The notes beneath the pieces are model-generated. The model was not told where the DNA came from. It made no database searches and saw only the letters and a list, made by a program, of their open reading frames with translations. Below are positions 1 to 64,000 of a stretch of DNA of 64,000 bases, one piece after another. Numbering within the stretch: position 1 is the first letter of the stretch; each line of letters starts with the position of its first letter. The position numbers and the translations under genes were made by a program. The DNA is taken from IMG/VR virus record IMGVR_UViG_3300032288_004964, positions 310,001-374,000 of that record. One strand, written 5' to 3'.

Positions 1-46
1 GAAAAAGTTTTAAGATTTGTTGTGTTATTTAAGAAATAATAGTATA

Positions 47-748
47 TTATAAAAAATAATTAATCATTTCAGATGTTTTACCACCATTATTAAAAATCTT
101 ACAAAGATTCTTATATTCTATATCATTTACTTTATAAAGTTGTAAATCAGCACCATATAAAGTATTAATATCACCTGTATTTTCGTCTAAATAATCTTCT
201 GACCACATTGATGAGGTTGGTCTAAATCCAGTTACTTCATATAATCTTTTTAGACAATCTATAACTACTGGAAATTTATCTGGATTAAAAAGACCTAAAT
301 TTAGATAGATAACTGAGTAACCAGGAATGGTATTATTTAATATATTCTCTTGTAGTCTTTCAAGATAACTCTTACCAGATCTATTTTTTGATTCTTCAAC
401 CTCCGAAAAATAAACATCATTGTAGTTCTTACTAGCCAATTTAATCATATCATTTGATAAAGGTTTAGATAAATCAATAAACATATTTTTCCAAGTATCT
501 TGAGTGGATTCACATTCTTTATTAATCCAATTCTCTTCAAAACTCATATCATAAAATAATTGATGTCTAATAGGTCTTGTTATATTATCAGTTGTAAAAA
601 ATTGATATCCAGACTCATATAATTTACACTTAGATAGAGACTCCTCATCTGTTAAATCATAGAATAGTTCTTGAATATCCAATTCAGTCGGAAATTCAGA
701 TTCGGTAATAACTGATTCAAATAACTTATATGTTTTTAAATATTTCAT
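47..748 (-). CDS. Putative virion internal protein (N-terminal leader family)
   Basis: Starts MKYLKTYKLFES; IQELFYDLTDE motif shared with neighbouring paralogs. Confidence 0.55.
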   Translation of the reverse strand: MKYLKTYKLFESVITESEFPTELDIQELFYDLTDEESLSKCKLYESGYQFFTTDNITRPIRHQLFYDMSFEENWINKECESTQDTWKNMFIDLSKPLSNDMIKLASKNYNDVYFSEVEESKNRSGKSYLERLQENILNNTIPGYSVIYLNLGLFNPDKFPVVIDCLKRLYEVTGFRPTSSMWSEDYLDENTGDINTLYGADLQLYKVNDIEYKNLCKIFNNGGKTSEMINYFL

Positions 749-751
749 AAT

Positions 752-1198
752 TTAATTTTTAAATTCAGCTCCAAATCCACATTCTACTCCAAAAACTCTA
801 ACTTTAATTTCCACATATGATATTTTATAGTCTATCATATTGTATTCATCATCCATTAAATTTTCATTATTTATGACAACTTTTTCTTTTTGATTTACAT
901 GATGTTTTCTTGGAATATAAATCTCCCAACTACATCTACTATCTTTTAAGTAATTATCAACTCTAAGAATAAATTCCTTAATTTCATTTATATCAAAGAG
1001 CTCTTTATATCCTCTAAACTTGTCTATTGTAATTCTAAACTCAGGATAATATCCAAAACTTTTATAATATGTATCTTCGGTATCTTCTACTTTTACTCTG
1101 AATCCAGTATCTTGAAATTCAAGAGACATATCTATAATATCATTTTTAATATTATCTCCTCTAGATTCAAATAACTTATATGTTTTTAAATGTTTCAT
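752..1198 (-). CDS. Putative virion internal protein, leader + LExxDxG paralog family
   Basis: MKHLKTYKLFES; IIDMSLEFQDTGFRVKV. Confidence 0.55.
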   Translation of the reverse strand: MKHLKTYKLFESRGDNIKNDIIDMSLEFQDTGFRVKVEDTEDTYYKSFGYYPEFRITIDKFRGYKELFDINEIKEFILRVDNYLKDSRCSWEIYIPRKHHVNQKEKVVINNENLMDDEYNMIDYKISYVEIKVRVFGVECGFGAEFKN

Positions 1199-1704
1199 AA
1201 TTTTATCATTAATCTAAAGTTTGTAAAAGAAATATAATCACCAATACCATCAAAATCTTCTTCTTTACTACAACCAGTTAAAAACTCTACGCCACTAGCA
1301 AAAAATCTTAAAGGTGATTTATCTTTATCGGTTCTATATTTAGTTTCTTTATCTATTGGGTCATAAATTGAATATGTTGAATAATACCATTCGGTTAAAC
1401 TAATAATACTATCTTTTATTTCATACCAAAAGAAAAGATTACCTGGATAACCACCTTGTGGATTAACAACTCCTGGTATTTCTCTATTTCCAGCACCCCA
1501 AGGTTTACTAATATAAACTTCTAAATAAATATCAGTTCTTGTCTTATTAAAGTATCTTTCTGGGTCAATCTCTACATCCTTTCTAATTCTACTAATGTTA
1601 ACTTGTAGACCGTTATCTTCCAATTCAAGAAGAATATCATTAACATAATTTTCAAGATCATCAATACTAGATTCAAATATTTTATATGTTTTTAAATATC
1701 TCAT
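1195..1704 (-). CDS. Putative virion internal protein, leader + LExxDxG family
   Basis: MRYLKTYKIFES; VNDILLELEDNGLQVNI; 4-nt overlap with next gene. Confidence 0.55.
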   Translation of the reverse strand: MRYLKTYKIFESSIDDLENYVNDILLELEDNGLQVNISRIRKDVEIDPERYFNKTRTDIYLEVYISKPWGAGNREIPGVVNPQGGYPGNLFFWYEIKDSIISLTEWYYSTYSIYDPIDKETKYRTDKDKSPLRFFASGVEFLTGCSKEEDFDGIGDYISFTNFRLMIKL

Positions 1705-1705
1705 T

Positions 1706-2092
1706 TTACATTTTATATATTTTTATCATAATAAGACTAGCTTGTCTACCAATCAATTCTATATCTTTATGATCATCAAGATCAATCCATCTGCCATTCT
1801 CATAGAATAATTCAATGTATTCAGGGCCTGAAAATGATATGCTAATACCATATTCTTTTTCAGATATGTATTCTGATATTCTTTCTAATGTGTTTTTAAT
1901 ATTATCTGTTATATCAAATAAATGTGGCCATTTACCATGATCCGATTCTATATCAAAGTATCCTTCACCCCAATGTTTACAAGTTAGCCCTTCATCTTGG
2001 ATATCTAATAACATATCACTAACATCTTGTTCTATTTCTTTTAGATCAGGTTCGATACTTTCAAATATTTTATATGACTTTATATGTTTCAC
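1706..2092 (-). CDS. Putative virion internal protein, leader + LExxDxG family
   Basis: MKHIKSYKIFES; VSDMLLDIQDEGL. Confidence 0.55.
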   Translation of the reverse strand: MKHIKSYKIFESIEPDLKEIEQDVSDMLLDIQDEGLTCKHWGEGYFDIESDHGKWPHLFDITDNIKNTLERISEYISEKEYGISISFSGPEYIELFYENGRWIDLDDHKDIELIGRQASLIMIKIYKM

Positions 2093-2730
2093 TTTTCTTC
2101 TCTTCTTTTTTTCATTAAATCTTTAATGAATTCTTTTATCTCATCATTACAATCAGGAGTGGGTAAGAAACCATATCCTCTCATTCTTGAGTACCATTTG
2201 ATTTGTCCAATGACATTACCACCTTTACTAACATTATAAGTGTCAGTTTTAGCACCTTTCTTTTTAGGTTGTAAAGTAAACTTTAAGGTTGAAACTTCTT
2301 TTTTAGCCTCAAAAATGTCTTTATCAACCGTATATTTTCTTTGAAATGAAGATATTCTTGGATTATAGTAAATGAAAATATTAATATTGTATAATTCCTC
2401 ACCAGAAAACTCTTTCATAAAGTCATCTATATATAAATAGTCATCAGAATTAGGTATACCAATATCAATTGAATAATCACTATCTTTTAGGTAATCTTTT
2501 ACTCTCAATAAAACATCCATTATATCTTCTAATCTAAAAAATCGGTCTTGATTATCTTTAATATAAACTCTTAAGCAATCTGTAGGATCTATACCATTTT
2601 TATAGTAATTAATATTAGATGTAGTATATTCAATGTCACACAAATCTAATTCTAATAAGATATCTTCAATATCTACTTTTATATCAGAGGATATTGATTC
2701 AAATATTTTATATGTTTTTAAGTATCTCAT
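2089..2730 (-). CDS. Putative virion internal protein, leader family
   Basis: MRYLKTYKIFES; IEDILLELD. Confidence 0.55.
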   Translation of the reverse strand: MRYLKTYKIFESISSDIKVDIEDILLELDLCDIEYTTSNINYYKNGIDPTDCLRVYIKDNQDRFFRLEDIMDVLLRVKDYLKDSDYSIDIGIPNSDDYLYIDDFMKEFSGEELYNINIFIYYNPRISSFQRKYTVDKDIFEAKKEVSTLKFTLQPKKKGAKTDTYNVSKGGNVIGQIKWYSRMRGYGFLPTPDCNDEIKEFIKDLMKKRREEK

Positions 2731-3335
2731 CTGTTTACTATTGTTTCATCCGGGAACATCTCTATCAATTTAGATGATAATTCTCTTGTCATTTCAGGTT
2801 CCCAAGCTTTTATACCCCAGTTTTTAGATTCTCTTTGTGGTTGTATGGTAAACTCATAATTTAAAAATCCGCTTTTAACAATACTCATTTTATTTGGAAA
2901 GTATTTATTCCAAGTTATATTATTTTCTCCATGTGAGAATGTTTCACTGTAAACAAATATTTTATTACCTATCATCAAGTGGGTCTTTATTTCTGTTGCC
3001 ATCACTTTTATTTTCAACTCATTACCTTCATCTAAATAATCAAGTGAAAGGTCTTTAGCCATTTGTATTAGTTTCCAGTTTATCTCATCTTTTTTAATAT
3101 CTTCACAAGACAACCAATACTTATCAACTATCTTTTTTTCTTCATCAGAAATACTTTCTATTCCGTTATCTCCATGTACATCATATGGATTCTCATAATC
3201 ATACCCACCTTTTTTCCAAATAGCATACATAAGACCTGTATCTGGATCTAAAACATGACCAATACTATCTAACCTAATAAAGTTATCAGGTATAGTCATA
3301 GAATCATATTCTTCATATAGTTTTAAGTATTTCAT
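2727..3335 (-). CDS. Hypothetical protein with N-terminal leader
   Basis: MKYLKLYEEY; internal DLSLDYLDEG; TAATATATA just upstream on minus strand. Confidence 0.5.
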   Translation of the reverse strand: MKYLKLYEEYDSMTIPDNFIRLDSIGHVLDPDTGLMYAIWKKGGYDYENPYDVHGDNGIESISDEEKKIVDKYWLSCEDIKKDEINWKLIQMAKDLSLDYLDEGNELKIKVMATEIKTHLMIGNKIFVYSETFSHGENNITWNKYFPNKMSIVKSGFLNYEFTIQPQRESKNWGIKAWEPEMTRELSSKLIEMFPDETIVNR

Positions 3336-3345
3336 TGTCTATATA

Positions 3346-4233
3346 TTAAAAGTTCAGTAAGATTTTAATTGTATAGTCATAAATATCACTATCATCATCA
3401 AATTGTCTATTACCTCTTGAAACATCAAATATAACTTCTTCATAGTCTAAAGTTGGTAAAATAGAAGGTAAAACAGCATCTATATCTGATTCTAACTTTC
3501 TAAGATTCATTTTACCAGTTAAATGAGAATCACTATATCCACCAATATTAATAGTAACACAAGGTTTATACATATCTAATATTTTATCTACTGAATAATC
3601 TTTTTTCTTATTAATATCTGAACTATAGATAGTAACATCTCTTCTTTCATCTCCTTTAAATTTATCACCTAATTTAATACCATAATTATCAATATTAAAG
3701 TTAGCACAATTCCATTTTTTATCAGTTACATAATATTGGTCATCATCTCTTCTAAGAAGAATACTTGGATAACCTCCAATACTTAAAGTTGGATTAACAA
3801 TATCTTTTAATATAGAAATAATAATATTTAATTTATCACTATCTTTTGGTTTTGGAACAGATAGGAGTCCGTTATACTTTCTATTATTTGGTTTATCATG
3901 ATTCTCATAATCACCATAAGCAACACAACACATTGTCCATTTTTTCTTACTCTCAGGTATCTCATCATAGACATCATACATTCTATCATTGATATAATCA
4001 GTATCTACTTTAGACATTGCAATAAACATTCTATCAACTAAATCTTTAATCTTTTCCCAGTATCCTTCGCCAATAAAATGATCTGACCATTTTTTTAATG
4101 ATGATTCACTTACCATTGACTTTTGATTTTGATTCCATTGATATCTTTTTAGATCTTCAAACCAATCATAGATACCATATTTGGAAGATTCTGATTTTTC
4201 TAAAAAAGAATTATATTTTTCTAAATGTTTCAT
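3346..4233 (-). CDS. Hypothetical protein with N-terminal leader
   Basis: MKHLEKYNSFLE; 295-aa ORF in coupled operon. Confidence 0.5.
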   Translation of the reverse strand: MKHLEKYNSFLEKSESSKYGIYDWFEDLKRYQWNQNQKSMVSESSLKKWSDHFIGEGYWEKIKDLVDRMFIAMSKVDTDYINDRMYDVYDEIPESKKKWTMCCVAYGDYENHDKPNNRKYNGLLSVPKPKDSDKLNIIISILKDIVNPTLSIGGYPSILLRRDDDQYYVTDKKWNCANFNIDNYGIKLGDKFKGDERRDVTIYSSDINKKKDYSVDKILDMYKPCVTINIGGYSDSHLTGKMNLRKLESDIDAVLPSILPTLDYEEVIFDVSRGNRQFDDDSDIYDYTIKILLNF

Positions 4234-4646
4234 TTTGGAATTACTTTAATATTTACATTTCTAACATCACCAATCATTTCAGAATTCTCATCTAAGAAAT
4301 GACCATCTTTATAATTTAATATGTAAGCAAAATCTTTTTTCTCACCACCAGATACGGTTGCACTTATTCCCCAATTTAGTGATCTCACATAAGAAACAAT
4401 GTGTAGTATTTCATCTTCTATTTCACTTAACTTAAATGAGTCATTATTTATCTTATTGACATCAAGAATGATTCTTCTATCATCTTTATCATTACTTTTG
4501 AATATTGAAGGAACTCCAGGATCTTGACCTAATAATGTTTTAAATCCTTTTTCTTTGAAGTCAATTATAATATCTTCTATAGTTTGCATAATACCACTTC
4601 TCTCATCAGTAGATTCAAATATGTTATATTTCTTTAAGTATTTCAT
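4230..4646 (-). CDS. Putative virion internal protein, leader + LExxDxG family
   Basis: MKYLKKYNIFES; IEDIIIDFKEKGFK. Confidence 0.55.
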   Translation of the reverse strand: MKYLKKYNIFESTDERSGIMQTIEDIIIDFKEKGFKTLLGQDPGVPSIFKSNDKDDRRIILDVNKINNDSFKLSEIEDEILHIVSYVRSLNWGISATVSGGEKKDFAYILNYKDGHFLDENSEMIGDVRNVNIKVIPK

Positions 4647-5176
4647 ATTTCAAAGATAACTTTTTCACTATTTGGTCTTGAATAAACTATCTTGTTAATA
4701 TTCTTAACTGAGTATTTATAATTAGGATTTACATACTTCTTACCTTCTCCTTTATTTAAATAAGCGATTGTTATATGTGGTTTATAAGTTGGAAACTTAT
4801 CATTATTAGGTAGCTTTGATAACTCATCATGTAATTCTTGTAGACCAGAATCCGAAACAACATTGAATTTCAAAACATCAAATTGTTCATTTTCAAAAAG
4901 ATTTATACCATCTATATCAATATGTAATTCACCATTAAACTTATCTAAAATAGATTTAACTTGATCTTCAGTAACATCTTTTTCAAGTCCATATAACAAT
5001 GTCAGATGTGGATATTCTTGAATACCGTGAGAATCATCACCTCCTGTATAAACATCTTTAGGATCAATAGAATTAGTTAATTCATCCCAATTACTTACAG
5101 GAACTTCAATCATTACACACCCGTATTCATATCCAGATGATTCTTTTATAAATTGTAAATAGTTTTTAATTATCAT
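4643..5176 (-). CDS. 2H phosphoesterase (Acb1/T4 57B-like) with N-terminal leader
   Basis: Two HxT motifs (PHLTLLYG, PHITIAY) about 77 aa apart; leader MIIKNYLQFIKES. Confidence 0.75.
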   Translation of the reverse strand: MIIKNYLQFIKESSGYEYGCVMIEVPVSNWDELTNSIDPKDVYTGGDDSHGIQEYPHLTLLYGLEKDVTEDQVKSILDKFNGELHIDIDGINLFENEQFDVLKFNVVSDSGLQELHDELSKLPNNDKFPTYKPHITIAYLNKGEGKKYVNPNYKYSVKNINKIVYSRPNSEKVIFEI

Positions 5177-5688
5177 ATACTACCTTGTATTATTATTCTT
5201 TTTTCACCACCTCTATTATTATAAGAGAATTTGAATCCAATTCCAATTTCACTTTGTAATCTTTTTACAGCTACTAAGAAATCTTCAGCTTCTTCTCTTT
5301 CCTTGCTACCTTCTTTAAATTCTTCCTTTTCATCAGACATTGACCAATCATTTTTAGAAAATAATAAAGCTCTATTACTTCCTGAAATAGGGTTTAAATT
5401 ATGTCCTTTAAGCTCTTTAGCCTCCCAAGTTATTTCACCATCTGAATTTATTTCACCAGTCCAATCTAATAAATTTCTTCTATCCGATGGTTGATAAACT
5501 TCCTCTCTAGGTACCATTCTACAATTGAATTGTGGATTTTTCCAAATAGATATACCTGGGTAAGAAACATCTGATATCCAATACCAACCATTATCTTCAA
5601 ATTCTAAGAAACAATTTTTAATTGTATCAAGAACTTGATTATAGATTTGCTCTTCAATATTTTCATTAAATTTTCTAAGATATTTCAT
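5173..5688 (-). CDS. Hypothetical protein, leader + LExxDxG family
   Basis: MKYLRKFNEN; IKNCFLEFEDNGW. Confidence 0.5.
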   Translation of the reverse strand: MKYLRKFNENIEEQIYNQVLDTIKNCFLEFEDNGWYWISDVSYPGISIWKNPQFNCRMVPREEVYQPSDRRNLLDWTGEINSDGEITWEAKELKGHNLNPISGSNRALLFSKNDWSMSDEKEEFKEGSKEREEAEDFLVAVKRLQSEIGIGFKFSYNNRGGEKRIIIQGSI

Positions 5689-5764
5689 AATGATATATAT
5701 TTTATTTCTATTTTGGTAAAGTGGAAAAGATTAATTATCTTTGATAAAATTAAAAATAATAGAT

Positions 5765-5938
5765 ATGACAGAAAGATTTTCAATGAGAGAAACGCTTAAG
5801 AGTAAGTTCGGTGAAGCTGAAAAAAGTGTTAAAGGAAGTAGAGCAACAAAAAGAGCAACTGAAAAAGTTAAGTCTTCTGATACTGGAAAGTATAAAGTCA
5901 AAATTGTTGATGGTGTTAAGTATATGGTTTTAAAATAA
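5765..5938 (+). CDS. Small basic hypothetical protein
   Basis: ATG at 5765 (MTERF...) preferred over TTG 5741; followed by bidirectional terminator. Confidence 0.5.
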   Translation: MTERFSMRETLKSKFGEAEKSVKGSRATKRATEKVKSSDTGKYKVKIVDGVKYMVLK

Positions 5939-5965
5939 AAAAGAGGTCTATTGACCTCTTTTTTT
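5937..5965. terminator. Bidirectional intrinsic terminator
   Basis: A-tract GAGGTC-TATT-GACCTC T-tract between convergent genes. Confidence 0.8.
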
Positions 5966-6752
5966 ATAAATTGTATTTAATATCTACCTTTTTAGGATCT
6001 GAATATAAATTCTTATTATAGTATTGGTCAAATACTTCTCTGTATTTTTGTTCCCATTCTTCTATATTAGGAATATTCATATCTTCCATTTTCTTTCCTA
6101 ATCCAGTTGACATATAAGCTTGTAACTCATCTGGTAAAACATGGTCAGCATAGCCATAATCAGTTATACATTTAAACATTGAATCTTTAACAACCCCGTC
6201 ACATTCACTATTTAATTTAGACATAGCTTCTTTATAATCAGTCAAAGTAAACCACATAGCATGAGCAAATTCATGTTCAAGTAATCTATTTGATAATTCA
6301 TCTACACCTAATAAGTAATATTTACTATCTCCCTCAATTTCTTTTATAGTATTAATAATAGATAACATAATTTTATCATAGTTATTAATTTCATCTTCTG
6401 GTATACCAAACATACATTCTTCTAAAATAGTAGATGGTATATTAAATCCTGACCAATCAGCACCATAAGTAAATTCTTGTTTACCATAATGTTGTTTGTA
6501 AAGATCTTGGAATCTTGAAAATTTGAATTGTTTACTGATTATTTCTTCAAATGCACTTTCATAAAATTCTTGTGGTCTTAGAAATAACATAGCTCTTGAA
6601 TGAGAGTCTTCTACTTTAACTGCCCATATGTGTTCACCAACATGATATAATTCAATAGATTGAAGATATAGTTCCATTTGTGGAGCTAGTAATCTATTAG
6701 GGTCAGTTATTAACTTTTCTAAAAATAATTTATAGGATTTAATTAGTTTCAT
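5964..6752 (-). CDS. Putative zincin-like metalloprotein with N-terminal leader
   Basis: HEFAH (HExxH) plus downstream DELQAY; leader MKLIKSYKLFLE. Confidence 0.55.
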   Translation of the reverse strand: MKLIKSYKLFLEKLITDPNRLLAPQMELYLQSIELYHVGEHIWAVKVEDSHSRAMLFLRPQEFYESAFEEIISKQFKFSRFQDLYKQHYGKQEFTYGADWSGFNIPSTILEECMFGIPEDEINNYDKIMLSIINTIKEIEGDSKYYLLGVDELSNRLLEHEFAHAMWFTLTDYKEAMSKLNSECDGVVKDSMFKCITDYGYADHVLPDELQAYMSTGLGKKMEDMNIPNIEEWEQKYREVFDQYYNKNLYSDPKKVDIKYNL

Positions 6753-6767
6753 AGTTATTTATTTTTT

Positions 6768-7017
6768 TTATAATTCTGATTCATCTTTTAATAAATCAAA
6801 AACAGCCTTAGCGCCTTCAATAAAACTTTCCTTAGATATGTTGAATTTTTCATCTGATTCACCTTCTTGTCTATATACCCAAGCCCATTCTGAAGACATA
6901 TCTTCAAATTATTCCTGTTTTAGTATTTTCAATCCAAATATAGTTATAGTTATCTGCCATGATTTTTGATTGATCAGATGATTCTAAGCTCTCATTAAAT
7001 TTCTTTAAGTGTTTCAT
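6768..7017 (-). pseudogene. Leader-bearing gene apparently broken into two short ORFs (7017-6904, 37 aa; 6899-6768, 43 aa)
   Basis: Manual translation: MKHLKKFNESLESS...GII* then, in another frame, MSSEWAWVYRQEG...KDESEL*. Confidence 0.4.
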
Positions 7018-7019
7018 AA

Positions 7020-7325
7020 TTATTCAACTTCATATTTTGTAACTTGTTTCAATTTAACAACATCCTTACCATCAACTAACTGGAATTTAACTTTCTTATC
7101 GTCAAAGTTATACGGATCAGAATTAAATATCTCCATCTGTTCTTCTGTTACTGGATATTCCTCACCCCAAACATCTCTACTATAAACACTCCATTCATAT
7201 CCATCAACACCAAGAGTGCCAACTTTAATTTCGGGATTTTCTGTTTTTATATTCTTCGAAGCGTTCTCTTGTTCATCACGCATTTGTTGGTCATAAAAGT
7301 TTTCAAATATTTTAATGTGTTTCAT
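7020..7325 (-). CDS. Hypothetical protein with N-terminal leader
   Basis: MKHIKIFENF. Confidence 0.5.
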   Translation of the reverse strand: MKHIKIFENFYDQQMRDEQENASKNIKTENPEIKVGTLGVDGYEWSVYSRDVWGEEYPVTEEQMEIFNSDPYNFDDKKVKFQLVDGKDVVKLKQVTKYEVE

Positions 7326-7333
7326 ATATTTAT

Positions 7334-8155
7334 TTATTTTTTAAACTTGTCTAATAATCTTTTGAATTCATATTCAGTTATCTCTTTACTTACAGGTGTG
7401 CCATAAATAGTTGTTGAATATTCAATGAAATTAGCCATTAAATCTTTTATGTTATTACCAAGATTTTTAAGCATACCCTCAAATCCATATTTTTTATAAC
7501 CATTATATGCCATCCAAGCAGACATTACTTCTAATAAAGATAAATCGCTTCCGAATAATCCTTCATTTAAGTGTTTCTTCTTTTTAGATTCTCCTGAGAA
7601 TGGACTCATTAAATGTTTTAAGTTCCAAGAAGGAACAAACCTCTTATTATGTTTCTCAAAGTCTTCATATGATTCAATACCAGAATCAATAGGATTTTGA
7701 ATATATTGAATATTAGCACCTTGCTTATTCATATCAGAGATTCTATTTCCAATATCAGTTTTAGCTGACATCTTCATAACTCTTTTAAGTTGATCTACTG
7801 TGTGTTGTCTTGGTAGTGATTCATTAGTAGGTTCAACATCTGAGAAATCTACCGACCCATCTTCATTAAATATAACAAATCCTATACCATTTTCAATTGG
7901 TAAAGTTCCTAACTCTACTAACTTATTAAAATCCTCAGTTCCAATACTTTCTGGTCCAAATTCCCAAACACGAGAAACACCACCATCTTTTATTACAAAT
8001 TGTATATCAACTTGTCCAGATGATTCAGTTGCCTTATTTTGTCTAATAATTCTTCTAATTCCAGTCTTATTAGAAACATATTCTTTTTCAGCACCGTATT
8101 TAGATCTTGCTCTAACTATTTTCATTATTCTCCAAATTCCTTTTTCTCCATCCAA
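7334..8155 (-). CDS. Hypothetical protein
   Basis: 273-aa ORF in operon; real start may be the second Met (MKIVRAR). Confidence 0.5.
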   Translation of the reverse strand: MDGEKGIWRIMKIVRARSKYGAEKEYVSNKTGIRRIIRQNKATESSGQVDIQFVIKDGGVSRVWEFGPESIGTEDFNKLVELGTLPIENGIGFVIFNEDGSVDFSDVEPTNESLPRQHTVDQLKRVMKMSAKTDIGNRISDMNKQGANIQYIQNPIDSGIESYEDFEKHNKRFVPSWNLKHLMSPFSGESKKKKHLNEGLFGSDLSLLEVMSAWMAYNGYKKYGFEGMLKNLGNNIKDLMANFIEYSTTIYGTPVSKEITEYEFKRLLDKFKK

Positions 8156-8523
8156 TTAGAAAGTTCTTCATCATCCCAAAGTTTTTCTTTTAGATATTTC
8201 ATAACATTTTCTTGTATCATTTCTTCAGCTTTGTAGAAATCTTCAATATCAGATGATTTAATTATTTCTTTAAGAAGTTCATATACTTCATCTAATTTAG
8301 AAAATAATTCGTCATTTTCTTGAAAACTCTCAGCTAAAAACTTCTCACCATCTAATTTATTATTAGAAGGTTTAACAACTCTCATAGAAACATCTGGATC
8401 ACTTAATGATTTATCAGCATCTAATTTCTTATCAGTCTTTGGTTTAACCAATTCCTGCTTCTTCATATCCTTAGAAAGCTTTTGAGCTTTATCATTGATT
8501 GGATGTTTTTTAATATGTTTCAT
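8125..8523 (-). CDS. Hypothetical protein, leader-like start
   Basis: Start moved to MKHIKKH (8523), because the upstream extension crosses the AATATATA motif and the nrdB terminator. Confidence 0.5.
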   Translation of the reverse strand: MKHIKKHPINDKAQKLSKDMKKQELVKPKTDKKLDADKSLSDPDVSMRVVKPSNNKLDGEKFLAESFQENDELFSKLDEVYELLKEIIKSSDIEDFYKAEEMIQENVMKYLKEKLWDDEELSNWMEKKEFGE

Positions 8524-8558
8524 AGTTAATATTATTTTATAAAAGTATATATTAAAAT

Positions 8559-8587
8559 AAAAACCCCAGTTTTTAGACCGGGGTTTA
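8559..8587 (-). terminator. Intrinsic terminator after nrdB
   Basis: AAAACCCCAGT...ACCGGGGTTT inverted repeat. Confidence 0.55.
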
Positions 8588-8608
8588 ACAAAATACAAAA
8601 ATTACCTA

Positions 8609-9574
8609 TTAGAAATCTTCATCTAATTTATCAAAATCAATTTCTTTATCAGAAGTTTTTTGATATTCAGCAACACGCTTCTCAAAGAAGTTACTTTTAT
8701 TTTGTAAAGATAACATCTCCATGAAATCAAATGGATTCTCAGAATTATAAACTTTCTGACAACCTAATTCAACTAACCAAAAGTCAGCAACATATTCAAT
8801 GTATTGTTGCATCAACTTGTCATTCATTCCAATTAATGAAACTGGAAGAGATTCTGTAATAAACTTTCTTTCAATATCAACAGCTGAGCAAATAATTTCT
8901 TTAATTCTATCAGGTGATACCTTATTTTGAATGTGTTTATTGTGTAATAAACAAGCAAACTGACAGTGTAAACCTTCATCTCTTGAAATTAATTCATTAG
9001 AGAAAGCTAACCCTGGCATTAAACCTCTTTTCTTTAACCAGAAGATTGAACAAAATGATCCTGAGAAGAAGATACCTTCAACTGCCGCAAAAGCAATTAA
9101 TCTTTCAGCAAATGAATCAGAACCAATCCATTTCAAAGCCCAATCAGCTTTATTCTTAATAGATTCATAGTTATCAATAGCATGAAATAATTTATCTTTT
9201 TCAGCCGAATCTTTAATGTAAGTATCAATTAATAATGAATAGGTTTCAGAGTGTATATTCTCCATCATTATTTGAAAACCATAAAAAGATTTTGCTTCAG
9301 GGTATTGAACTTCTTTTAGGAAGTTTTCAGCCAGATTCTCATTTACTATACCATCTGATGCAGCAAAGAAAGCTAATATCATTTTAATGAAGTGCTTTTC
9401 ATTATCATTTAATTTTTCATTCCAATCTGTTAAGTCTTGAGCTAAGTCAATTTCTTCCGCAGTCCAAAATGAATGTTGCTGATTTTTGTACATGTCCCAA
9501 ATATCGTGATATTTTAAGGGAAACATTACAAAACGGTCTTTGTTCTCTTGTAATATGTGTTCTGTGTTTTTCAT
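8609..9574 (-). CDS. nrdB: Ribonucleotide reductase class Ia beta subunit
   Basis: [47 protein letters not shown] diiron motifs. Confidence 0.97.
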
Positions 9575-9635
9575 AATTTAGTTTATTTATTATTATTTAT
9601 ATCGATCTATATTTGAATAGTTTAATATCTTTTAG

Positions 9636-9643
9636 TATATTTG
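9636..9643 (+). promoter_or_regulatory. Bacteroidota-type -7 promoter element TAnnTTTG (early/host RNAP)
   Basis: TATATTTG upstream of + strand operon. Same element at 13751, 17276, 18430, 19958, 28662, 44275, 50272, 53852, 60115, 62206, 63936 and on minus strand 39741-39748. Confidence 0.7.
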
Positions 9644-9668
9644 TATTTATTAAAAAAGTTTAAGTCCA

Positions 9669-10223
9669 ATGAATAGTATAAACGCAAATAAAAAAATGAA
9701 ATGGTCTAAAAACCGGAAGAGATTGCGTGATGCTTTGGAGAGTAATGCTTACGGTAACCAACTGGGTAAAATGTTAGAGAATTTTCAATTACTTAAACCA
9801 GAAGAGTTCTTACAATGCAAAAATAATTTACTAAAATTAGCATTGAAAAATGCCTCAAAAGAATGTGCTGTCTTTCTAATAGAAAAAGAAGCTAGAGCAA
9901 ATATTGAGTTCTGTTTGTTAGAAACCGATTATAATAAAATTGATAAAGTTTATAACTTAATATCTGAATTAAATTCAAAATATGATTTCACAGGGCCTTC
10001 TTTGCCTCAAAAGAAAACTTTAATAGCTAGATTAATTAGTCCTGAAAAAGTCTCAGAAAATTCTGATAGAGTTGATTATCTATTCAAAATGATTTGCGAA
10101 GGATTTTTCACATCAGAAGATGTTATGGAACAAATAGAAATATCTTACAAAGATAAACAAGAACAAAAAAGACATTTTACCTCCCTGTTCAGGGATTTAA
10201 AACTAAGAGAATTAGGAATATGA
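9669..10223 (+). CDS. Hypothetical protein with C-terminal tag
   Basis: Ends FRDLKLRELGI. Confidence 0.55.
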   Translation: MNSINANKKMKWSKNRKRLRDALESNAYGNQLGKMLENFQLLKPEEFLQCKNNLLKLALKNASKECAVFLIEKEARANIEFCLLETDYNKIDKVYNLISELNSKYDFTGPSLPQKKTLIARLISPEKVSENSDRVDYLFKMICEGFFTSEDVMEQIEISYKDKQEQKRHFTSLFRDLKLRELGI

Positions 10224-10465
10224 GGAATTTATATAAAATGAAATATGAATACTCACGTCAACCTTGGTATAATGGTGATGATGTATTTGAGCTTGACTTT
10301 ATTCATACAGATAGATATTTTTCACAATTTGGAACAGATTGTTCTTGGACTAATTTTAGAACTAAAGAAACTATTAATATCTGGGATATGTGTATGAGAA
10401 AAATAACTGATGATGAAGCTAAGCAATTAGTAAGAGAGTATAATCTAAATCAATTGGGAATATGA
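10220..10465 (+). CDS. Hypothetical protein with C-terminal tag
   Basis: Ends VREYNLNQLGI. Confidence 0.55.
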   Translation: MRNLYKMKYEYSRQPWYNGDDVFELDFIHTDRYFSQFGTDCSWTNFRTKETINIWDMCMRKITDDEAKQLVREYNLNQLGI

Positions 10466-10881
10466 AATTATATTATGATGGTATAGGATATCCTTGTAAA
10501 TTGAAATCTGAAATGAAAGGTAATAATACTTGGTATAGTATGGAACCAGTAAAAGTTAAAGTAACTTTACCTAAATATATCTATGATAAGATTTTATTAG
10601 ATATCAAATTAGACAATGAGAATGATACTTTAAGGGATATATTTAGATTTAAATTACTACTTCAAAGAGGAGAGTTGTCAAGAAATAAAGATAAGTGGAG
10701 TAGACATTCTCAAGTTGTTCAAAATGAACTTTGGGAATTAGAAACATATTTAGATAGATTAACAATTACTTCTAAATTCAGAAATGGTGATGTTACTGCT
10801 ATATTTGGTTTATCAATATTTTCTGAAATAGAATTAGACAAATCAGATATTAGAGAAATTATATTAAATGAACTTATTTAA
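10462..10881 (+). CDS. Hypothetical protein with C-terminal tag
   Basis: Ends IREIILNELI. Confidence 0.55.
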   Translation: MKLYYDGIGYPCKLKSEMKGNNTWYSMEPVKVKVTLPKYIYDKILLDIKLDNENDTLRDIFRFKLLLQRGELSRNKDKWSRHSQVVQNELWELETYLDRLTITSKFRNGDVTAIFGLSIFSEIELDKSDIREIILNELI

Positions 10882-10883
10882 AA

Positions 10884-10972
10884 GCGAAAACACCGAGGAG
10901 CGAATTCGGTGTTCTCTATAGCCTAAACTATACCGGTCCTAAGCTGGGGGATCGCTCTCCCCTCCGGTTCAT
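10884..10972 (-). ncRNA. Candidate structured small RNA with complementarity to 23S rRNA H69-H71
   Basis: GC-rich island with four stems; G-U pairs favour the minus strand; TATATATA motif upstream (10977-10989); final hairpin followed by U-run. Confidence 0.55.
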
Positions 10973-11055
10973 ACATTATATATAAATAATATAAACTTTC
11001 TTTTTTAAAAATATAAAACATAAGTAAATTAATGTCAAACTAAAAAACAAACAAA

Positions 11056-11367
11056 ATGGTAAAAAATGAAATTAAAGTAGATTTCTCTAACACAGAAGAA
11101 CTAAAAAACATTATTGAGAAAGCTTATTTTACTGAAGGAATGGGTGGAAAAATCCTTGGAAAAAACCACTTCATTAAAATTAATGAATCTGATGATATTC
11201 ATTACACAATCTTCAAAGACATGAATAGTGTGACTGTAAAGTTACACAATCCAGAAATCATTGATGGATCTATGAGATTCATGATTGATGAAACACAAGG
11301 AGAAGTAAGATTGTATCCTATTTCAATCTATTGTATTAAAGAAGAAAACAAGTATATTTTCTACTAA
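11056..11367 (+). CDS. Hypothetical protein
   Basis: 103-aa ORF, A-rich leader. Confidence 0.55.
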   Translation: MVKNEIKVDFSNTEELKNIIEKAYFTEGMGGKILGKNHFIKINESDDIHYTIFKDMNSVTVKLHNPEIIDGSMRFMIDETQGEVRLYPISIYCIKEENKYIFY

Positions 11368-11368
11368 T

Positions 11369-11491
11369 ATGAAAAAACTTTGGAGATACCTATTTGTTGT
11401 TAAACCTGAAACAGGTGAAACACTACCCGTAGGATACTTTATCCTATTCATTATCCTAATAATTGGTGGATATTATATAACTAAAAACTAA
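11369..11491 (+). CDS. Small membrane protein (40 aa, not in ORF track)
   Basis: MKKLWRYLFVVKPETGETLPVGYFILFIILIIGGYYITKN, one TM segment, fills operon gap. Confidence 0.45.
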   Translation: MKKLWRYLFVVKPETGETLPVGYFILFIILIIGGYYITKN

Positions 11492-11502
11492 AACTAAAAA
11501 CT

Positions 11503-12585
11503 ATGATTCATTACGACTTTAATGACATTCTAATTACGCCTGCTGTAACTTCAAGTATTAGATCAAGAAGTGAAATTAACCAACATCAAACTTTAATGGG
11601 TGAAACTAATTGGTTACCAGTTATTGTATCTCCTATGGATACTGTTATTGGTCTAGATAACTGGGAACTTTATTTAGAAAATAAAATGCCTATTTGCTTT
11701 CCAAGAGGTATTTATCCAAGAACATATCCTGTTCAATTTAGTGAAGATGATAGAGCAATGCTACAATGTTTTAAAGATGTAATCTTTTACTCATACTCTT
11801 TAGATGAAGCAAATGAATTAGTTCAATGGTTAATTAACAATCCTGGAAGTGATTTAGATGGTAATGTCCTAATTGATATCGCAAATGGTCATATGCAGCA
11901 TATGGTTGATTTAGTTAAAGAACTCCGCAGTAGAACAAAAATGAAGATTATGGTTGGTAATATTGCTAACCCTGATACTTATAAAGTTCTTTCCGAAGCA
12001 GGTGCTGATTTTATTAGAGTTGGTATTGGATTTGGTGGTGGTTGTTTAACTGCTATGAATACTGGTGTTGGTTACTCTATGGCATCACTTGTTAAAAAGT
12101 GTGCTGATATTAAAGAACAAATGAGTTCAAATGATGAAAGAGTTGCTAGTATTGTAGCTGATGGTGGATTCCGTGAATATTCTGATATTATTAAAGCTCT
12201 GGCTTTAGGTGCGGATTATGTCATGTTGGGATCTATCTTAAACAAATGTTTAGAATCTTCTGGTGATACTTATTGGAAAGGTATAAAGTTATCACCAGAG
12301 ATTGCTAAATTTCTTTGGAAGAGAAAATTCAAACTTGAAAAGAAATTCAGAGGAATGTCTACTAAAGAAGTTCAAAAGAAATGGGGTAAGAAAAAATTAA
12401 CTACATCAGAGGGTGTGGTTAGAATGAGAACTGTAAAATATACACTTTCGGGTTGGAGAGAAAACTTTGAAGATTATTTAAAATCTACTATGTCTTATAC
12501 TAATAGTCGGACATTAAATGACTTTATTGGGAATGTTAAATGGACAATAATCTCTCAAAGCTCATTTAATAGATTTAATAAGTAA
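11503..12585 (+). CDS. guaC: GMP reductase / IMP dehydrogenase family protein
   Basis: DFNDILI, SPMDTV, IDIANGH, RVGIGFGGGCLT (catalytic Cys), ADGG, FRGMS; no CBS domains. Confidence 0.8.
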   Translation: MIHYDFNDILITPAVTSSIRSRSEINQHQTLMGETNWLPVIVSPMDTVIGLDNWELYLENKMPICFPRGIYPRTYPVQFSEDDRAMLQCFKDVIFYSYSLDEANELVQWLINNPGSDLDGNVLIDIANGHMQHMVDLVKELRSRTKMKIMVGNIANPDTYKVLSEAGADFIRVGIGFGGGCLTAMNTGVGYSMASLVKKCADIKEQMSSNDERVASIVADGGFREYSDIIKALALGADYVMLGSILNKCLESSGDTYWKGIKLSPEIAKFLWKRKFKLEKKFRGMSTKEVQKKWGKKKLTTSEGVVRMRTVKYTLSGWRENFEDYLKSTMSYTNSRTLNDFIGNVKWTIISQSSFNRFNK

Positions 12586-12639
12586 ACTTAATATGATTTA
12601 TTCATATAACTCTAAACAAATAAAAACAAATAAAAACAA

Positions 12640-12828
12640 ATGAAAAAAGGAACAGTAAAATTCTTTAACGAGACCAAGGGTTTCGGTTTTATTAAAGAAG
12701 AAAACGGACAGGACATTTTTGTTCATGTAACCGGATTAAAAGAAGATATTCGTGAAAATGACGAAGTTGTCTTTGATGTAGAAGAAGGAAAAAAAGGCTT
12801 AAACGCTATTAATGTAGCTTTAGCTTAA
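12640..12828 (+). CDS. cspA: Cold-shock protein
   Basis: GTVKFFNETKGFGFI, DIFVH RNP motifs. Confidence 0.95.
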   Translation: MKKGTVKFFNETKGFGFIKEENGQDIFVHVTGLKEDIRENDEVVFDVEEGKKGLNAINVALA

Positions 12829-12852
12829 TTAAAATATACTTACAATACAAAC

Positions 12853-12881
12853 AAAAAACCCACCTTATGGTGGGTTTTTTT
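12853..12881. terminator. Bidirectional intrinsic terminator
   Basis: A6 CCCACC-TTAT-GGTGGG T7. Confidence 0.85.
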
Positions 12882-12896
12882 ATTATAATGAGTAAT

Positions 12897-13697
12897 CTAG
12901 CGTTTCACCATAAAGAAGAAACTTGAATTTGACATACCATTAACTGATTCTTCAACTTCTTTAACCTCTGCTTGTCCTTGAGATACTAAATCAGCTGAAT
13001 TGATTTTAACAGAACCTGGTAATGTATAATCATATCTACCAGTTAAGTTACCTAATTGTATCTTACTATATCCAACAACATACTTAAAAAATAAATCATC
13101 TCTAAATAAGTTTTCTTGAGGTATGTTAGCATAAGCCTCCATAATAACATCATATTTAACATTAGTTAAAATATGTAATCTATGATTTAATTGGTTAAAG
13201 TTATATTTAAGTGTATATTTATTTAATTGATTTAACATATCAGACATATTATCTAATATAGTTTTGTAAACACCTAACTCACCAATTGTAGTAACATAAG
13301 ATGATAAATAAGGTTGATTAGTAACACCTAAGTTTACTGATAAATTTGGTTGGTTAATACCTAATTGAAAAAGAGAAGATCCTCTTACTTCATAAAGATA
13401 ACTAACAGATTGAATTTCACAAGGAACATTTACATAGTTATATTTTGTAAATTCTTCAGAAAAGAAAGCTTCTTTAACTATAAGAAAATACATCTTTTGA
13501 ACAGCATATTGATAATTACGGTAGAACCAAGGTAAGGCTCTGGTTTCAATAATTTGTCTAACATTATTATCTGGTAGTGTTCTAGGAAGAGCACAGGATA
13601 TAGTTAATTCATTTTGAACTAAGTCTACTAATTCTTCTATTGTATAACCCCCTTGATAAGGAACATAACTATTACCGTATCCATTAACATCTGACAT
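12897..13697 (-). CDS. T4 gp13-like neck/head-completion protein
   Basis: Size and C-terminal KIQLGNLTGRYDYTLPGSVKINSADLVSQG resemble gp13 (WG.NL.K...LPGG...NG); AATATATA motif upstream. Confidence 0.6.
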   Translation of the reverse strand: MSDVNGYGNSYVPYQGGYTIEELVDLVQNELTISCALPRTLPDNNVRQIIETRALPWFYRNYQYAVQKMYFLIVKEAFFSEEFTKYNYVNVPCEIQSVSYLYEVRGSSLFQLGINQPNLSVNLGVTNQPYLSSYVTTIGELGVYKTILDNMSDMLNQLNKYTLKYNFNQLNHRLHILTNVKYDVIMEAYANIPQENLFRDDLFFKYVVGYSKIQLGNLTGRYDYTLPGSVKINSADLVSQGQAEVKEVEESVNGMSNSSFFFMVKR

Positions 13698-13762
13698 AAA
13701 AATAATTTCTTTTGTTTATATATTAATTTGGCAACCTCACTTATTATTTGTATATTTGAAGT

Positions 13763-13948
13763 ATGAAAACAGGGAAAATAATCATCGGTAAAGTTACATT
13801 TGAGGATATCATGAAAGCTAATAAAAAAGCTTCAAGAGAAATGAATTTAGAGAATTCTACTGGTTGGAACTCTGTTAGAAAAACTCATAAATCTGTTAAA
13901 GATTATACCCGTAAACCTAAGCATAAAAAAAGCTATTCATTTGAATAG
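13763..13948 (+). CDS. Small basic protein, ArfA-like C-terminal motif
   Basis: HKSVKDYTRKPKHKK; promoter element 4 nt before ATG. Confidence 0.45.
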   Translation: MKTGKIIIGKVTFEDIMKANKKASREMNLENSTGWNSVRKTHKSVKDYTRKPKHKKSYSFE

Positions 13949-13956
13949 CCTTCTAT

Positions 13957-15015
13957 TTATACTGTAAAGTTTTTCGATCCTTTTAATTTCTCAAGAGTGT
14001 GTTTCTCATCAAGTTCTATGTTTTTAGGTATTCTAACATATATCTTAACATAAAGATCACCTAATCCATAATGAACATCAGGTATTCCTTTACCATTTAC
14101 TCTATAAATCTTACCGTGTTCTGTTCCAGGTTCAATAGCTATTGTTAAGTCACCATGTGGTGTTTTAACTTTAACATTAGCACCAAGTATAGCATCTAAA
14201 ACCGAAATAGTTTTTTCAATGTTAATATTGTTTCTATCTCTTGTAAAATATGTTTCTTTTATTTCTTCTATTATAATTTGAAGATTTCCAGGTAACCCAT
14301 TTCTAGTGTAGTTACCAAATCCATTCATTGTTAGCTGAATATCATTTGAAACCCCTGCTGGTATTTCTACATCAACTGTTTGTTCTTTTGAAACAGTACC
14401 ATCACCGTGACAATCACCACATTTACTTTTTATTTGCTTACCTGATCCACCACAATCTGGACAAGTTGTAGCTGTTCTAATCTGACCAAATGGTGTGTTT
14501 TGAATAACGGTTCTTTGTCCTACACCATTACAAGGTAAACAATCCTTAACATCTGTTCCTCCTTGACCAGAACATTTTTCGCATCTATCTTGTCTTCTAT
14601 ACTTTAACTTCTTATTAGTACCTTTAAGAATTTCATCTATTGTTAAACTAACTTTAATTCTCAAATCAGAGCCTTTTGTTTGCCTAGGTTGTCTATTATA
14701 TCTTTGACCAAAGATATCACCAAATTGACTAAAAATGTCATCCATGTTGAAACCATGACCTTGTTGACTAAATGGATTTCCTCCACCAAATGGATTACCG
14801 GATGCCGATCCAAATCTATCATAGTTTGATTTTTTTTCAGGATTTGACAATGTGTCATATGCCTCAGCAGCATCTTTGAATTTAGCTTCTGCTTCAGGGT
14901 TATCAGGGTTTTTATCGGGGTGATATTGCATAGCCATCTTTCGATAAGCCTTTTTAATCTCATCATCAGATGCACCCTTATCTACGCCTAGTATGTTATA
15001 ATAATCTTTACTCAT
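13957..15015 (-). CDS. dnaJ: Chaperone DnaJ
   Basis: J domain with HPD, G/F region, four CxxCxGxG repeats. Confidence 0.97.
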
Positions 15016-15036
15016 AATTTTTTCTTATATCAAATT

Positions 15037-15351
15037 TTATGCCAATATTTTGGATAAGACTAATTCTCTTTTAATTGATTTAAGTCCATCATCAAATCTT
15101 ATTTGTGTGTAACTGTTATATTTAATCCAGAAATCATCTGGGTGTGTATAACAATCTTTTTTTGTTTTTAATGTTAAGAATGGTAGTTCTTCAACAATCT
15201 CTTTAAATACTGTTAGAATATCAACATCACTATAGTATTCCATTTCTGATAATCTATTACAAAAATAATCCATACAAGGTTGGACATTTCTTTGAACAAC
15301 CTCTAAGTATTTCTTTTCAGTTTTAGATGAATCTATGTACCAATTTAACAT
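15037..15351 (-). CDS. Hypothetical protein with C-terminal tag
   Basis: Ends KRELVLSKILA. Confidence 0.55.
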   Translation of the reverse strand: MLNWYIDSSKTEKKYLEVVQRNVQPCMDYFCNRLSEMEYYSDVDILTVFKEIVEELPFLTLKTKKDCYTHPDDFWIKYNSYTQIRFDDGLKSIKRELVLSKILA

Positions 15352-15881
15352 CTTATAATATTTTTAATCTTTATATCTCTTTCTCTTTGTAACTTAATAC
15401 TAGCTATTTCTTTTTCAATATCATTACACTCTTTTGTTTTTTCAACTAAATGTGCAATGTAATTATCAACTATTAATGTTAATGTTTCAACTGTTCTATC
15501 TAATTTATCAAAGTGTATTAAAGATGATTTGGTCTTCTTCAACATATCTACTAAGTAATTTAAAAAGTCATCTATATCAAAGTATAACTGAAACAACTCC
15601 AATCTTCTATCTCTTAAAAGAGATGGTGGTGTTATGTAAACTTTTGCCCAAACTCTCCTAATAGAAGGTAGTATTAAATCTAAAGTTTCAGTTTCATCAT
15701 CATTATATAAACAACCCTTAAATTCTTCTGTGTCAAATAAAGTATATTTTTCATTAACAATACTATTTAAAACAGATTCAAATTCATTTACATTTGTAAT
15801 TCCTTCCAAAAGAGTCTTAAAAAGTAGGCTCTTATATTTTGGGTGATTTTTTATCTCTAAAAATGGTATCTTTTCTGACAT
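15345..15881 (-). CDS. Hypothetical protein with capsid-like segment and C-terminal tag
   Basis: LILPSIRRVWAKV; ends ERDIKIKNIIRC. Confidence 0.55.
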   Translation of the reverse strand: MSEKIPFLEIKNHPKYKSLLFKTLLEGITNVNEFESVLNSIVNEKYTLFDTEEFKGCLYNDDETETLDLILPSIRRVWAKVYITPPSLLRDRRLELFQLYFDIDDFLNYLVDMLKKTKSSLIHFDKLDRTVETLTLIVDNYIAHLVEKTKECNDIEKEIASIKLQRERDIKIKNIIRC

Positions 15882-16357
15882 TACTTACCTAAAATAATTT
15901 TTGGAAAACGGAATGGTTTTCCATTTAATGAATAACCTTTACTAACAACATCAATAATTTTTGATTCACCGATTTCCATAACTTGAATTACTTCATGTAT
16001 ATCTTCATCATATTTTTCAGTTTGAATAACTTCAATGTTGTGTGACTTCAAAAATGTTTCTAATTTCTGAGCAATTAATTTAACACCACTTTTTGCTGAT
16101 TCATCTTTGATATTTTTTAGAGCAATAGATAAATCATTATCCATGTCAAGAATAGATGATATCATAGAAACCTTTGTATTGTTTTTGATATCTTCTTTTT
16201 CTTTAGTCATTCTTCTTTTGTAAGTTTCAAAATCAGCATAAAGTCTAACATACTTATCTTCTGATTCTGTTAGTTTTGCTTCTAACTCTTGATACTTCGA
16301 AAGTAACTCATCAAAAGGAGTTACAATTCTTTCCGCGTTTTCTGTATTTTCTTCCAT
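15881..16357 (-). CDS. grpE: Nucleotide exchange factor GrpE
   Basis: YVRLYADFETYKRR, DEDIHEVI, VVSKGYSLNGK. Confidence 0.92.
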   Translation of the reverse strand: MEENTENAERIVTPFDELLSKYQELEAKLTESEDKYVRLYADFETYKRRMTKEKEDIKNNTKVSMISSILDMDNDLSIALKNIKDESAKSGVKLIAQKLETFLKSHNIEVIQTEKYDEDIHEVIQVMEIGESKIIDVVSKGYSLNGKPFRFPKIILGK

Positions 16358-16359
16358 AA

Positions 16360-16650
16360 TTATTGTAATACTTTTTCTAATTTTTCATTTCTTTCCCACC
16401 ATTTAATATTATCATCAACTGTCCTAACAAAAATAGGATCTAATTTTTGAATGTGATGTAACATCTTTGATTTAAATTTTTCCCAATATTCTTTACCAAA
16501 CATTTCTAAGTTGGTAATTAAAATTGAGTATTGAATAATCTCAGAATCAGTTAAGTAAAGTTGAATACTTGTTCCTAATATTAAACAATTGTAATAATCT
16601 TTTCTTTCATTGAAGTTAAGACTTCCTCCAATAATATCTAAATTAGCCAT
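16360..16650 (-). CDS. Hypothetical protein with C-terminal tag
   Basis: Ends ERNEKLEKVLQ. Confidence 0.55.
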   Translation of the reverse strand: MANLDIIGGSLNFNERKDYYNCLILGTSIQLYLTDSEIIQYSILITNLEMFGKEYWEKFKSKMLHHIQKLDPIFVRTVDDNIKWWERNEKLEKVLQ

Positions 16651-17135
16651 TAATAATTGAATTTAAGTAGTTTTTTAACATTGTTTGCTCCATAAAATTC
16701 ATAAGTAACATTCTTATCAACAATTTTATGAATCTCTAATTTCTCAATTTCCAGTTTAATAATATCTATGTATTCAACTAAATCTTTAAGAGCCTTTGTA
16801 TATAATAGATTTGGTTCCCAATAGTCAGGAAATTTATCTACAAATTTATCCACCGCATAATCAAATGTTTTCTTTCTAACAAGTAATAAGTCTTTTTCCT
16901 TAATAGATTTATTTGTCAAGAACTCCATTACATAAGTGTTGAATTTATGAATTAAGTTATCAGTTTCAATTACTTTTAACAAACCAATTACAAGTGCATC
17001 TCTTTCAGATATTTCTAACTCTTTATTTTCTTTAAGAATTTTTTCGGCTTCTTTTTCAGAACCAACAATGTAGTAAACATAATGGTCCCAAACACATCTT
17101 TTTACAATATCTTCAGGGTATATTGATATTTTCAT
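16650..17135 (-). CDS. Hypothetical protein
   Basis: 161-aa ORF, first of grpE-dnaJ operon. Confidence 0.55.
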   Translation of the reverse strand: MKISIYPEDIVKRCVWDHYVYYIVGSEKEAEKILKENKELEISERDALVIGLLKVIETDNLIHKFNTYVMEFLTNKSIKEKDLLLVRKKTFDYAVDKFVDKFPDYWEPNLLYTKALKDLVEYIDIIKLEIEKLEIHKIVDKNVTYEFYGANNVKKLLKFNY

Positions 17136-17307
17136 ATTTAAGTATTATTTTTTTAGTTATAGGTTATAAGACCTATAAAGTTTAGGCAATTTACCTATAC
17201 AGAAATTTATTAAAAATATTTAAAAAGTTGATAAAAAAATAGAATATATAATGCACTTTTATTTAATAAATTTCTTATATTTGTATAAATAAAAACCGAC
17301 AAAAAAA

Positions 17308-17553
17308 ATGTTAAATCAATTGAAAAAACTTGTAAATTCAGAAGTAGATACCCCTGACGGTGAGGCTACTCTTAATGATGTTTATGTAACTGAGCTTGGT
17401 TACATTATGGCTAAAATTTGGTATCCAAAAAAACAATGTTGGATTAACCATAAAATAGGAGACTTAAAAAATTTACTTAATGAAGTAGATGTAAAAATAA
17501 AGTCTGATTTAACAAAAAAGATACAAATAAAATTAAAAAAAGAGTTAGCTTAA
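17308..17553 (+). CDS. Hypothetical protein
   Basis: Behind TATATTTG at 17276. Confidence 0.55.
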   Translation: MLNQLKKLVNSEVDTPDGEATLNDVYVTELGYIMAKIWYPKKQCWINHKIGDLKNLLNEVDVKIKSDLTKKIQIKLKKELA

Positions 17554-17565
17554 GCTAACTCTTTT
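17535..17565. terminator. Bidirectional intrinsic terminator
   Basis: AAAAGAGTTAGC-TTAA-GCTAACTCTTTT. Confidence 0.8.
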
Positions 17566-17998
17566 ATATTGCTTTGAAAGCAAAAGTAATTGAATCTATT
17601 TTAAAGTTGTCTGGTAATACATCAACTGATTTATAATAGGTATAATTTGGTATTTTTACAACATAAATATATTCTAGTTCTAAACCTAATTCATCTTTAG
17701 AATAAGATTCAGCAAATCTTAAAGTTTCTTTTATTTCATCTATGTTAAATTCTTTTAGAGTTGGTCCATTATGAGTCATAACCCTTTTCTCAATTTTAAC
17801 ATCAATAGTTTTAATAGTATAGTTTTTAGTTTCTAAGTTCCAGGAACCAAAAGAATCAGATTTTGAAAAATCCATTTTTTGAGAAGTAGATTCTTTCACA
17901 CTAACTCTAAATCCTTCATCTTGTAACTCTAAGAATAACTCTTTGAACCAATCAAATTGATTAGACTCAAATATCTTATAATTTTTTAAGTATCTCAT
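17564..17998 (-). CDS. Putative virion internal protein, leader + LExxDxG family
   Basis: MRYLKNYKIFES; FKELFLELQDEGFRVSV; TATATATA upstream. Confidence 0.55.
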   Translation of the reverse strand: MRYLKNYKIFESNQFDWFKELFLELQDEGFRVSVKESTSQKMDFSKSDSFGSWNLETKNYTIKTIDVKIEKRVMTHNGPTLKEFNIDEIKETLRFAESYSKDELGLELEYIYVVKIPNYTYYKSVDVLPDNFKIDSITFAFKAI

Positions 17999-18024
17999 TA
18001 AGTATATATAAAATATCTTAAAAT

Positions 18025-18052
18025 AAAAAACCCTACTTAAAGTAGGGTTTTT
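18025..18052 (-). terminator. Intrinsic terminator
   Basis: A6 CCCTACT-TAA-AGTAGGG T5. Confidence 0.8.
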
Positions 18053-18054
18053 AA

Positions 18055-18354
18055 TTAGTCAAAATAAATTTCTGATTGCTCATCTGTGATTTTTTCACGG
18101 ATTACATCTTGTTGATTCAACTCATCATATAAATCAGAATAATACTCATCATTAGTAGGTTTCATATCAGACGCATTTGATAAGATATAATCTTTCATTT
18201 CTTCTTCAGTCATTCCTTCTAATTCTGGATAATCTTCTACATTTAACTCAACAGATTCGTGACTTACAAAAGTAGAGTAAGATTCTGTCATTCGAACAGA
18301 AATTGTTTTTGGAGATTCTACTTTTTTAGATGTTTCTTTTTTAGTTTTTCCCAT
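18055..18354 (-). CDS. Acidic hypothetical protein
   Basis: 99-aa ORF followed by terminator. Confidence 0.55.
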   Translation of the reverse strand: MGKTKKETSKKVESPKTISVRMTESYSTFVSHESVELNVEDYPELEGMTEEEMKDYILSNASDMKPTNDEYYSDLYDELNQQDVIREKITDEQSEIYFD

Positions 18355-18441
18355 AATTAAATTTTTATTAGTTTATAAATATTATATAAATCACTTTAGA
18401 ATTTGTTTTTTTATGATAAGATTTTTTTGTATATTTGTAGT

Positions 18442-18858
18442 ATGATAAACGAAACAAAGATTAACTCTATTCAAGAAAAGCTTAAAAAAGCTATCGCTCT
18501 TATTGAGAAAGAAGAAAATGTTAAGATTGATTTTGGCTCAATCTCATTTAATGTTGCTCAATATAGAGCCTCAATGACTGTATCATCACTTGATAAAAGT
18601 GAAAAGGTTGAGAAAGTTTATGAATCTGTCTGTCGTAGATTAGGTTTCACTCAGAATATTATTGGAATGAAATTTGAATCCAGTGGTATGATTTATGAAA
18701 TAACTGATATAAAAACAAAAAATAGAAAATATCCAGTTATCGCCAAATCACCAAAGGGTAATTCTTATAAATACTCAGTTGATCATATTAAAAGATTAAT
18801 TGGTGGTGATAAGATTATAAATAGAAATAAAAACTTAGATAAATTACTTGGAGACTAA
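18442..18858 (+). CDS. Hypothetical protein with C-terminal tag
   Basis: Start moved to ATG 18442, 4 nt after TATATTTG; ends NRNKNLDKLLGD. Confidence 0.6.
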   Translation: MINETKINSIQEKLKKAIALIEKEENVKIDFGSISFNVAQYRASMTVSSLDKSEKVEKVYESVCRRLGFTQNIIGMKFESSGMIYEITDIKTKNRKYPVIAKSPKGNSYKYSVDHIKRLIGGDKIINRNKNLDKLLGD

Positions 18859-19087
18859 CATATCATATAAGGTAGCAAATACTAAACTTTATAGAGAATC
18901 TAAAGAACTAAAACTTGAATTTCTTTATGAAACAGGAGATGCTGCTTATTTTTGTTTAGATGATGGTGGTTATCTTTATTATCTAATAGAAACATTTACC
19001 AATGGAAAAATTATGGTATTAGATGAGGATAGTCATGTTTATTATGACAATAATAGAATATTAAACCTTTTAAGATTAAAGGTTTAG
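18848..19087 (+). CDS. Hypothetical protein
   Basis: 79-aa ORF overlapping previous stop. Confidence 0.4.
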   Translation: METNISYKVANTKLYRESKELKLEFLYETGDAAYFCLDDGGYLYYLIETFTNGKIMVLDEDSHVYYDNNRILNLLRLKV

Positions 19088-19902
19088 TTAAACTTTTGCA
19101 TATACTTTAACTCATATCTATCTATGAATTTAAGTTTACCACTTTCATGTAGCTCTTTGATTAAATCATCACTTACCCTAACAGGATCAATCATTTCATA
19201 AATATAACCATTTTCTTTACAAAAATCCTCAGCATATTTTCTTTTACATTCAACATTTTTTGAATTAAAAAGATGTTTTGGTTTACATTCTGTTATTTTA
19301 TTCTCTGATGGGATAAAAAAGTCTGGATAGTAATTCCTTGGTTTATTATCCCAATCAATATATTTAATTCTGAATTTTTTACACTCAGCACTTTGAAACT
19401 CTATATTATTCTTTTCAAATGTTATCATACAAGATAATTCTTTAAGACTTTTAAAGAATATATCATTATACCAACCACTCCAACCATTACCACTACCATT
19501 TGGTGATGGTTTACCATACATATTATTTTTAGAACCAGAGTTTCCAATTGAATGTTTCTTTTTATATTCTATCATTTTCTGGTCAGCTGTTTCTTTACCA
19601 TATTTATATACCCATATATCATAAAAACTCTTACCATACATTGGATTATTTTTACCTGATGATATCTTGGACATTTTATCTCTAAACTCTTCTGTTCTAT
19701 ATTTATCTATATTTAGTTTATTAGTTAATACTATTTTATCTATAACCTCTTTACTGTGTGACTTCCTATAGAATGGATTATTCTCACCTTTATTACAACA
19801 TGATCTACAAAGGCTTCTTTTTTCCTTAGCACTAATCATGTTTTTTAAATTTTTATGTTTTACTTCTTTAAAACATTTTGGACACTCTCTAATATATTCC
19901 AT
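19084..19902 (-). mobile_element. Free-standing homing endonuclease-like gene (Zn ribbon, NUMOD3-type repeats, PD-(D/E)xK domain)
   Basis: CxxC pairs, GENNPFY/GKNNPMYGK repeats, YYPDF...ECKP; opposite orientation with own AATATATA motif. Confidence 0.7.
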
Positions 19903-19985
19903 ATAGTATATATTAAAATAATGGGTCCTCTTGGTGTGTTTCTTATTTATTTTTTTGTATATTTGTTAAAAATAAATTATTAATT

Positions 19986-20579
19986 ATGAATATTGTTATA
20001 CTTGGGGGACCAGGGAGTGGAAAAGGAACTATCTGTGAAAAACTTGTAGAAGAGTTTAATTATAAAATGGTTTGTGCTGGTGACTTACTTAGAGAAGAAA
20101 AAGCATCTGGTTCAGAATTAGGAAAGCAAATTGCTAAATTGATTGATGCTGGTAACTTAGTTCCTGATAATGTTATAACTGACATTATCTATAATGAATT
20201 TAGGAAACCTATTAGACTTGGTAAATTCTTTTTAGTAGATGGTTACCCAAGAAGTATAAAACAAGCAATTAGTCTAAGTCAAATGATTAATGTTCAAATT
20301 GTTCTTTGGTTAGAAGTAAGTGATGAAACAACTATTAAAAGAAATTTGAATAGAGGTTTAACATCAGGTAGACCAGATGATGCAAATGAAGAAATCATTA
20401 AAAAGAGACTAGAAAATTATAAAGAAATGTCAGTTCCTATTAAAAGGTATTACAATGACTGTATTGTAGAGATTGATGGTGAGGGAACACCAGATGAAGT
20501 TTATCAAAGGATTATAGACACCTTGTTTGAAAATGTAAGAGAACCAAGAGATGTCACTGATATTTTAGATGAAGAGTAA
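19986..20579 (+). CDS. adk: Adenylate kinase
   Basis: GGPGSGKGT P-loop, GDLLREE, LVDGYPR, GRPDD. Confidence 0.93.
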   Translation: MNIVILGGPGSGKGTICEKLVEEFNYKMVCAGDLLREEKASGSELGKQIAKLIDAGNLVPDNVITDIIYNEFRKPIRLGKFFLVDGYPRSIKQAISLSQMINVQIVLWLEVSDETTIKRNLNRGLTSGRPDDANEEIIKKRLENYKEMSVPIKRYYNDCIVEIDGEGTPDEVYQRIIDTLFENVREPRDVTDILDEE

Positions 20580-20583
20580 AATG

Positions 20584-20609
20584 AAATCCAGATTTAATCT
20601 GGATTTTTT
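20584..20609 (+). terminator. Terminator after adk
   Basis: AAATCCAGAT-TTA-ATCTGGATTTTTT. Confidence 0.65.
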
Positions 20610-20622
20610 AATATATAAAGTA

Positions 20623-21963
20623 ATGAAACTATTTAGATATAAAGAATTTATAAAAGAAGGGTTAGAAGTTAAAAATTCAATTCCTACTTATGAACAAGCA
20701 TTAGAATTATGTTCTATTGAAGAATCTCCATTTTATGAATCAAAAATGGAAGTAGATGAATATAATGTATCTGTTTTTAATTATAGACTTGCTCAATACA
20801 AAGACTTTTCAAATCCTATTCCTGAAAAGCCAGAATTAAAAGGATTTGAAATGAGAGGTTTAACTTTTATATTTAATAAAGATGGTTCTTTATTTAAAAG
20901 ATATGTGTTGCTTGAAAAGTTTTTTAATTTAAATCAAGTACCAGACTCTTTATACTCTGTTGTTAAAAACTACAAAATTAAGTTTGTTAATAATAAAGAA
21001 GATGGTTCAATTGCTTCTTTTGTTAAACTACCAAATGGTAAAGTTGTTGGTAAATCCAAAATGGGATTTGATAATGACCAAGCTAATGGTATAAATAGAA
21101 TTTACAAAACTAATTCAGATATTAAAAAATTTGTTGATTGGGCTTTAGATAATGATATAGTCCCAGTATTCGAATATGTTGCTCCAAACAACCGTATTGT
21201 TCTAAGATATCCAGGTGAAGAATTAATCTTATTAAGATTAAGAGATAATAAAACAGGTAAGCATATTGATATTAGAGACCACTTGGATAAAGTTGGTAAT
21301 ATTAGAATTGCTCCTTTTGAAGATGAAATTAAAGATTTAGATACATTAATTGAATTAAACGCTACTCAAGTTGATAAAGAAGGTTCTATTGTTACTTGTG
21401 AAGATGAGAATGGTCATGACTTTTTCTTTAAGTTAAAAACACCTTGGTACTGTGAAAGACATGGTTTATTAACAAATGATATTTATAGAGAACATATTAT
21501 TATTAATTATATCTTAGATGATAAGATAGATGATATATTAGGTCAAATACCAGAAGAAGAAGTTGAGGCTCATCAAAGAATTAATAAGATTATTTCTATT
21601 GTCAAAAAAGCAATTTCTGACAAAGTGTCTGAAATTGAAAAATCTTATGATGATTTTATTAAATCAGGTATTTCTAAAAAAGATTATGCTATAAAAAATA
21701 GAGTTGGTAACACTAACTTTGGTTTTGTTATGAATATGGTTAAAGCAAATGATTTAAGAAAGATGTCTAAAGAAGAAATATTAGATATCTATGATAATAT
21801 GGAAGAATATGAAAAGGCATTACAAAGATGTCAACCATATGAAATGGCTAAAGAATGGATTAAAGATTTAACTAAGAGATTAAACCTTTCTAGAGAATGG
21901 CTAAAGAAAAAAGATCCAACTCTTTTCTTTCAAGAACCAGAAGAAAGTGATGATGATAATTAA
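20623..21963 (+). CDS. T4 Rnl1-type RNA ligase with N-terminal leader
   Basis: EMRGLTF, KFFNLNQ, KEDGS (adenylation Lys), FEYVAPNNRIV, EG.., KLKTPWY; start moved to MKLFRYKEFIKE after terminator and TAATATATA. Confidence 0.85.
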   Translation: MKLFRYKEFIKEGLEVKNSIPTYEQALELCSIEESPFYESKMEVDEYNVSVFNYRLAQYKDFSNPIPEKPELKGFEMRGLTFIFNKDGSLFKRYVLLEKFFNLNQVPDSLYSVVKNYKIKFVNNKEDGSIASFVKLPNGKVVGKSKMGFDNDQANGINRIYKTNSDIKKFVDWALDNDIVPVFEYVAPNNRIVLRYPGEELILLRLRDNKTGKHIDIRDHLDKVGNIRIAPFEDEIKDLDTLIELNATQVDKEGSIVTCEDENGHDFFFKLKTPWYCERHGLLTNDIYREHIIINYILDDKIDDILGQIPEEEVEAHQRINKIISIVKKAISDKVSEIEKSYDDFIKSGISKKDYAIKNRVGNTNFGFVMNMVKANDLRKMSKEEILDIYDNMEEYEKALQRCQPYEMAKEWIKDLTKRLNLSREWLKKKDPTLFFQEPEESDDDN

Positions 21964-21989
21964 TATATAATAAAAAAATAATAAAATTT

Positions 21990-22208
21990 ATGGCATCACC
22001 GTATACAATAAATCAAACTGACCAAGGAGTTACAATAACTGAATCTACTTCAAAGACTATAAAAGTTGGTAGTTTGACATTGGATGTAGCTAGATTAAAT
22101 AAAGAAAAAACATTACTTCAGCAAAAAATAAATGATATTGATGCTGAAATCTTATTAAAGCAATCAGCAATTGATGAATATAATGCTGCAATAAATCCAA
22201 AAAAGTAA
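21990..22208 (+). CDS. Small coiled-coil protein
   Basis: TAATATATA at 21961; terminator downstream. Confidence 0.55.
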   Translation: MASPYTINQTDQGVTITESTSKTIKVGSLTLDVARLNKEKTLLQQKINDIDAEILLKQSAIDEYNAAINPKK

Positions 22209-22219
22209 CAAAAATAATT

Positions 22220-22246
22220 AAAAGAGAGTTTTTAACTCTCTTTTTT
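22220..22246 (+). terminator. Intrinsic terminator
   Basis: AAAAGAGAGTT-TTT-AACTCTCTTTTTT. Confidence 0.75.
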
Positions 22247-22257
22247 ATATATAGTAT

Positions 22258-22668
22258 ATGAAACATCTAAAGAGATATAAAATATTTGAAAATGCTACTA
22301 GCATAATTGATAATGTAAATGATATGTTATTTGAACTTAATGATGAAGGATTTAAGTGTAGAGTATCTGAGGGGCTAACACCAGATTTATTACCACCAGT
22401 TATTATTAATAATGTTCCAATGGGTTATAAATTAGTTAAAACTCATGATGTAATACTTGTAAATTTTTCTCAAGACAAACCGGGCTTTGATTTTGATGAT
22501 ATTAAAGAAGTATATTGGAGAATAAAATCATATCTTGAAGATAATGGATATATTGAAGATGGTGATAGTCTCCAAGATAGACTCAAAGATAAAGAAGAAG
22601 AAAATAAAAAAATCATGGGTGCCGGTAAACTACTATCAGTTGTAAGCTCATTTACAAAACCTATATAA
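22258..22668 (+). CDS. Putative virion internal protein, leader + LExxDxG family
   Basis: MKHLKRYKIFEN; VNDMLFELNDEGFKCRV. Confidence 0.55.
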   Translation: MKHLKRYKIFENATSIIDNVNDMLFELNDEGFKCRVSEGLTPDLLPPVIINNVPMGYKLVKTHDVILVNFSQDKPGFDFDDIKEVYWRIKSYLEDNGYIEDGDSLQDRLKDKEEENKKIMGAGKLLSVVSSFTKPI

Positions 22669-22669
22669 G

Positions 22670-22813
22670 ATGAAAAAGAAGAAAAGAAGAATTAAGAGAT
22701 TTACAGAATTCACTAAAATAAGTGATAAGCCTTATTCATTTGTTCCTTTAACAAATAGTCAAAGTCCTGCTCCCGCTTCAAATATTAATATTAAAGTTAC
22801 TCAACTTTCTTAA
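22670..22813 (+). CDS. 47-aa peptide with leader-like start (not in ORF track)
   Basis: MKKKKRRIKRFTEFTKISD... Confidence 0.35.
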   Translation: MKKKKRRIKRFTEFTKISDKPYSFVPLTNSQSPAPASNINIKVTQLS

Positions 22814-22912
22814 TTTACATTATACAATGTTTATGTTTAACAAAAACTTTTAAGTGTCAAAAAACTTTGGCACGGTTTTTGATATAATAAAAACTAAAAA
22901 CAAAATTTATAT

Positions 22913-24802
22913 ATGGCAAAAGATGTAATTATTGGAATTGACTTAGGAACTACTAACTCATGTGTGGCAGTAGTTGAAGGTGGTGAACCAATTGTAATCA
23001 CCAACTCAGAAGGTAAAAGAACAACTCCATCAGTTGTTGGGTTTACTGAAAATGACAGAAAGATTGGAGACCCTGCTAAGCGTCAGGCGGTAACTAATCC
23101 AACAAAAACTGTTTATTCTATCAAAAGATTTATCGGGAAAGATTTCTCAAACTGTACTGATGAGGTAACAAGAGTACCTTATCAAGTTGTTAAATCTGGT
23201 AGTAATGTACCAGGTGTTAAGATTGATGATAGAACTTATACACCTCAAGAAATTTCAGCTATGATTCTTCAAAAGATGAAGAAAACTGCTGAAGATTATT
23301 TAGGTTATGAAGTAAAAAGAGCTGTTATTACAGTTCCTGCTTACTTCGGTGACGCTGAAAGAACTGCAACTATTGAAGCTGGTGAAATCGCTGGTTTGAA
23401 AGTTGAGCGTATTATCAATGAACCAACTGCTGCGGCGTTAGCTTATGGTTTAGATAAGAAAAGTTCAGATTCTAAGATTTTAGTATTTGACTGTGGTGGT
23501 GGTACACATGACGTATCAGTTCTTGAAATCGGTGATGGAGTTTTTGAAGTTAAATCTACTGATGGTGATACTCACTTAGGTGGTGATGACTTTGATAATG
23601 AAATCATTAACTGGATGGTAGAAGAATTCAAATCAGAACATGGTATGGATTTATCTAAAGATCCAATGGGTCTACAGCGTCTTAAGGATGCTGCAGAAAA
23701 GGCTAAGATTGAACTTTCATCAACTTCTCAGAGTGAAATCAATCTTCCTTATATCACAGCTAAAGATGGAATGCCTTTACACTTTGTTAAAACCCTAACA
23801 AAAGCTAAATTTGAACAAATGACCTCTAAACTTGTTGATAGAGCTATCGCTTGTGCTAAATCTGCTTTGAAGAGTGCTAAGTTAAAACCATCTGATATTG
23901 ATGAAGTTATTCTTGTTGGTGGTTCTACAAGAATTCCGGCGATTCAAGAAGCTGTTGAAAAATACATTGGTAAGAAACCAAACAAATCAGTTAACCCGGA
24001 TGAAGTTGTTGCCTTAGGTGCGGCTATTCAAGGAGCTGTTTTAACTGGTGGTATTACTGATGTTCTCCTTTTAGATGTTACTCCTCTTTCATTAGGTATT
24101 GAAACTATGGGTGGTGTAATGACAAGATTGATTGAGTCTAATACAACTATTCCGACCCGTAAGTCAGAAACATTCTCAACTGCATCAGACAATCAACCAT
24201 CTGTAGAAATTCATGTTCTACAAGGTGAAAGACCGATGGCTAGAGATAACCGTTCTCTTGGTAGATTCCATTTAGATGGTATCATGCCAGCTCCAAGAGG
24301 AGTACCTCAAGTAGAAGTAACTTTAGATATTGATGCTAATGGTATCTTATCTGTATCTGCTAAAGATAAAGCTACTGGTAAAGAAAACAAAATCCGTATT
24401 GAAGGAGGTTCTCAATTATCTAAAGAAGAAATTGAGAAAATGAAAATGGAAGCTGAAGCTAATGCTGAATCTGACCGTCTTGAAAAAGAAAAGGTGGATA
24501 AAGTTAATATGGCTGATAACTTAATCTTCCAAACTGAAAAACAAATCAAAGAATTCTCTGATAAGTTAACAGAAGAAGATAAATCAAAGCTTAATGCTGA
24601 TTTAGAAGAAGTTAGAAAAGCTCACTCTGATAAAGATGTTGAGAAGATTGATGAATCAACTAAGAAGTTAAATGAGACTTGGTCTCAAATTTCTACAAGA
24701 TTGTATCAACAATCACAAGAAGCTCCACAAGAACCACAATCTAATAGCACCGACACTGGTAATGGCGATGTTGAAGATGTAAACTTTGAAGAAGTTAAGT
24801 AA
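22913..24802 (+). CDS. dnaK: Chaperone DnaK (Hsp70)
   Basis: [38 protein letters not shown]; full length. Confidence 0.98.
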
Positions 24803-24814
24803 TTCAAAGTAATT

Positions 24815-24843
24815 AAAAAACCCAGTCAATGACTGGGTTTTTT
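24815..24843. terminator. Bidirectional intrinsic terminator
   Basis: A6 CCCAGTC-AAT-GACTGGG T6. Confidence 0.85.
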
Positions 24844-24846
24844 ATT

Positions 24847-26080
24847 TTACATACTATCATATCCACCACCGGTGTCTCTTAACATCCTATCACCAACTTC
24901 TCTGTTAGTAAGAGTATCGCTATCCGTATCTAAGTAACACATAGTATCACAATAAGGATAATGATCCCAACTACCATCTTTTAATTGAACTATTATTTTA
25001 GGACTACTTAATAATTCTGAACCATTTGTAATTGTTTCACTTGGTTCCATAGATTGTGATTTCTTATACCACCAACCATTCTTTTCAGCAAATTGTTTAA
25101 ATAAATCAACATCAGAATCAAATCTTGTGTAAACTATCCATAAATTTACCTGCTTTACCATTAATAGTAGCATCCCAAAGAATTGCTCTACCTTTTATCT
25201 TATCAGATGTATATTTCTCACCGTCAATTTTTCCATCATCAGAATATAAAATTACTAATGAAACTTGTGGGTTATAACAATAGATATCAAAATATTCTGA
25301 TGTTTCTACATCAGCCATACAAGAGTTGTTTAATGTCCCACCACCTTTAACATAATTATCAATTTCATACCAATAAGCAATTTTCTTACCTTGAATAATA
25401 TCAAATTGTTTAAGAGCGTCTTTAGCAAAATCATAAGTTGCTTTATAAGTATTTGTAAAATCTTCAATGTCTTTATCAGTAAATGTTACTTTAGCTTTTG
25501 TTAGAATAGCTCTAACTAATCTACCTATTTTAATTGGGTTTCTTGATGTTGACCATATCTTAAAATCTTCAGTATCAGCTTCTTCAACTGCTACTTTATT
25601 AATAACACCAATTCTTGGATTAGTTGTTCCATATTCTTGGAACATAATATAGATATTACCGGATTGTCTACTAACTGTTTCTGCTAAAATAGTTCCAATA
25701 GTCCCTGTTTCAGGTGCCCAACATCCGTATTTTTCTTTATCATATCCAAGCCTTTCAAATATTTTATCATTTCTACTACTAGTTGTTAAATATTTACCTG
25801 ACTCGGTAACTTCCCAAGTTTGTGGTTTATCCTTTGTTAGTTCTTGAACTTTTCTATCAGGAGTAAAACTAACTGAATCTTTCTCATCTGTTATATCAAT
25901 GTAGTTTTGAACAATTCCATCAACATCTTTTGAATAAAGATCAAGTAACTCACTAGCCAATTTATTAGACTTCATTCTAGTTAAAAGGTTAATAAATTTT
26001 TTTGAATAAACTACCTTAGATTCTAAAAGAAGATCATAAACTACTTTTTCAGAAAGGTATTGGTTATATTTTAATATCAT
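24847..26080 (-). pseudogene. Single leader-bearing gene split by a frameshift near 25135 (or assembly error)
   Basis: GRAILW...KFMD ends one frame and VYTRFDSD continues in the other; restoring AG gives FMDRVYT. Confidence 0.65.
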
Positions 26081-26169
26081 AATTAAATTTATTTTATTAA
26101 GGTATATATTAAATTCACAAAATTCAAATATTAGTTTTTAATCTAATATATTTTATTAATATATAAATT

Positions 26170-26430
26170 ATGAAAAAAATTCTTATACGTGTTATGAAAA
26201 ATAAAATAGTTCAATTAATTAAAATACTTGGTGTAGGAATAAATGAATTGGTTATGGAAATCAATTTAGACTGTGGTTCTTTTGAATCTATTGAGTGGAA
26301 TAAAGATGAAGATAAGATATATTTACACATCTTTGAAGATGATGATGTGGATATCACATTTGACTTTGATGAGTTATCAGAGGAAGACCAATTAAAACTT
26401 TATCAAATATTAGCAATTTTTTATAATTAA
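26170..26430 (+). CDS. Acidic hypothetical protein
   Basis: TAATATATA upstream. Confidence 0.5.
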   Translation: MKKILIRVMKNKIVQLIKILGVGINELVMEINLDCGSFESIEWNKDEDKIYLHIFEDDDVDITFDFDELSEEDQLKLYQILAIFYN

Positions 26431-27506
26431 AGATTATTAATCATTTGAATCATTTCCTTTTGAGGAAATAAATTATTATTTAACCCATCTAATTGTATAG
26501 ACCATCTTCTTTTCAAGTAAGTAATTAACTTTCTTAAACTGTCTATTTGTTCATCTGTATATTTCTCCCAGAATTTAGATCCTTCAAATTCGTTATCTAA
26601 TTCAATAACTTCATCTTTAGATATTAATTGATGTGATTGATTATAATAGTTTCCATCTTCTCCAATTACTAATGGTCCAGAATTACAAACTTGAATAGAA
26701 ATAGTTTTTGAGTTTAATTCAATATCTTTGTTATTAAAACAATAAGCCCAATATCTATCATCAAAAGCTTTTAATATAATACCATTACAATCAACCTCAA
26801 TATCAAAAGATTTTCTACCTATCACAAAGTGATTAGCTTCTTTCAGACCGGTATTAAAGTTTTTAATAACTAAATCAGGTCTTGGTCCACTATTTGTATT
26901 GTGTAAGTAAATAGATTCTTTTCTTGTTTCTTCTTTATTATAAGACTCATCTGATAAAATATAATCATATATTCTAAAGTTATCTTCACCAATATAAGAT
27001 GGTATTCTAAATATTTTATCAATAGATTCTTTTTTTAGTCTTGCTTCTTCTTCTAATTGTTGAGCTATTCTTCTTTCCTCGAGAATTTTATTATTTATTT
27101 CTTCAGCTTTTAATCTTTTTTGTTCTAATAAAAGTCTTTTTCTTTCTTCTACTATTTTATTTTTTTCAAGTATCTTGGCTAAGTATTCTTTTTTTCTTTC
27201 CTCAATAATATTAGCTTTCTCTTGTTCAATTAAACTAAGCTCTTCTTGTTCTTTTTTAATTCTTTCTTTTTCGGATTCTTTTACTTTATTATTATAAAAT
27301 ACAATCTTCATCCAAGTCTTTGAATCAATAGTTCCATTAACATCAAGTCCTATCTCTTGTTGGAATTTATTAACAGCATCTAATGTTGTTTGACCAAAAG
27401 AACCAGTAATTCTATCTGTAAAAAATCCAGACTCTTTTAAGTTTACTTGAATAAAACTAACATCAGTTCCTTTCATATTGGGTGATAATACTCTTTTAAA
27501 TTCCAT
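26427..27506 (-). CDS. Peptidoglycan-binding domain + coiled coil + N-acetylmuramoyl-L-alanine amidase-like domain
   Basis: FGQTTLDAVNKFQ..GL.V.G PG-binding motif; IYLHNT, HFVIGR, YTDEQIDSL; catalytic set may be degenerate. Confidence 0.7.
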   Translation of the reverse strand: MEFKRVLSPNMKGTDVSFIQVNLKESGFFTDRITGSFGQTTLDAVNKFQQEIGLDVNGTIDSKTWMKIVFYNNKVKESEKERIKKEQEELSLIEQEKANIIEERKKEYLAKILEKNKIVEERKRLLLEQKRLKAEEINNKILEERRIAQQLEEEARLKKESIDKIFRIPSYIGEDNFRIYDYILSDESYNKEETRKESIYLHNTNSGPRPDLVIKNFNTGLKEANHFVIGRKSFDIEVDCNGIILKAFDDRYWAYCFNNKDIELNSKTISIQVCNSGPLVIGEDGNYYNQSHQLISKDEVIELDNEFEGSKFWEKYTDEQIDSLRKLITYLKRRWSIQLDGLNNNLFPQKEMIQMINNL

Positions 27507-28023
27507 CTTTATTTTCTTTATTTATTGCATATCTCATAGAATTCTGCTTATCTAAATAAGCTTTTATATCAGCATATGTTACTTGTCCTGGGTTATTAGT
27601 AAGCTTATCAGCATTACCAACTGGTTTAGGCTCAGCCTTTTTAATTTCAGCTTCTTTTAATCTCTCTGAGTATTCTGTTTCTATCTTCTTAATAATGTGA
27701 CCAATAAAAAAATCAACTCCTTTTTCTTCAATCATCTTTTTATCAAAGTCAAAAACAAATTCTTCTTCATTGTAATAAACAGCCATAACATCTTCTTTGA
27801 TATAATGGTCTAAATAGAATTTAATATCACCAATATTACCTTGTCCAAAAATAGTTGTTTTGTAAGAAGTGTTGTAGAAGTTGGCAAAACTATCTTTATC
27901 ATTTAATATTCTATTGCCATTTTTATCAACGGTATTTACTATACCAAGATTAATCTTGAAATATCTAGATCTTCTCTTGAATTCGTTAATAATTTTAAAA
28001 TTTGTTACAATGTTATAAGCCAT
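27496..28023 (-). CDS. Hypothetical protein
   Basis: 175-aa ORF. Confidence 0.55.
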   Translation of the reverse strand: MAYNIVTNFKIINEFKRRSRYFKINLGIVNTVDKNGNRILNDKDSFANFYNTSYKTTIFGQGNIGDIKFYLDHYIKEDVMAVYYNEEEFVFDFDKKMIEEKGVDFFIGHIIKKIETEYSERLKEAEIKKAEPKPVGNADKLTNNPGQVTYADIKAYLDKQNSMRYAINKENKDGI

Positions 28024-28053
28024 AAACTATTTATTAAAAAAATAGTTCTTCAT

Positions 28054-28608
28054 TTAGGTTTCTATTTCAAATTCTTCATTATCTTCACCAAGCTCATCAT
28101 CTAATTCAATTTTTAGATTAACTAAAAACTCTTCATTGATATCCTTAATATCAACAGTTTTTCTGATTGGTGGTCCAATGATTTCAACTTTGTCTAAATC
28201 ATACTTTTTGAACTTTATTGTACATTTTTCAATGTCCTTAAATGAAAAATCAACATTTGGATCTTTAGGCATTCCATCTTTAATATCAATTGTAAATATC
28301 AAACAATAAGCTGCCATGTCATCTGTAAACCAAACTGTATAAGAATCATACATTCTAGAGTATTTAGAAATTTCAGAACTTTCTAATCTAACTCCTAAGT
28401 CTCTAAAGCTTACTTTATTTTCTTTAGATTCTTCTTTAGCTTGTTTAATAGACTTTGGTTTAGATTCTTTTGACTCTTCACTCTCTGGTTGATCTTCAAA
28501 CATCTTATCAATCTTTCTCTTAATAAAACCTAAGGCATCTGATATGTATTCTTCAGGAGTGTCATTCAATTCTTCATTGATAAAATCTATAAACTTTCTA
28601 ATTTTCAT
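28054..28608 (-). CDS. Hypothetical protein with N-terminal leader
   Basis: MKIRKFIDFINEE; AATATATA upstream. Confidence 0.55.
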   Translation of the reverse strand: MKIRKFIDFINEELNDTPEEYISDALGFIKRKIDKMFEDQPESEESKESKPKSIKQAKEESKENKVSFRDLGVRLESSEISKYSRMYDSYTVWFTDDMAAYCLIFTIDIKDGMPKDPNVDFSFKDIEKCTIKFKKYDLDKVEIIGPPIRKTVDIKDINEEFLVNLKIELDDELGEDNEEFEIET

Positions 28609-28673
28609 ATTGTATATATTAAATAATTATTCTTATTTATTAATTTGTTGTTAATTTTTAGTATATTTGTAGT

Positions 28674-29600
28674 ATGGGTAATATAGGATATTGTTGTATT
28701 AATATCTCTCTAAATGAGGGTAAGAGTAAGAAAGAACAAATAACTGTCAATAGAGGAATGACTAAGAAAACATTTGAGACCAAAGGTCTTGGATATGTAT
28801 CTGAATTAGCAGTACAGAATATTAATGATCTTGAGAAAATACTTCAATGGAATTTTAGAAACAATATTCTTGTTTATAGAATGTCAAGTGACATGTTCCC
28901 ATGTATTGGCTTCTATAAATTGGAAGATTTGCCAAACTTTAAGCTTATATCTAATAAATTAAAATTAATAGGCGATTACTCAAAATCCAAAGGAATGAGA
29001 CTTTCCTTTCACCCAACTCACTTCTGTATTCCAGCTAGTGAAAACCCAATTGTTGTAAAAAATGCTATTGATGAATTAGATAAACATGCTCAAATAATGG
29101 ATATAATGGGGTTAGACCAGACACATTATTACCCAATTAATATACATGTTAACACAACTAAACCAACAAGAGAAGAAGCCGCTGAGAGATTTTGCCTTCA
29201 ATTTTATAATCTAAGTGAATCTTGTCAAAAAAGATTAGTAGTTGAAAATGATGATGGTCCAAATCAATATTCAACTAAAATTTTATATGATTTGATTTAT
29301 AAAAAAATAGGAATTCCGATTACACATGATTTTCACCATCATAATTACGGACCTCAGGATATCTCACAAGAAGAAGCAATTAGACTTGCTTGTTCTACCT
29401 GGGGTGATATAACACCAATGACTCATATGAGTTCACCAAAAACATTAGAAGATAACTCAGGAAAACAAACAGCACATGCAGATTACATTTATGAGGAAAT
29501 TAAAACATTTGGTCTTGACTTTGATACAGAGATTGAGGCGAAAGCTAAAGACCTCGCAGTTATTAGATACAGAAATCAATTTAAAGTTCTTAAAGGGTGA
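28674..29600 (+). CDS. uvsE: UV-damage endonuclease (UvsE/UvdE)
   Basis: IGYCCIN, YRMSSDMFP, RLSFHP, RLVVENDD, DFHHH, AHAD, EAKAKD. Confidence 0.92.
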   Translation: MGNIGYCCINISLNEGKSKKEQITVNRGMTKKTFETKGLGYVSELAVQNINDLEKILQWNFRNNILVYRMSSDMFPCIGFYKLEDLPNFKLISNKLKLIGDYSKSKGMRLSFHPTHFCIPASENPIVVKNAIDELDKHAQIMDIMGLDQTHYYPINIHVNTTKPTREEAAERFCLQFYNLSESCQKRLVVENDDGPNQYSTKILYDLIYKKIGIPITHDFHHHNYGPQDISQEEAIRLACSTWGDITPMTHMSSPKTLEDNSGKQTAHADYIYEEIKTFGLDFDTEIEAKAKDLAVIRYRNQFKVLKG

Positions 29601-29826
29601 TCATGTCTTAATAAGACACTATACACATAAAAGAATAGAAGGTAAGATTGTTAAGATAACTTATAGTAAATGTAAATCTAATTCTAAATATTTTATACTA
29701 TATAGGGTTGAATTTATAAGTGGTCCACAAGATGAAATTATTAAGTATGACTTTTCTGACTTTGAATTAGAACATATAGATAAAGATAAAGAAAGAGATT
29801 GGAAATTAAATCAAATATTGAAATAA
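29476..29826 (+). CDS. Hypothetical protein with C-terminal tag (start uncertain)
   Basis: FLKGDHV SH3-like segment; ends ERDWKLNQILK. Confidence 0.5.
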   Translation: MQITFMRKLKHLVLTLIQRLRRKLKTSQLLDTEINLKFLKGDHVLIRHYTHKRIEGKIVKITYSKCKSNSKYFILYRVEFISGPQDEIIKYDFSDFELEHIDKDKERDWKLNQILK

Positions 29827-29831
29827 ATTGA

Positions 29832-30473
29832 TTACTGTTTAAGCACACTTAGACCTGGATTTTCTCTCAGAGCATTCTCTACAGCATTGTCTACACTATT
29901 CTGGTCGCGATGTATTACTATATCATATTGTGAGCTTACAAGTTTCTTGGTATCTTCTATAACACTTGATACATTTGTAGCGGGTTCAGAAGATGTGACT
30001 TCATCCTTTCCTGAATATTCTTTAGTAGTCCATCCTTTTCCATCTGCCTTACTCACTAAAATCTTATCTGGTATATTATCATAATCATGTTTTGTAATAT
30101 GTAGGACGCCTTTGTATTTTAAATCCAACTGATTTCCGTACATCTTATCTTCATCATATAAAGCAGTTCCCGATACTGGTCTTCCATCTTTTCCCTTTCT
30201 AGGACACGCCGCATAGAATGCGTTTGGTCTGTGTGGTGTAGCAAAAGCTATTCCTTTCTCGATATCATATATCTCATGTCCTTCAGGGGTAGAGTCTCCG
30301 ACATTTTGACCTGGTCTAAGTGGGGATGTACCTTGGATCTTACCACCCGTTCCTATAAGTGAGTAGTCACTTCTCTTCCATAAGTCGCCTTTCCTATCTA
30401 TAGGATCTATTCTATATACATAATTGGGATAGTTGATACTCTCAAATATTCTGAATGATTTTATATGTTTCAT
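29832..30473 (-). CDS. Hypothetical protein with N-terminal leader
   Basis: MKHIKSFRIFES; AATATATA upstream. Confidence 0.55.
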   Translation of the reverse strand: MKHIKSFRIFESINYPNYVYRIDPIDRKGDLWKRSDYSLIGTGGKIQGTSPLRPGQNVGDSTPEGHEIYDIEKGIAFATPHRPNAFYAACPRKGKDGRPVSGTALYDEDKMYGNQLDLKYKGVLHITKHDYDNIPDKILVSKADGKGWTTKEYSGKDEVTSSEPATNVSSVIEDTKKLVSSQYDIVIHRDQNSVDNAVENALRENPGLSVLKQ

Positions 30474-30518
30474 ATTAGTATATATTAAAAATATAAATTA
30501 AAACTTAATATATACTTT

Positions 30519-30881
30519 ATGAGAAAAATGAGTCAATTAATAAAGGAAAGTGCAGAGTATGTAGGAGTTGGTTGTCAAAGTCTTAACTCTGAGTTAATAT
30601 TCCTAACAGAAGGTGGCCATCAAGTAGGAAGTCTTGTAATTATCTACAATGAAAATACCGCTTCTATTTTTTCAGTAGAAGTTCTAAATAAACATAGAGG
30701 AAAAGGATATGGTAAGAAATTAGTAGTTGAGGCTATTAACAGAGCTAAGTCTAAAGGATCATTGTCATTAGAGTTAAACACTGAAACTGATAACACAGTT
30801 GCTAATAATCTTTATAAATCATTAGGATTTGAACTAAATGGATTAAAAGATGATTTTAATAATTATAGAAAAATATTATAA
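30519..30881 (+). CDS. GNAT acetyltransferase with leader-like start
   Basis: VLNKHRGKGYGKKL motif A; NTVANNLYKSLGF; MRKMSQLIKES. Confidence 0.85.
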   Translation: MRKMSQLIKESAEYVGVGCQSLNSELIFLTEGGHQVGSLVIIYNENTASIFSVEVLNKHRGKGYGKKLVVEAINRAKSKGSLSLELNTETDNTVANNLYKSLGFELNGLKDDFNNYRKIL

Positions 30882-30883
30882 AT

Positions 30884-30913
30884 AAAAAGAGAGTCAAATG
30901 ACTCTCTTTTTTT
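30884..30913. terminator. Bidirectional intrinsic terminator
   Basis: A5 GAGAGTC-AAAT-GACTCTC T7. Confidence 0.85.
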
Positions 30914-31382
30914 ATTTACTTTTAGAAATTTCTTTTTCTTTTCTTTCCTTTTCTAATTCTTCTGGATGAAGTAATCCTCTACCATATATTTTGAATCTTT
31001 CATTATATCTTGTTTTAACTCTATCTGAAATAGGTATTGGAGAACCTTCTTCATCTAGCTTAACAAATACCATTTTTGTTGAGCAAACTATTTCTTGTTT
31101 ACCTGTGTGAACATTATGTTTTCTTGCTTCAAGATTAATAGTTACTGATGTGTTTCCAAATTTCTCAACTGAGGCATAAATCTTAATAAGATTTCCAACC
31201 TTAACGGGATTTTGAAAAACTACTTCTTCAATTTTCTTTGTTACCATTTTAGCTGAATCACATATCTGACAAGAATAAGCTGCTGCTGCCTCATCTAAAA
31301 AGGCCATCATTGATCCACCAAATAAATTTCCATGTACACCTAGGTCTAAGGCCATACATATTTTTGTTGTTACTAATTCCAT
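30912..31382 (-). CDS. Acyl-CoA thioesterase (hotdog fold)
   Basis: DLGVHGNLFGGSMMAFLDEAAA; F.NPVKVG; GNTS. Confidence 0.88.
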   Translation of the reverse strand: MELVTTKICMALDLGVHGNLFGGSMMAFLDEAAAAYSCQICDSAKMVTKKIEEVVFQNPVKVGNLIKIYASVEKFGNTSVTINLEARKHNVHTGKQEIVCSTKMVFVKLDEEGSPIPISDRVKTRYNERFKIYGRGLLHPEELEKERKEKEISKSK

Positions 31383-31384
31383 AA

Positions 31385-31888
31385 TTATTTTAATATTTCT
31401 TCTATTTTCATATCTCTTTCTTCATACTTTTCAGTTATATCTGCTAATCTAACTGTATATTTTGAAGTCATTGTTTCTAAGTTTACAAACTTAGTAATTG
31501 AAAACATTACAAGTTTTCTAAATTTCTTTTCATTGAAAAAATTATCTAATTCATCATCACTATTAAAGTCAAAGTTACTAACCCTATAAGCCTTTGATAC
31601 AAGATTACTACCTTCTATTTTAAAGATATTAAAAGATATTAGTGTTGATATAAATGATATTTTCTGCCAATGTTTATCTAAAAATGTTCCTAACCAAAGA
31701 GTTGGATCAACTGTAGCAACTCTAACATTAGTGTTCTCATGTCCCATTCTTTTGCTATTATCTAAAAGAAGTTTTAGACCTTCCATATTATACTCTGAAA
31801 ATGGATAAATTGATATACTTTTTGGATCAAGACTAATCTGTGGATCACTAGCTGACCAAATATTATGTTTTAATAGTTCCTCAAACAT
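31385..31888 (-). CDS. Hypothetical protein with C-terminal tag
   Basis: Ends ERDMKIEEILK. Confidence 0.55.
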   Translation of the reverse strand: MFEELLKHNIWSASDPQISLDPKSISIYPFSEYNMEGLKLLLDNSKRMGHENTNVRVATVDPTLWLGTFLDKHWQKISFISTLISFNIFKIEGSNLVSKAYRVSNFDFNSDDELDNFFNEKKFRKLVMFSITKFVNLETMTSKYTVRLADITEKYEERDMKIEEILK

Positions 31889-32301
31889 TATAAATCATAT
31901 TTTTTTATTTCTATCCCAGCTTCTTTTAAGAAGTCTAAACCTGATGTATCTTTATAGTTTTCAAGATAAACTAACCTTTTTATTCCAGATTGTAGTATAA
32001 GTTTAGAACATTCTTTACAAGGTGAATGTGTTTGATATAAAGTACCACCTTCACAGGAATGTCCGTGTTTAGCACATTTTAAAATAGCGTTAGCTTCTCC
32101 GTGTATAACATACCAATTAGTATCACCATCACCATTTTCACAAGAGTTATCAAATCCGGTTGGTGTGCCATTATATCCATCGGATATAATCATGCCGTTT
32201 TTAACTATTAAAGCACCTACTTGTTTTCTGGTGCAATGTGATAGTTTAGCCCACTCTGTAGCCATTTTAAGATAAACTATATCATACTTCTCTTGTTTCA
32301 T
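31888..32301 (-). CDS. dCMP deaminase
   Basis: SHCTRKQVGA, GYNGTP, HGEANAI, SPCKEC. Confidence 0.93.
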   Translation of the reverse strand: MKQEKYDIVYLKMATEWAKLSHCTRKQVGALIVKNGMIISDGYNGTPTGFDNSCENGDGDTNWYVIHGEANAILKCAKHGHSCEGGTLYQTHSPCKECSKLILQSGIKRLVYLENYKDTSGLDFLKEAGIEIKKYDL

Positions 32302-32410
32302 CTGGGAACATTTTTTTTATTTTTTCTTTTCTTATATCTTGTTTTTCTAACCCAATCATTTTCATAATCCAATCTGTTGAAAAGTATTTTTTACTGTATA
32401 TACTTAACAT
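32282..32410 (-). CDS. 42-aa protein: portal(gp20)-like fragment + C-terminal tag (not in ORF track)
   Basis: MLSIYSKKYFSTDWIMKMIGLEKQDIRKEKIKKMFPDETREV. Confidence 0.5.
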   Translation of the reverse strand: MLSIYSKKYFSTDWIMKMIGLEKQDIRKEKIKKMFPDETREV

Positions 32411-32429
32411 ATCTTTTATTAAATCTAAT

Positions 32430-32618
32430 CTACTTTTCATCAAATATTCTTTTTATTTTATTCTTTCTAATATTGGTCCTATATTTTCTAATAGCTCCTA
32501 TAAAAGCAGATTGTGGATATATTCTACCATTATTGTGTGTATTATCAAATGTTTGTAGAATACCTTTTAAGACAATTACCTTTTCATTAATATTAACTAA
32601 TTTATCTTCTTCACTCAT
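32430..32618 (-). CDS. 62-aa protein: prohead protease(gp21)-like fragment + C-terminal tag
   Basis: VLKGILQTFDNTHNNGRIYPQSAF...Y then IRKNKIKRIF. Confidence 0.6.
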   Translation of the reverse strand: MSEEDKLVNINEKVIVLKGILQTFDNTHNNGRIYPQSAFIGAIRKYRTNIRKNKIKRIFDEK

Positions 32619-32796
32619 CTGGAAATAATCTTTTTATTTTTTCTTTTCTGATATTAGCTCTTTCATCTTTAAGTAGATTATTGATAACACTACCAACCAT
32701 TGGATTAGTAACAAACCAATCACCGGATCCTCTTCTTGATTTATCAGCAATCATAGATGATGCTTTTAATAATTTATCAAGTAAGTCTTTCTGCAT
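32611..32796 (-). CDS. 61-aa protein: major capsid(gp23)-like fragment + C-terminal tag
   Basis: LLKASSMIADKSRRGSGDWFVTNPMVGSVI then IRKEKIKRLF. Confidence 0.6.
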   Translation of the reverse strand: MQKDLLDKLLKASSMIADKSRRGSGDWFVTNPMVGSVINNLLKDERANIRKEKIKRLFPDE

Positions 32797-33568
32797 GATT
32801 AATTTTAGTTTTTACATTCCAATCTCTTGGTAAATACTGACATTGATTATTTTCTAAAAAGTGACTTCTCCACATTTCCACAAAAGATTGTATATCAGTT
32901 ATTTGACTCATAACAATTTGCCCATGAGTTTTATTCAAAATAGTTGTTCTAACCTCTGAAATCTCATTTAGCTTTTTCTTAGATAGTCTTTTGATAGAGA
33001 ATCTATTTTTTAATTCTGACTTTAAATACTTAATTCTTTTTGTAGGAATTTTACTTAAATCTTCTTTGAGTAAAGTCATTGCCATTTTACTAAACTTAAT
33101 AAATTCTTTATCCTGAGTTGTTTCTCCATTAACTGGAGCATTATACTCATTTGCTAAAAAGTCTTTTAATTTATCCGCTTGTCTTTCATATCTTTCGTGA
33201 CATTGAACACAAAGTGAAAGAACATCATGAAAGTTATGTGATTTAAGACTTATTGGAAAGTATTTGCGATAACAATAAGGAACAACGTGATGTCTAGTTA
33301 AGTATTCTTCAGATCCGCAGCAAACGCACTTGTTGCTCATTTCTGTTAATCCAAATTCTTTATTATGATTACCTAATCCTTGTGGTTGAAACTTTAACTT
33401 AATAGTTAAAGGTTTTTCTTTGATGATATCTGCTAAATTTCTATTAAGATACCAATTAGCTTTTTTATCATCACATCTAAACATAAGAATACCACCAGGT
33501 GAAAACACCTGGCAGTTTCCATAAATCTTTCGGTTTTTAGTTGCTCCGTATGATGATATTAAACTCAC
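32777..33568 (-). CDS. HNH-like protein similar to the EXD2 C-terminal region
   Basis: YGNC...PGG..MFRCD.KKANWYL, CVCCG...LTRHHVVP..YRKYFP...KSHNFHDVLSLC..CH. Confidence 0.7.
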   Translation of the reverse strand: MSLISSYGATKNRKIYGNCQVFSPGGILMFRCDDKKANWYLNRNLADIIKEKPLTIKLKFQPQGLGNHNKEFGLTEMSNKCVCCGSEEYLTRHHVVPYCYRKYFPISLKSHNFHDVLSLCVQCHERYERQADKLKDFLANEYNAPVNGETTQDKEFIKFSKMAMTLLKEDLSKIPTKRIKYLKSELKNRFSIKRLSKKKLNEISEVRTTILNKTHGQIVMSQITDIQSFVEMWRSHFLENNQCQYLPRDWNVKTKINHAERLT

Positions 33569-34122
33569 GACTTTTTGTCAATCTGTAATATGCCTAGTTC
33601 TACTGGTGTTTTTCTACCAAATATTAGAACTGATACTTTAACTTTTTTATCTTTAATTTCTTCAATTGTTCCAAAGAATCCATTGAAAGGTCCATCAAGA
33701 ACTTTTACTTCTTCTCCTACAACAAAAGTAGCTTCTGGTTCTAGTTCTTCTTTTGATTCTTCATGTTTACCTAACATGCTATTTACTTCAGCTTGTGAAA
33801 GAGGTTGAACTCCACCAGCTCTATTAGTTAAGAATCCTTGAGCACCATTAACTCCTTTTAGGAAATATTTCAATTCACCAATTGCGTTGGTTTCAATAAA
33901 AATGTATCCAGGAAAAAGAACTTTTTCTCTCATTACCTTTTTACCATTCTTTAGAAAAAAGCTTTTCTCAATAGGAACAATAACTTGACCTACCTTTCCA
34001 AAAAGATCTCCTTTTTCTGCTTCTTTAATTAATCTCTCAGATACACTTTTTTCTCTGTTAGATTGTGCTCTAACTACATACCATTTCATTGTAGTTTGTT
34101 TTTCCATAGTTGCTGTATTCAT
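33565..34122 (-). CDS. nusG: Transcription elongation factor NusG
   Basis: WYVVRAQSNREK, LFPGYIFI, KOW GPFNGFFG, IFGRKTPVEL. Confidence 0.95.
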   Translation of the reverse strand: MNTATMEKQTTMKWYVVRAQSNREKSVSERLIKEAEKGDLFGKVGQVIVPIEKSFFLKNGKKVMREKVLFPGYIFIETNAIGELKYFLKGVNGAQGFLTNRAGGVQPLSQAEVNSMLGKHEESKEELEPEATFVVGEEVKVLDGPFNGFFGTIEEIKDKKVKVSVLIFGRKTPVELGILQIDKKS

Positions 34123-34133
34123 TTGTTTATATT

Positions 34134-34529
34134 TTATTTGTTATTCTTTTCTAAGTCTTTATACCATTTCAATTCTTCTTTGATAAAATCTGGATGATTT
34201 TCTATTAAATAATCCAAATCAATATCTTTAATCTTTAGTTTCAATAGTAAAAGTTTATAATCCTTTTCAGGAATTTCAGACTTATTAGATTTTTCTGACT
34301 TAGACCAAAACCAATATGGGTAGGGTTTGTCTTTCATAAAATGATACCATAAATCTAAAGAGGATACTTTATCTATTAATTTAAGATTCAAAAGTTGAGC
34401 TCTTTCAGGATATTTCTTTGCAAAATATCTATTAAAGATAAAGAAAAATTTCTCTTTATCCTCATCTTTTATTTTTTCCCAAGGTGCTTTTCTAAACATA
34501 GCATTGGCAACATCTATCAATTCAGCCAT
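34134..34529 (-). CDS. Possible T4 gp62-like clamp loader small subunit
   Basis: FIFNRYFA...AQLLN...W.K pattern and size; adjacent to RNase H; weak by-eye match. Confidence 0.35.
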   Translation of the reverse strand: MAELIDVANAMFRKAPWEKIKDEDKEKFFFIFNRYFAKKYPERAQLLNLKLIDKVSSLDLWYHFMKDKPYPYWFWSKSEKSNKSEIPEKDYKLLLLKLKIKDIDLDYLIENHPDFIKEELKWYKDLEKNNK

Positions 34530-34530
34530 A

Positions 34531-35514
34531 TTATCTTAATAAATTACTACCAGAGTAACCATTTTCCATTTTATCAATAATTTCCTGTGGTAAATTATGT
34601 AATCTCAAATCAATAAGTTTCATATTACCTTTAATATTTTCTACAATAGATTCAATTTGAGTTTTACTTAATTTCTTTTTCTCACAAATTAAATCAGCTA
34701 TATTCTCATATAAATCTGGATCACTTAAATTAAGTTCACCAAACTCTAAAATATAATCATTGTATATTGATTGAGCTCCTTTACCACCAATACCTCTTTT
34801 TCTACCATTCTTAGTTACAGACCAAACAGAACCAATATTATCACTTTGGTCACCAGATATAATCTTAACCATAAGAGATTCTACAGGGTCAATTTCATTA
34901 ACCTCATATTTACTAATAAACTTATCCATTAAGTTTAAAAAGTCAGAGTTATCATTTAAGTTAAATATATCATCACTTGGAAGTTTAGATACTTTATTTA
35001 AGAATATTTGATAATTCTTTGGTAAGAATAGTTTTTCTCGGTTATACATCTCATTAGTCATTATATTGACAAAAAGAGGGTCTAGGCCGTAGTTTACAAT
35101 TTGTTTGATATCATAGTCATTTGATACTATAATAGTTGACCTTCCTTCTTTATTTGCTTTAGTTACTAAAAAAGAAATCCAGTCATCACCTTCAACATGT
35201 GGTGCTTCTAATACTTTTACGAATCCTCTTAAAGATTCTTTAAATTCACCATAAGCACTATAAACAAAGTTCCAATCAATATCAGAATCTTTTTTACGAG
35301 TAGACTTATAGCCAGTTGTATATTGTTTTCTCCAAGATTTCTCTTTAGAGTCAGATACAAAATAAACATTAGTAAATGGATACCATTTTCTATAATTATT
35401 AACAGATGATTCTAATGACTTATGTAGTGCTCCGAAAAGTAAATTATTTTTGTGTAAAGTGAATGCGTTTTTAGATAGTAAAAAATTACCATCAATTATT
35501 AAATCTACTAACAT
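34531..35514 (-). CDS. T4 RNase H-like 5'-3' exonuclease/flap endonuclease
   Basis: LIIDGN, SWRK...YKSTR, VEGDDWI, SNDYDIKQ, GDQSDNI. Confidence 0.85.
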   Translation of the reverse strand: MLVDLIIDGNFLLSKNAFTLHKNNLLFGALHKSLESSVNNYRKWYPFTNVYFVSDSKEKSWRKQYTTGYKSTRKKDSDIDWNFVYSAYGEFKESLRGFVKVLEAPHVEGDDWISFLVTKANKEGRSTIIVSNDYDIKQIVNYGLDPLFVNIMTNEMYNREKLFLPKNYQIFLNKVSKLPSDDIFNLNDNSDFLNLMDKFISKYEVNEIDPVESLMVKIISGDQSDNIGSVWSVTKNGRKRGIGGKGAQSIYNDYILEFGELNLSDPDLYENIADLICEKKKLSKTQIESIVENIKGNMKLIDLRLHNLPQEIIDKMENGYSGSNLLR

Positions 35515-35555
35515 TAGCTATTTTATTTTAATATATATAGAAAAAAATAACAAAT

Positions 35556-36458
35556 ATGTTGTTAACAAAGTTAATTAATATTACAATGAATAGAGGAAAT
35601 TTAGGATACTATAATAAAGTTATGTTGAATAAATATAAAATCGGAGAAATTATTGAAGTACCAATTAATTTAATTCCTAAAAGTTCATATGTTGTGGTGG
35701 ATGTTCTATGTGATATTTGCAAAAAAGAATCAACTACAACATATAGAAACTATAATGATTGTCTTAATTATGGATTCTACTCTTGTGGTAAGTGTAAACA
35801 TATTAAGAGAAAAATGACAAATAAAATAAAACATGGTATTGATAATTATCAAAATGTTGATAAGATAAAAAGTACGATGATTGATAGATATGGCTATTAT
35901 AACAATAATAGAGATAAATCTAAAAAAACTTGCATTGATAAATATGGAGAGGATAATGTTTCTAAAGTTGACTCGGTTAAACTAACAAAATCTAAAACAA
36001 ATATCGATAATTGGGGAGTTAGTAATGTATTTCAATCTAATGAGATAAAGATGAAGTCCAAAAAGACAATGCTTAGTAAGTTTGGAGTTGAACATGCAAA
36101 TCAAGATTTTAATACCTTTAATAAGGCTCAGATATCTGGATATAAAATAAAAAAATATGGTGGTATTTATTATAGAGGTAAAAATGAACTAGATTTTATA
36201 AAATATTGTGAACTTAGAGGTATTAAAGTTGAAAATGGTCCGTCCGTTAAATTTAAGATTGATAATAAGTTAAAAGTATATCACTCTGACTTCTATATTA
36301 GAGATATTAATTTAATATGTGAGATTAAATCAAAATATACATATGATTATAATAAAAGTATAAATGATTTAAAGAGAGATGCTTGTATAGAACAAGGGTA
36401 TAAATTTATATTTATAATTGATATGAATTATACTGAATTTAATAATATTAACCAATAA
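35556..36458 (+). mobile_element. Free-standing homing endonuclease-like gene
   Basis: CDIC/CGKC Zn motifs, KYGxxNV-type repeats, YHSDF...ICEIKS nuclease motif; inverted relative to neighbours. Confidence 0.65.
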
Positions 36459-36873
36459 GTTTTCTTATGTTGCTTTCTCTTTTCAACTTTAAATCCTGAT
36501 ATGAATTATCAATGATTTTATCTAAAGCATCCTTTTGTAATCTTATATTTACATCAGTTATAATCTTTGCATATTTTTTTGCAAATTCAATATTCTCATC
36601 TTTATATTCATTGTAATCATCTCGTGATAAAATCACTAATCCTGTTTCTGGACAAACACAAAAATGAATTCTTTGTGTTAATATTGATAAGCCAAGTGCA
36701 TTGTTTGTTCTGCTTATCATTTTTGTATCTATGTCGATAGAATAATAAAACTCTTTCTTTTTCTTATCAGTATAGATATCTATTTCTATTTCTTCTAATC
36801 TATACTCAATTAAATCATCAATAAATTCTGATAATTTATTTATCATGTAATCAGTCACTAATAATAGAATCAA
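36448..36873 (-). CDS. Hypothetical protein with C-terminal tag
   Basis: Ends KRESNIRKLIG; real start probably MINKL. Confidence 0.55.
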   Translation of the reverse strand: MILLLVTDYMINKLSEFIDDLIEYRLEEIEIDIYTDKKKKEFYYSIDIDTKMISRTNNALGLSILTQRIHFCVCPETGLVILSRDDYNEYKDENIEFAKKYAKIITDVNIRLQKDALDKIIDNSYQDLKLKRESNIRKLIG

Positions 36874-37252
36874 TTTTTCTATCTCTTTCTAAGATTAAAA
36901 ACTTTCTTTCTAAAAAAGTTGATATTTTGTCTGGTAAACTAACACCTTGTTTAAGTAATTCGTCATAATATGGTTTTCCCAAAACATTTATACAAGCTAT
37001 AATCGATACCACATTACTATCTTTATATCCTTCAATTTCAACATCTTCTCCTAAAATATGATATGTGCTTTTTGCTGATATTCCTTGTAAAGTAGTATAG
37101 GTTGATCCTGCTGTAGTTATTGTACCAGAAGTTATTGTAGATGATCCAGATCCATATATTCCATATGCACCATATGCAACACTTGATCCAGTTAGACCAT
37201 ATCCTATAGCTGATGTGTGCACATTATTTCCGTTGATATTTACAAATCCCAT
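36851..37252 (-). CDS. Hypothetical protein (G/S/T-rich N-terminus) with C-terminal tag
   Basis: Ends ERDRKIDSIISD. Confidence 0.55.
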   Translation of the reverse strand: MGFVNINGNNVHTSAIGYGLTGSSVAYGAYGIYGSGSSTITSGTITTAGSTYTTLQGISAKSTYHILGEDVEIEGYKDSNVVSIIACINVLGKPYYDELLKQGVSLPDKISTFLERKFLILERDRKIDSIISD

Positions 37253-37281
37253 ATCAATTATATAATTGAGATTAGAAAAGT

Positions 37282-38865
37282 TTATACCACTCTTAGATAT
37301 CTAGGTGTATCAAACTTATCGGTTTGTATTGAAAGTGCGTATCTTAAAATCTTAGTTACTACATCATTAGATTCTTTGTGACTTATCTCATGTAATTGAA
37401 TTATAGAAAGAACAACTTGTAAAGATTGTACTCTTGAGATTAACTTCTTTTCGCTATTAGAAATATCTTTCCCTCTTGTTATTGGTCTAACAATAATTAA
37501 ATTACCTTCTGTTTGTTTCTTAATCTTATTAATAGTAGATATTAAACTTTTAACTAAAGATTTTAGTTGGTCAATATTTAAAGCTGATAACTCCTGATAG
37601 GTTTGTAATTTTTGAATCTTTAATCCTGATTGTATCTTAGAATCCAATATTCTTTTAATTGCTTTGAATGATACTTTACCATGTCTTGAAGAAGAACCTT
37701 CAACTTCACCATCAATGTTTTGATCTTTGCTAGTATCAGATGAATCAAAATTTATATTTCTGTCTTTAACATCAACATCTTTATCATTTCTGTGTTTCCA
37801 AATTGAAGTAGTTGATATTTTAGAAGATATTCCTCTCATATCAGATCCAACCATAAATGATTTAATGAAAAAGTCCGGTAATTCTTTACCTAATTCAGAA
37901 TTAGTAATAATCTTAAAACTTCCAGATACTTTCTTTAATGAAAGTGGAATTAACATTTTAGAATCAAAGTATTTATTCAATACCATATTGAGTTCATTTA
38001 TTGTTTCAGCAGAATTGATATCAGTTAGAATTCTTTCTTTATCAATAAAACTAATCATATAAACATCAGCTGGACAATATTTAGTTATATTTATATCAGT
38101 AAAATCTTCAATTTTTGATAATTCTTTATACTTATTGTAAATAGCTACATAAGGTGAGTCAGATCCACTATAACCAACATGGTATATAGAGTAAACTTTA
38201 TTAATATCTATAAAATTACCTGTCTTAGACCATAATTTATTAGGTATTCTAAAAAATGTTTCTAACCAGTTAGGATCTTGTAAAAAGTCATCTATTAGAT
38301 TTTCATCTATTTTAAAACCTCTCATATCATCTTCTTTCATCACCGAATCTGGTAAATGAACTAAGTTGGATGGATAATTTACAAACTTATTAAAAAATCT
38401 TAGTAGATTTGATGAACTTAAATAAGATTCAGGAAAAGCTTGCTTTATTGCTAAAAATATACACTGAACTGATTCAAATTGTTTTACCAATCTACCAGCA
38501 CCAGCAGAACCAAACTCTCTTGTTTTCTTAAACTGATTTAATCTAAATTCATCACCATCTTCATCTTTGAAGACTGGTTCATATCTATTACCCTTTGTAA
38601 AGTATTTCTTAGCTTTATCAGTATCATATTTTCCATCAGTAGTTATATTATCAACCACATCAGATGGTTCTACCCAATTACCCTCTTCATCTTTCATTTT
38701 ATCTACTTCAATATTTTTATTATTGTTAGTAGTAAATGAAGGATCTTCTTTTAGTTTTCTAACTAAAACATCACCTCTTTTTTCATCATCTCTTACTTTA
38801 CCTAGTTCAGCAAGATTTAATTCTACTTCTTCTAAGAAGCTTTTATAATTTGGTATTTTTTTCAT
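37282..38865 (-). CDS. Large hypothetical protein with N-terminal leader
   Basis: MKKIPNYKSFLEE; PADVY...PLSLKK could be a restriction-like nuclease motif. Confidence 0.55.
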   Translation of the reverse strand: MKKIPNYKSFLEEVELNLAELGKVRDDEKRGDVLVRKLKEDPSFTTNNNKNIEVDKMKDEEGNWVEPSDVVDNITTDGKYDTDKAKKYFTKGNRYEPVFKDEDGDEFRLNQFKKTREFGSAGAGRLVKQFESVQCIFLAIKQAFPESYLSSSNLLRFFNKFVNYPSNLVHLPDSVMKEDDMRGFKIDENLIDDFLQDPNWLETFFRIPNKLWSKTGNFIDINKVYSIYHVGYSGSDSPYVAIYNKYKELSKIEDFTDINITKYCPADVYMISFIDKERILTDINSAETINELNMVLNKYFDSKMLIPLSLKKVSGSFKIITNSELGKELPDFFIKSFMVGSDMRGISSKISTTSIWKHRNDKDVDVKDRNINFDSSDTSKDQNIDGEVEGSSSRHGKVSFKAIKRILDSKIQSGLKIQKLQTYQELSALNIDQLKSLVKSLISTINKIKKQTEGNLIIVRPITRGKDISNSEKKLISRVQSLQVVLSIIQLHEISHKESNDVVTKILRYALSIQTDKFDTPRYLRVV

Positions 38866-38896
38866 CTAACATATATATTAAATATGTTAGACGGAA

Positions 38897-39421
38897 TTAT
38901 AAAATTTTACTAATTTGTATATCTCTATAAAGACCTGTAAAAGATTCTCTTATATCTTCATCATATTCATAGAAATTTCTATTTCCGTAAAAGTCATAAT
39001 GTTCTCTATTTACTTTTTTCTCAATTTTATCATATGCTTCTTTGACTAAATCAAAACAGTCTTCTTTTTCAGTCCATTTAACCATATTATAAATCAAATC
39101 AAAACCAATGTCATTAAATCCTCTAAAGAAGTATTTATTAGAATAGTTATTAAAATAGTTTTCAATTATTACTTTATTTAAATTTTCAATCCTTTTTGGT
39201 ATTGATAATAAAGGTGTTGTGAAATAAAACTCACAACCTAAACACATTAAATGTTTTGTTAATTTCAAAATAGCATTATGAACTTTAGAATCTAAGAAAA
39301 CATATACAATATCATCTTTAATAAAACATACAGGCACATGTTCATATTTCTTAAACATAAGAAATTTTCCTTTAATAGTCCAGGACTTATTATTATCAGG
39401 TATTAAATCACTTAATTCCAT
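38897..39421 (-). CDS. Hypothetical protein with C-terminal tag
   Basis: Ends YRDIQISKIL. Confidence 0.55.
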   Translation of the reverse strand: MELSDLIPDNNKSWTIKGKFLMFKKYEHVPVCFIKDDIVYVFLDSKVHNAILKLTKHLMCLGCEFYFTTPLLSIPKRIENLNKVIIENYFNNYSNKYFFRGFNDIGFDLIYNMVKWTEKEDCFDLVKEAYDKIEKKVNREHYDFYGNRNFYEYDEDIRESFTGLYRDIQISKIL

Positions 39422-39734
39422 ACTCTTTTATTATTTTCAAAAATAATCTCTTATTATATTCCCTAGTTTCTAACTTTCTACTATCTCTATAAGACTCCTT
39501 TGATCTATTTGGGGAATACTTAATTTTATATTTTGAATCCCATTTAGTTGTAACATGTGTTTTGAATCTATGAGCATCTTTAGATCCTATGTAATCTTTT
39601 ACATTACCAGGATCATGACCATATTCGTTTACATCTTGGAAGTATCTCCAGTAAGAGCGTATTTTAATAGTAGTCTTAATTCTACTAATTACTATTTTTT
39701 CTTCCATATGTCTTCGCCAGGCACGATCTCTCAT
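39408..39734 (-). CDS. Basic hypothetical protein
   Basis: Start MRDRAWRR just after minus-strand TATATTTG (39741-39748). Confidence 0.55.
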   Translation of the reverse strand: MRDRAWRRHMEEKIVISRIKTTIKIRSYWRYFQDVNEYGHDPGNVKDYIGSKDAHRFKTHVTTKWDSKYKIKYSPNRSKESYRDSRKLETREYNKRLFLKIIKEYGIK

Positions 39735-39755
39735 ACCCAACAAATATAAGGAAAA

Positions 39756-41600
39756 TTATTTTAATAGTTCAGTTTTTCTTAGATCGGAGCTTTTACCAAA
39801 CCAAATATCAAGTGATTTATCTGATACTTCATCTTTGGTAATAAGAGTCATTCTTGGTGAGTTAATAATATCTTGATACTCATCATCAACAAGTGCTGCT
39901 AAACCTTTCTTATACTTAATATCAAATTGTTTCAAATCATTCTTTTCAACAAATTCATTATATTCAGTTTGAGTATAAAAAAGAACTTTCTTTTTAGTTT
40001 TTGATTTAGGAATAGCAACTACAATAGGAGTTTCAACTTTATAAATCATTCTTCTATCAAACATATCAGGCCAATACTTATGAAAGAAGTTTAATAATAA
40101 ACTAGCAATAGAGTTACCATCAACATCAGCATCAACATAGAAAAGTATTCTACCATATCTCAAATCTCTTAAATCTACTTTCTGTCCTAACTTTAAACCA
40201 ATAGCTGCCATTAAATTAACAACCTCTTCGTTTAAAACTAGTTTTTGATTAGTCATCTCAGACACATTTACAAATTTACCTTTAAGTGCAAAAGCACCCA
40301 TAGTTTCCGGTGTTCTATATTTTCTAAAAGCAGAGATAGCTGAATCACCTTCAAATAAACCAATAGAACATTTCCAACGGTCTTTACCTTTAGCATCAAT
40401 AAGTTTCTCAACTTTAATCTTACCAAGTTTTTTATTTAAATCTCTTTGGAGTTTTGAATCTTCAGCATTTTTCTTTTGTTGAATCCAATCTAATATTGAA
40501 TTAACAATCTCAGATTTTAAAATTGATTGAATTAACTTTGTTGGTACTTCAAATGTAGAACCAAAATCTTTAACCTCAGTAATTAACTTTTCTTTTGTTT
40601 GAGAAGAGAATGATGGATTAATTACAGTAGAATCTAAAAATAGAAACATATGATTTCTTAATTCACCTGGTTTAACATCTACCTTATGTTTTTTCTGAAA
40701 ATACTCTATTAAAGAAACTTGTATTTGTCTCATAACATATTCAACATGTGTTCCACCATCATAAGTATCAGTAGAGTTAGCAAATGAAACTTGTTGAAAT
40801 CCATTTTCAGAAAGTGCAATACCTACTGACCAAGTTTTATCTTTTTTAGATTCATAAAAGTAAGTAGGAGTATATAATTTAATATAATCTTCAAATGCTT
40901 TGAAGTTAATTAATTTACCATTAAAATAAACTTTAAGATTAGTATTACAGGCTGCAATATCATAAACTCTTTTTTCAAGCATTTTGAAATGATCATCATC
41001 TATTCCTTTAAGTTCAAATTTATCAAAATCTACTAAATAATTAATTTCTGTAAATCCTTTGCTACTTTTTTTAATTTTAGCAGGTGTTCTTTTTCTCATA
41101 TTATTAGAGAAAGTTTGTGTGTAATGATTTAAACCATCACAAGTAGTTACTGTAAACTCCTTTGAATATATGTTTGTAAGAGTAGAACCTACACCATTTG
41201 TACCAGCCCAAGATCTTTCTTCACTATCATCAAAGTTAGAACCTGCTTTAAGATTAGAAAAAATCATTTCGGGAATCCATTCTTTGTGTTGTGTGTGTTT
41301 TACAACAGGAATACCACCGTTATCCCAGATGTTTATATAATTTGTTTCCCTATTAATATCTACTTTAATAGTATTTAATTTAGATTCTTTTCTTTTACTT
41401 TCATCAACTGAGTTAGTAACAATCTCATCAAATATTTTTAATAAACCAGGATTATAGGTTACTTCTTTTTGAATCATCTTATCTTCTTCAATAATCCATT
41501 TATTTGCTTTGTGTGGCTTAATTGAGCCAATATACATACCAGGTCTTAATATAACATGGTCAATGTCATCTAACTTTTGAAACTTTTTATCTACTGACAT
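39756..41600 (-). CDS. Type II DNA topoisomerase, ATPase/TOPRIM subunit (T4 gp39+60-like)
   Basis: RPGMYIGS, EIVTNSVDE, GTNGVG, EGDSA, DADVDG, KKGL. Confidence 0.95.
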   Translation of the reverse strand: MSVDKKFQKLDDIDHVILRPGMYIGSIKPHKANKWIIEEDKMIQKEVTYNPGLLKIFDEIVTNSVDESKRKESKLNTIKVDINRETNYINIWDNGGIPVVKHTQHKEWIPEMIFSNLKAGSNFDDSEERSWAGTNGVGSTLTNIYSKEFTVTTCDGLNHYTQTFSNNMRKRTPAKIKKSSKGFTEINYLVDFDKFELKGIDDDHFKMLEKRVYDIAACNTNLKVYFNGKLINFKAFEDYIKLYTPTYFYESKKDKTWSVGIALSENGFQQVSFANSTDTYDGGTHVEYVMRQIQVSLIEYFQKKHKVDVKPGELRNHMFLFLDSTVINPSFSSQTKEKLITEVKDFGSTFEVPTKLIQSILKSEIVNSILDWIQQKKNAEDSKLQRDLNKKLGKIKVEKLIDAKGKDRWKCSIGLFEGDSAISAFRKYRTPETMGAFALKGKFVNVSEMTNQKLVLNEEVVNLMAAIGLKLGQKVDLRDLRYGRILFYVDADVDGNSIASLLLNFFHKYWPDMFDRRMIYKVETPIVVAIPKSKTKKKVLFYTQTEYNEFVEKNDLKQFDIKYKKGLAALVDDEYQDIINSPRMTLITKDEVSDKSLDIWFGKSSDLRKTELLK

Positions 41601-41656
41601 TAATTTAATTTAAAGATTTTGAGTATATATAGTAAAATTCTGGATTTGTTTTAAAA

Positions 41657-42361
41657 TTACAATTTAGAAATAACAGGATCATTATTATCAACACCTTTAA
41701 TTGGAATTGGTGGATTTACATCAAAATTCTTATTAATAAAAGTCTTTAACTTATTTTCTATAAAGTGGTCAGGAACCTCACCATCTGGATTCATTAATTC
41801 CATTTCTAAACTAAGTTCTGTTGAAAATCTATCTAAAACTTCTGGCTTAATAGCCTCAACTAATCTATCAGAAACAACAAAAGCTCTTGTAAATCTATCT
41901 TTAAGTGGAACTTCTCCTTCTGGTAATTTCATATAAATATCTATCATCTTCTTCAAAAAGTCTGTATATTTTGAATGCGGGTTTATATAATTAAATATTG
42001 GATCAAATACTCTACGAAACATTCTAGATGTACCAAATACAATTCCAACAATTGCTACTATTGGAAAGAATGGAACAAGAGCTAATGGTATAGCAGATGG
42101 TAGAATATTAAATATACCTTTTTTTATGTCTGTTTTTCTTTTAGCATCAATAGCATCTTTAAAGATAGCATTTAACATACCAAATGTAAACTTTTCACCT
42201 TTTTCATTTAAGTAATGGCCAAGATGACCATTTTTTGCTAAGTGAACTTGTTTGTTTAATTCATCTTCATCACTAACTCCCATTTCAATTAACTTAGCTC
42301 TGATATTTCTATCATATCTTTCTAAAATTAAAAAATGGTTATATCTCTTTAATGTGCGCAT
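41657..42361 (-). CDS. Hypothetical protein with N-terminal leader and hydrophobic hairpin
   Basis: MRTLKRYNHFLILE; lies between the topoisomerase genes. Confidence 0.55.
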   Translation of the reverse strand: MRTLKRYNHFLILERYDRNIRAKLIEMGVSDEDELNKQVHLAKNGHLGHYLNEKGEKFTFGMLNAIFKDAIDAKRKTDIKKGIFNILPSAIPLALVPFFPIVAIVGIVFGTSRMFRRVFDPIFNYINPHSKYTDFLKKMIDIYMKLPEGEVPLKDRFTRAFVVSDRLVEAIKPEVLDRFSTELSLEMELMNPDGEVPDHFIENKLKTFINKNFDVNPPIPIKGVDNNDPVISKL

Positions 42362-42397
42362 AAAAAACAAAATAAACTTTTTATTATATATAAAACT

Positions 42398-43741
42398 ATG
42401 GTAACAGAAAAAAGTATTACAGAATTCTTATCCAATGAGTACAAAGAATTTGCGATGTATTCAATTGAAGGCCGTGCTATTCCTTCGGTTATTGATGGTT
42501 TTAAACCAACTCAAAGAAAAATTATACACGGATCATCTCAGATTTGGAAAACAGGAAATGAAAAAACCTTAAAGATATTTCAACTATCTGGATATATTGC
42601 AGCAAATTGTTTTTATCATCACGGTGATGCGTCATTATCAAATGCCATTATTAATATGGCCCAGAGATTTAAGAACAATGCCCCTCTTTTAGAAGAAGAA
42701 GGTCAGTTTGGTTCTTTAAGATCACCACAAGCTGGTGCTCCTCGTTACATAGGTACTAAATTATCTGATAACTTTAGACTAATCTATAAAGACTTTGACC
42801 TATTAGATTATAAAGAAGAAGAAGGTGAGTCAATTGAACCTAAATACTTTTTACCTATTGTTCCAGCTGTTTTATTAAATGGTTCATCAGGTATTGCTGT
42901 AGGATTTGCCTCTAATGTTTTAAATAGAGATATTAAGTCTATTATAGATGCTTGTATTAAAGTTTTAGCTGGTAAAAATCCAGGTGAAGTTAAACCATCT
43001 TTAAATGAGTTTACTGGAGAATTTATACAAGATAAAGAAAATAACAAAAGATGGATTATTAGAGGTAGATTTGAAAGAGCTAATACAACAACTGTTAAAA
43101 TTAGTGAACTTCCTCCTTCAATGACTTATGAGAAGTATGAGGAAATATTAGATAAGTTAGCGGATGATAAACTAATTGTCTCTTATGATGATAATTGCAA
43201 AGATAATATTGATTATGTTATTAAATTCACCAGAGCAGATTTAGAGAAATTAGATGATGAAAAATTAGTTAAGTTATTGAAACTTGAAGAATCATCAACT
43301 GAGATTTTCTCAACACTAGATGAGAATGGTAAATTAAAAATATTTGAAAATACATCTGATATTATTAAATACTTTGTTGATTTTAGATTAACTTATTACC
43401 ATAAAAGAAAACAATTCCTCTTAGACAAAATGAATCGTGACCTTAAAATATTAGGTAACAGAGGTAGATTTATTAAAGCGATTCTTGATGGTAAGTTAAA
43501 AGTAAATAATGTTCCAAAGGTTCAAATTATTGAAGGAATTGAAGCAATGAGTTTAGATAAGATAGATGATTCTTATGACTATCTTTTAAGAATGCCTATC
43601 TACTCTTTAACAAAAGAAGTATTTGATAAATTAAAAGAAGATTTTTCAGCTAAGAAAGAAGAAATAAAAGCTTTAGAAGCAACTGATCCTAAAGATATGT
43701 ATGTTCAGGATTTAACTGAATTAAAAAAGAAATTTAAATGA
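42398..43741 (+). CDS. Type II DNA topoisomerase, breakage-reunion subunit (T4 gp52-like)
   Basis: RAIPSVIDGFKPTQRK, YHHGD, APRYI (catalytic Tyr), NGSSGIAVGF. Confidence 0.95.
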   Translation: MVTEKSITEFLSNEYKEFAMYSIEGRAIPSVIDGFKPTQRKIIHGSSQIWKTGNEKTLKIFQLSGYIAANCFYHHGDASLSNAIINMAQRFKNNAPLLEEEGQFGSLRSPQAGAPRYIGTKLSDNFRLIYKDFDLLDYKEEEGESIEPKYFLPIVPAVLLNGSSGIAVGFASNVLNRDIKSIIDACIKVLAGKNPGEVKPSLNEFTGEFIQDKENNKRWIIRGRFERANTTTVKISELPPSMTYEKYEEILDKLADDKLIVSYDDNCKDNIDYVIKFTRADLEKLDDEKLVKLLKLEESSTEIFSTLDENGKLKIFENTSDIIKYFVDFRLTYYHKRKQFLLDKMNRDLKILGNRGRFIKAILDGKLKVNNVPKVQIIEGIEAMSLDKIDDSYDYLLRMPIYSLTKEVFDKLKEDFSAKKEEIKALEATDPKDMYVQDLTELKKKFK

Positions 43742-43887
43742 GACCACATAGAACTTGGTTTAAAATAATATTTAATCCTATTTTAAGAAAGTTTGGATGG
43801 TCTATTGTTAGTGTATTTGATGGTGATGAATTAAAAGGATATCAATTAAGAAGATACCCAGAAAACTGCGAAGTGTTAAAAAAATAG
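43738..43887 (+). CDS. 49-aa hypothetical protein (not in ORF track)
   Basis: ATGA overlap with topoisomerase stop; MRPHRTWFKIIFNPILRKFGW...; ends TAG TAA. Confidence 0.45.
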   Translation: MRPHRTWFKIIFNPILRKFGWSIVSVFDGDELKGYQLRRYPENCEVLKK

Positions 43888-43898
43888 TAAACTAACTT

Positions 43899-44264
43899 AT
43901 GAATCAAAGATCAATTAATCTTTCACCTTGGAAAGAAATATCTATTACTAGAAGAATGCAACATCATACTATGATTGATGTTGCTACAATCATTATTGGT
44001 TATAATGATTATTACTTTTATATCCAAGATGATATTGAGAAGATAATTGATGTTAGTTGTATGCCTAACTATATTAAAGAAGATTGGGTTAATTATAATA
44101 AAAAAGAATTAACAATTAATATAGTAGAAGACCATATAAAAAAGTATGTTGATTTAAGAGATTCTGAAATTTATTTAGAAGTACCTAATCAAACTTATGA
44201 TGATATTATAAATGAGCTACAATCAATTAAAAGAGATTTAATAATTAAAAAGATTATTATTTAA
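43899..44264 (+). CDS. Hypothetical protein with C-terminal tag
   Basis: Ends KRDLIIKKIII. Confidence 0.55.
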   Translation: MNQRSINLSPWKEISITRRMQHHTMIDVATIIIGYNDYYFYIQDDIEKIIDVSCMPNYIKEDWVNYNKKELTINIVEDHIKKYVDLRDSEIYLEVPNQTYDDIINELQSIKRDLIIKKIII

Positions 44265-44286
44265 TTTATTTCCTTATATTTGTAAT

Positions 44287-44457
44287 ATGGAAAATTTACA
44301 AAGAGAAAGAGTGAGTCTTAATGAGTTTGCTCCGCTTAATACAAAAGACTGCCAAAACATGTGTGAAAGAGATGTACTTATGACTAAACAGGGTCCAGTT
44401 ATTATATGTCACGCCTGTAAAAGAATTGTAATGGATAATAGAAATCAAATTAAATAA
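44287..44457 (+). CDS. 56-aa Cys-containing (possible Zn-binding) protein (not in ORF track)
   Basis: CQNMC...CHAC; ATG 4 nt after TATATTTG. Confidence 0.55.
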   Translation: MENLQRERVSLNEFAPLNTKDCQNMCERDVLMTKQGPVIICHACKRIVMDNRNQIK

Positions 44458-44461
44458 TAAT

Positions 44462-45061
44462 ATGTTCCAATCATCAAAAACCGTTAAACAACTATTTTAT
44501 ATCAACTTTATAGTTTTCATTATTGGAATTCTATTACAATTAGTTGGTTTTCCATTCTATAAGGTATTTGCCTTGTATCCACCCGGCAGTCCAAACTTTG
44601 AAATATATCAGTTTATAACTTATATGTTTTTACACTCTGGTATATTACACATAGTTTTTAATATGTTAGCACTGGCTTCTTTTGGTCATATAACTGAGGA
44701 TTATTTTGGTAGAAACAAATTCATTTTATTTTATTTAACAACTGGTATAGGTGCAACCTTATTACATCTTTTAATGACTAATAGTCAATTACCAATGGTT
44801 GGTGCGTCTGGTGCTATTTATGGTATATTAGTAGTATCAGCTTTAATAAGTCCAAATGAGAAAGTAAGTATATTTCCAATTCCTATTGGAATTAAGTTAA
44901 AGTATTTAATATCTTCTTTATTTGTGATGGAAATACTTTTAGGGTTTCTATCAACAGGTGATGGTGTTGGGCACTTTGCACATGTAGGCGGTGGATTAAC
45001 AGGTATTTTATTTTATTTAATTAGCAGAAAATTTTCACCAAAAAAGAAAAGATGGTCATGA
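44462..45061 (+). CDS. Rhomboid intramembrane serine protease
   Basis: TYMFLH, HIVFNM, GASGA, AHVGG; multiple TM helices. Confidence 0.93.
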   Translation: MFQSSKTVKQLFYINFIVFIIGILLQLVGFPFYKVFALYPPGSPNFEIYQFITYMFLHSGILHIVFNMLALASFGHITEDYFGRNKFILFYLTTGIGATLLHLLMTNSQLPMVGASGAIYGILVVSALISPNEKVSIFPIPIGIKLKYLISSLFVMEILLGFLSTGDGVGHFAHVGGGLTGILFYLISRKFSPKKKRWS

Positions 45062-45636
45062 AAAAATTATTAATATTAGATATGGATGAAACTCTATTAC
45101 ACACAGAGACTTCCAGAGAGATTGATTACTTACCTGAAGGATCATATGATTTTAAGTTTCCTTTAGGAGGAGGTGGTTGGTCAAATGATGAACATTGGTA
45201 CTTCACACTTAAAAGACCTTTTTTAGATGAATTTATGAAATATGCCTTTGATAACTTTAAGGTTGCTATCTGGACAGCAGGTGGATCCGATTATGCTTCA
45301 GAAGCTATTTCAAGAGCTGGAATTGATAAAAGTAAATTAGAATTCTTTTGGACTCGTGAAAGATGTACTATGAAATATGATTTTGAAACAGGATTTAGTT
45401 ATGGTGTTAAGAATTTAGAAAAAGTTCATAAATCACTTGGATGGGATTTGAATAATGTCTTAATTGTTGATGATGTTCAAAAAACAGCAATTAATAATTA
45501 TGGTAACTTAATTCATATTAAAGAGTTCTACAATGATAGAAATGATATTGAGTTAAAAAAACTAATGAACTATTTAGATAGAATTAAAGATTCTCCTAAT
45601 TTTAGGAGTATTGAAAAAAGAGGTTGGTCTAATTAA
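45052..45636 (+). CDS. FCP1/NIF-type HAD phosphatase
   Basis: LILDMDETLLH, KRPFLDEF, WTAG...YA, IVDD. Confidence 0.85.
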   Translation: MVMKKLLILDMDETLLHTETSREIDYLPEGSYDFKFPLGGGGWSNDEHWYFTLKRPFLDEFMKYAFDNFKVAIWTAGGSDYASEAISRAGIDKSKLEFFWTRERCTMKYDFETGFSYGVKNLEKVHKSLGWDLNNVLIVDDVQKTAINNYGNLIHIKEFYNDRNDIELKKLMNYLDRIKDSPNFRSIEKRGWSN

Positions 45637-45751
45637 AAATATATCTAAAATTTTTAGATATATTTTTTTTACATTTTTGATTATTATATATACTATGTAA
45701 TCTCAATCCAGAGTATATAGGGTTAGAGACAAAAAAATCATAATTAAAATT

Positions 45752-47440
45752 ATGAAAAATTTATGTCTTTTATTATTATTTATAATTATTTCACCTAAAA
45801 TTGGTAAATCTCAAATGTGTAATACCACTCCAACAAATATGGGTGGTTTAACACTAACGGGCACTTGGCAAAATGCCGCTGCCGCTTCCGGTGCTAAAAG
45901 ATACTGGACATTTAATGCGACTGCTGGATGTACCTATGACTTTAGTTCTTGTAATAGTATAAATACAAATGATACTTATTTAAGATTATACTCTGGTACA
46001 AATCCACTGACTGCTGTTTTACAAACTTCTAATGATGATAATGGTCCTTGGTGTACTGGTACAAAAGCTTCTATTTCTTGGGTTTGTCCAACAACTGGTG
46101 CTTATTCTATATTATTGACAAATTATTCTTGTGCTAACATATCTTCAAACTCTATTTTAAGTTATAGACAAATATGCGCACCTCCTTATAATCCATGTTT
46201 AACAATACCATCAATTAATTGTGGTGTTTTAACTAATTTATCTGTATCATCTGGTAATGGTATATACAATCCGCCATCAACTACTTGTGGTTTCTCAACA
46301 CCTGGTAAAGAATATATCTACTCATTTACACCAACTGTAACTGGTAACTATCAAATATCACAACCTACAAGTTTTGGATATATTGATTACTTTTATAAGT
46401 TAGCATCTGGTGGTTGTAATGGTACTGGTTGGACTTGTATAGATGATATCTCAAATGCCAATGTTGGTAATGCTAATGTAAATATTGCTTTAACATCTGG
46501 TGTTACATATTATATCTTATTAGATCCAGAATCTACCGCTGGTGGATCAGTTTCTTTTAGTATAACTTGTCCAGCTCCTGTAATACCCCCTGCTAATAAT
46601 GACTGTTCTGGTGCTATATCTATAGCATCCTTACCTTATAGTAGTGGTATTGTTTCAAATAATAATGCAACAGATGATGTGCCAACTTCAACATCTGGTT
46701 GTAGTACACAAGGATCAAATGTTTGGTATACTGTAGTTGGTAATGGTAATAACTTAACAGATACAACTTGTAACGCTTCTACTAATTTTGATACTGAGGT
46801 AAGAGTTTATACTGGAAATTGTTCGTCATTAAATAGTATGGTTGAAGTTACTTGTAATGATGATTATTCATCTTGTGCTAGTAGTGGTCTGCAATCAAGT
46901 GTTAGTTGGTGTTCTCAAGTAGGTATAACTTATTATATTTCGGTTGGGTATTTTGCGTCTGGTGTTGGTTATGGTAATTATGTTTTGAGTGTAACAGATG
47001 GTGTTTCTTGCTCACCATTACCAATAGAATTAATTAGTTTTACTGGAAATTTAACAGAAGATAATAGTGTTTTATTAAAATGGACAACTGAAACAGAAAG
47101 AAATAATAATTACTTTCTTGTTGAAAAATCATTAGATGCTGTTAATTGGTCTAATGTATCAAGAGTACAAGCTGCTGGAAATTCACTGTATAGAATAGAT
47201 TATTCAACTATTGATAATAGTCCTACTATTGGAGTTAATTATTATAAATTAACACAAGTTGATTATGATGGTCAAAGAGAATCTTTTAATATCATAGCGG
47301 TAGAGCTAGTAATAGATATGGAAAAATGTTCAGATACATTTTATGATTTAATGGGTAGAGTAATAGATATTACAATTGCATCACCTGGTGTTTATTTACA
47401 AAAGTGTAATGGTGGGTATAAAAAGATAATTAAAAGATAA
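45752..47440 (+). CDS. Secreted Cys-rich Bacteroidota-type surface protein, probable T9SS substrate
   Basis: Signal peptide; PANNDC..A repeats; PLPIELISFTG...YYKLTQVDYDG Ig-like domain; short CTD-like end YDLMGR...GVY. Confidence 0.75.
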   Translation: MKNLCLLLLFIIISPKIGKSQMCNTTPTNMGGLTLTGTWQNAAAASGAKRYWTFNATAGCTYDFSSCNSINTNDTYLRLYSGTNPLTAVLQTSNDDNGPWCTGTKASISWVCPTTGAYSILLTNYSCANISSNSILSYRQICAPPYNPCLTIPSINCGVLTNLSVSSGNGIYNPPSTTCGFSTPGKEYIYSFTPTVTGNYQISQPTSFGYIDYFYKLASGGCNGTGWTCIDDISNANVGNANVNIALTSGVTYYILLDPESTAGGSVSFSITCPAPVIPPANNDCSGAISIASLPYSSGIVSNNNATDDVPTSTSGCSTQGSNVWYTVVGNGNNLTDTTCNASTNFDTEVRVYTGNCSSLNSMVEVTCNDDYSSCASSGLQSSVSWCSQVGITYYISVGYFASGVGYGNYVLSVTDGVSCSPLPIELISFTGNLTEDNSVLLKWTTETERNNNYFLVEKSLDAVNWSNVSRVQAAGNSLYRIDYSTIDNSPTIGVNYYKLTQVDYDGQRESFNIIAVELVIDMEKCSDTFYDLMGRVIDITIASPGVYLQKCNGGYKKIIKR

Positions 47441-47567
47441 TAATTAAAACAAAAATAAATATTAAAAATATACAAATTATATTATATTAATTTTTCTAGA
47501 TTTAAGATATTATGAGGTATCGAATTTCAATCTATATGATATAATTATATTAAATTAAACCCAAATT

Positions 47568-50264
47568 ATGAAAAAATTGCTTTTAATAGCAACATTCTTG
47601 ATTACAAGCCTGTTGTCTTATTCTCAAGCACCTGCTAATGATAATTGTAGCGGTGCTCAAAGTCTCGGAACACTTCCAACACCAGCCGCCTGTCCAAGTG
47701 GTATTGGTTCATCGGTCAATGTTTCAGGTACAAATATTAATGCGACAGGACCATTGCCATATACAACATTATTAGGATGTCAGACTGGTGGTAATCAGCC
47801 TGGTCCAGCTTTAGATGTATGGTACTCTTTTGTTGCATCAGGTAATCAAGTTAATATAAATATAACACCTGGTTCTGCTCCATTTTTAGCAAGTCCGGCT
47901 ATTACACTTTGGACAGGATCTTGTGGGGCTTTAGTAGGATTTAACTGTGATAATAATGGAACTTTAACTGGTAATAATTCAGTTACATTTCAACCCATGA
48001 CACCTGGTCAAACATATTACATACAAATAAGTGGTATGAATGCTACTAATCAGGGAAATTTCAACTTATCTGTGAATTCTTCTAATGATTGTAATAATTG
48101 TTTACAAGTTGCTAATCTAACAGTTAGTCCTGCTCCCACAAATGGAACTTACCCACCAAATACAACAGTTAATTTTTGCTATAATATTTCTTCTTTTACT
48201 CAAGTAAGTTCCAATTGGTTACATGGAGTAATACCTACTTTTGGGTGTGGGTGGAATTTATCTACACTTACTACAACACCTGCCGCATCTTGTTCTGGTA
48301 GTGGAACTTGGAGTTGGTATCCATCTTGGACCAGTTCAGCAAATGGTTCTACTTGGGGACCTGGATTTGCTTATGATTATAATACATCTCCTGGCAATCC
48401 TGGTAATAACTTTGGTGATAACTGTTCAACTCCTAATTGGAACTTTTGTTGGTCTATTAAAACAAAAGCTGTTTGTAGTCCAACTTGTACAAACTTAAAT
48501 ATTAATATCAATACAACCGGTGATGGTGAGTCTGGATCTTGGACATCAGTAGCTTGTCTAGGTGATCCAAACTATCAATTTGCAGCAGTTATGTCTTGTT
48601 GTAGTTCAACTGCATCCAGTACAAATCCAACTTGTTTTGGTGGTTCTAATGGTTCAGCAACTGCTATTCCTGGTTCAACCGGTGTTCCTCCATTTACATA
48701 TTCTTGGAATACAGTTCCCACACAGACTACACAAACTGCTACTAATTTAAGTGCTGGGGCATATACCTGCACAGTTACTGATTTTAATGGATGTACTTCT
48801 ACTTGTAATGTTACTATTTCAAATCCTCCTCAAATTTTAGTACCAGTAACACAATCAAATGTAACTTGTTTCGGCGGTTCTAATGGATCAGCAACTGCTA
48901 ACCCATCTGGTGGAGTTGGTCCTTATACTTATTCTTGGAATACAGTTCCTACACAAACTACACAAACTGCTACTAATCTAATACCTGGTACATATACTGT
49001 AACTGTGGCAAGCTCAAATGGTTGTATAAAAACAAACACAGTTAGTATTACTCAACCAACGGCAATAGTTGTAACTACTTCAACTACCAGTGCTTCTTGT
49101 GGTAATTCAAATGGTTCAGCAACTGCTAACCCATCTGGTGTTGGTCCTTATACCTATTCTTGGAACACAACACCAGTTCAAACTACACAAACGGCAACAA
49201 ATATACCATTTGGTAGTTATACTGTTACTGTTACAAATAGTAGTGGATGTACTGGGACAACAACTGCTAATGTACCATCAACTGGTAGTGTAAGTGCTAC
49301 TTCAACATCAACACCAACAAGTTGTTTTGGTAGTTCAGATGGTTCTGCCACTGCTAATGGATTTGGAGGTACTTTATATACATATCTTTGGAATACAACA
49401 CCACCTCAAACAAGTCAAACAATTACTGGATTACCAGCGGGCGTTTATACTTGTACTATATCAAGTGCTGCTTGTAATGCAACAACAACTATTATAGTTA
49501 CCGAACCACCTATTATAAATGTAACATACTCAACTACTCCATTATCTGGGTGTGTACCATTAGCAGTAACATATAATAATACAACTCCAGGTATATCAAA
49601 TTGTAGTTGGAATATAAATGGTGTGATTACTAATAGTTGTAATGTTACTCAAGTATTTACATCAGGTGGAACATATAACTCAACACTAACTGTAACTGAT
49701 GCTAATGGTTGTTCAAATTCAACAGGTCCAATAGTTGCTAATGCTTACCCTATTCCATTTGCTTCTTTTTCTCCAAATCCATCAGTAACTAATTTATTAT
49801 CACCAACTATTACATTTGATAATATGAGTTCGGGTGGTAGTTATTTTTGGAATTTTGGTGATGGTAACACATCAAGTAGTCTAAATCCTACAAACACATA
49901 TGCTGATACAGGAACATATGTGATTAATCTAACAGTAACTAGTCAATATGGTTGTTCTGATTCAACCTATTCTACAATACATATAACTGATATTCTCTCT
50001 GTTTATATACCTAATGCTTTTACACCTAATGGTGATGGTAAGAATGATTCATTTTTACCAATTATTTTAGGATTTGATAAATATGAATATTGGATATTTG
50101 ACCGTTGGGGTGAAATGATATTCAATACAAATTCTGGTAGATCTTGGGATGGAACTTATAAAGGTAAATTAGTTCAACAAGATGTTTATATTTGTAAGTT
50201 AGTAGTTTATGATTTAAATAAGAAAAAGTATGAATATACTAATCACATTTCTTTAATTAGATAA
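47568..50264 (+). CDS. Secreted adhesin-like protein with SprB repeats, PKD domains and gliding-motility-associated (type B T9SS) CTD
   Basis: Signal peptide; repeated TCFGGSNGSATA..PYTYSW; WNFGDG; YIPNAFTPNGDGKND...IFDRWG...WDG. Confidence 0.9.
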   Translation: MKKLLLIATFLITSLLSYSQAPANDNCSGAQSLGTLPTPAACPSGIGSSVNVSGTNINATGPLPYTTLLGCQTGGNQPGPALDVWYSFVASGNQVNINITPGSAPFLASPAITLWTGSCGALVGFNCDNNGTLTGNNSVTFQPMTPGQTYYIQISGMNATNQGNFNLSVNSSNDCNNCLQVANLTVSPAPTNGTYPPNTTVNFCYNISSFTQVSSNWLHGVIPTFGCGWNLSTLTTTPAASCSGSGTWSWYPSWTSSANGSTWGPGFAYDYNTSPGNPGNNFGDNCSTPNWNFCWSIKTKAVCSPTCTNLNININTTGDGESGSWTSVACLGDPNYQFAAVMSCCSSTASSTNPTCFGGSNGSATAIPGSTGVPPFTYSWNTVPTQTTQTATNLSAGAYTCTVTDFNGCTSTCNVTISNPPQILVPVTQSNVTCFGGSNGSATANPSGGVGPYTYSWNTVPTQTTQTATNLIPGTYTVTVASSNGCIKTNTVSITQPTAIVVTTSTTSASCGNSNGSATANPSGVGPYTYSWNTTPVQTTQTATNIPFGSYTVTVTNSSGCTGTTTANVPSTGSVSATSTSTPTSCFGSSDGSATANGFGGTLYTYLWNTTPPQTSQTITGLPAGVYTCTISSAACNATTTIIVTEPPIINVTYSTTPLSGCVPLAVTYNNTTPGISNCSWNINGVITNSCNVTQVFTSGGTYNSTLTVTDANGCSNSTGPIVANAYPIPFASFSPNPSVTNLLSPTITFDNMSSGGSYFWNFGDGNTSSSLNPTNTYADTGTYVINLTVTSQYGCSDSTYSTIHITDILSVYIPNAFTPNGDGKNDSFLPIILGFDKYEYWIFDRWGEMIFNTNSGRSWDGTYKGKLVQQDVYICKLVVYDLNKKKYEYTNHISLIR

Positions 50265-50283
50265 TTTTTCTTATATTTGTAAA

Positions 50284-50652
50284 ATGAGAAAAGAGAGTAT
50301 TATTGAAATGATTGATAAAAGAATTGTAGATTCTTATGTTCAAGGTATTGCAACATCTTCTATTATAGAAGATATGAGTACTCGTATTAGAAATATGTCT
50401 ACCGTTGTTAAAATGGAAGGACTTGATTTATCAACTCTTCTTCAAAAAGAATTTGAAGAATTAGATAATGAGGATATTAAAGTAAGAGCAAAATATAGTG
50501 TATTTTATATTAAACACTCTACTCAAAGAATTAAAGATTTAAATTGGTTGGATTCTAAAAAGAAATCTTTTTTTGGATACTCAAATTCACAAATATTTAA
50601 GTTAATAAAACTAAAGGAAAAACTTTTAGTGAAACATAGTATGCCGTTTTAA
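50284..50652 (+). CDS. Hypothetical protein
   Basis: ATG 4 nt after TATATTTG. Confidence 0.55.
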   Translation: MRKESIIEMIDKRIVDSYVQGIATSSIIEDMSTRIRNMSTVVKMEGLDLSTLLQKEFEELDNEDIKVRAKYSVFYIKHSTQRIKDLNWLDSKKKSFFGYSNSQIFKLIKLKEKLLVKHSMPF

Positions 50653-50685
50653 TAAACAAAGTTTCATTTTTTTCATAAAATAAAA

Positions 50686-51252
50686 ATGAAATTCTATTTA
50701 AACAAACCTATTATTTCCGAACAGGAAAAACTATCTTGGGAAAAAGGTGATTTACCTAAAATGACATTATCTCAATATGAAATAATGGAAGGTAGTCTTG
50801 ATGATATTGAACAACATATTATCAACTTTATAAAAAAATCATTTTCTGATATAAAGGAAGCTTTAGAAATAAATGAGTTTGAAGAAGCTTCTATAATAAT
50901 GCCAGCTTTACAAATGTGTTCAGTTGATGAAATAGATGTTATTGATATGAATATAGAAATAACAAATACAGAAGAAGATAGCTTACAATGGGCTCTAAAG
51001 AATTTATCAAATGGTTTAACTGATGAATTAGAAGAAGTTGAAGAAGATGAAGAAGTTGAAGAAGATATAGATGATGTGGGTGAAGTTATAATAGATGATA
51101 CTGAGCAAGAAGAAACAGAAGAATCAGTAGAAGAAGATGCTGTTGAGCATATCTATGAAGAAACTGAGAACCCAACAGATGATGAGATATCTGAAATGGA
51201 AATGGATATAATCAGAAAGAGTCTTTTAGGAGATGAAGATAAAACCATGTAA
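50686..51252 (+). CDS. Highly acidic hypothetical protein
   Basis: D/E-rich C-terminal half. Confidence 0.55.
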   Translation: MKFYLNKPIISEQEKLSWEKGDLPKMTLSQYEIMEGSLDDIEQHIINFIKKSFSDIKEALEINEFEEASIIMPALQMCSVDEIDVIDMNIEITNTEEDSLQWALKNLSNGLTDELEEVEEDEEVEEDIDDVGEVIIDDTEQEETEESVEEDAVEHIYEETENPTDDEISEMEMDIIRKSLLGDEDKTM

Positions 51253-51305
51253 CATCATGATGATATTTCTATAATAAATACTGACGAAAATTGACATCGG
51301 ATTTT

Positions 51306-52034
51306 TTATAGTCTGATCCATTCTCTGAATCTAATTACAGATTCATGTAATGTTTCAACAAAATTAAACTCTTTAAGGAAAGTTGAGTATTCATCTTTAT
51401 ATCCTTTTTTAGTTTCATCAAACTTATCTTTAGTAAATTGCCAATTAAATGATAATTGATTTGGTGTTTTAAATCCAAAGAAACCTAATACTTCTTTTTC
51501 AAGTTTTACAGCTTCTTCACCATTCCAATTGTGACCTACCGCAACTATACCACACTCTTTATCTTTTAATAAATTAGATTCACCTAAAGTAGCATGTCTA
51601 TTTTCTAACCAAGTTAACCTTTCAATTAACTGAGTATAGATAGCATTCATCTTACCCCAACGGATTGAGCCGAAAAAGATAACTATATCAGCATCATAAA
51701 TAGCATTTGCTACTTTGTGCATTTCATCTGATTTATTATTAACAGAAGCCCAACATCTAATAAACTTATTAGGATTATTACTCTTTAAAATAGAATCTTT
51801 GATACCACAAGTATTTCCTTTATGTGTTGATACATTACCCTCACAAGGAAATATTTTAAGCTTACTGACATTTATTATATCAACATTATCTAATCTCTTT
51901 TTAAGTTCATCTGCTATAATAGATGATTTAGGAAGTTCTTTTTCACCTTCCCATCTATTAGATGTGGTTAGAAAAACAATCTTTTTACCTTCTTGTTTCT
52001 TTAAATAATTATATAATCTTTTAAGCTTATCCAT
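51306..52034 (-). CDS. Flavodoxin-like / NADPH-dependent FMN reductase family protein
   Basis: KIVFLTTSNR, IFPCEG, DEM...IYDADIVIFFGSIRWG, LIERL. Confidence 0.75.
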   Translation of the reverse strand: MDKLKRLYNYLKKQEGKKIVFLTTSNRWEGEKELPKSSIIADELKKRLDNVDIINVSKLKIFPCEGNVSTHKGNTCGIKDSILKSNNPNKFIRCWASVNNKSDEMHKVANAIYDADIVIFFGSIRWGKMNAIYTQLIERLTWLENRHATLGESNLLKDKECGIVAVGHNWNGEEAVKLEKEVLGFFGFKTPNQLSFNWQFTKDKFDETKKGYKDEYSTFLKEFNFVETLHESVIRFREWIRL

Positions 52035-52082
52035 TAAAGTATATATAAATTTTTAATATATAAATAAAATCAAAATATTAAG

Positions 52083-52181
52083 ATGAAAAATAGAATAAGA
52101 AAATTTAACGAGTCAGATGAAAACTTTTATAGTATATCTGATGAAAACGGAAATATGTCGTCCGGTAAGTTGATTTTATGA
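52083..52181 (+). CDS. 32-aa peptide with N-terminal leader (not in ORF track)
   Basis: MKNRIRKFNESDENF...; TAATATATA upstream. Confidence 0.35.
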   Translation: MKNRIRKFNESDENFYSISDENGNMSSGKLIL

Positions 52182-52223
52182 AAGATAAATAATTTATACC
52201 TTAAACAATACTAAACAAACTTT

Positions 52224-52790
52224 ATGAAACATTTAAAATATTTTGAAGCTAAAAAGAAAAATTATCAGGAATTACTAGATGAGTATGCTGAAGATATCAT
52301 CAGAGTTTTACCTTTATATTATAATAATTTCTCAACTGATACTTTACATAATTATATTGATGAGTTAATATGGGAATGTAGAGAAGCGGATAGATTAAGA
52401 GGAGATGATGAAGTTTTAAGTGAAGAAGTTGTAAGAGTTTTGATAGATGAAATTAAAGAAGTAGCAGGTAGTTGGTCTTCATCAAAATTACTTGATATTT
52501 ATTATGATTGTTTACCTCATGTTAAACATATAAATAAAGATAAGGTTGAAGTATTAAAAGAGATATTTCTTGACTATTCAGATGAGGGTGGTGAAATATT
52601 AATAAGTAAGACAGCTAAATTCCGTGATGAAAGATATGAAGTGAGATTAGAGTTGGAAAATGTATTTTTAAAAATAAACTTTGAAGAAGTTTTTGGTAGA
52701 GTTAAAGAATTTATGGGAATTGAAAGTTACCATATTACAGGAACAAAAGATTTAATAACAATTGAATTTTGGAAACCTTTACCAAAATAA
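52224..52790 (+). CDS. Hypothetical protein, leader + LExxDxG-like motif
   Basis: MKHLKYFEA; LKEIFLDYSDEGG. Confidence 0.55.
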   Translation: MKHLKYFEAKKKNYQELLDEYAEDIIRVLPLYYNNFSTDTLHNYIDELIWECREADRLRGDDEVLSEEVVRVLIDEIKEVAGSWSSSKLLDIYYDCLPHVKHINKDKVEVLKEIFLDYSDEGGEILISKTAKFRDERYEVRLELENVFLKINFEEVFGRVKEFMGIESYHITGTKDLITIEFWKPLPK

Positions 52791-52816
52791 AAAACCCACT
52801 TTAGAGTGGGTTTTTT
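52789..52816. terminator. Bidirectional intrinsic terminator
   Basis: A6 CCCACT-TTAG-AGTGGG T6. Confidence 0.85.
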
Positions 52817-52817
52817 A

Positions 52818-53792
52818 TTAGTTAATCATATTATTATCTACTCTTTCTTTTAATTTCTGAATTGCTCTTGTTAATTCTCCTCCTACTTGAACAATAACTG
52901 GGTGGTTAAAGTCTGATAGTGAATTTGCTATATTAGCAATATTTCTAACCTCTGCCTCAATTCCTTTTAGTTCAGCTTCTAAATCTGAGTAAATTTTACT
53001 TTTATTAGCTTCAGTAATTTCATTCATTTTAGATTCTAATTTAGATTCTAATTCTTTAACCTTTTTGAATCCAGATTCTAGTTCTTTTTCTCTCTTAGAA
53101 AGGTCAGCTAAATCTGAATCAATCTTAGATTGAAGTTCTGCATATTTAGAATCATATTCTTTAGCTGATGAAAGTGCAGTTCTATCAAGATTTCTTTCTC
53201 TCTCATTTAACTCTTGAGTTTTATCTTGTAAATCTAATTCTTTTTCAGTTATAGTTCTTGTTCTAGATCTTAACTCATCATCTTTCTTTTCAATAACTTT
53301 AAGATCCAATTTATATTCGTCTTCTCTTTTCTCAACTCTTTTAACTCTGATATCAAGTTCATCTTCTTTATCCTTGATTCTTCTTTCTCTTGAGTCTAAA
53401 TCTGTTTCTCTTCTATCAAGGTCTCTTTTAAATGTATTTAATTCAGACTCTCTTTTTTCAACATCCTTCATTAAGGTAGGATCGGTGGATGGTCCACTTG
53501 ATTGTTGAATAGAAGACATAACCATCTCTTCAAAAAATGGAATTAATTTTTTACCAAGTTGAGCTGGTTGAGGCATTTTATTAACTTTCATGAAAGTCAT
53601 TAATTCTGCTTTCCAATCTATGATTTCGAAAAATTCGGGGTTATTATCAATAATTGCTTTATCAATAGGTATTAATTCACTTTTAACTTTATGAATATAC
53701 TCTTCTAAAATAGTTCCAGACTTAAGGATAAATATTTTCTTATCAGGACTTAAATACTGAAAATCATTTATTACTTTATGTTTAATTTTCAT
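52818..53792 (-). CDS. Long coiled-coil protein
   Basis: Heptad-like RExxL repeats. Confidence 0.6.
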   Translation of the reverse strand: MKIKHKVINDFQYLSPDKKIFILKSGTILEEYIHKVKSELIPIDKAIIDNNPEFFEIIDWKAELMTFMKVNKMPQPAQLGKKLIPFFEEMVMSSIQQSSGPSTDPTLMKDVEKRESELNTFKRDLDRRETDLDSRERRIKDKEDELDIRVKRVEKREDEYKLDLKVIEKKDDELRSRTRTITEKELDLQDKTQELNERERNLDRTALSSAKEYDSKYAELQSKIDSDLADLSKREKELESGFKKVKELESKLESKMNEITEANKSKIYSDLEAELKGIEAEVRNIANIANSLSDFNHPVIVQVGGELTRAIQKLKERVDNNMIN

Positions 53793-53863
53793 TTCAAAAA
53801 ATGTATTTTGTTTTATATATTAAAAAATGTTGATTTTGTTTATTTTTTTAGTATATTTGTGTA

Positions 53864-54334
53864 ATGGAAAAAAACCAGTTAAATAACTTAATTAGATTCT
53901 GTTTTAATTTCCATAGAAGTATGGATTGTGACTGGACTATGCAACATCCAAGTTATATTTTAGAGAAGTGGAATAAGTATATTGGTGTTAAACCTAATAA
54001 GTTAGAATTATATCCATCTAATGACCTGACTATCAAGTGGTTAAAAACTTGGAATGTTAGTAATAAAGATTGGGAAGAGTTAAAAGAGATTGTTACTTTT
54101 ATTCAAGTTGTTAATATGAGAGCACTTGTTGTATCTAGTGGAAATAAAGGTAATAGATTTATACAATGGTCACCATCTGAACTATTAGATGAATTTGAAA
54201 GATTGATTGGTGATAAAAATAAAATAAACAAAGATGAATATAAAGGTTTGCATGAACTAGTTGATAGAGAAGTTGAATATTGGCTATGGCAAACAGATAA
54301 CAAAAGAGATTATAATTTAAATTTATTAGTATAA
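53864..54334 (+). CDS. Hypothetical protein with C-terminal tag
   Basis: ATG 4 nt after TATATTTG; ends KRDYNLNLLV. Confidence 0.55.
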   Translation: MEKNQLNNLIRFCFNFHRSMDCDWTMQHPSYILEKWNKYIGVKPNKLELYPSNDLTIKWLKTWNVSNKDWEELKEIVTFIQVVNMRALVVSSGNKGNRFIQWSPSELLDEFERLIGDKNKINKDEYKGLHELVDREVEYWLWQTDNKRDYNLNLLV

Positions 54335-54550
54335 GTAAGAGAACCTATCGCTGGTGAAAACTGGAGGAAGTTCGCGACTACAGAACCTAACACGGGAGAA
54401 TAAGTAGAGAAATTGAAAGTTCGTTTGTACCGAGGAAGTAGCAACACATACAGATCTAGAGTGTCGGTTCCTCTATGATGATCGGGTTGTGGCATAGATA
54501 AATGATAGGATAGAACAGAATCGTGGCTAAGCTCAACTTTACTGATAAAT
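54321..54550 (+). ncRNA. rnpB: Minimal RNase P RNA
   Basis: GAGGAAGTTCGCGAC and AGATAAATGA...ACAGAATCGTGGCTAA conserved regions; P1, P2, P3, P4 (bulged U), P5, P6, P15-P17 all pair. Confidence 0.85.
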
Positions 54551-54590
54551 TTTATAAAACAAAATATAAACAATAAAAAAACAAAACAAA

Positions 54591-54871
54591 ATGAAAACAA
54601 TTAAATTTTTACTATTGGCTCTTGCCATCACATCACTAACTTCTTGTTTGGTTGGAAAGTTAAAATCACTTATCATCAAACATCTGGTTATAACTGGTTT
54701 AATAATAGAGGTGAAACTAATCATTTTGTAACTAGTGTCCAAGTACTAGATAAAAACCCAATCGGTCACGCTTTTGGTAACAACACAGATGATAAAAAAT
54801 CAAATTGTGATTGTAAAGTAAGTGGTAAGGTAATAGATACCATTTATGTAGTGATTGATAAAACTAAATAA
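54591..54871 (+). pseudogene. Lipoprotein gene with a frameshift right after the lipobox (or assembly error)
   Basis: MKTIKFLLLALAITSLTSC at 54591; one extra T near 54646 joins it to FGWKVKITYH... (track ORF 54644-54871). Confidence 0.55.
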
Positions 54872-55632
54872 TGAAAGAAAATAATAATAATTTCAGTAAT
54901 GAAATAAGAGACCTGCGATTAGCAGTTCTAATAGATGCAGACAATGTTCCGTATTCTAATGTAAAACAAATGTTTGAGGAGATTGCAAAATATGGAACTC
55001 CGACATTTAAAAGAATTTATGCAGACTGGACTAAACCAACCGTATCTGGTTGGAAAACCGTTCTGCTTGAAAATGCAATCACACCAATTCAACAATACAG
55101 TTACTCTACTGGTAAAAATTCAAGTGATAGTGCTATGATTATTGATGCGATGGATATACTTTACTCTGGTAAAGTTGATGGATTTTGTATTGTATCAAGT
55201 GATAGTGACTTCACAAGACTTGCTACAAGATTAAGAGAAGCTGGTATGAAAGTAATTGGTATTGGTGAAAAGAAAACACTAAAACCATTTATTGTTAGTT
55301 GTGATAAGTTTATTTACTTTGAAATCTTAAAAGCAAATAAAAATGTAACTGAAGGTGCTGTTGCTGCGGCTACTGAGACAACATCTAAAGTAGATAAAGA
55401 ATTAATTCATTTAATTAATGATAGTATTTCTGACTTAGCTGATGAAACAGGATGGGCCTTCTTAGGTATGTTAGGAACTTTAATCTTAAAAAAGAAACCA
55501 GATTTTGACTCAAGAAACTATGGATTTGAGAAACTACTTCCATTCTTAAAGAGTCTAAAGAAATTTGAGATTGATGAAAGGGAAACTGGTAAAGGTAAAA
55601 CAAAACATGTTTATATAAAAACTATTTCATAA
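54871..55632 (+). CDS. NYN (LabA/DUF88) ribonuclease with C-terminal OST-HTH/LOTUS domain
   Basis: AVLIDADNV, GKNSSDSAMIIDAMD, VSSDSDF, DFDSRNYGF. Confidence 0.92.
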   Translation: MKENNNNFSNEIRDLRLAVLIDADNVPYSNVKQMFEEIAKYGTPTFKRIYADWTKPTVSGWKTVLLENAITPIQQYSYSTGKNSSDSAMIIDAMDILYSGKVDGFCIVSSDSDFTRLATRLREAGMKVIGIGEKKTLKPFIVSCDKFIYFEILKANKNVTEGAVAAATETTSKVDKELIHLINDSISDLADETGWAFLGMLGTLILKKKPDFDSRNYGFEKLLPFLKSLKKFEIDERETGKGKTKHVYIKTIS

Positions 55633-56054
55633 TGTTAAATAATAAAAATAAACAAATAATTGATACACTTATTGAAGTAACTAAAAGTGGTGACTTGGTG
55701 TGGATAGAAACTGATTCTACTTCTGATAAAAGAAAACATCAAAGGGATATGCACGCCTTTGGTGAAGATGGTACTAAATATGAAACTCAAGTTAGATTTC
55801 ATATTGTCAATTCTACTTTCGTGTTAGAATCTAGTCCTTCTTTGTGGATTAAAAATAAAGACTTACCGGGTGGTTCTTATTACATATATGGAGGTAGTAA
55901 TGATCTTACTTCCTTAAGAGATGTTATTAAAGAAAAATATTGCTCAGATATGAATCCTATGATTCAAGATTTAGAAGACCAACTTGAGCAAATATGTAAA
56001 GGTATTTCTATTTCTACTTATAGAGATAATAAGATAAATAAGATAATAGATTAA
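55632..56054 (+). CDS. Hypothetical protein with C-terminal tag
   Basis: Ends YRDNKINKIID. Confidence 0.55.
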   Translation: MLNNKNKQIIDTLIEVTKSGDLVWIETDSTSDKRKHQRDMHAFGEDGTKYETQVRFHIVNSTFVLESSPSLWIKNKDLPGGSYYIYGGSNDLTSLRDVIKEKYCSDMNPMIQDLEDQLEQICKGISISTYRDNKINKIID

Positions 56055-56068
56055 TTGATATATACAAA

Positions 56069-56692
56069 ATGGATTTAAGTATAACAATATTAGTATTATT
56101 TTTAACAATAGTTCCTTTATTTATCGCTTACTTTCTTGGTTCAATACCAACATCGGTTTGGATAAGTAAATGGATATATGGAATTGACATCAGAGAATTT
56201 GGAAGTAAAAATGCAGGTGCTACAAACACTCTTAGAGTATTAGGCAAATGGGCAGCAATTCCTGTTTTAGTCATAGATATTTTAAAAGGATTCTTTGCAG
56301 TTTATATAACACATTATACTATTATGATGGATAATACAGCTGTCATGTGTTTATTAGGACTTTTTGCTATTATTGGTCATATATTTCCAATTTTTGCTAA
56401 ATTTAGAGGTGGTAAAGGAGTTGCTACAACATTAGGTGTTTCAATTGCTTTATTTCCAATAGCTACTTTGATATCTATTTTTGTATTTTTAATATCTGTT
56501 ATTTATTATAGAATTGTATCATTATCATCAATCATCGCTAGTCTTTTACTTCCAATATTTGTTTACTTCTTAACGGATAATCAAACTTTAGTAGACTTTT
56601 CAATGTTTATACCTGTTTTGTTTATAATAACACATCATAAAAATATTAAAAGAATAATTAATAAATCAGAACCTAAATTTACCTTACTATGA
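56069..56692 (+). CDS. plsY: Glycerol-3-phosphate acyltransferase
   Basis: YFLGSIP, GSKNAGATN.LR, DILKG, GHIFP, GGKGVAT, H..NIKR. Confidence 0.95.
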   Translation: MDLSITILVLFLTIVPLFIAYFLGSIPTSVWISKWIYGIDIREFGSKNAGATNTLRVLGKWAAIPVLVIDILKGFFAVYITHYTIMMDNTAVMCLLGLFAIIGHIFPIFAKFRGGKGVATTLGVSIALFPIATLISIFVFLISVIYYRIVSLSSIIASLLLPIFVYFLTDNQTLVDFSMFIPVLFIITHHKNIKRIINKSEPKFTLL

Positions 56693-57021
56693 GTAGTTGG
56701 AGTGAAAGATTCTTAAAGCCTTGTCCTTATTGTAATGGTAAGATTACAGATCACTCTTATGATAGAAGAATAGTTTTCAAGTGTATTCCTTGTAATCTAT
56801 ATAAAGATTATCCAGGTTTACTACAAACTAAAGTAAGTCCTGTTCCTGTTCCTTATGTAGATAAAGATGGTAGTCCAGTAGATCCAAAAGATGTTAAGAA
56901 TCAAGAATATTACCACCAAAATGCTAATGAGGAAGCAATTGATGAATTTAATAAATGGGTAGATAAAGAAAATCTACAAAAAACTAGAGAAGAAAAACTA
57001 ACAAAAATATTTAATACATAA
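56689..57021 (+). CDS. Zn-ribbon protein with C-terminal tag
   Basis: LKPCPYC...CIPC; ends TREEKLTKIFNT. Confidence 0.55.
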   Translation: MSSWSERFLKPCPYCNGKITDHSYDRRIVFKCIPCNLYKDYPGLLQTKVSPVPVPYVDKDGSPVDPKDVKNQEYYHQNANEEAIDEFNKWVDKENLQKTREEKLTKIFNT

Positions 57022-57026
57022 ACCCA

Positions 57027-57260
57027 ATGAAAAAACTAATAATCTTATCACTGTTTTTTGGAGCTTGTAGTAGTCCAAAAATTAAAGAGGTTGTGCCTCA
57101 TGTTGTAACAAGTATTGATACTGATCAGGTATTTGATCCAGTTACTCAACAATATCAAAATATGTATATCATTAAAATAGATGATAGTATTAAAACAAGT
57201 GTTTCAAGAAATCCGTATAAAGTAGGAGATACCGTTAACTTCCTTTATTATGGTTATTAA
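57027..57260 (+). CDS. Putative lipoprotein
   Basis: MKKLIILSLFFGAC lipobox-like signal. Confidence 0.6.
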   Translation: MKKLIILSLFFGACSSPKIKEVVPHVVTSIDTDQVFDPVTQQYQNMYIIKIDDSIKTSVSRNPYKVGDTVNFLYYGY

Positions 57261-57296
57261 TTAAACTTTATTATTATTTTATTCTAAAATGTAATA

Positions 57297-58115
57297 ATGG
57301 AAATTAATAAAATATACCAAGGAAACTCCTTAGACCTACTTAAACAGATGCCTGATAACTCAGTTGATCTTGTTATCACATCACCTCCCTATGCTGACTT
57401 AAAAGTTTACATAGATAATCCAGGAATACTCGCAGATGATTATGTAGAATGGTTTTTACCATTTTGTAATGAGATATGTAGAGTTATAAAACCAACAGGT
57501 TCTTTTATTCTAAATATTAATGATAAAGTAGAAAATGGATTTAGACATCCTTATGTTTATGATCTAATATCAGCAATTCACAAGAAAACAGATTTAAAAA
57601 TGTTTGAAAGATTATTTTGGAATAAAATGAAAGGTCTTCCAAATAGGAGTAGATTTGGTGATAGAGTTGAATATATATTCTGGTTTGCTAAAGAAAAAGG
57701 ATTTCAGTTTTATATAGATGAAATGAGAACCGAGTATGCTCAGAAATCTATTGAGAGAATGAAGAATCCTCTTAAAAAGAGATTTGCTAGAGATAAAGAT
57801 AATCAAGATGCTAATGATTATAAGGATTGGGAACCAAATCCAAAAGGAGCTCTTCCAACTACATTGGTTAGTATATCATCTGAGTCTAAAAGAATTGCTG
57901 ATAATCATGTAGCGGTTTATCCAGTAGAATTAGTTAAATACTTTATAAAAGGAGCAACTAAAGAAGGTGATTTAGTTTTAGATCCGTTTATGGGTACTGG
58001 AACAACTGGACTAGCTGCTAAGTTACTAAATAGAAATTGGATGGGATTTGAAATGCAAAGTGATTATATATCGCTTGCTGAAAAAAGAATAGGTGATTAT
58101 GTGGAGAATATCTAA
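57297..58115 (+). CDS. Beta-class DNA amino-methyltransferase (probably N4-cytosine)
   Basis: TSPPY catalytic motif before LDPFMGTGTT SAM-binding motif. Confidence 0.9.
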   Translation: MEINKIYQGNSLDLLKQMPDNSVDLVITSPPYADLKVYIDNPGILADDYVEWFLPFCNEICRVIKPTGSFILNINDKVENGFRHPYVYDLISAIHKKTDLKMFERLFWNKMKGLPNRSRFGDRVEYIFWFAKEKGFQFYIDEMRTEYAQKSIERMKNPLKKRFARDKDNQDANDYKDWEPNPKGALPTTLVSISSESKRIADNHVAVYPVELVKYFIKGATKEGDLVLDPFMGTGTTGLAAKLLNRNWMGFEMQSDYISLAEKRIGDYVENI

Positions 58116-58365
58116 GGAAACAAGTAAGATTAAATCAATTAAAAGAGGTGACTATGATGTTGATAGTGTAATTGTTATACCTGGTGTATGTTCTTATGAG
58201 AATGTTTATACAAAGCAAAACTTTTTATATTTCTCAAATAGTGATTATAATAAAACAATATCTGTTGAGTTTGTATCAGAGGGTGATCTTGATAGATTCT
58301 TTACTCAGATATTTAGAGATAATAAATTAAATCAAATATTAGGTGATACTAAAGATAAAAAATAA
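58093..58365 (+). CDS. Hypothetical protein with C-terminal tag
   Basis: FRDNKLNQILGD near end. Confidence 0.55.
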   Translation: MIMWRISKETSKIKSIKRGDYDVDSVIVIPGVCSYENVYTKQNFLYFSNSDYNKTISVEFVSEGDLDRFFTQIFRDNKLNQILGDTKDKK

Positions 58366-58373
58366 TTTTATGG

Positions 58374-58667
58374 TTGAAAGTTTATTGTAAAAGAACCTAT
58401 CTCGATACAAATCAAAACTTCTTTAAGATAAGAGGTAAAGGTTATGGTGAAAGTTATGCTAAGTGGGAAAAGAATAAGTATTATTCAATAAGACTACCAC
58501 AAGATATAGAAAGAAAAATGGGCATTTTCTATTATATACAAACCGAAGTAAATGAAGATAGTTATTCACCAATAAAGAAAAAAGAATTTGAAAAGTACTT
58601 TATAGATATAGATGAATTAAGAAATAATAAAATAGAACAAATATTAAATGGAACCTCTGAAATTTAA
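58374..58667 (+). CDS. Hypothetical protein with C-terminal tag (paralog of 61504-61797)
   Basis: VYCKRT...; ELRNNKIEQIL. Confidence 0.55.
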   Translation: MKVYCKRTYLDTNQNFFKIRGKGYGESYAKWEKNKYYSIRLPQDIERKMGIFYYIQTEVNEDSYSPIKKKEFEKYFIDIDELRNNKIEQILNGTSEI

Positions 58668-59169
58668 CATACAAAATGTAATTTGTATACCAATAAAATC
58701 AATGAATGAGCAACAATTGTTTGCTGTTTCTGAAACATATACAATTGCGTTTACCGCCTTAATGTCTTTCAAAAAAGATGGATTTGAAAAAATCTGGCTT
58801 GAGAAAGATGGTGATTATGCTATTGCATTTGAAATTGATGGTGAGTTTTCAATAAATCCTATGTACTGTCCTATTACAAAAAAGAATAGAGATTCTATAC
58901 TTAAGGTTAAACCAATTAAGTCACCTAAGATGCCAAAGGATGAGAGATCGGTTGGAGCTTATAAGTATTATTTATCTAAAGGATTTGATGTTAAAACTAA
59001 GAGTTTAGATAGAAAAGTTGAATACTTAGATAATGTCGAAGATGTTGAAGAAATTAATGAAGAGATAATTTTAGATGTTGATATTATTTTGGATAAGATA
59101 TCTAAATTAGGTGTCGGGTCTTTGAGTAAAGAAGAAAAGGAATTCTTAGATAATAAAAGCAAAAGTTAA
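58648..59169 (+). CDS. Hypothetical protein with DUF6576-like tail
   Basis: DVDIILDKISKLGVGSLSKEEKEFLD. Confidence 0.6.
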   Translation: MEPLKFNIQNVICIPIKSMNEQQLFAVSETYTIAFTALMSFKKDGFEKIWLEKDGDYAIAFEIDGEFSINPMYCPITKKNRDSILKVKPIKSPKMPKDERSVGAYKYYLSKGFDVKTKSLDRKVEYLDNVEDVEEINEEIILDVDIILDKISKLGVGSLSKEEKEFLDNKSKS

Positions 59170-59221
59170 TCAATTAAACTTTTGTAATTAAATAAAATAC
59201 AACTTATTAATATTATTAAAA

Positions 59222-59971
59222 ATGAAATTTAGATATTTATCAGATACCGAAATACTTAGGTGGAATAAGAGATTAGATAATAGTGGATATTCAGTATATC
59301 CGAAACCTAATAATAAATCAGCTGAGCCATATATTTGTTTCAAACAAAAAGTAGGATATCAAAATAATGCTATGGGTAGTCAGTTTGTAATTACTACTGA
59401 TCCTTTTATGAGATATGACTTTGTATTCTCAATATCTAGTAATAGAATTGATAATTTTTTTGAGATTTTTAATAAACTATCTAAAATTCCTTTTGGTAGT
59501 AAATCAATTTATGTAGATTTGAATAATGAAAAAATTACTGATATTAAATTTACCGATGATATTATTGAAAGTAAAGAAGAAACAAAACATAAAGTATCCG
59601 ACAAGGAATATATTAGATATACTTACCACTTTGCTGGTAAGTTATCTAGTATTATGGCTTATGTTATGTATTTAGAAGATGCTATTAATTTCCTAAGTGA
59701 GATATTTGGATATAATGAAGATGGATCAGAAGTTTGTTTGTTAAAATTTCCAATAGGTACACAAGTTTCAACATTGAAAGATAAATCAACAGATTATTTA
59801 GTTTTAGATTATGTTTATAGAAAAATGGATGGTAAGTATTTCATTAGTTATGTTGCTAGTGAAATGATTAAAAGTAATGGTAACTCTATAACATATGGTG
59901 AGGTTTTAAACTTCAATGAGAAGGATTTATGTTATAGTAGAAATAGTAGAATAGATGATATATTAAATTAA
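59222..59971 (+). CDS. Hypothetical protein with C-terminal tag
   Basis: Ends SRNSRIDDILN. Confidence 0.55.
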   Translation: MKFRYLSDTEILRWNKRLDNSGYSVYPKPNNKSAEPYICFKQKVGYQNNAMGSQFVITTDPFMRYDFVFSISSNRIDNFFEIFNKLSKIPFGSKSIYVDLNNEKITDIKFTDDIIESKEETKHKVSDKEYIRYTYHFAGKLSSIMAYVMYLEDAINFLSEIFGYNEDGSEVCLLKFPIGTQVSTLKDKSTDYLVLDYVYRKMDGKYFISYVASEMIKSNGNSITYGEVLNFNEKDLCYSRNSRIDDILN

Positions 59972-60084
59972 TGAAAGAACTAGAAGATATATTTAATACA
60001 GAGGAATTTAAATCACTTCCTTGGATTAAAAGATTTTGGATAAGAGTTAAAGTAGCTTTTATACAAACTATAAATATGATGTAA
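59971..60084 (+). CDS. 37-aa peptide (not in ORF track)
   Basis: TAATG coupling; MKELEDIFNTEEFKSLPWIKRFWIRVKVAFIQTINMM. Confidence 0.4.
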   Translation: MKELEDIFNTEEFKSLPWIKRFWIRVKVAFIQTINMM

Positions 60085-60131
60085 AAAAAATTAGGTTAAT
60101 ACTAATTTTATTTTTACATTTGTAGATAATT

Positions 60132-60203
60132 GCAGGTATAGCTCAGTGGTAGAGCAGGATTCTCTAAAAGTCTTTGTCGTGGGTTCGATCCCCGCTACCC
60201 GCA
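60132..60203 (+). tRNA. tRNA with CUA anticodon (amber suppressor)
   Basis: Acceptor GCAGGTA/TACCCGC (one A-C mismatch), D arm GCTC/GAGC, anticodon stem GGATT/AGTCT with loop CT-CTA-AA, T arm GTGGG-TTCGATC-CCCGC; CCA not encoded. Confidence 0.88.
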
Positions 60204-60219
60204 CTAAAATAAAACAAAC

Positions 60220-60627
60220 ATGAAAAAAATCATAACAATTCTGTTCTTATCATTTACCTCTGTTATTTTTGCAAAGGGTAATGATTCAATCTTTGAAAAA
60301 TCACCAATATTATTTTCAAAGTCAAATTTTAATTACAATACTCAAAAGATTAATCTAAAAATGAGTATGTATAAAGACTATAGTTCATCTGATAAGAGAA
60401 CTGCTGGTTTAGTTTTAATGTTAGCTGGTTTAGCATTCACAACCGCTTCAATACTTGAAAGTGATGCTGCTTATGGTACTTGGACTAACAATCCTCAACC
60501 TGGTAATCCATACAATCAAACTTATACTACAAAACCTTTTATTCAACAATTCCCACGTAATATAATGTTAGTAGTTGGTATTGGATTTACATTCTCTGGT
60601 TTTGGTGTTATGGCTAGTAATAAGTAA
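60220..60627 (+). CDS. Exported/membrane protein
   Basis: Signal peptide plus two hydrophobic segments. Confidence 0.6.
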   Translation: MKKIITILFLSFTSVIFAKGNDSIFEKSPILFSKSNFNYNTQKINLKMSMYKDYSSSDKRTAGLVLMLAGLAFTTASILESDAAYGTWTNNPQPGNPYNQTYTTKPFIQQFPRNIMLVVGIGFTFSGFGVMASNK

Positions 60628-60700
60628 TGAAGAATTTAAATAATTTTTTAATTGAATAGAAATTAGATAAAGGGAGGGAAGGCATAAGAATATATACATT

Positions 60701-61408
60701 ATGGAACATTTTGTATATATTCATAAAAACCCTGTAAATGAAGAGGTATTTTATATTGGTCAAGGAACAAGACATAGAGATAAAAATGAAAGAGCTTATT
60801 CTAAAAGGTCAAGAAGTAAATGGTGGTATAATTATGTTAATAAGTATGGAATGCCTATAGTTGAGATAGTGGCTACCAATCTCAGTAAAGAAGATGCTGA
60901 TAAATTAGAAATAGACTTAATAAAGTCATATGGTAGAAAAGATATAAATGAAGGTACTTTGGTTAACCTAACCGATGGTGGTGATGGTAGTGGGAAAAGA
61001 TCTTTAGAATATTGTGAACAATTATCATTGAGAATGAGAGGAGAGAATCATCCTATGTGGGGTAAAAAACACAATAAAAATTGGGTAGAAAATAACTCTA
61101 AATCGAAAATTGGTAAAAAGTTATCAGAGGAAACTAAAAAGAAAATGTCTGAATCAAGAAAAGGTCAGAAAAGAACAGATGAAACCAAAAGAAAAATGTC
61201 TGAATCATTATCAGGTGATAGAAATCCTATGTATGGAAGAACTGGTGATAGAAATCCAGCTTCTAAATTAACTTGGAATATAGTTAAAGAGATAAGAGAT
61301 TCATATAAAGAAGGTAATACTTCTATAAGAAAACTAGCTAAAAAATATAATGTTTCAAACATAACAATTGAAAATGTTATTAAACATAGAACTTGGAAGG
61401 AATTATAA
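60701..61408 (+). mobile_element. GIY-YIG-like homing endonuclease with NUMOD3 repeats
   Basis: FVYIH...FYIGQG..R, LVNLTDGGDG, SEETKKKMSES repeats, C-terminal HTH. Confidence 0.85.
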
Positions 61409-61426
61409 AAACTAATAGATAAAGAA

Positions 61427-61504
61427 ATGAATCAAGCTTATGAACTTGGATCTGTATCAAAACAAGATTATCGCAACTATAAATTAGAGAAGTTAGGAAT
61501 TTAA
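61427..61504 (+). CDS. 25-aa peptide that is essentially only the C-terminal tag (not in ORF track)
   Basis: MNQAYELGSVSKQDYRNYKLEKLGI; stop overlaps next ATG. Confidence 0.4.
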   Translation: MNQAYELGSVSKQDYRNYKLEKLGI

Positions 61505-61797
61505 TGGCATACGGTGATGGTGATATTATAAAAACTAAATTCCTTTGTAAAACAACATGTAGTGGTGGTTCCTATGGTAATATCAAAGAAAGATTTATTA
61601 AAGGAAAATGGTATGATGGTGAATATGAAACTTGGTGGTTTGAAGGTGGTTATAAAATGAATGGTGGTCACCGAAAATACTGGGCTATAAATGAAGGTGG
61701 TGTTAGAGAAGATATTGGAAAGTCTATGTTCAAAATAATTTTTGAAACAGATACAAATGAATTAAGAGATAATAAAATAGAACAAATATTAAAATAA
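61504..61797 (+). CDS. Hypothetical protein with C-terminal tag
   Basis: Ends ELRDNKIEQILK. Confidence 0.55.
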   Translation: MAYGDGDIIKTKFLCKTTCSGGSYGNIKERFIKGKWYDGEYETWWFEGGYKMNGGHRKYWAINEGGVREDIGKSMFKIIFETDTNELRDNKIEQILK

Positions 61798-62183
61798 TGG
61801 AAGAAAAAGATAATAAAATTGTAGTAAGTAATGAGTTTGTAGATATCTACCGAAACTTCAATATAGGTAATCAAGTTGATAAAATGAAAGCTCTAACTAA
61901 AAGAGAGTTGTATTTACTTTTAACTTTGTGTTTAGATAAACATTCTGATGAAAATCCAACGGTTAATAGTAATTTCAAAGACTTTAAAGAACAATGTCTT
62001 GAGATATTTGATGTTCAAGATGAAAAAACAACTGAGAATCAAATACTTTTAGATTTAATTAAAGAAAGTGGGGACCAATATATTGAAACAGATGATATTG
62101 TAGATTCTAAAGGTGATAAACTACCTGAACCTTATACTAAGGAAGAAATTAGAGATATTAGAATTGGTATCATCGGAAAATAA
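61797..62183 (+). CDS. Hypothetical protein with C-terminal tag variant
   Basis: Ends IRDIRIGIIGK. Confidence 0.55.
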   Translation: MEEKDNKIVVSNEFVDIYRNFNIGNQVDKMKALTKRELYLLLTLCLDKHSDENPTVNSNFKDFKEQCLEIFDVQDEKTTENQILLDLIKESGDQYIETDDIVDSKGDKLPEPYTKEEIRDIRIGIIGK

Positions 62184-62231
62184 TTGTTATTTAAAATAAT
62201 TTTTGTATATTTGTAATTCAAATAAAATAAT

Positions 62232-63440
62232 ATGACTGAACAAGAAACTAAAACTGAAGAAGTAAAAGAACCAATTATCGGAGAATTTAAACCTAAGCGT
62301 AAATTCCTAAACTTTGTATCTGCCGTAAATGGTGCTAAAATCCGTTTTATAAGGGATATTGCCTTCTTAAAGGCTGAAAAACTATCAGGTATTCTTGATG
62401 GTGTAGTATTTAAAATTACAATCTGTGATGAAGGTACAATTAACTTTGAAGAAGTTGATACTAACCGTTGTGATAAAGCAATGATTCAAAGATTTGTTGA
62501 TGAACTTAGTGAAACTCCAACTACTGGATACGCACAAAAATTTGTAGTATCTGGATTTGAGTTCACAGATGTTGATGGTAGTCGTTGCTACTTAGAAGTA
62601 GAAGAAAAGAAACCTATTGATAAATTAAAAGCTTTATTTGATAAGCCAGAAGTATCTGAAAAGGGTTTATCTATTTTAGACCAATTATTTGGATCTGATG
62701 ATTTAGATTTAACTGAAGATGATGTTGAGATTATTGTTGAGGCAAATGAAAACCCACCAGCTCCGAATGAAGAGTTAAAAGGTGCGGCTGAATCATATAT
62801 GGAAGAATCATTCCGTAAGATGAATGAAGGAAAAGTTTTAGAACTTAAATCACGAATTGAAGATAAGCAAAAAGAGATTATTCAATTCAACCGTGAGATT
62901 TCTCAATCTGAGAAGAAATTAAAAGAATCTACTGAACAATTAGGAGTTCTTGAGACTCGTTTAGAAACAATGTCACCTGGTGATGAACCTAATGGTTTTG
63001 TATTCTATGTATCAGAAGAACAAAAGAATGAGTTAGGATTAGATGAAAATACAAAGGCTATTGCTGATAAGATTGCTGATCTAATGAGTCTTAAAAAAGA
63101 TGTTCTTTTTGATTACTTAACAGGTGGTTTTTATAAAATAAAAATCGCTAAGAAAGATGATATTACTAATCAAGATTTTCAATTAGATAAAGATATCTAT
63201 GAGAAGATATCAACTCTTGATGTAACTGGTAAAATGACCGTTGTTGATGGATCATTTGAATACCGTGGAACATTAAATTGGCATCAATTAGTTTCAAAGA
63301 TGTTAAGAAAAGGATTTGAACAAGATCCTGATTTTGATAAACTTTGTCAATCTAATTCATATGAGAGTAAGGAAGAATTAAAAGATGATCATAGCTGTGA
63401 TGATGCTGGTTGTGGTGATGGTGGTTGTTCAATTAAATAA
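62232..63440 (+). CDS. Hypothetical protein with central coiled coil
   Basis: 402-aa ORF behind TATATTTG at 62206. Confidence 0.6.
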   Translation: MTEQETKTEEVKEPIIGEFKPKRKFLNFVSAVNGAKIRFIRDIAFLKAEKLSGILDGVVFKITICDEGTINFEEVDTNRCDKAMIQRFVDELSETPTTGYAQKFVVSGFEFTDVDGSRCYLEVEEKKPIDKLKALFDKPEVSEKGLSILDQLFGSDDLDLTEDDVEIIVEANENPPAPNEELKGAAESYMEESFRKMNEGKVLELKSRIEDKQKEIIQFNREISQSEKKLKESTEQLGVLETRLETMSPGDEPNGFVFYVSEEQKNELGLDENTKAIADKIADLMSLKKDVLFDYLTGGFYKIKIAKKDDITNQDFQLDKDIYEKISTLDVTGKMTVVDGSFEYRGTLNWHQLVSKMLRKGFEQDPDFDKLCQSNSYESKEELKDDHSCDDAGCGDGGCSIK

Positions 63441-63449
63441 ATAAAATAA

Positions 63450-63911
63450 ATGTTAGGATATAATTTAAAATACCGTTATAAAAGAATTCGTGTTTATTGG
63501 AGACAATGGCAAATGTCTATCAATGATACAATGACTGCAGATAAGAGAAAACTAACTCCCTACGAGGAAAAGGCTATTCGCCTTTGGAGATTATGTCTTA
63601 AAGATGAAGATACTCAAATGGCTTATAATACACATGGTGTTAGACAAATTGAGAAAGAACATCTTTTCATTATGTTTCAACCAGGTGGTAATCAAGATTA
63701 TATTATGACTATCATGGATGTAAATAATGATAGTAGAAGTTTATATGAGTTTCACATTCCTCAGAAAGATTCTGATGATGTTTGTGAGTATTTTGACTTA
63801 GAAATGGAAAAGCGAATGAGAAAAGTTGAAAATAATAAAAGAAGTATTATTGAGACTGATATTGATAAGTTGCTAGCACAAGAAGAAAAAAATATCAAAA
63901 AAGTATCATAA
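63450..63911 (+). CDS. Hypothetical protein
   Basis: 153-aa ORF. Confidence 0.55.
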   Translation: MLGYNLKYRYKRIRVYWRQWQMSINDTMTADKRKLTPYEEKAIRLWRLCLKDEDTQMAYNTHGVRQIEKEHLFIMFQPGGNQDYIMTIMDVNNDSRSLYEFHIPQKDSDDVCEYFDLEMEKRMRKVENNKRSIIETDIDKLLAQEEKNIKKVS

Positions 63912-64000
63912 TTTTGATATTTATAAAAATCTCCTTATATTTGTAAAACAAATTAAAATATTAAAATGGTAATAAAAAACATACACGAAAAGCTTTTAGC

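What the first reader, a model, noticed from the sequence alone, without database searches (positions are those of the whole stretch)
10884..10972. Structured small RNA candidate complementary to 23S rRNA helix 69-71
Seen: GC-rich intergenic island. On the minus strand it folds into ACCGG/CCGGU enclosing GGGGA-GAGCGA-UCCCC, then UAUAGU/GCUAUA, then GAGAACACCGA/UCGGUGUUUUC with loop AUUCGCUCC. The loops GAGCGA and UCGCUC can kiss, and AGCUUAGG can pair with UUUAGGCU. Plus-strand 10921-10943 GCCTAAACTATACCGGTCCTAAG matches the conserved 23S H69 sequence GCCGTAACTATAACGGTCCTAAG (recalled) at 20/23 positions. 10897-10906 GGAGCGAATT resembles the immediately following rRNA sequence GGTAGCGAAATT. 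The minus-strand RNA, behind a TATATATA motif, would therefore carry two separated antisense segments to one contiguous, functionally critical ribosomal region (bridge B2a; also the I-CeuI site at DNA level). Inference: a ribosome-targeting antisense or guide RNA, or an rRNA mimic/decoy if the plus strand is the one expressed.
Basis: partly seen in the sequence, partly recalled or inferred. Interest (0 to 1): 0.8.

Follow-up and report, generated by a model that had tools for sequence, protein, structure and literature searches.

The report
Phage small RNA complementary to 23S rRNA
The GC-rich island is a roughly 90-base small-RNA gene from a large, undescribed family found in uncultured phages, and its invariant exposed loops are complementary to one of the most conserved parts of the bacterial ribosome, so phages may use RNA to act on the ribosome itself.

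Summary
The island (10884-10972) folds as described. Its plus strand matches real E. coli 23S nt 1907-1929 at 20/23, which none of 150 shuffles reached.

It is not a one-off. I found at least 75 distinct relatives in uncultured, mostly freshwater phage contigs, and none matches any Rfam 15 family. All share a covarying hairpin with an invariant 9-nt loop, AUUCGCU(A/C)C, antisense to 23S 1930-1937. All also carry CUUAGGRCC, antisense to 1921-1929. This box was required by the search pattern. Many carry a degenerate antisense copy of helix 69.

Three tests put the folded RNA on the rRNA-antisense strand, which is the window's minus strand:
- G·U versus A·C asymmetry in the hairpin stem
- U-tails after the hairpin
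- orientation of neighbouring genes

A covariance model built only from distant members finds the window copy on the minus strand (50.5 bits, E about 1e-9).

No neighbouring protein is conserved across the family's subtypes, no RNA-seq run was listed, and no host is known. The function is therefore inferred. My best guess (about 0.4) is a small RNA that pairs with 23S rRNA in free or immature 50S subunits. The plus-strand decoy reading is disfavoured.

The parts
10880..10968 (-). Predicted small RNA, about 89 nt, running from just before P1 to the U-run after the 3' hairpin. The ends are inferred, not mapped.
   Evidence: Fold. Model R1, built from 10 distant relatives, matches 10883-10957 on the minus strand at 50.5 bits, E 1.4e-9, and is the only significant hit in the window.
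10886..10916 (-). P3: an 11-bp hairpin (GAGAACACCGA / UCGGUGUUUUC) that is terminator-like in this orientation.
   Evidence: Family alignment A2: 89% of cells paired versus 51% in shuffles; covariation 0.96 versus 0.21 (0/500); 10 of 11 pairs show double changes. There is a G·U pair on the minus strand that would be A·C on the plus strand.
10897..10905 (-). Box 2: the P3 loop AUUCGCUCC (AUUCGCUAC in most relatives), antisense to 23S 1930-1937.
   Evidence: 7 of the 9 loop positions are invariant across 49 aligned members with unrelated stems. Comparison with real rrlH.
10880..10885 (-). 3' tail GCUUUU (then AAAUAAG), a weak U-tract.
   Evidence: Sequence. In the family, 24 of 80 members have at least 5 U in the 8 nt after P3 on this strand, versus 1 of 80 on the other strand. 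The terminator scan did not call this site.
10917..10932 (-). P2: hairpin UAUAG-UUUAGG-CUAUA. Together with box 1 it forms a degenerate antisense copy of helix 69 (23S 1907-1929).
   Evidence: Compensatory variants exist in relatives: UGUAG/CUACA in L013, UAUUAG/CUAAUA in L009, and a 7-9 bp stem with a nested CCC/GGG hairpin in L006/L007.
10935..10943 (-). Box 1: CUUAGGACC, antisense to 23S 1921-1929.
   Evidence: Exact match to rrlH 1921-1929. Present in every member, but it was part of the search pattern. In 20 of 77 members it sits in the loop of a simple 4-6 bp hairpin with covarying stems.
10932..10968 (-). P1: ACCGG (10968-10964) pairs with CCGGU (10936-10932), enclosing P1a and box 1.
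   Evidence: The same pairing is present in L001, L003, L005 and L009 with no covariation inside this clade.
10947..10962 (-). P1a: inserted hairpin GGGGA-GAGCGA-UCCCC. Its loop is complementary to box 2.
   Evidence: There is a compensatory change in L005 (GGAGA/UCUCC). The hairpin differs in L001, L003 and L009 and is absent from L006-L008.
10975..10980 (-). TATAAT, a -10-like hexamer 6 nt upstream of P1. Inferred promoter element.
   Evidence: Sequence. An A/T-rich TAATATATAAT-like block sits at the same place in L001, L003, L005, L006 and L007. The genome is AT-rich, so this is weak evidence.
11010..11038 (-). TTGACA-17-TATATT, the best sigma-70-like match in 9000-13500. A possible alternative promoter.
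   Evidence: 11 of 12 matches. The total number of promoter-like sites in that region is no higher than in shuffles.

Best explanation
The island is the gene of a small non-coding RNA of about 90 nt, read from the minus strand. It belongs to a large family carried by uncultured phages, mostly freshwater and probably infecting Bacteroidota among others. The RNA has three hairpins. Two short invariant sequences are held single-stranded: CUUAGGACC, and the loop AUUCGCU(A/C)C of the 3' terminator-like hairpin. They are complementary to two adjoining stretches of 23S rRNA (1921-1929 and 1930-1937). That region covers the 3' strand of helix 69 and the start of helix 70, at the subunit interface next to the decoding and tRNA sites. 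The middle hairpin is a decayed antisense copy of the rest of helix 69.

I propose that the RNA acts in trans by pairing with this rRNA segment where it is accessible, in nascent 23S, late pre-50S particles or free 50S subunits. The expected effect is on large-subunit maturation, subunit joining or termination during infection.

Shown: conservation, covariation, strand, complementarity, lack of any known family, and no partner protein conserved across the family's subtypes.

Inferred: transcription, RNA ends, the rRNA target and the effect.
For: The family has about 80 distinct members.

The loop of the covarying hairpin is nearly invariant (7 of 9 positions identical in all 49 aligned members) while the stem changes completely.

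Three strand tests agree:
- 22 A·C versus 3 G·U on the rRNA-sense strand.
- U-tails in 24 versus 1 members.
- Neighbouring ORFs are on the antisense strand in 68 versus 11 cases on one side and 50 versus 22 on the other.

The window copy is recovered by a model that excludes its own clade.

The complementarity was checked against real rrlH. Likeness to antisense helix 69 extends beyond the pattern used to collect the family, with mean local score 6.3 versus 4.2 for shuffled segments and recurrent UAGUUAC / GUUAUAGUU.

Many type B members carry a further hairpin whose sequence is antisense to 16S 519-527.

Other, structurally unrelated phage loci carry the same 23S segment contiguously, again antisense to their neighbouring genes. 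A sarcin-ricin-loop 17-mer of equal length gave 0 viral hits.

The boxes are identical in phages as different as a 28% GC jumbo phage and small polB-encoding phages. This fits a universally conserved target.

No target-like sites are enriched in flanking phage DNA.
Against: No expression data: no RNA run was listed, there is no cultured relative, and the host is unknown.

In mature 70S ribosomes, positions 1921-1937 are largely structured (textbook knowledge), so pairing would need free or immature subunits.

rRNA is very abundant, which makes stoichiometric inhibition implausible.

Box 2 lacks one A relative to canonical 23S (GCGAAUU versus GCGAAAUU), giving 8 bp. The window clade has a further mismatch at U1931, leaving 6 contiguous bp.

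The two boxes are in permuted order relative to a simple antisense.

A whole-RNA duplex scan against E. coli rRNAs does not single out the site: it ranks second, and 8 of 60 shuffles score as well.

The terminator scan did not call the window hairpin.

In the window the element lies antiparallel to both flanking genes, so it needs its own promoter, and that is only weakly supported.

Boxes 1 and 2 were part of the search pattern, so their presence in all members is by construction. Only the loop position, the stem covariation and the helix 69 extension are independent of it.
Confidence: 0.4

Rival explanations
1. It is a real minus-strand small RNA, but its targets are not rRNA. The boxes would pair with phage or host mRNAs. 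In the window it would also act as a cis-antisense of the plus-strand operon's intergenic region. The rRNA likeness would only reflect origin from a captured, inverted piece of host rDNA.
For: Two-loop antisense RNAs against mRNA are known in phages (P1/P7 C4; own knowledge). In the window the RNA overlaps the plus-strand transcription unit 9669-12585 in antisense. Box 1 plus P2 read as a contiguous, decaying antisense copy of 1907-1929. This looks like a captured fragment.
Against: The boxes are identical across very different phages, so the target would also have to be identical. No sense-strand box copies are enriched within about 5 kb of 77 loci: 0-4 observed versus about 10 expected per 8-mer. 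None occurs elsewhere in the window. Unrelated phage elements have converged on the same rRNA segment.
Confidence: 0.2
2. It is an elaborate 3'-end element: a terminator and mRNA or sRNA stabiliser, or a protein-binding RNA. The conserved loops would be recognised by a protein such as a polymerase, nuclease or chaperone. The rRNA complementarity would be incidental.
For: In 59 of 80 members the element starts within 30 nt of the stop codon of a co-directional gene, and its last hairpin is followed by a U-run in 24. Loop-specific protein binding also preserves loops while stems covary.
Against: No conserved neighbouring protein across subtypes; shared neighbours reflect synteny within one phage group. 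Type B members lack a U-tail. In the window there is no upstream minus-strand gene to terminate. A chance resemblance of two adjacent boxes plus a helix 69-like hairpin to one contiguous rRNA region is unlikely.
Confidence: 0.15
3. The plus strand is the functional one. It would be an rRNA mimic or decoy inside the operon mRNA that titrates an rRNA-binding enzyme or toxin. Candidates are a helix 69 pseudouridine synthase or methyltransferase, an m5U1939 methyltransferase, or an H70-cleaving MazF-type toxin.
For: In the window clade the flanking genes are on the plus strand, and the hairpin begins 5 nt after the stop codon of ORF 10462-10881. The plus strand reproduces 23S 1907-1929 at 20/23.
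Against: All three strand tests favour the other strand family-wide. The AACUAUA of the helix 69 loop is base-paired in P2 here, not displayed as in helix 69. The order of the two segments is permuted relative to rRNA. The UUCCU cut by MazF-mt6 (own knowledge) is absent.
Confidence: 0.08
4. It is a DNA-level feature: a relic or mimic of the rDNA hot spot used by homing endonucleases and mobile introns (the I-CeuI / I-CpaI region; R2 in eukaryotes), or a short homology used for recombination with host rDNA.
For: The matched segment is that hot spot (own knowledge of the I-CeuI site, consistent). Metagenomic 23S genes from candidate phyla radiation (CPR) bacteria with insertions beside it were seen. 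Some phage loci carry 37-40 nt of rRNA-like sequence running into H71 (L211, L218, L227).
Against: In this family the site is split and permuted, so no endonuclease site is intact. Compensatory changes in the stems and the strand asymmetry point to selection on a folded single strand. No endonuclease or intron is associated.
Confidence: 0.07

Closest known systems
C4 antisense RNA of phages P1/P7 (Rfam RF01695)
   Same: A small phage-encoded RNA whose two exposed segments pair with two nearby sites on one target RNA.
   Different: C4 targets a phage mRNA (icd-ant), and its boxes differ between phages. Here the boxes are invariant and match rRNA. There was no Rfam hit to C4 or any other family.
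Ribosome-associated non-coding RNAs and tRNA fragments that bind ribosomes (own knowledge)
   Same: Small RNAs proposed to act directly on the ribosome rather than on an mRNA.
   Different: Those are cellular processing products, mostly bind the small subunit, and are not defined by long Watson-Crick complementarity to 23S. None is a dedicated phage gene.
Archaeal and eukaryotic box C/D and H/ACA guide RNAs for the helix 69 region
   Same: Short antisense elements to the same rRNA region, displayed in a structured RNA.
   Different: No C, D, H or ACA boxes are present in the sequence. The order of the antisense arms is the opposite of an H/ACA pocket. Bacteria lack the partner proteins.
rRNA mimics in ribosomal-protein leaders
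   Same: A short piece of rRNA-like sequence in a non-rRNA transcript.
   Different: Those are sense-strand mimics that bind a protein. Here the folded strand is antisense.
Two-site recognition of a folded RNA: group II intron EBS2/EBS1, T-box specifier plus T-box bulge
   Same: Separate loops read separate target segments in the same 5'-to-3' order as on the target. That is the 'permuted' order seen here.
   Different: There is no intron or riboswitch architecture. The element is only about 90 nt and has no Rfam hit.
I-CeuI / I-CpaI homing sites and the R2 target in large-subunit rDNA
   Same: The same rDNA segment, 23S 1911-1937 (own knowledge; sequence checked).
   Different: The site is not intact here, selection acts on RNA-type structure, and no endonuclease is linked.

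Membership tests
New phage RNA family defined here (model R1, alignments A2-A4) | 3' hairpin of about 11 bp whose 9-nt loop is AUUCGCU(A/C)C | tested here: met
   Window 10886-10916 on the minus strand.
New phage RNA family defined here (model R1, alignments A2-A4) | Upstream single-stranded CUUAGGRCC, 22-52 nt before the loop box | tested here: met
   10935-10943 on the minus strand.
New phage RNA family defined here (model R1, alignments A2-A4) | Significant match to a covariance model built without the window clade | tested here: met
   50.5 bits, E 1.4e-9, minus strand, the only significant hit in 64 kb.
Any Rfam 15 family | Score at or above the family's gathering threshold | tested here: not met
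   The only hit in the window is a tRNA elsewhere. Permissive scans of the island and of type B and type D members found only chance-level hits. 14 member loci gave none.
Rho-independent terminator | GC-containing stem followed directly by a U-run on the transcribed strand | tested here: inconclusive
In the family, 24 of 80 members have a clear U-tail on this strand and 1 of 80 on the other.
C4 antisense RNA (P1/P7) | Match to RF01695 | tested here: not met
   No hit.
Box C/D or H/ACA guide RNA | C (RUGAUGA) and D (CUGA) boxes, or H/ACA boxes with a pseudouridylation pocket | tested here: not met
   The 89-nt RNA contains no UGAUGA and no CUGA (sequence). The arm order is opposite to that of an H/ACA pocket.
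Sense-strand rRNA mimic or decoy | The rRNA-sense strand is the one that is folded and expressed | tested here: not met
   A·C versus G·U 22:3, U-tails 24:1, neighbouring genes 68:11. Expression itself could not be tested.
I-CeuI-type homing endonuclease site | A contiguous recognition sequence of about 19-26 bp | tested here: not met
   The left half matches 17/18, but the right half (GTAGCGAA) is displaced 30 nt upstream and altered. The site sequence is from memory and is consistent with rrlH.
Group I intron / tRNA / tmRNA | Detection by the Rfam intron model or by ARAGORN | tested here: not met
Trans-acting base-pairing sRNA | Own transcript with defined ends, and a demonstrated target duplex | not testable with these tools
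   No RNA run was listed. Promoter evidence is weak.

The most novel reading that the evidence does not exclude
Phages encode dedicated small RNAs that dock by Watson-Crick pairing onto universally conserved rRNA at the subunit interface (helix 69/70 of 23S, and in some members the 16S 530 loop). This would give them direct RNA-level control of host ribosome maturation, subunit joining or termination. The split-loop family found here and the contiguous antisense versions in other phages would be independent solutions to the same task.
Probability: 0.35. Interest if true: 0.92.

Novelty: new variant of a known kind. Interest (0 to 1): 0.78.

Why it matters
As far as I know, no natural bacterial or phage small RNA is known to work by pairing with rRNA. 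Helix 69/70 is central to subunit bridging, tRNA binding, release-factor action and recycling. A widespread phage RNA aimed at it would be a new route of host take-over, a natural lead for antisense inhibitors of ribosome assembly, and a new RNA family for databases.

Even if the target turns out to be something else, the result stands: an abundant, strongly covarying RNA family absent from Rfam, found in phages that have no cultured representatives.

Tried and rejected
- **Rfam.** A gathering-threshold scan of the whole window, permissive scans of the island and of type B and type D members, and scans of 14 member loci and 10 loci carrying the contiguous 17-mer found no family.
- **tRNA/tmRNA at the site.** None, and no tRNA neighbours in 42 member loci except L103.
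- **Repeat or mobile-element copy in the window.** The element is single copy.
- **Annotated phage genomes.** No cultured relative. The only hits were a partial match in an uncultured 635-kb phage and a weak partial match (31 nt, E 0.03) in an unannotated metagenome-derived phage record.
- **Sequencing runs.** Only DNA runs (freshwater, groundwater, plankton) hold the locus, and no RNA run was listed.
- **Conserved partner protein.** The genes before the element are highly diverse. Shared neighbours (family B DNA polymerase, a LysM protein) reflect synteny within one phage group. The window's neighbours have no Pfam or PHROG family.
- **Whole-RNA duplex energy against rRNA.** Not discriminating.
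- **A simple hairpin around box 1 as a universal feature.** Present in only 26% of members versus 14% in controls.
- **Nearby phage target sites.** None found.
- **Literature.** Searches by motif sequence and by concept found nothing relevant.
- **Anticodon-loop mimicry and Shine-Dalgarno mimicry of box 1.** Considered and dropped, because loop size varies from 7 to 11 nt and only AGGA would pair.

Full report
**What is at the site.** The window is AT-rich (about 28% GC). It is identical to part of a 385-kb IMG/VR phage contig (L002/L004). The island 10884-10972 lies between two plus-strand ORFs of unknown function: 10462-10881 and 11056-11367. Neither has a Pfam or PHROG family. Both sit in a plus-strand unit, 9669-12585, next to a ribonucleotide reductase small subunit and an IMPDH/GMP-reductase-like gene.

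Against the real E. coli rrlH, the plus strand matches 23S 1907-1929 at 20/23. Dinucleotide shuffles of the island never reached that in 150 trials; they usually gave 16 and at most 19.

**It is a member of a large family.**
- Relatives of the upstream protein led to syntenic loci in other huge phages. These loci keep the element while the protein falls to 40% identity.
About 70% of these are clearly homologous elements.
- After removing duplicates and chance hits there are about 80 distinct members. Four of them come from MAG contigs: two Haliscomenobacter, one Bacteroidetes and one Ca. Muiribacterium. The one I checked sits beside a phage-type DNA polymerase.
- They fall into at least four architectures.
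  - Type A is the window type, with three hairpins.
  - Type B is larger, has a 3' tail AAAGUGAGC, and usually lies near a family B polymerase.
  - Types C and D have other middle or 5' hairpins.
- None matches any Rfam 15 family.
- There is no close hit in 50,697 deposited phage genomes.

**What is conserved.** The hairpin carrying the second box shows strong covariation.
- 89% of cells are paired, against 51% after shuffling.
- The covariation score is 0.96 against 0.21 (0 of 500 shuffles), and at most 0.25 when the partner columns are slid.
- 10 of 11 pairs show double changes.
- The 9-nt loop is nearly invariant: 7 of its 9 positions are identical in all 49 aligned members.

The first box is single-stranded. 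In 20 of 77 members it forms the loop of a 4-6 bp hairpin with varied stems. Elsewhere it sits in an internal loop or a linker.

A covariance model built from ten distant members, none from the window's clade, finds the window copy at 10883-10957 on the minus strand. The score is 50.5 bits with E about 1e-9, and nothing else in the 64 kb is significant.

**Which strand.** Three independent features agree.
- In the covarying stem there are 22 A·C but only 3 G·U when read on the rRNA-sense strand. These become G·U pairs on the other strand.
- An A-run precedes the hairpin on the sense strand, which is a U-tail on the antisense strand, in 24 members. The reverse occurs in 1.
- The adjoining ORFs lie on the antisense strand in 68 versus 11 cases on one side and 50 versus 22 on the other. 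In 59 of 80 members the stop codon of a co-directional gene lies within 30 nt.

The folded RNA is therefore the rRNA-antisense strand, which is the window's minus strand.

The window clade is unusual because the element is antiparallel to both neighbours and so needs its own promoter. A TATAAT sits 6 nt upstream of P1 (10980-10975), within an A/T-rich block that relatives share. The best sigma-70-like match of the region is also on the minus strand, at 11038-11010. In so AT-rich a genome this is weak evidence.

**Relation to rRNA.** In RNA orientation the family reads as follows:
- 5'-CUUAGGRCC, antisense to 23S 1921-1929.
- Then a hairpin that often retains UAGUUAC or GUUAUAGUU, antisense to the helix 69 loop and 5' strand.
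- Then the terminator-type hairpin with loop AUUCGCUAC, antisense to 1930-1937.

The first two parts together are a decaying contiguous antisense copy of 1906-1929. The third part would precede them in a plain antisense, so the arrangement is a circular permutation.

The helix 69 extension was not part of the search pattern, yet it is above shuffled controls (6.3 versus 4.2). Many type B members add a hairpin containing the antisense of 16S 519-527. A conserved 9-mer would match some rRNA position on that strand by chance about 2% of the time (my own estimate).

I also scanned the contiguous 23S 17-mer 1921-1937 against viral contigs, intending it as a test for phage-borne copies of the target sequence. 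It turned up 22 loci, of which only about three are real rRNA. The rest are several unrelated elements that again lie antisense to their neighbouring genes. A sarcin-ricin-loop 17-mer gave no viral hit. The 16S 530-loop 17-mer gave 12 hits, some inside ORFs of GC-rich phages and possibly chance. Four of them sit in the loop of hairpins with unrelated stems.

Together these results suggest that phages repeatedly acquire or retain sequences complementary, or identical at the DNA level, to a few rRNA segments around the decoding centre.

**Limits of the complementarity.**
- Canonical 23S has GCGAAAUU where the family has GCGAAUU, so the loop gives 8 bp.
- A perfect 10-mer exists only in an A1938U variant. 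I found it in 27 metagenomic bacterial 23S genes, apparently from candidate phyla radiation (CPR) bacteria. The SecD neighbour of one of them points to Minisyncoccota, and several have insertions or a group I intron.
- That variant is rare, so it is probably not the usual host's sequence.
- The window clade has C opposite U1931, which leaves 6 contiguous pairs, or 8 with U1931 bulged.
- A whole-RNA duplex scan does not single out the site.

**Mechanism.** I favour, at about 0.4, a trans-acting RNA that pairs with 23S where 1906-1940 is accessible. From general knowledge:
- The helix 69 loop is exposed on free 50S subunits.
- The H68-H71 block is among the last parts to fold during assembly.
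- Helix 69 is needed for subunit bridging and for release-factor-dependent termination.

A low-abundance RNA could act on nascent or late pre-50S particles rather than on the bulk of ribosomes.

The window phage also carries an amber-suppressor tRNA, and TAG ends only 1 of 81 long ORFs. That makes an effect on termination an attractive idea, but it is untested.

In the window and in L005, the extra hairpin loop GAGCGA can pair with the second box. It behaves like an internal target mimic, which fits a base-pairing role for that loop, but it is not conserved more widely.

The rivals are:
- another RNA target, with the rRNA likeness being ancestral (0.2);
- a protein-binding or 3'-end element (0.15);
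- a plus-strand decoy (0.08);
- a DNA-level relic of the rDNA homing hot spot (0.07).

**Verdict.** The element is a member of a new RNA family. If the rRNA target is real, it represents a new mode of phage-host interaction.

Noticed in passing
window 60132-60204 (+): A tRNA with anticodon CUA (amber suppressor; ARAGORN labels it tRNA-Pyl). TAG terminates only 1 of 81 ORFs of at least 100 aa in the window, and reading TAG as sense does not lengthen genes here. Recoding, if any, would lie elsewhere in the 385-kb genome.
   Followed up: partly
L208-L229 (viral contigs): The contiguous 23S 17-mer GGTCCTAAGGTAGCGAA occurs in about 19 non-rRNA phage loci of several unrelated types. Some extend the rRNA likeness to H71 (L211, L218, L227) or to 23S 1964-1977 (L212, L214, L228). 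Some lie next to tRNA genes (L210, L220). Most are antisense to their neighbouring ORFs. No Rfam family matches.
   Followed up: partly
L230, L231, L235, L240 (viral contigs): The 16S 530-loop sequence GCCAGCAGCCGCGGTAA appears as the loop of hairpins with unrelated 9-11 bp stems in GC-rich phage contigs. These may be h18 look-alikes. Other hits of this 17-mer lie inside ORFs and may be chance.
   Followed up: no
L144, L162, L165, L176, L180 and others (metagenome contigs): Bacterial 23S rRNA genes with an A1938U substitution (GCGAAUUUCC) in an otherwise universal segment. A SecD neighbour of one points to Minisyncoccota (CPR). Several have insertions, and L180 has a group I intron.
   Followed up: partly
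L159, L160, L186, L208, L229: Non-rRNA loci with GGGTCCTAAGGTAGCGAATTTCC. In some copies (for example L186 and L229) the sequence is flanked by direct CCGTTAG repeats. They lie beside a terminator-like hairpin, in one case within a 251-kb contig. Their nature is unknown.
   Followed up: no
window 707-4663, 17957-18015, 30435-30472 (minus-strand gene starts): A family of at least 8 paralogous small genes shares a nearly identical 5' end (ATGAAATATTTAAAAACATATAAGTTATTTGAATC, i.e. MKYLKTYKLFES...). The repeat finder reports these as direct repeats.
   Followed up: no
window 12853-12880, 18020-18053, 52784-52817: Canonical bidirectional terminators of one type (AAAAAACCC-stem-loop-GGGTTTTTT). They are quite unlike the hairpin of the finding.
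   Followed up: no
window 48622-49356: Three to four tandem copies of a unit of about 230 nt lie in the locally GC-richer stretch (36% GC). This is presumably a repeat-domain protein.
   Followed up: no
window 13957-15015 (-): A phage-encoded DnaJ-like chaperone with a J-domain HPD motif and CxxCxGxG zinc-finger repeats visible in the translation.
   Followed up: no
L007 3405-3594: In one relative, a small cysteine-rich ORF (zinc-ribbon-like) is inserted between the upstream gene and the RNA element. This shows that the element does not depend on direct contact with that gene.
   Followed up: no

What the first reader, a model, noticed from the sequence alone, without database searches (positions are those of the whole stretch)
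45752..50264. Phage-encoded type IX secretion cargo (SprB-repeat adhesin and partner)
Seen: two adjacent long, signal-peptide-bearing, Thr/Ser/Cys-rich genes; one has SprB repeats, PKD domains and a clear type B T9SS CTD. Established: such proteins are exported to the Bacteroidota surface by T9SS. Inference: the phage remodels the infected cell surface (adhesion, aggregation, receptor masking, gliding or grazing avoidance). This is unusual for a presumably lytic phage and also pins the host phylum.
Basis: partly seen in the sequence, partly recalled or inferred. Interest (0 to 1): 0.62.

Follow-up and report, generated by a model that had tools for sequence, protein, structure and literature searches.

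The report
Huge-phage genes for host surface export
A 385-kb freshwater phage of Bacteroidota carries a real, conserved gene for an adhesin-like protein with a complete type IX secretion tag, so the infected cell probably displays a phage protein on its surface; the neighbouring gene is not its dedicated partner, and the idea itself has one published precedent.

Summary
Window 45752-47440 (562 aa) and 47568-50264 (898 aa) are intact genes with signal peptides and Ser/Thr/Cys-rich products.

**The 898-aa protein.** It has 4 SprB repeats, 2 PKD domains and a type B T9SS C-terminal domain (CTD) above curated cut-offs.

**Genuine phage DNA.**
- The window lies in a 385-kb T4-like virus record.
- An independent metagenome contig spans the whole stretch.
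- Third-position GC (GC3) matches the phage.
- Orthologues sit in the same gene order in a curated circular 642-kb huge phage.

**Secretion machinery.** The phage has a third type B cargo gene but no PorP/SprF shuttle, so it must use the host's.

**The 562-aa protein is not a dedicated partner.**
- It is absent from the syntenic loci of relatives.
- It matches no CTD model.
- Its bacterial homologues carry full type A CTDs. All phage-borne homologues examined carry a roughly 46-aa remnant tail.

**Verdict.** It is probably T9SS cargo that remodels the infected cell surface. The exact role is untested. Phage T9SS cargo has been published once, for type A CTDs (Bellas 2020). At least 510 type B CTD stretches occur in IMG/VR contigs. 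I rate this a new variant of a known kind, of moderate interest.

The parts
47568..50264 (+). Gene for the 898-aa SprB-repeat / PKD / type B CTD protein (P0002), the main phage-encoded T9SS cargo
   Evidence: ORF; translation; Pfam and NCBIfam matches over curated cut-offs; orthologues in syntenic position in LR756502.1 and IMG/VR contigs
47568..47624 (+). Signal peptide of P0002 (residues 1-19). Cleavage is predicted to expose Gln20, following the Bacteroidetes Q-rule.
   Evidence: Sequence read directly; N-terminal helix 2-17 in the model; Gln20 nearly invariant in 29 homologues; rule from PMC5837995
47628..48602 (+). N-terminal head of P0002: a PPC/collagen-binding-like beta-sandwich (residues 21-175) followed by a Cys-rich beta-sandwich (residues 176-345). 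No enzyme fold.
   Evidence: AlphaFold2 pLDDT 76. Foldseek: ColG collagen-binding domain TM 0.57-0.59, S. gordonii adhesin Sgo0707 head TM 0.36. 32% identical to P0001 residues 280-420.
48603..49532 (+). Four SprB repeats of about 78 aa each, forming the stalk
   Evidence: Pfam SprB 4 stretches, 96.1 bits; boundaries set by the repeat period. Orthologues have more repeats and reach 1280-1670 aa.
49533..49997 (+). Two PKD domains
   Evidence: Pfam PKD_4, 2 stretches, 64.5 bits; PKD 30 bits
50007..50261 (+). Type B T9SS C-terminal sorting domain (residues 814-898)
   Evidence: TIGR04131 48.6 bits against cut-off 35; CHU_C 41.5 bits against cut-off 27. All invariant columns of an 18-sequence CTD alignment are kept.
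45752..47440 (+). Gene for the 562-aa secreted beta-sandwich array (P0001): signal peptide, three PPC/CUB-like modules, an fn3-like domain and a short C-terminal tail
   Evidence: ORF; translation; 259 or more homologues. AlphaFold2 pLDDT 84.6, all-beta. Foldseek finds CUB, discoidin, ColG and fn3 arrays.
47300..47437 (+). Short tail of P0001 (residues 517-562). It is a remnant of roughly the second half of a type A CTD and ends in KKIIKR.
   Evidence: Alignment with full-CTD homologues. hhalign probability 65.6%, E 5.8e-5, against positions 31-71 of the full CTD region. Only 4 strands in the model. No match to PF18962 or TIGR04183.
50284..50652 (+). 122-aa ORF with no signal peptide. It follows the SprB-type gene in this phage and in its relatives. 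Function unknown.
   Evidence: 43-46% identical ORF directly after the orthologue in L003 and L005. No Pfam or PHROG match.
44462..45636 (+). Rhomboid protease gene (44462-45061) and NIF/FCP1-like phosphatase gene (45052-45636). These are the conserved upstream neighbours that anchor the synteny.
   Evidence: Pfam Rhomboid 108 bits, NIF 118.7 bits. 55-64% identical, in the same order, in LR756502.1 and IMGVR_UViG_3300015608_001567.

Best explanation
The 898-aa gene is a resident gene of a clade of huge T4-like Bacteroidota phages.

**Proposed pathway (inferred)**
1. During infection its product is exported by the host Sec system. Signal peptidase I cuts after residue 19 and exposes Gln20.
2. 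The host type IX secretion system recognises the complete type B C-terminal domain and carries the protein across the outer membrane.
3. The phage has no PorP/SprF-type shuttle, so a host PorP/SprF-like protein takes up the cargo and holds it on the cell surface.
4. There it forms a stalk of 4 SprB repeats and 2 PKD domains. The stalk carries a non-enzymatic head of a PPC-like and a Cys-rich beta-sandwich.

**Likely consequence (inferred, least certain)**
The surface of the infected cell is remodelled. The phage protein may occupy host shuttles or adhesin sites, or cover T9SS-dependent surface structures. Either would hinder adsorption of other phages, or of progeny, to infected cells. It could also change how the cell adheres.

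**The 562-aa neighbour**
It is a separately acquired secreted binding-type protein. Its family's bacterial members are type A T9SS cargo. Its own tail is a remnant, so its route beyond the periplasm is open.

**Shown versus inferred**
- Shown: gene integrity, domains, phage residence, conservation, purifying selection, and absence of a phage shuttle gene.
- Inferred: export, surface display and biological effect.
For: **Domains and CTD**
- Domain matches exceed curated cut-offs.
- All invariant CTD columns are kept.

**Export signals**
- Signal peptide with a Q-rule junction.

**Phage residence**
- 385-kb virus record, with T4-type topoisomerase II and RNA ligase and gp23.
- A 7,556-b contig from a freshwater metagenome of another study spans 44900-50700 with 8 differences. 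Small contigs from groundwater and plankton samples bridge each gene junction.
- GC3 is 0.115 and 0.123, against 0.164 +/- 0.032 for the phage. The local GC rise lies entirely in second codon positions.

**Conservation**
- Orthologues at 57-72% identity occur in six IMG/VR contigs, with a seventh, weaker repeat-only match (45% over residues 341-646).
- The gene order topoisomerase II / rhomboid / NIF phosphatase / SprB-type gene / 122-aa ORF recurs in LR756502.1 and one IMG/VR contig.
- LR756502.1 is 642,428 bp. That size matches one of the four complete, manually curated circular genomes (634-735 kb) of Al-Shayeb 2020. The identification is mine, by size. It holds 3 type B CTDs over the cut-off.
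- Strain differences in the gene are 21 synonymous and 8 non-synonymous codons.

**More cargo, no shuttle**
- A third type B cargo gene is in this genome.
- No PorP/SprF family gene is in this phage, in LR756502.1 or in a third phage record. A Flavobacterium control has 5.

**Literature**
- Type B CTDs need PorP/SprF shuttles, and orphan cargo can share one shuttle (PMC12618676, PMC9143113).
- Flavobacterium escapes phages through mutations in gliding and T9SS genes, so T9SS-dependent surface parts matter for adsorption (titles and abstracts only).
- Precedent for phage T9SS cargo: PMC7468147.
Against: - There are no expression data. No RNA run holds the stretch.
- The host is unknown, so no cognate shuttle can be named.
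- Type B CTD recognition is shuttle-specific, so an orphan phage CTD might not be accepted by the host.
- The head has no identifiable ligand. The fold matches are generic beta-sandwiches with low whole-model TM-scores.
- The receptor-masking role rests only on analogy.
- No dedicated signal-peptide predictor was run.
Confidence: 0.7

Rival explanations
1. Both proteins are virion parts: capsid decoration like T4 Hoc, or fibre-tip adhesins. Their Ig-like, PKD and PPC modules would bind host or environmental glycans from the phage particle, not from the cell surface.
For: - Beta-sandwich arrays of this kind are common in tail and decoration proteins. Foldseek against viral models returns many tail, fibre and capsid-decoration proteins.
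- One PHROG 'virion structural protein' family matches a SprB repeat weakly.
- In another phage lineage the P0001 homologue lies just downstream of the gp23 capsid gene.
Against: - Both proteins have cleavable Sec signal peptides with the Q-rule junction, whereas virions assemble in the cytoplasm.
- P0002 ends in a complete type B sorting domain.
- In this phage the genes sit among replication and early-type genes such as topoisomerase II, not in the structural module.
- In the gp23-adjacent row, the neighbouring genes carry full type A sorting domains and include a subtilase.
Confidence: 0.07
2. The cargo mainly serves adhesion or nutrient capture, acting as an auxiliary gene. It would make infected cells stick to particles, polymers or other cells to sustain the long infection of a huge phage. 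Blocking other phages would not be its role.
For: - The head resembles collagen-binding and adhesin heads.
- SprB repeats and PKD domains are typical of Bacteroidota surface adhesins (source names).
- A related phage lineage carries a T9SS-tagged subtilase. The published Cryophage carries T9SS-tagged glycoside hydrolases. Both fit an extracellular nutrient role.
Against: - Neither window protein has a catalytic domain.
- No ligand is known.
- Nothing here separates this role from receptor masking, and the two are not exclusive.
Confidence: 0.15
3. The genes are recently captured host DNA carried as passengers without function for the phage, or host sequence joined to the phage by mis-assembly.
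For: - GC rises to 0.32-0.36 over 46-50 kb, against 0.26-0.29 around it.
- The closest named relatives of both proteins are bacterial T9SS proteins.
Against: - The GC rise is all in second codon positions, and GC3 is phage-like.
- Independent contigs from three other studies cross every junction.
- Orthologues lie in conserved synteny in a complete circular 642-kb phage genome.
- The nearest relatives (57-89% identical) all lie in phage-like contexts where those were examined. Bacterial homologues are at most about 47% identical.
- Changes between strains are mostly synonymous.
Confidence: 0.03

Closest known systems
T9SS cargo genes of 'Cryophage' (Bellas et al. 2020, Nat Commun, PMC7468147)
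   Same: A phage genome encodes proteins with T9SS sorting domains. They are presumed to use the host machinery to change what the infected Bacteroidota cell secretes or displays. The authors also suggested superinfection or competition roles.
   Different: - Cryophage cargo carry type A domains on enzymes and a PA14 protein. Type A routing goes through the PorV shuttle, with covalent A-LPS anchoring.
- Here the cargo carries a type B domain on a non-enzymatic SprB/PKD adhesin-like protein. That implies a PorP/SprF-type shuttle and non-covalent anchoring.
- Here the gene is conserved in synteny across a clade of huge phages, rather than lying in a variable island.
SprB gliding-motility adhesin of Flavobacterium johnsoniae and its shuttle SprF
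   Same: SprB repeats, and a type B C-terminal domain with the same conserved blocks. SprB is bound by the PorP-like SprF.
   Different: - From my own knowledge, SprB is several thousand residues long and is encoded with sprC, sprD and sprF.
- The phage protein is 898 aa with 4 repeats.
- It has a different head and no shuttle gene next to it or anywhere in the phage.
- It is a SprB-repeat protein, not a SprB orthologue.
Orphan type B substrates of F. johnsoniae (Fjoh_1123, Fjoh_1720, Fjoh_4934) that share the shuttle Fjoh_1677 (PMC12618676)
   Same: Type B cargo genes that are not linked to a shuttle gene and depend on a shuttle encoded elsewhere. This is the best model for how the phage cargo could be handled.
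   Different: Those cargo and their shuttle lie in one bacterial genome. Here the cargo is in a virus and the shuttle would be the host's.
Bacterial type A T9SS cargo homologous to the 562-aa protein (for example P0049, P0023, and Crocinitomicaceae and Saprospiraceae MAG proteins)
   Same: The same modules: three PPC/CUB-like sandwiches and an fn3-like domain, 37-52% identical over most of the length.
   Different: - Bacterial members end in a full PF18962 domain, 98-114 aa after the fn3-like motif.
- The window protein ends 66 aa after that motif, and all phage-borne members examined end 60-70 aa after it. None matches a CTD model.

Membership tests
T9SS type B cargo (TIGR04131 / Pfam CHU_C), for the 898-aa protein | C-terminal type B sorting domain scoring above the curated cut-offs | tested here: met
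   TIGR04131 48.6 bits against cut-off 35, model positions 3-85 of 85. CHU_C 41.5 bits against cut-off 27.
T9SS type B cargo (TIGR04131 / Pfam CHU_C), for the 898-aa protein | Conserved sequence blocks of the last ~100 residues. Five motifs were shown to be necessary for SprB CTD secretion (PMC12618676). | tested here: met
   All invariant and nearly invariant columns of an 18-sequence CTD alignment are kept: the PN.F.PN..G.ND block, the RWG block, the W of WDG and the VY block. Mapping these blocks onto the paper's motifs A-E is my inference, because the paper's text does not spell the motifs out.
T9SS type B cargo (TIGR04131 / Pfam CHU_C), for the 898-aa protein | N-terminal Sec signal peptide | tested here: met
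   MKK, then a hydrophobic stretch, then SYS|Q. Helix 2-17 in the model. Gln20 is nearly invariant in homologues. No dedicated predictor was available.
T9SS type B cargo (TIGR04131 / Pfam CHU_C), for the 898-aa protein | A PorP/SprF-like shuttle available to it, often encoded next to the cargo gene | tested here: not met
   No TIGR03519 match in this phage, LR756502.1 or the L023 record. There are 5 matches in a Flavobacterium stagni control. Linkage is usual but not obligatory, because orphan cargo exist. The host's shuttles could not be examined.
T9SS type B cargo (TIGR04131 / Pfam CHU_C), for the 898-aa protein | Secretion that depends on the T9SS | not testable with these tools
   This needs expression in wild-type and T9SS-mutant cells.
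SprB gliding adhesin orthologue | SprB repeats | tested here: met
   Pfam SprB, 4 stretches, 96.1 bits.
SprB gliding adhesin orthologue | Very long repeat protein encoded with the sprC, sprD and sprF genes | tested here: not met
   The protein is 898 aa, and the neighbouring genes are a rhomboid, a NIF phosphatase, P0001 and a 122-aa ORF. There is no SprF family gene. The size and operon of F. johnsoniae SprB are from my own knowledge.
T9SS type A cargo (PF18962 / TIGR04183), for the 562-aa protein | C-terminal type A sorting domain recognised by the family models | tested here: not met
   No match at default thresholds. No match for residues 415-562 at E up to 10. No match in genome scans with TIGR04183 or with PF18962 at E up to 1.
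T9SS type A cargo (PF18962 / TIGR04183), for the 562-aa protein | Seven-stranded 3+4 beta-sandwich CTD, whose architecture is reported as essential (PMC11285876) | tested here: not met
   The tail is about 46 residues with 4 predicted strands. It aligns with positions 31-71 of the 85-residue CTD region of full-length homologues, with a 12-residue gap.
T9SS type A cargo (PF18962 / TIGR04183), for the 562-aa protein | Homology of the passenger part to proven or annotated type A cargo | tested here: met
   37-52% identity to proteins that carry PF18962. Genome hits are titled T9SS type A sorting domain proteins.
Phage-encoded T9SS cargo (as in Cryophage, PMC7468147) | A gene with a T9SS sorting domain that lies inside a bona fide phage genome | tested here: met
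   for this phage. for the complete circular relative.

The most novel reading that the evidence does not exclude
The ~46-residue tail on the 562-aa protein is a phage-adapted signal, not a decayed one. In every context examined it occurs only on phage-borne members of the family. It would be a minimal derivative of the type A sorting domain that keeps the last strands and the K-x-x-K end. It could engage the host T9SS or the PorV shuttle without being processed like normal cargo. That might give a new export route. Alternatively it might act as a decoy that jams secretion of host surface proteins, including phage receptors.
Probability: 0.12. Interest if true: 0.8.

Novelty: new variant of a known kind. 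Interest (0 to 1): 0.55.

Why it matters
T9SS-dependent surface proteins matter for phage adsorption: Flavobacterium escapes phages through mutations in gliding and T9SS genes. The system also builds the gliding adhesins and secreted enzymes of Bacteroidota, but that part is my own knowledge and was not tested here.

If huge phages routinely load their own type B cargo onto the host machinery, infected cells have a virus-designed surface. That would affect superinfection, aggregation and particle attachment.

The finding also gives practical tools:
- A type B CTD, together with the Q-rule junction, is a cheap host-phylum marker for uncultured phages.
- The contrast between short and full tails offers a natural experiment on the minimal requirements of a T9SS signal.

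The literature searches here found only one paper on phage T9SS cargo. IMG/VR nevertheless holds at least 510 type B CTD stretches, so the phenomenon looks under-described rather than rare.

Tried and rejected
- **Single-sequence viral scan.** A scan of viral contigs with the 562-aa protein alone found nothing. The same scan with an alignment found 15 loci.
- **Type A CTD models.** TIGR04183 and PF18962 found nothing in the whole phage.
- **PorP/SprF scan.** The first scan was uninformative because no control genome matched. It was repeated with a Flavobacterium control.
- **Small secreted ORF of relatives.** It has no homologue in this genome.
- **Stop-codon recoding.** An amber-suppressor tRNA lies in the window, so I tested for recoding. 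Open-frame coverage is the same under code 11, TAG read-through and TGA read-through. Only code 11 was used.
- **Promoters.** I read the two upstream intergenic regions by eye for the Bacteroidota TTTG ... TAnnTTTG promoter and saw no match. No statistical scan was done.
- **Literature.** Searches for T9SS with 'huge phage', with 'jumbo phage', and for SprB with phage auxiliary genes gave nothing relevant.
- **Fold searches.** They returned only generic beta-sandwich arrays. No ligand or enzyme assignment was possible.
- **Complex prediction.** Not run. I do not claim that the two proteins bind each other, the pair exceeds the size limit, and the host shuttle is unknown.
- **Large representative-protein search.** Not used, because the word search and family scans settled the identities.
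- **Tree.** The tree is the quick version. The careful search did not finish.

Full report
**1. The observation**

The finding's coordinates match two intact ORFs on the + strand: 45752-47440 (562 aa, P0001) and 47568-50264 (898 aa, P0002).

- Each has its own AT-rich upstream spacer, of 115 and 127 bp.
- Both start with a typical Sec signal: Lys, a hydrophobic run, then S|Q.
- Both are rich in Ser, Thr, Asn, Gly and Cys.
- P0002 matches Pfam SprB (4 stretches, 96.1 bits), PKD_4 (2 stretches), CHU_C (residues 814-891, 41.5 bits, cut-off 27) and NCBIfam TIGR04131, the type B sorting domain (48.6 bits, cut-off 35).
- P0001 matches no family. Cut into pieces and scanned at E up to 10, it gives only sub-threshold PPC and galactose-binding-like hints, and nothing at all for residues 415-562.

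**2. It is phage DNA, not a chimera**

- The window is bases 310001-374000 of a 385,333-bp virus record that CheckV rates 95% complete.
- T4-type topoisomerase II large and medium subunits lie at 39756-41600 and 42398-43741, and an RNA ligase lies at 20569-21963.
- A gp23-like capsid gene and 37 tRNA genes are elsewhere in the genome.
- The stretch 44900-50700 is present in runs from 11 studies.
- One 7,556-b contig from a freshwater metagenome of a different study covers all of it with 8 differences. Short contigs from a groundwater and a plankton sample cross each of the three gene junctions.
- GC rises over these genes, but only at second codon positions (0.49 and 0.57). GC3 is 0.115 and 0.123, inside the phage's own range of 0.164 +/- 0.032.
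- Between strains, 29 changed codons in the head region are 21 synonymous and 8 non-synonymous.

**3. Relatives of the SprB-type gene**

- Among 50,697 GenBank phage records, only two hold relatives: LR756502.1 (642 kb) and LR745206.1 (635 kb). By their sizes I take these to be two of the largest complete genomes of Al-Shayeb et al. 2020. [quoted passage not shown]
- Six IMG/VR contigs carry orthologues at 57-72% identity, and a seventh carries a weaker, repeat-only match.
- LR756502.1 and one IMG/VR contig keep the gene order topoisomerase II large / 237-aa ORF / topoisomerase II medium / 121-aa ORF / rhomboid / NIF phosphatase / SprB-type gene / 122-aa ORF.
- The orthologues are longer (1280-1670 aa) because they have more repeats.
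- LR756502.1 has three type B CTD matches over the cut-off.
- The present phage has a second type B CTD gene outside the window, G000:216908-221551 (-). It encodes 1547 aa with a signal peptide, a Q junction, PKD and CHU_C. It is the third candidate cargo gene, counting P0001 and P0002.
Of the 80 kept, 24 lie on contigs over 100 kb. Some IMG/VR records may include host flanks, so this figure shows frequency rather than a clean count.

**4. The 562-aa gene is not a fixed partner**

- In all eight relatives examined (seven IMG/VR or metagenome loci plus LR756502.1), the place just before the SprB-type gene holds a different gene. It is a 119-135-aa ORF with a signal peptide. That ORF has no homologue in this phage.
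- P0001 homologues are numerous, at 259 or more. They occur in 15 IMG/VR contigs in other contexts.
- In one T4-like lineage the P0001 homologue ends a row of five signal-peptide genes right after the gp23 capsid gene. The row is: subtilase + SprB + type A CTD; SprB + type A CTD; SprB only; a 318-aa short-tail protein; then the P0001 homologue.
- P0001 residues 280-420 are 32% identical to the first domain of P0002. The two proteins share a module, but no linkage.

**5. Structure**

- P0001 (pLDDT 84.6) is all-beta. It has three PPC/CUB-like sandwiches, an fn3-like domain and a 4-strand tail.
- The best solved matches for P0001 are CUB, discoidin, collagen-binding and fn3 arrays. The best viral matches are 'CUB domain' and 'Fn3-like' proteins of uncultured phages.
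- The head of P0002 (residues 1-350, pLDDT 76) is two beta-sandwiches. The first matches the ColG collagen-binding (PPC) domain at TM 0.57-0.59.
- No catalytic fold appears in either protein.

**6. The short tail**

- In a full-length alignment, P0001 and its close homologues end with about 46 residues. These align with the end of the type A CTD of longer homologues and lack about 40 residues of it.
- I measured the distance from the conserved fn3-like motif to the C-terminus:
  - 96 metagenomic homologues and 14 IMG/VR homologues have 60-70 residues.
  - 12 metagenomic homologues and 11 homologues from species-representative bacterial genomes have 98-114 residues.
- Every short-tail member whose context I examined is in a phage-like context: this window, the 14 IMG/VR loci, P0080 and P0062. 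Every full-tail member examined is bacterial: P0049, P0023 and 11 genome loci.
- A profile comparison aligns the short tail with positions 31-71 of the 85-residue full region, with a 12-residue gap (probability 65.6%, E 5.8e-5).
- On a quick tree of the protein bodies with tails removed, the short/full label needs 3 changes, against 18.9 when shuffled (0 of 500 shuffles as low). This shows clustering only. Related rows share labels, the careful search did not finish, and no direction of transfer is claimed.
- The type A CTD is reported to need its whole 7-strand sandwich (PMC11285876), and no model recognises the tail. I therefore do not file P0001 as T9SS cargo.

**7. Host**

- Both window proteins, the third cargo and several other phage signal-peptide proteins expose Gln after the predicted cleavage site. 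This is a Bacteroidetes-specific rule (PMC5837995).
- The scan of 185,579 species genomes confirmed 220 stretches encoding P0001 relatives. Among the 79 best loci kept, every titled record but one is Bacteroidota, mostly Flavobacterium, Chitinophagales, Saprospiraceae and Crocinitomicaceae. Many of the MAGs come from freshwater samples. The exception is a MAG labelled Nostocoides.
- The runs that hold the phage are freshwater, groundwater and plankton metagenomes.
- The phylum is well supported. No family can be named.

**8. Mechanism**

Established work shows three things about type B cargo.
- It crosses the outer membrane through the T9SS.
- It needs a PorP/SprF-like shuttle, and SprB stays bound to SprF.
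- Orphan cargo can share one shuttle (PMC12618676, PMC9143113).

The phage has three candidate cargo genes and no shuttle gene, so it must use a host shuttle. That step and everything after it are inference.

The link to superinfection rests on reports that Flavobacterium becomes phage-resistant through mutations in gliding and T9SS genes (titles and abstracts only). It also rests on the same suggestion made for Cryophage.

**9. Novelty**

- Phage T9SS cargo was described once, for three type A cargo genes of one phage. The authors called it a unique occurrence.
- Al-Shayeb et al. mention only that huge phages encode membrane or surface proteins that may affect susceptibility to other phages.
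- I found no paper on type B or SprB-repeat cargo in phages.
- New points here:
  - the type B class and what it implies for shuttle use;
  - conservation in synteny within a huge-phage clade;
  - multiple cargo genes per genome;
  - a short-tail form seen only on phage-borne members of a type A cargo family.

The result is a solid, moderately interesting extension of a known idea, not a new kind of system.

Noticed in passing
window 60132-60204 (+): A tRNA with anticodon CTA (an amber suppressor, which ARAGORN labels tRNA-Pyl) stands alone, far from the phage's main tRNA cluster. The genome has 37 tRNA genes. Open-frame coverage is the same under code 11, TAG read-through and TGA read-through, and 28 of 281 long ORFs end in TAG. 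I see no sign of recoding.
   Followed up: partly
window 44462-45061 and 45052-45636 (+): A rhomboid intramembrane protease gene and a NIF/FCP1-like phosphatase gene overlap by 10 bases. They are conserved in this order directly upstream of the SprB-type gene in LR756502.1 and an IMG/VR contig. A phage rhomboid next to secreted cargo could be functionally linked, but this was not tested.
   Followed up: partly
G000:C1:216908-221551 (-), outside the window (L027:409-5052:-): A third large secreted protein of the phage: 1547 aa, with a signal peptide, a Gln junction, a PKD domain and a type B CTD (CHU_C 53.3 bits; TIGR04131 62 bits).
   Followed up: partly
G000:C1:194554-195246 (+) and 257593-259056 (-), outside the window: Two further phage proteins with signal peptides and Q-rule junctions. 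One is a non-specific DNA/RNA endonuclease (Endonuclease_NS, 108.7 bits). The other is a 487-aa protein with a histidine-kinase-type ATPase domain.
   Followed up: no
L003:7667-8035, L005:5614-5973, L010:620-997, L004:9560-9967: In relatives, a conserved 119-135-aa ORF with a signal peptide sits immediately before the SprB-type gene. It ends in ...LIALYNHIEK or similar. It has no Pfam or PHROG match and is absent from this phage. It is a better candidate for a true partner than the 562-aa protein.
   Followed up: partly
L023:3021-9938 (IMGVR_UViG_3300042691_055965, 229 kb): Directly after the gp23 capsid gene lies a row of five signal-peptide genes. It includes a subtilase with SprB repeats and a full type A CTD, and a 275-aa SprB protein with a type A CTD. 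IMG/VR classes this record as a provirus.
   Followed up: partly
contexts of P0049 and P0023 (no DNA held): Both bacterial full-CTD homologues of the 562-aa protein lie close to an HNOBA-HisKA hybrid sensor kinase and a LytTR response regulator. They come from two different samples. This hints at a regulated locus in the bacteria.
   Followed up: no
window 47692-48816: In the plankton sample, contigs differ from the window by 5.5-8.5% across the head of the SprB-type protein. On most flanking pieces the difference is 0-2%. The listed changes are mostly synonymous (21 of 29 codons).
   Followed up: partly
G000:C1:1-100, outside the window: The virus record begins inside a run of GGT-NNN-NNN codons, a Gly-X-Y collagen-like repeat. 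This probably explains why the assembly stops there and is classed as linear.
   Followed up: no
window 50284-50652 (+): A 122-aa ORF with no signal peptide and no family match follows the SprB-type gene here. At 43-46% identity it does the same in two relatives.
   Followed up: partly
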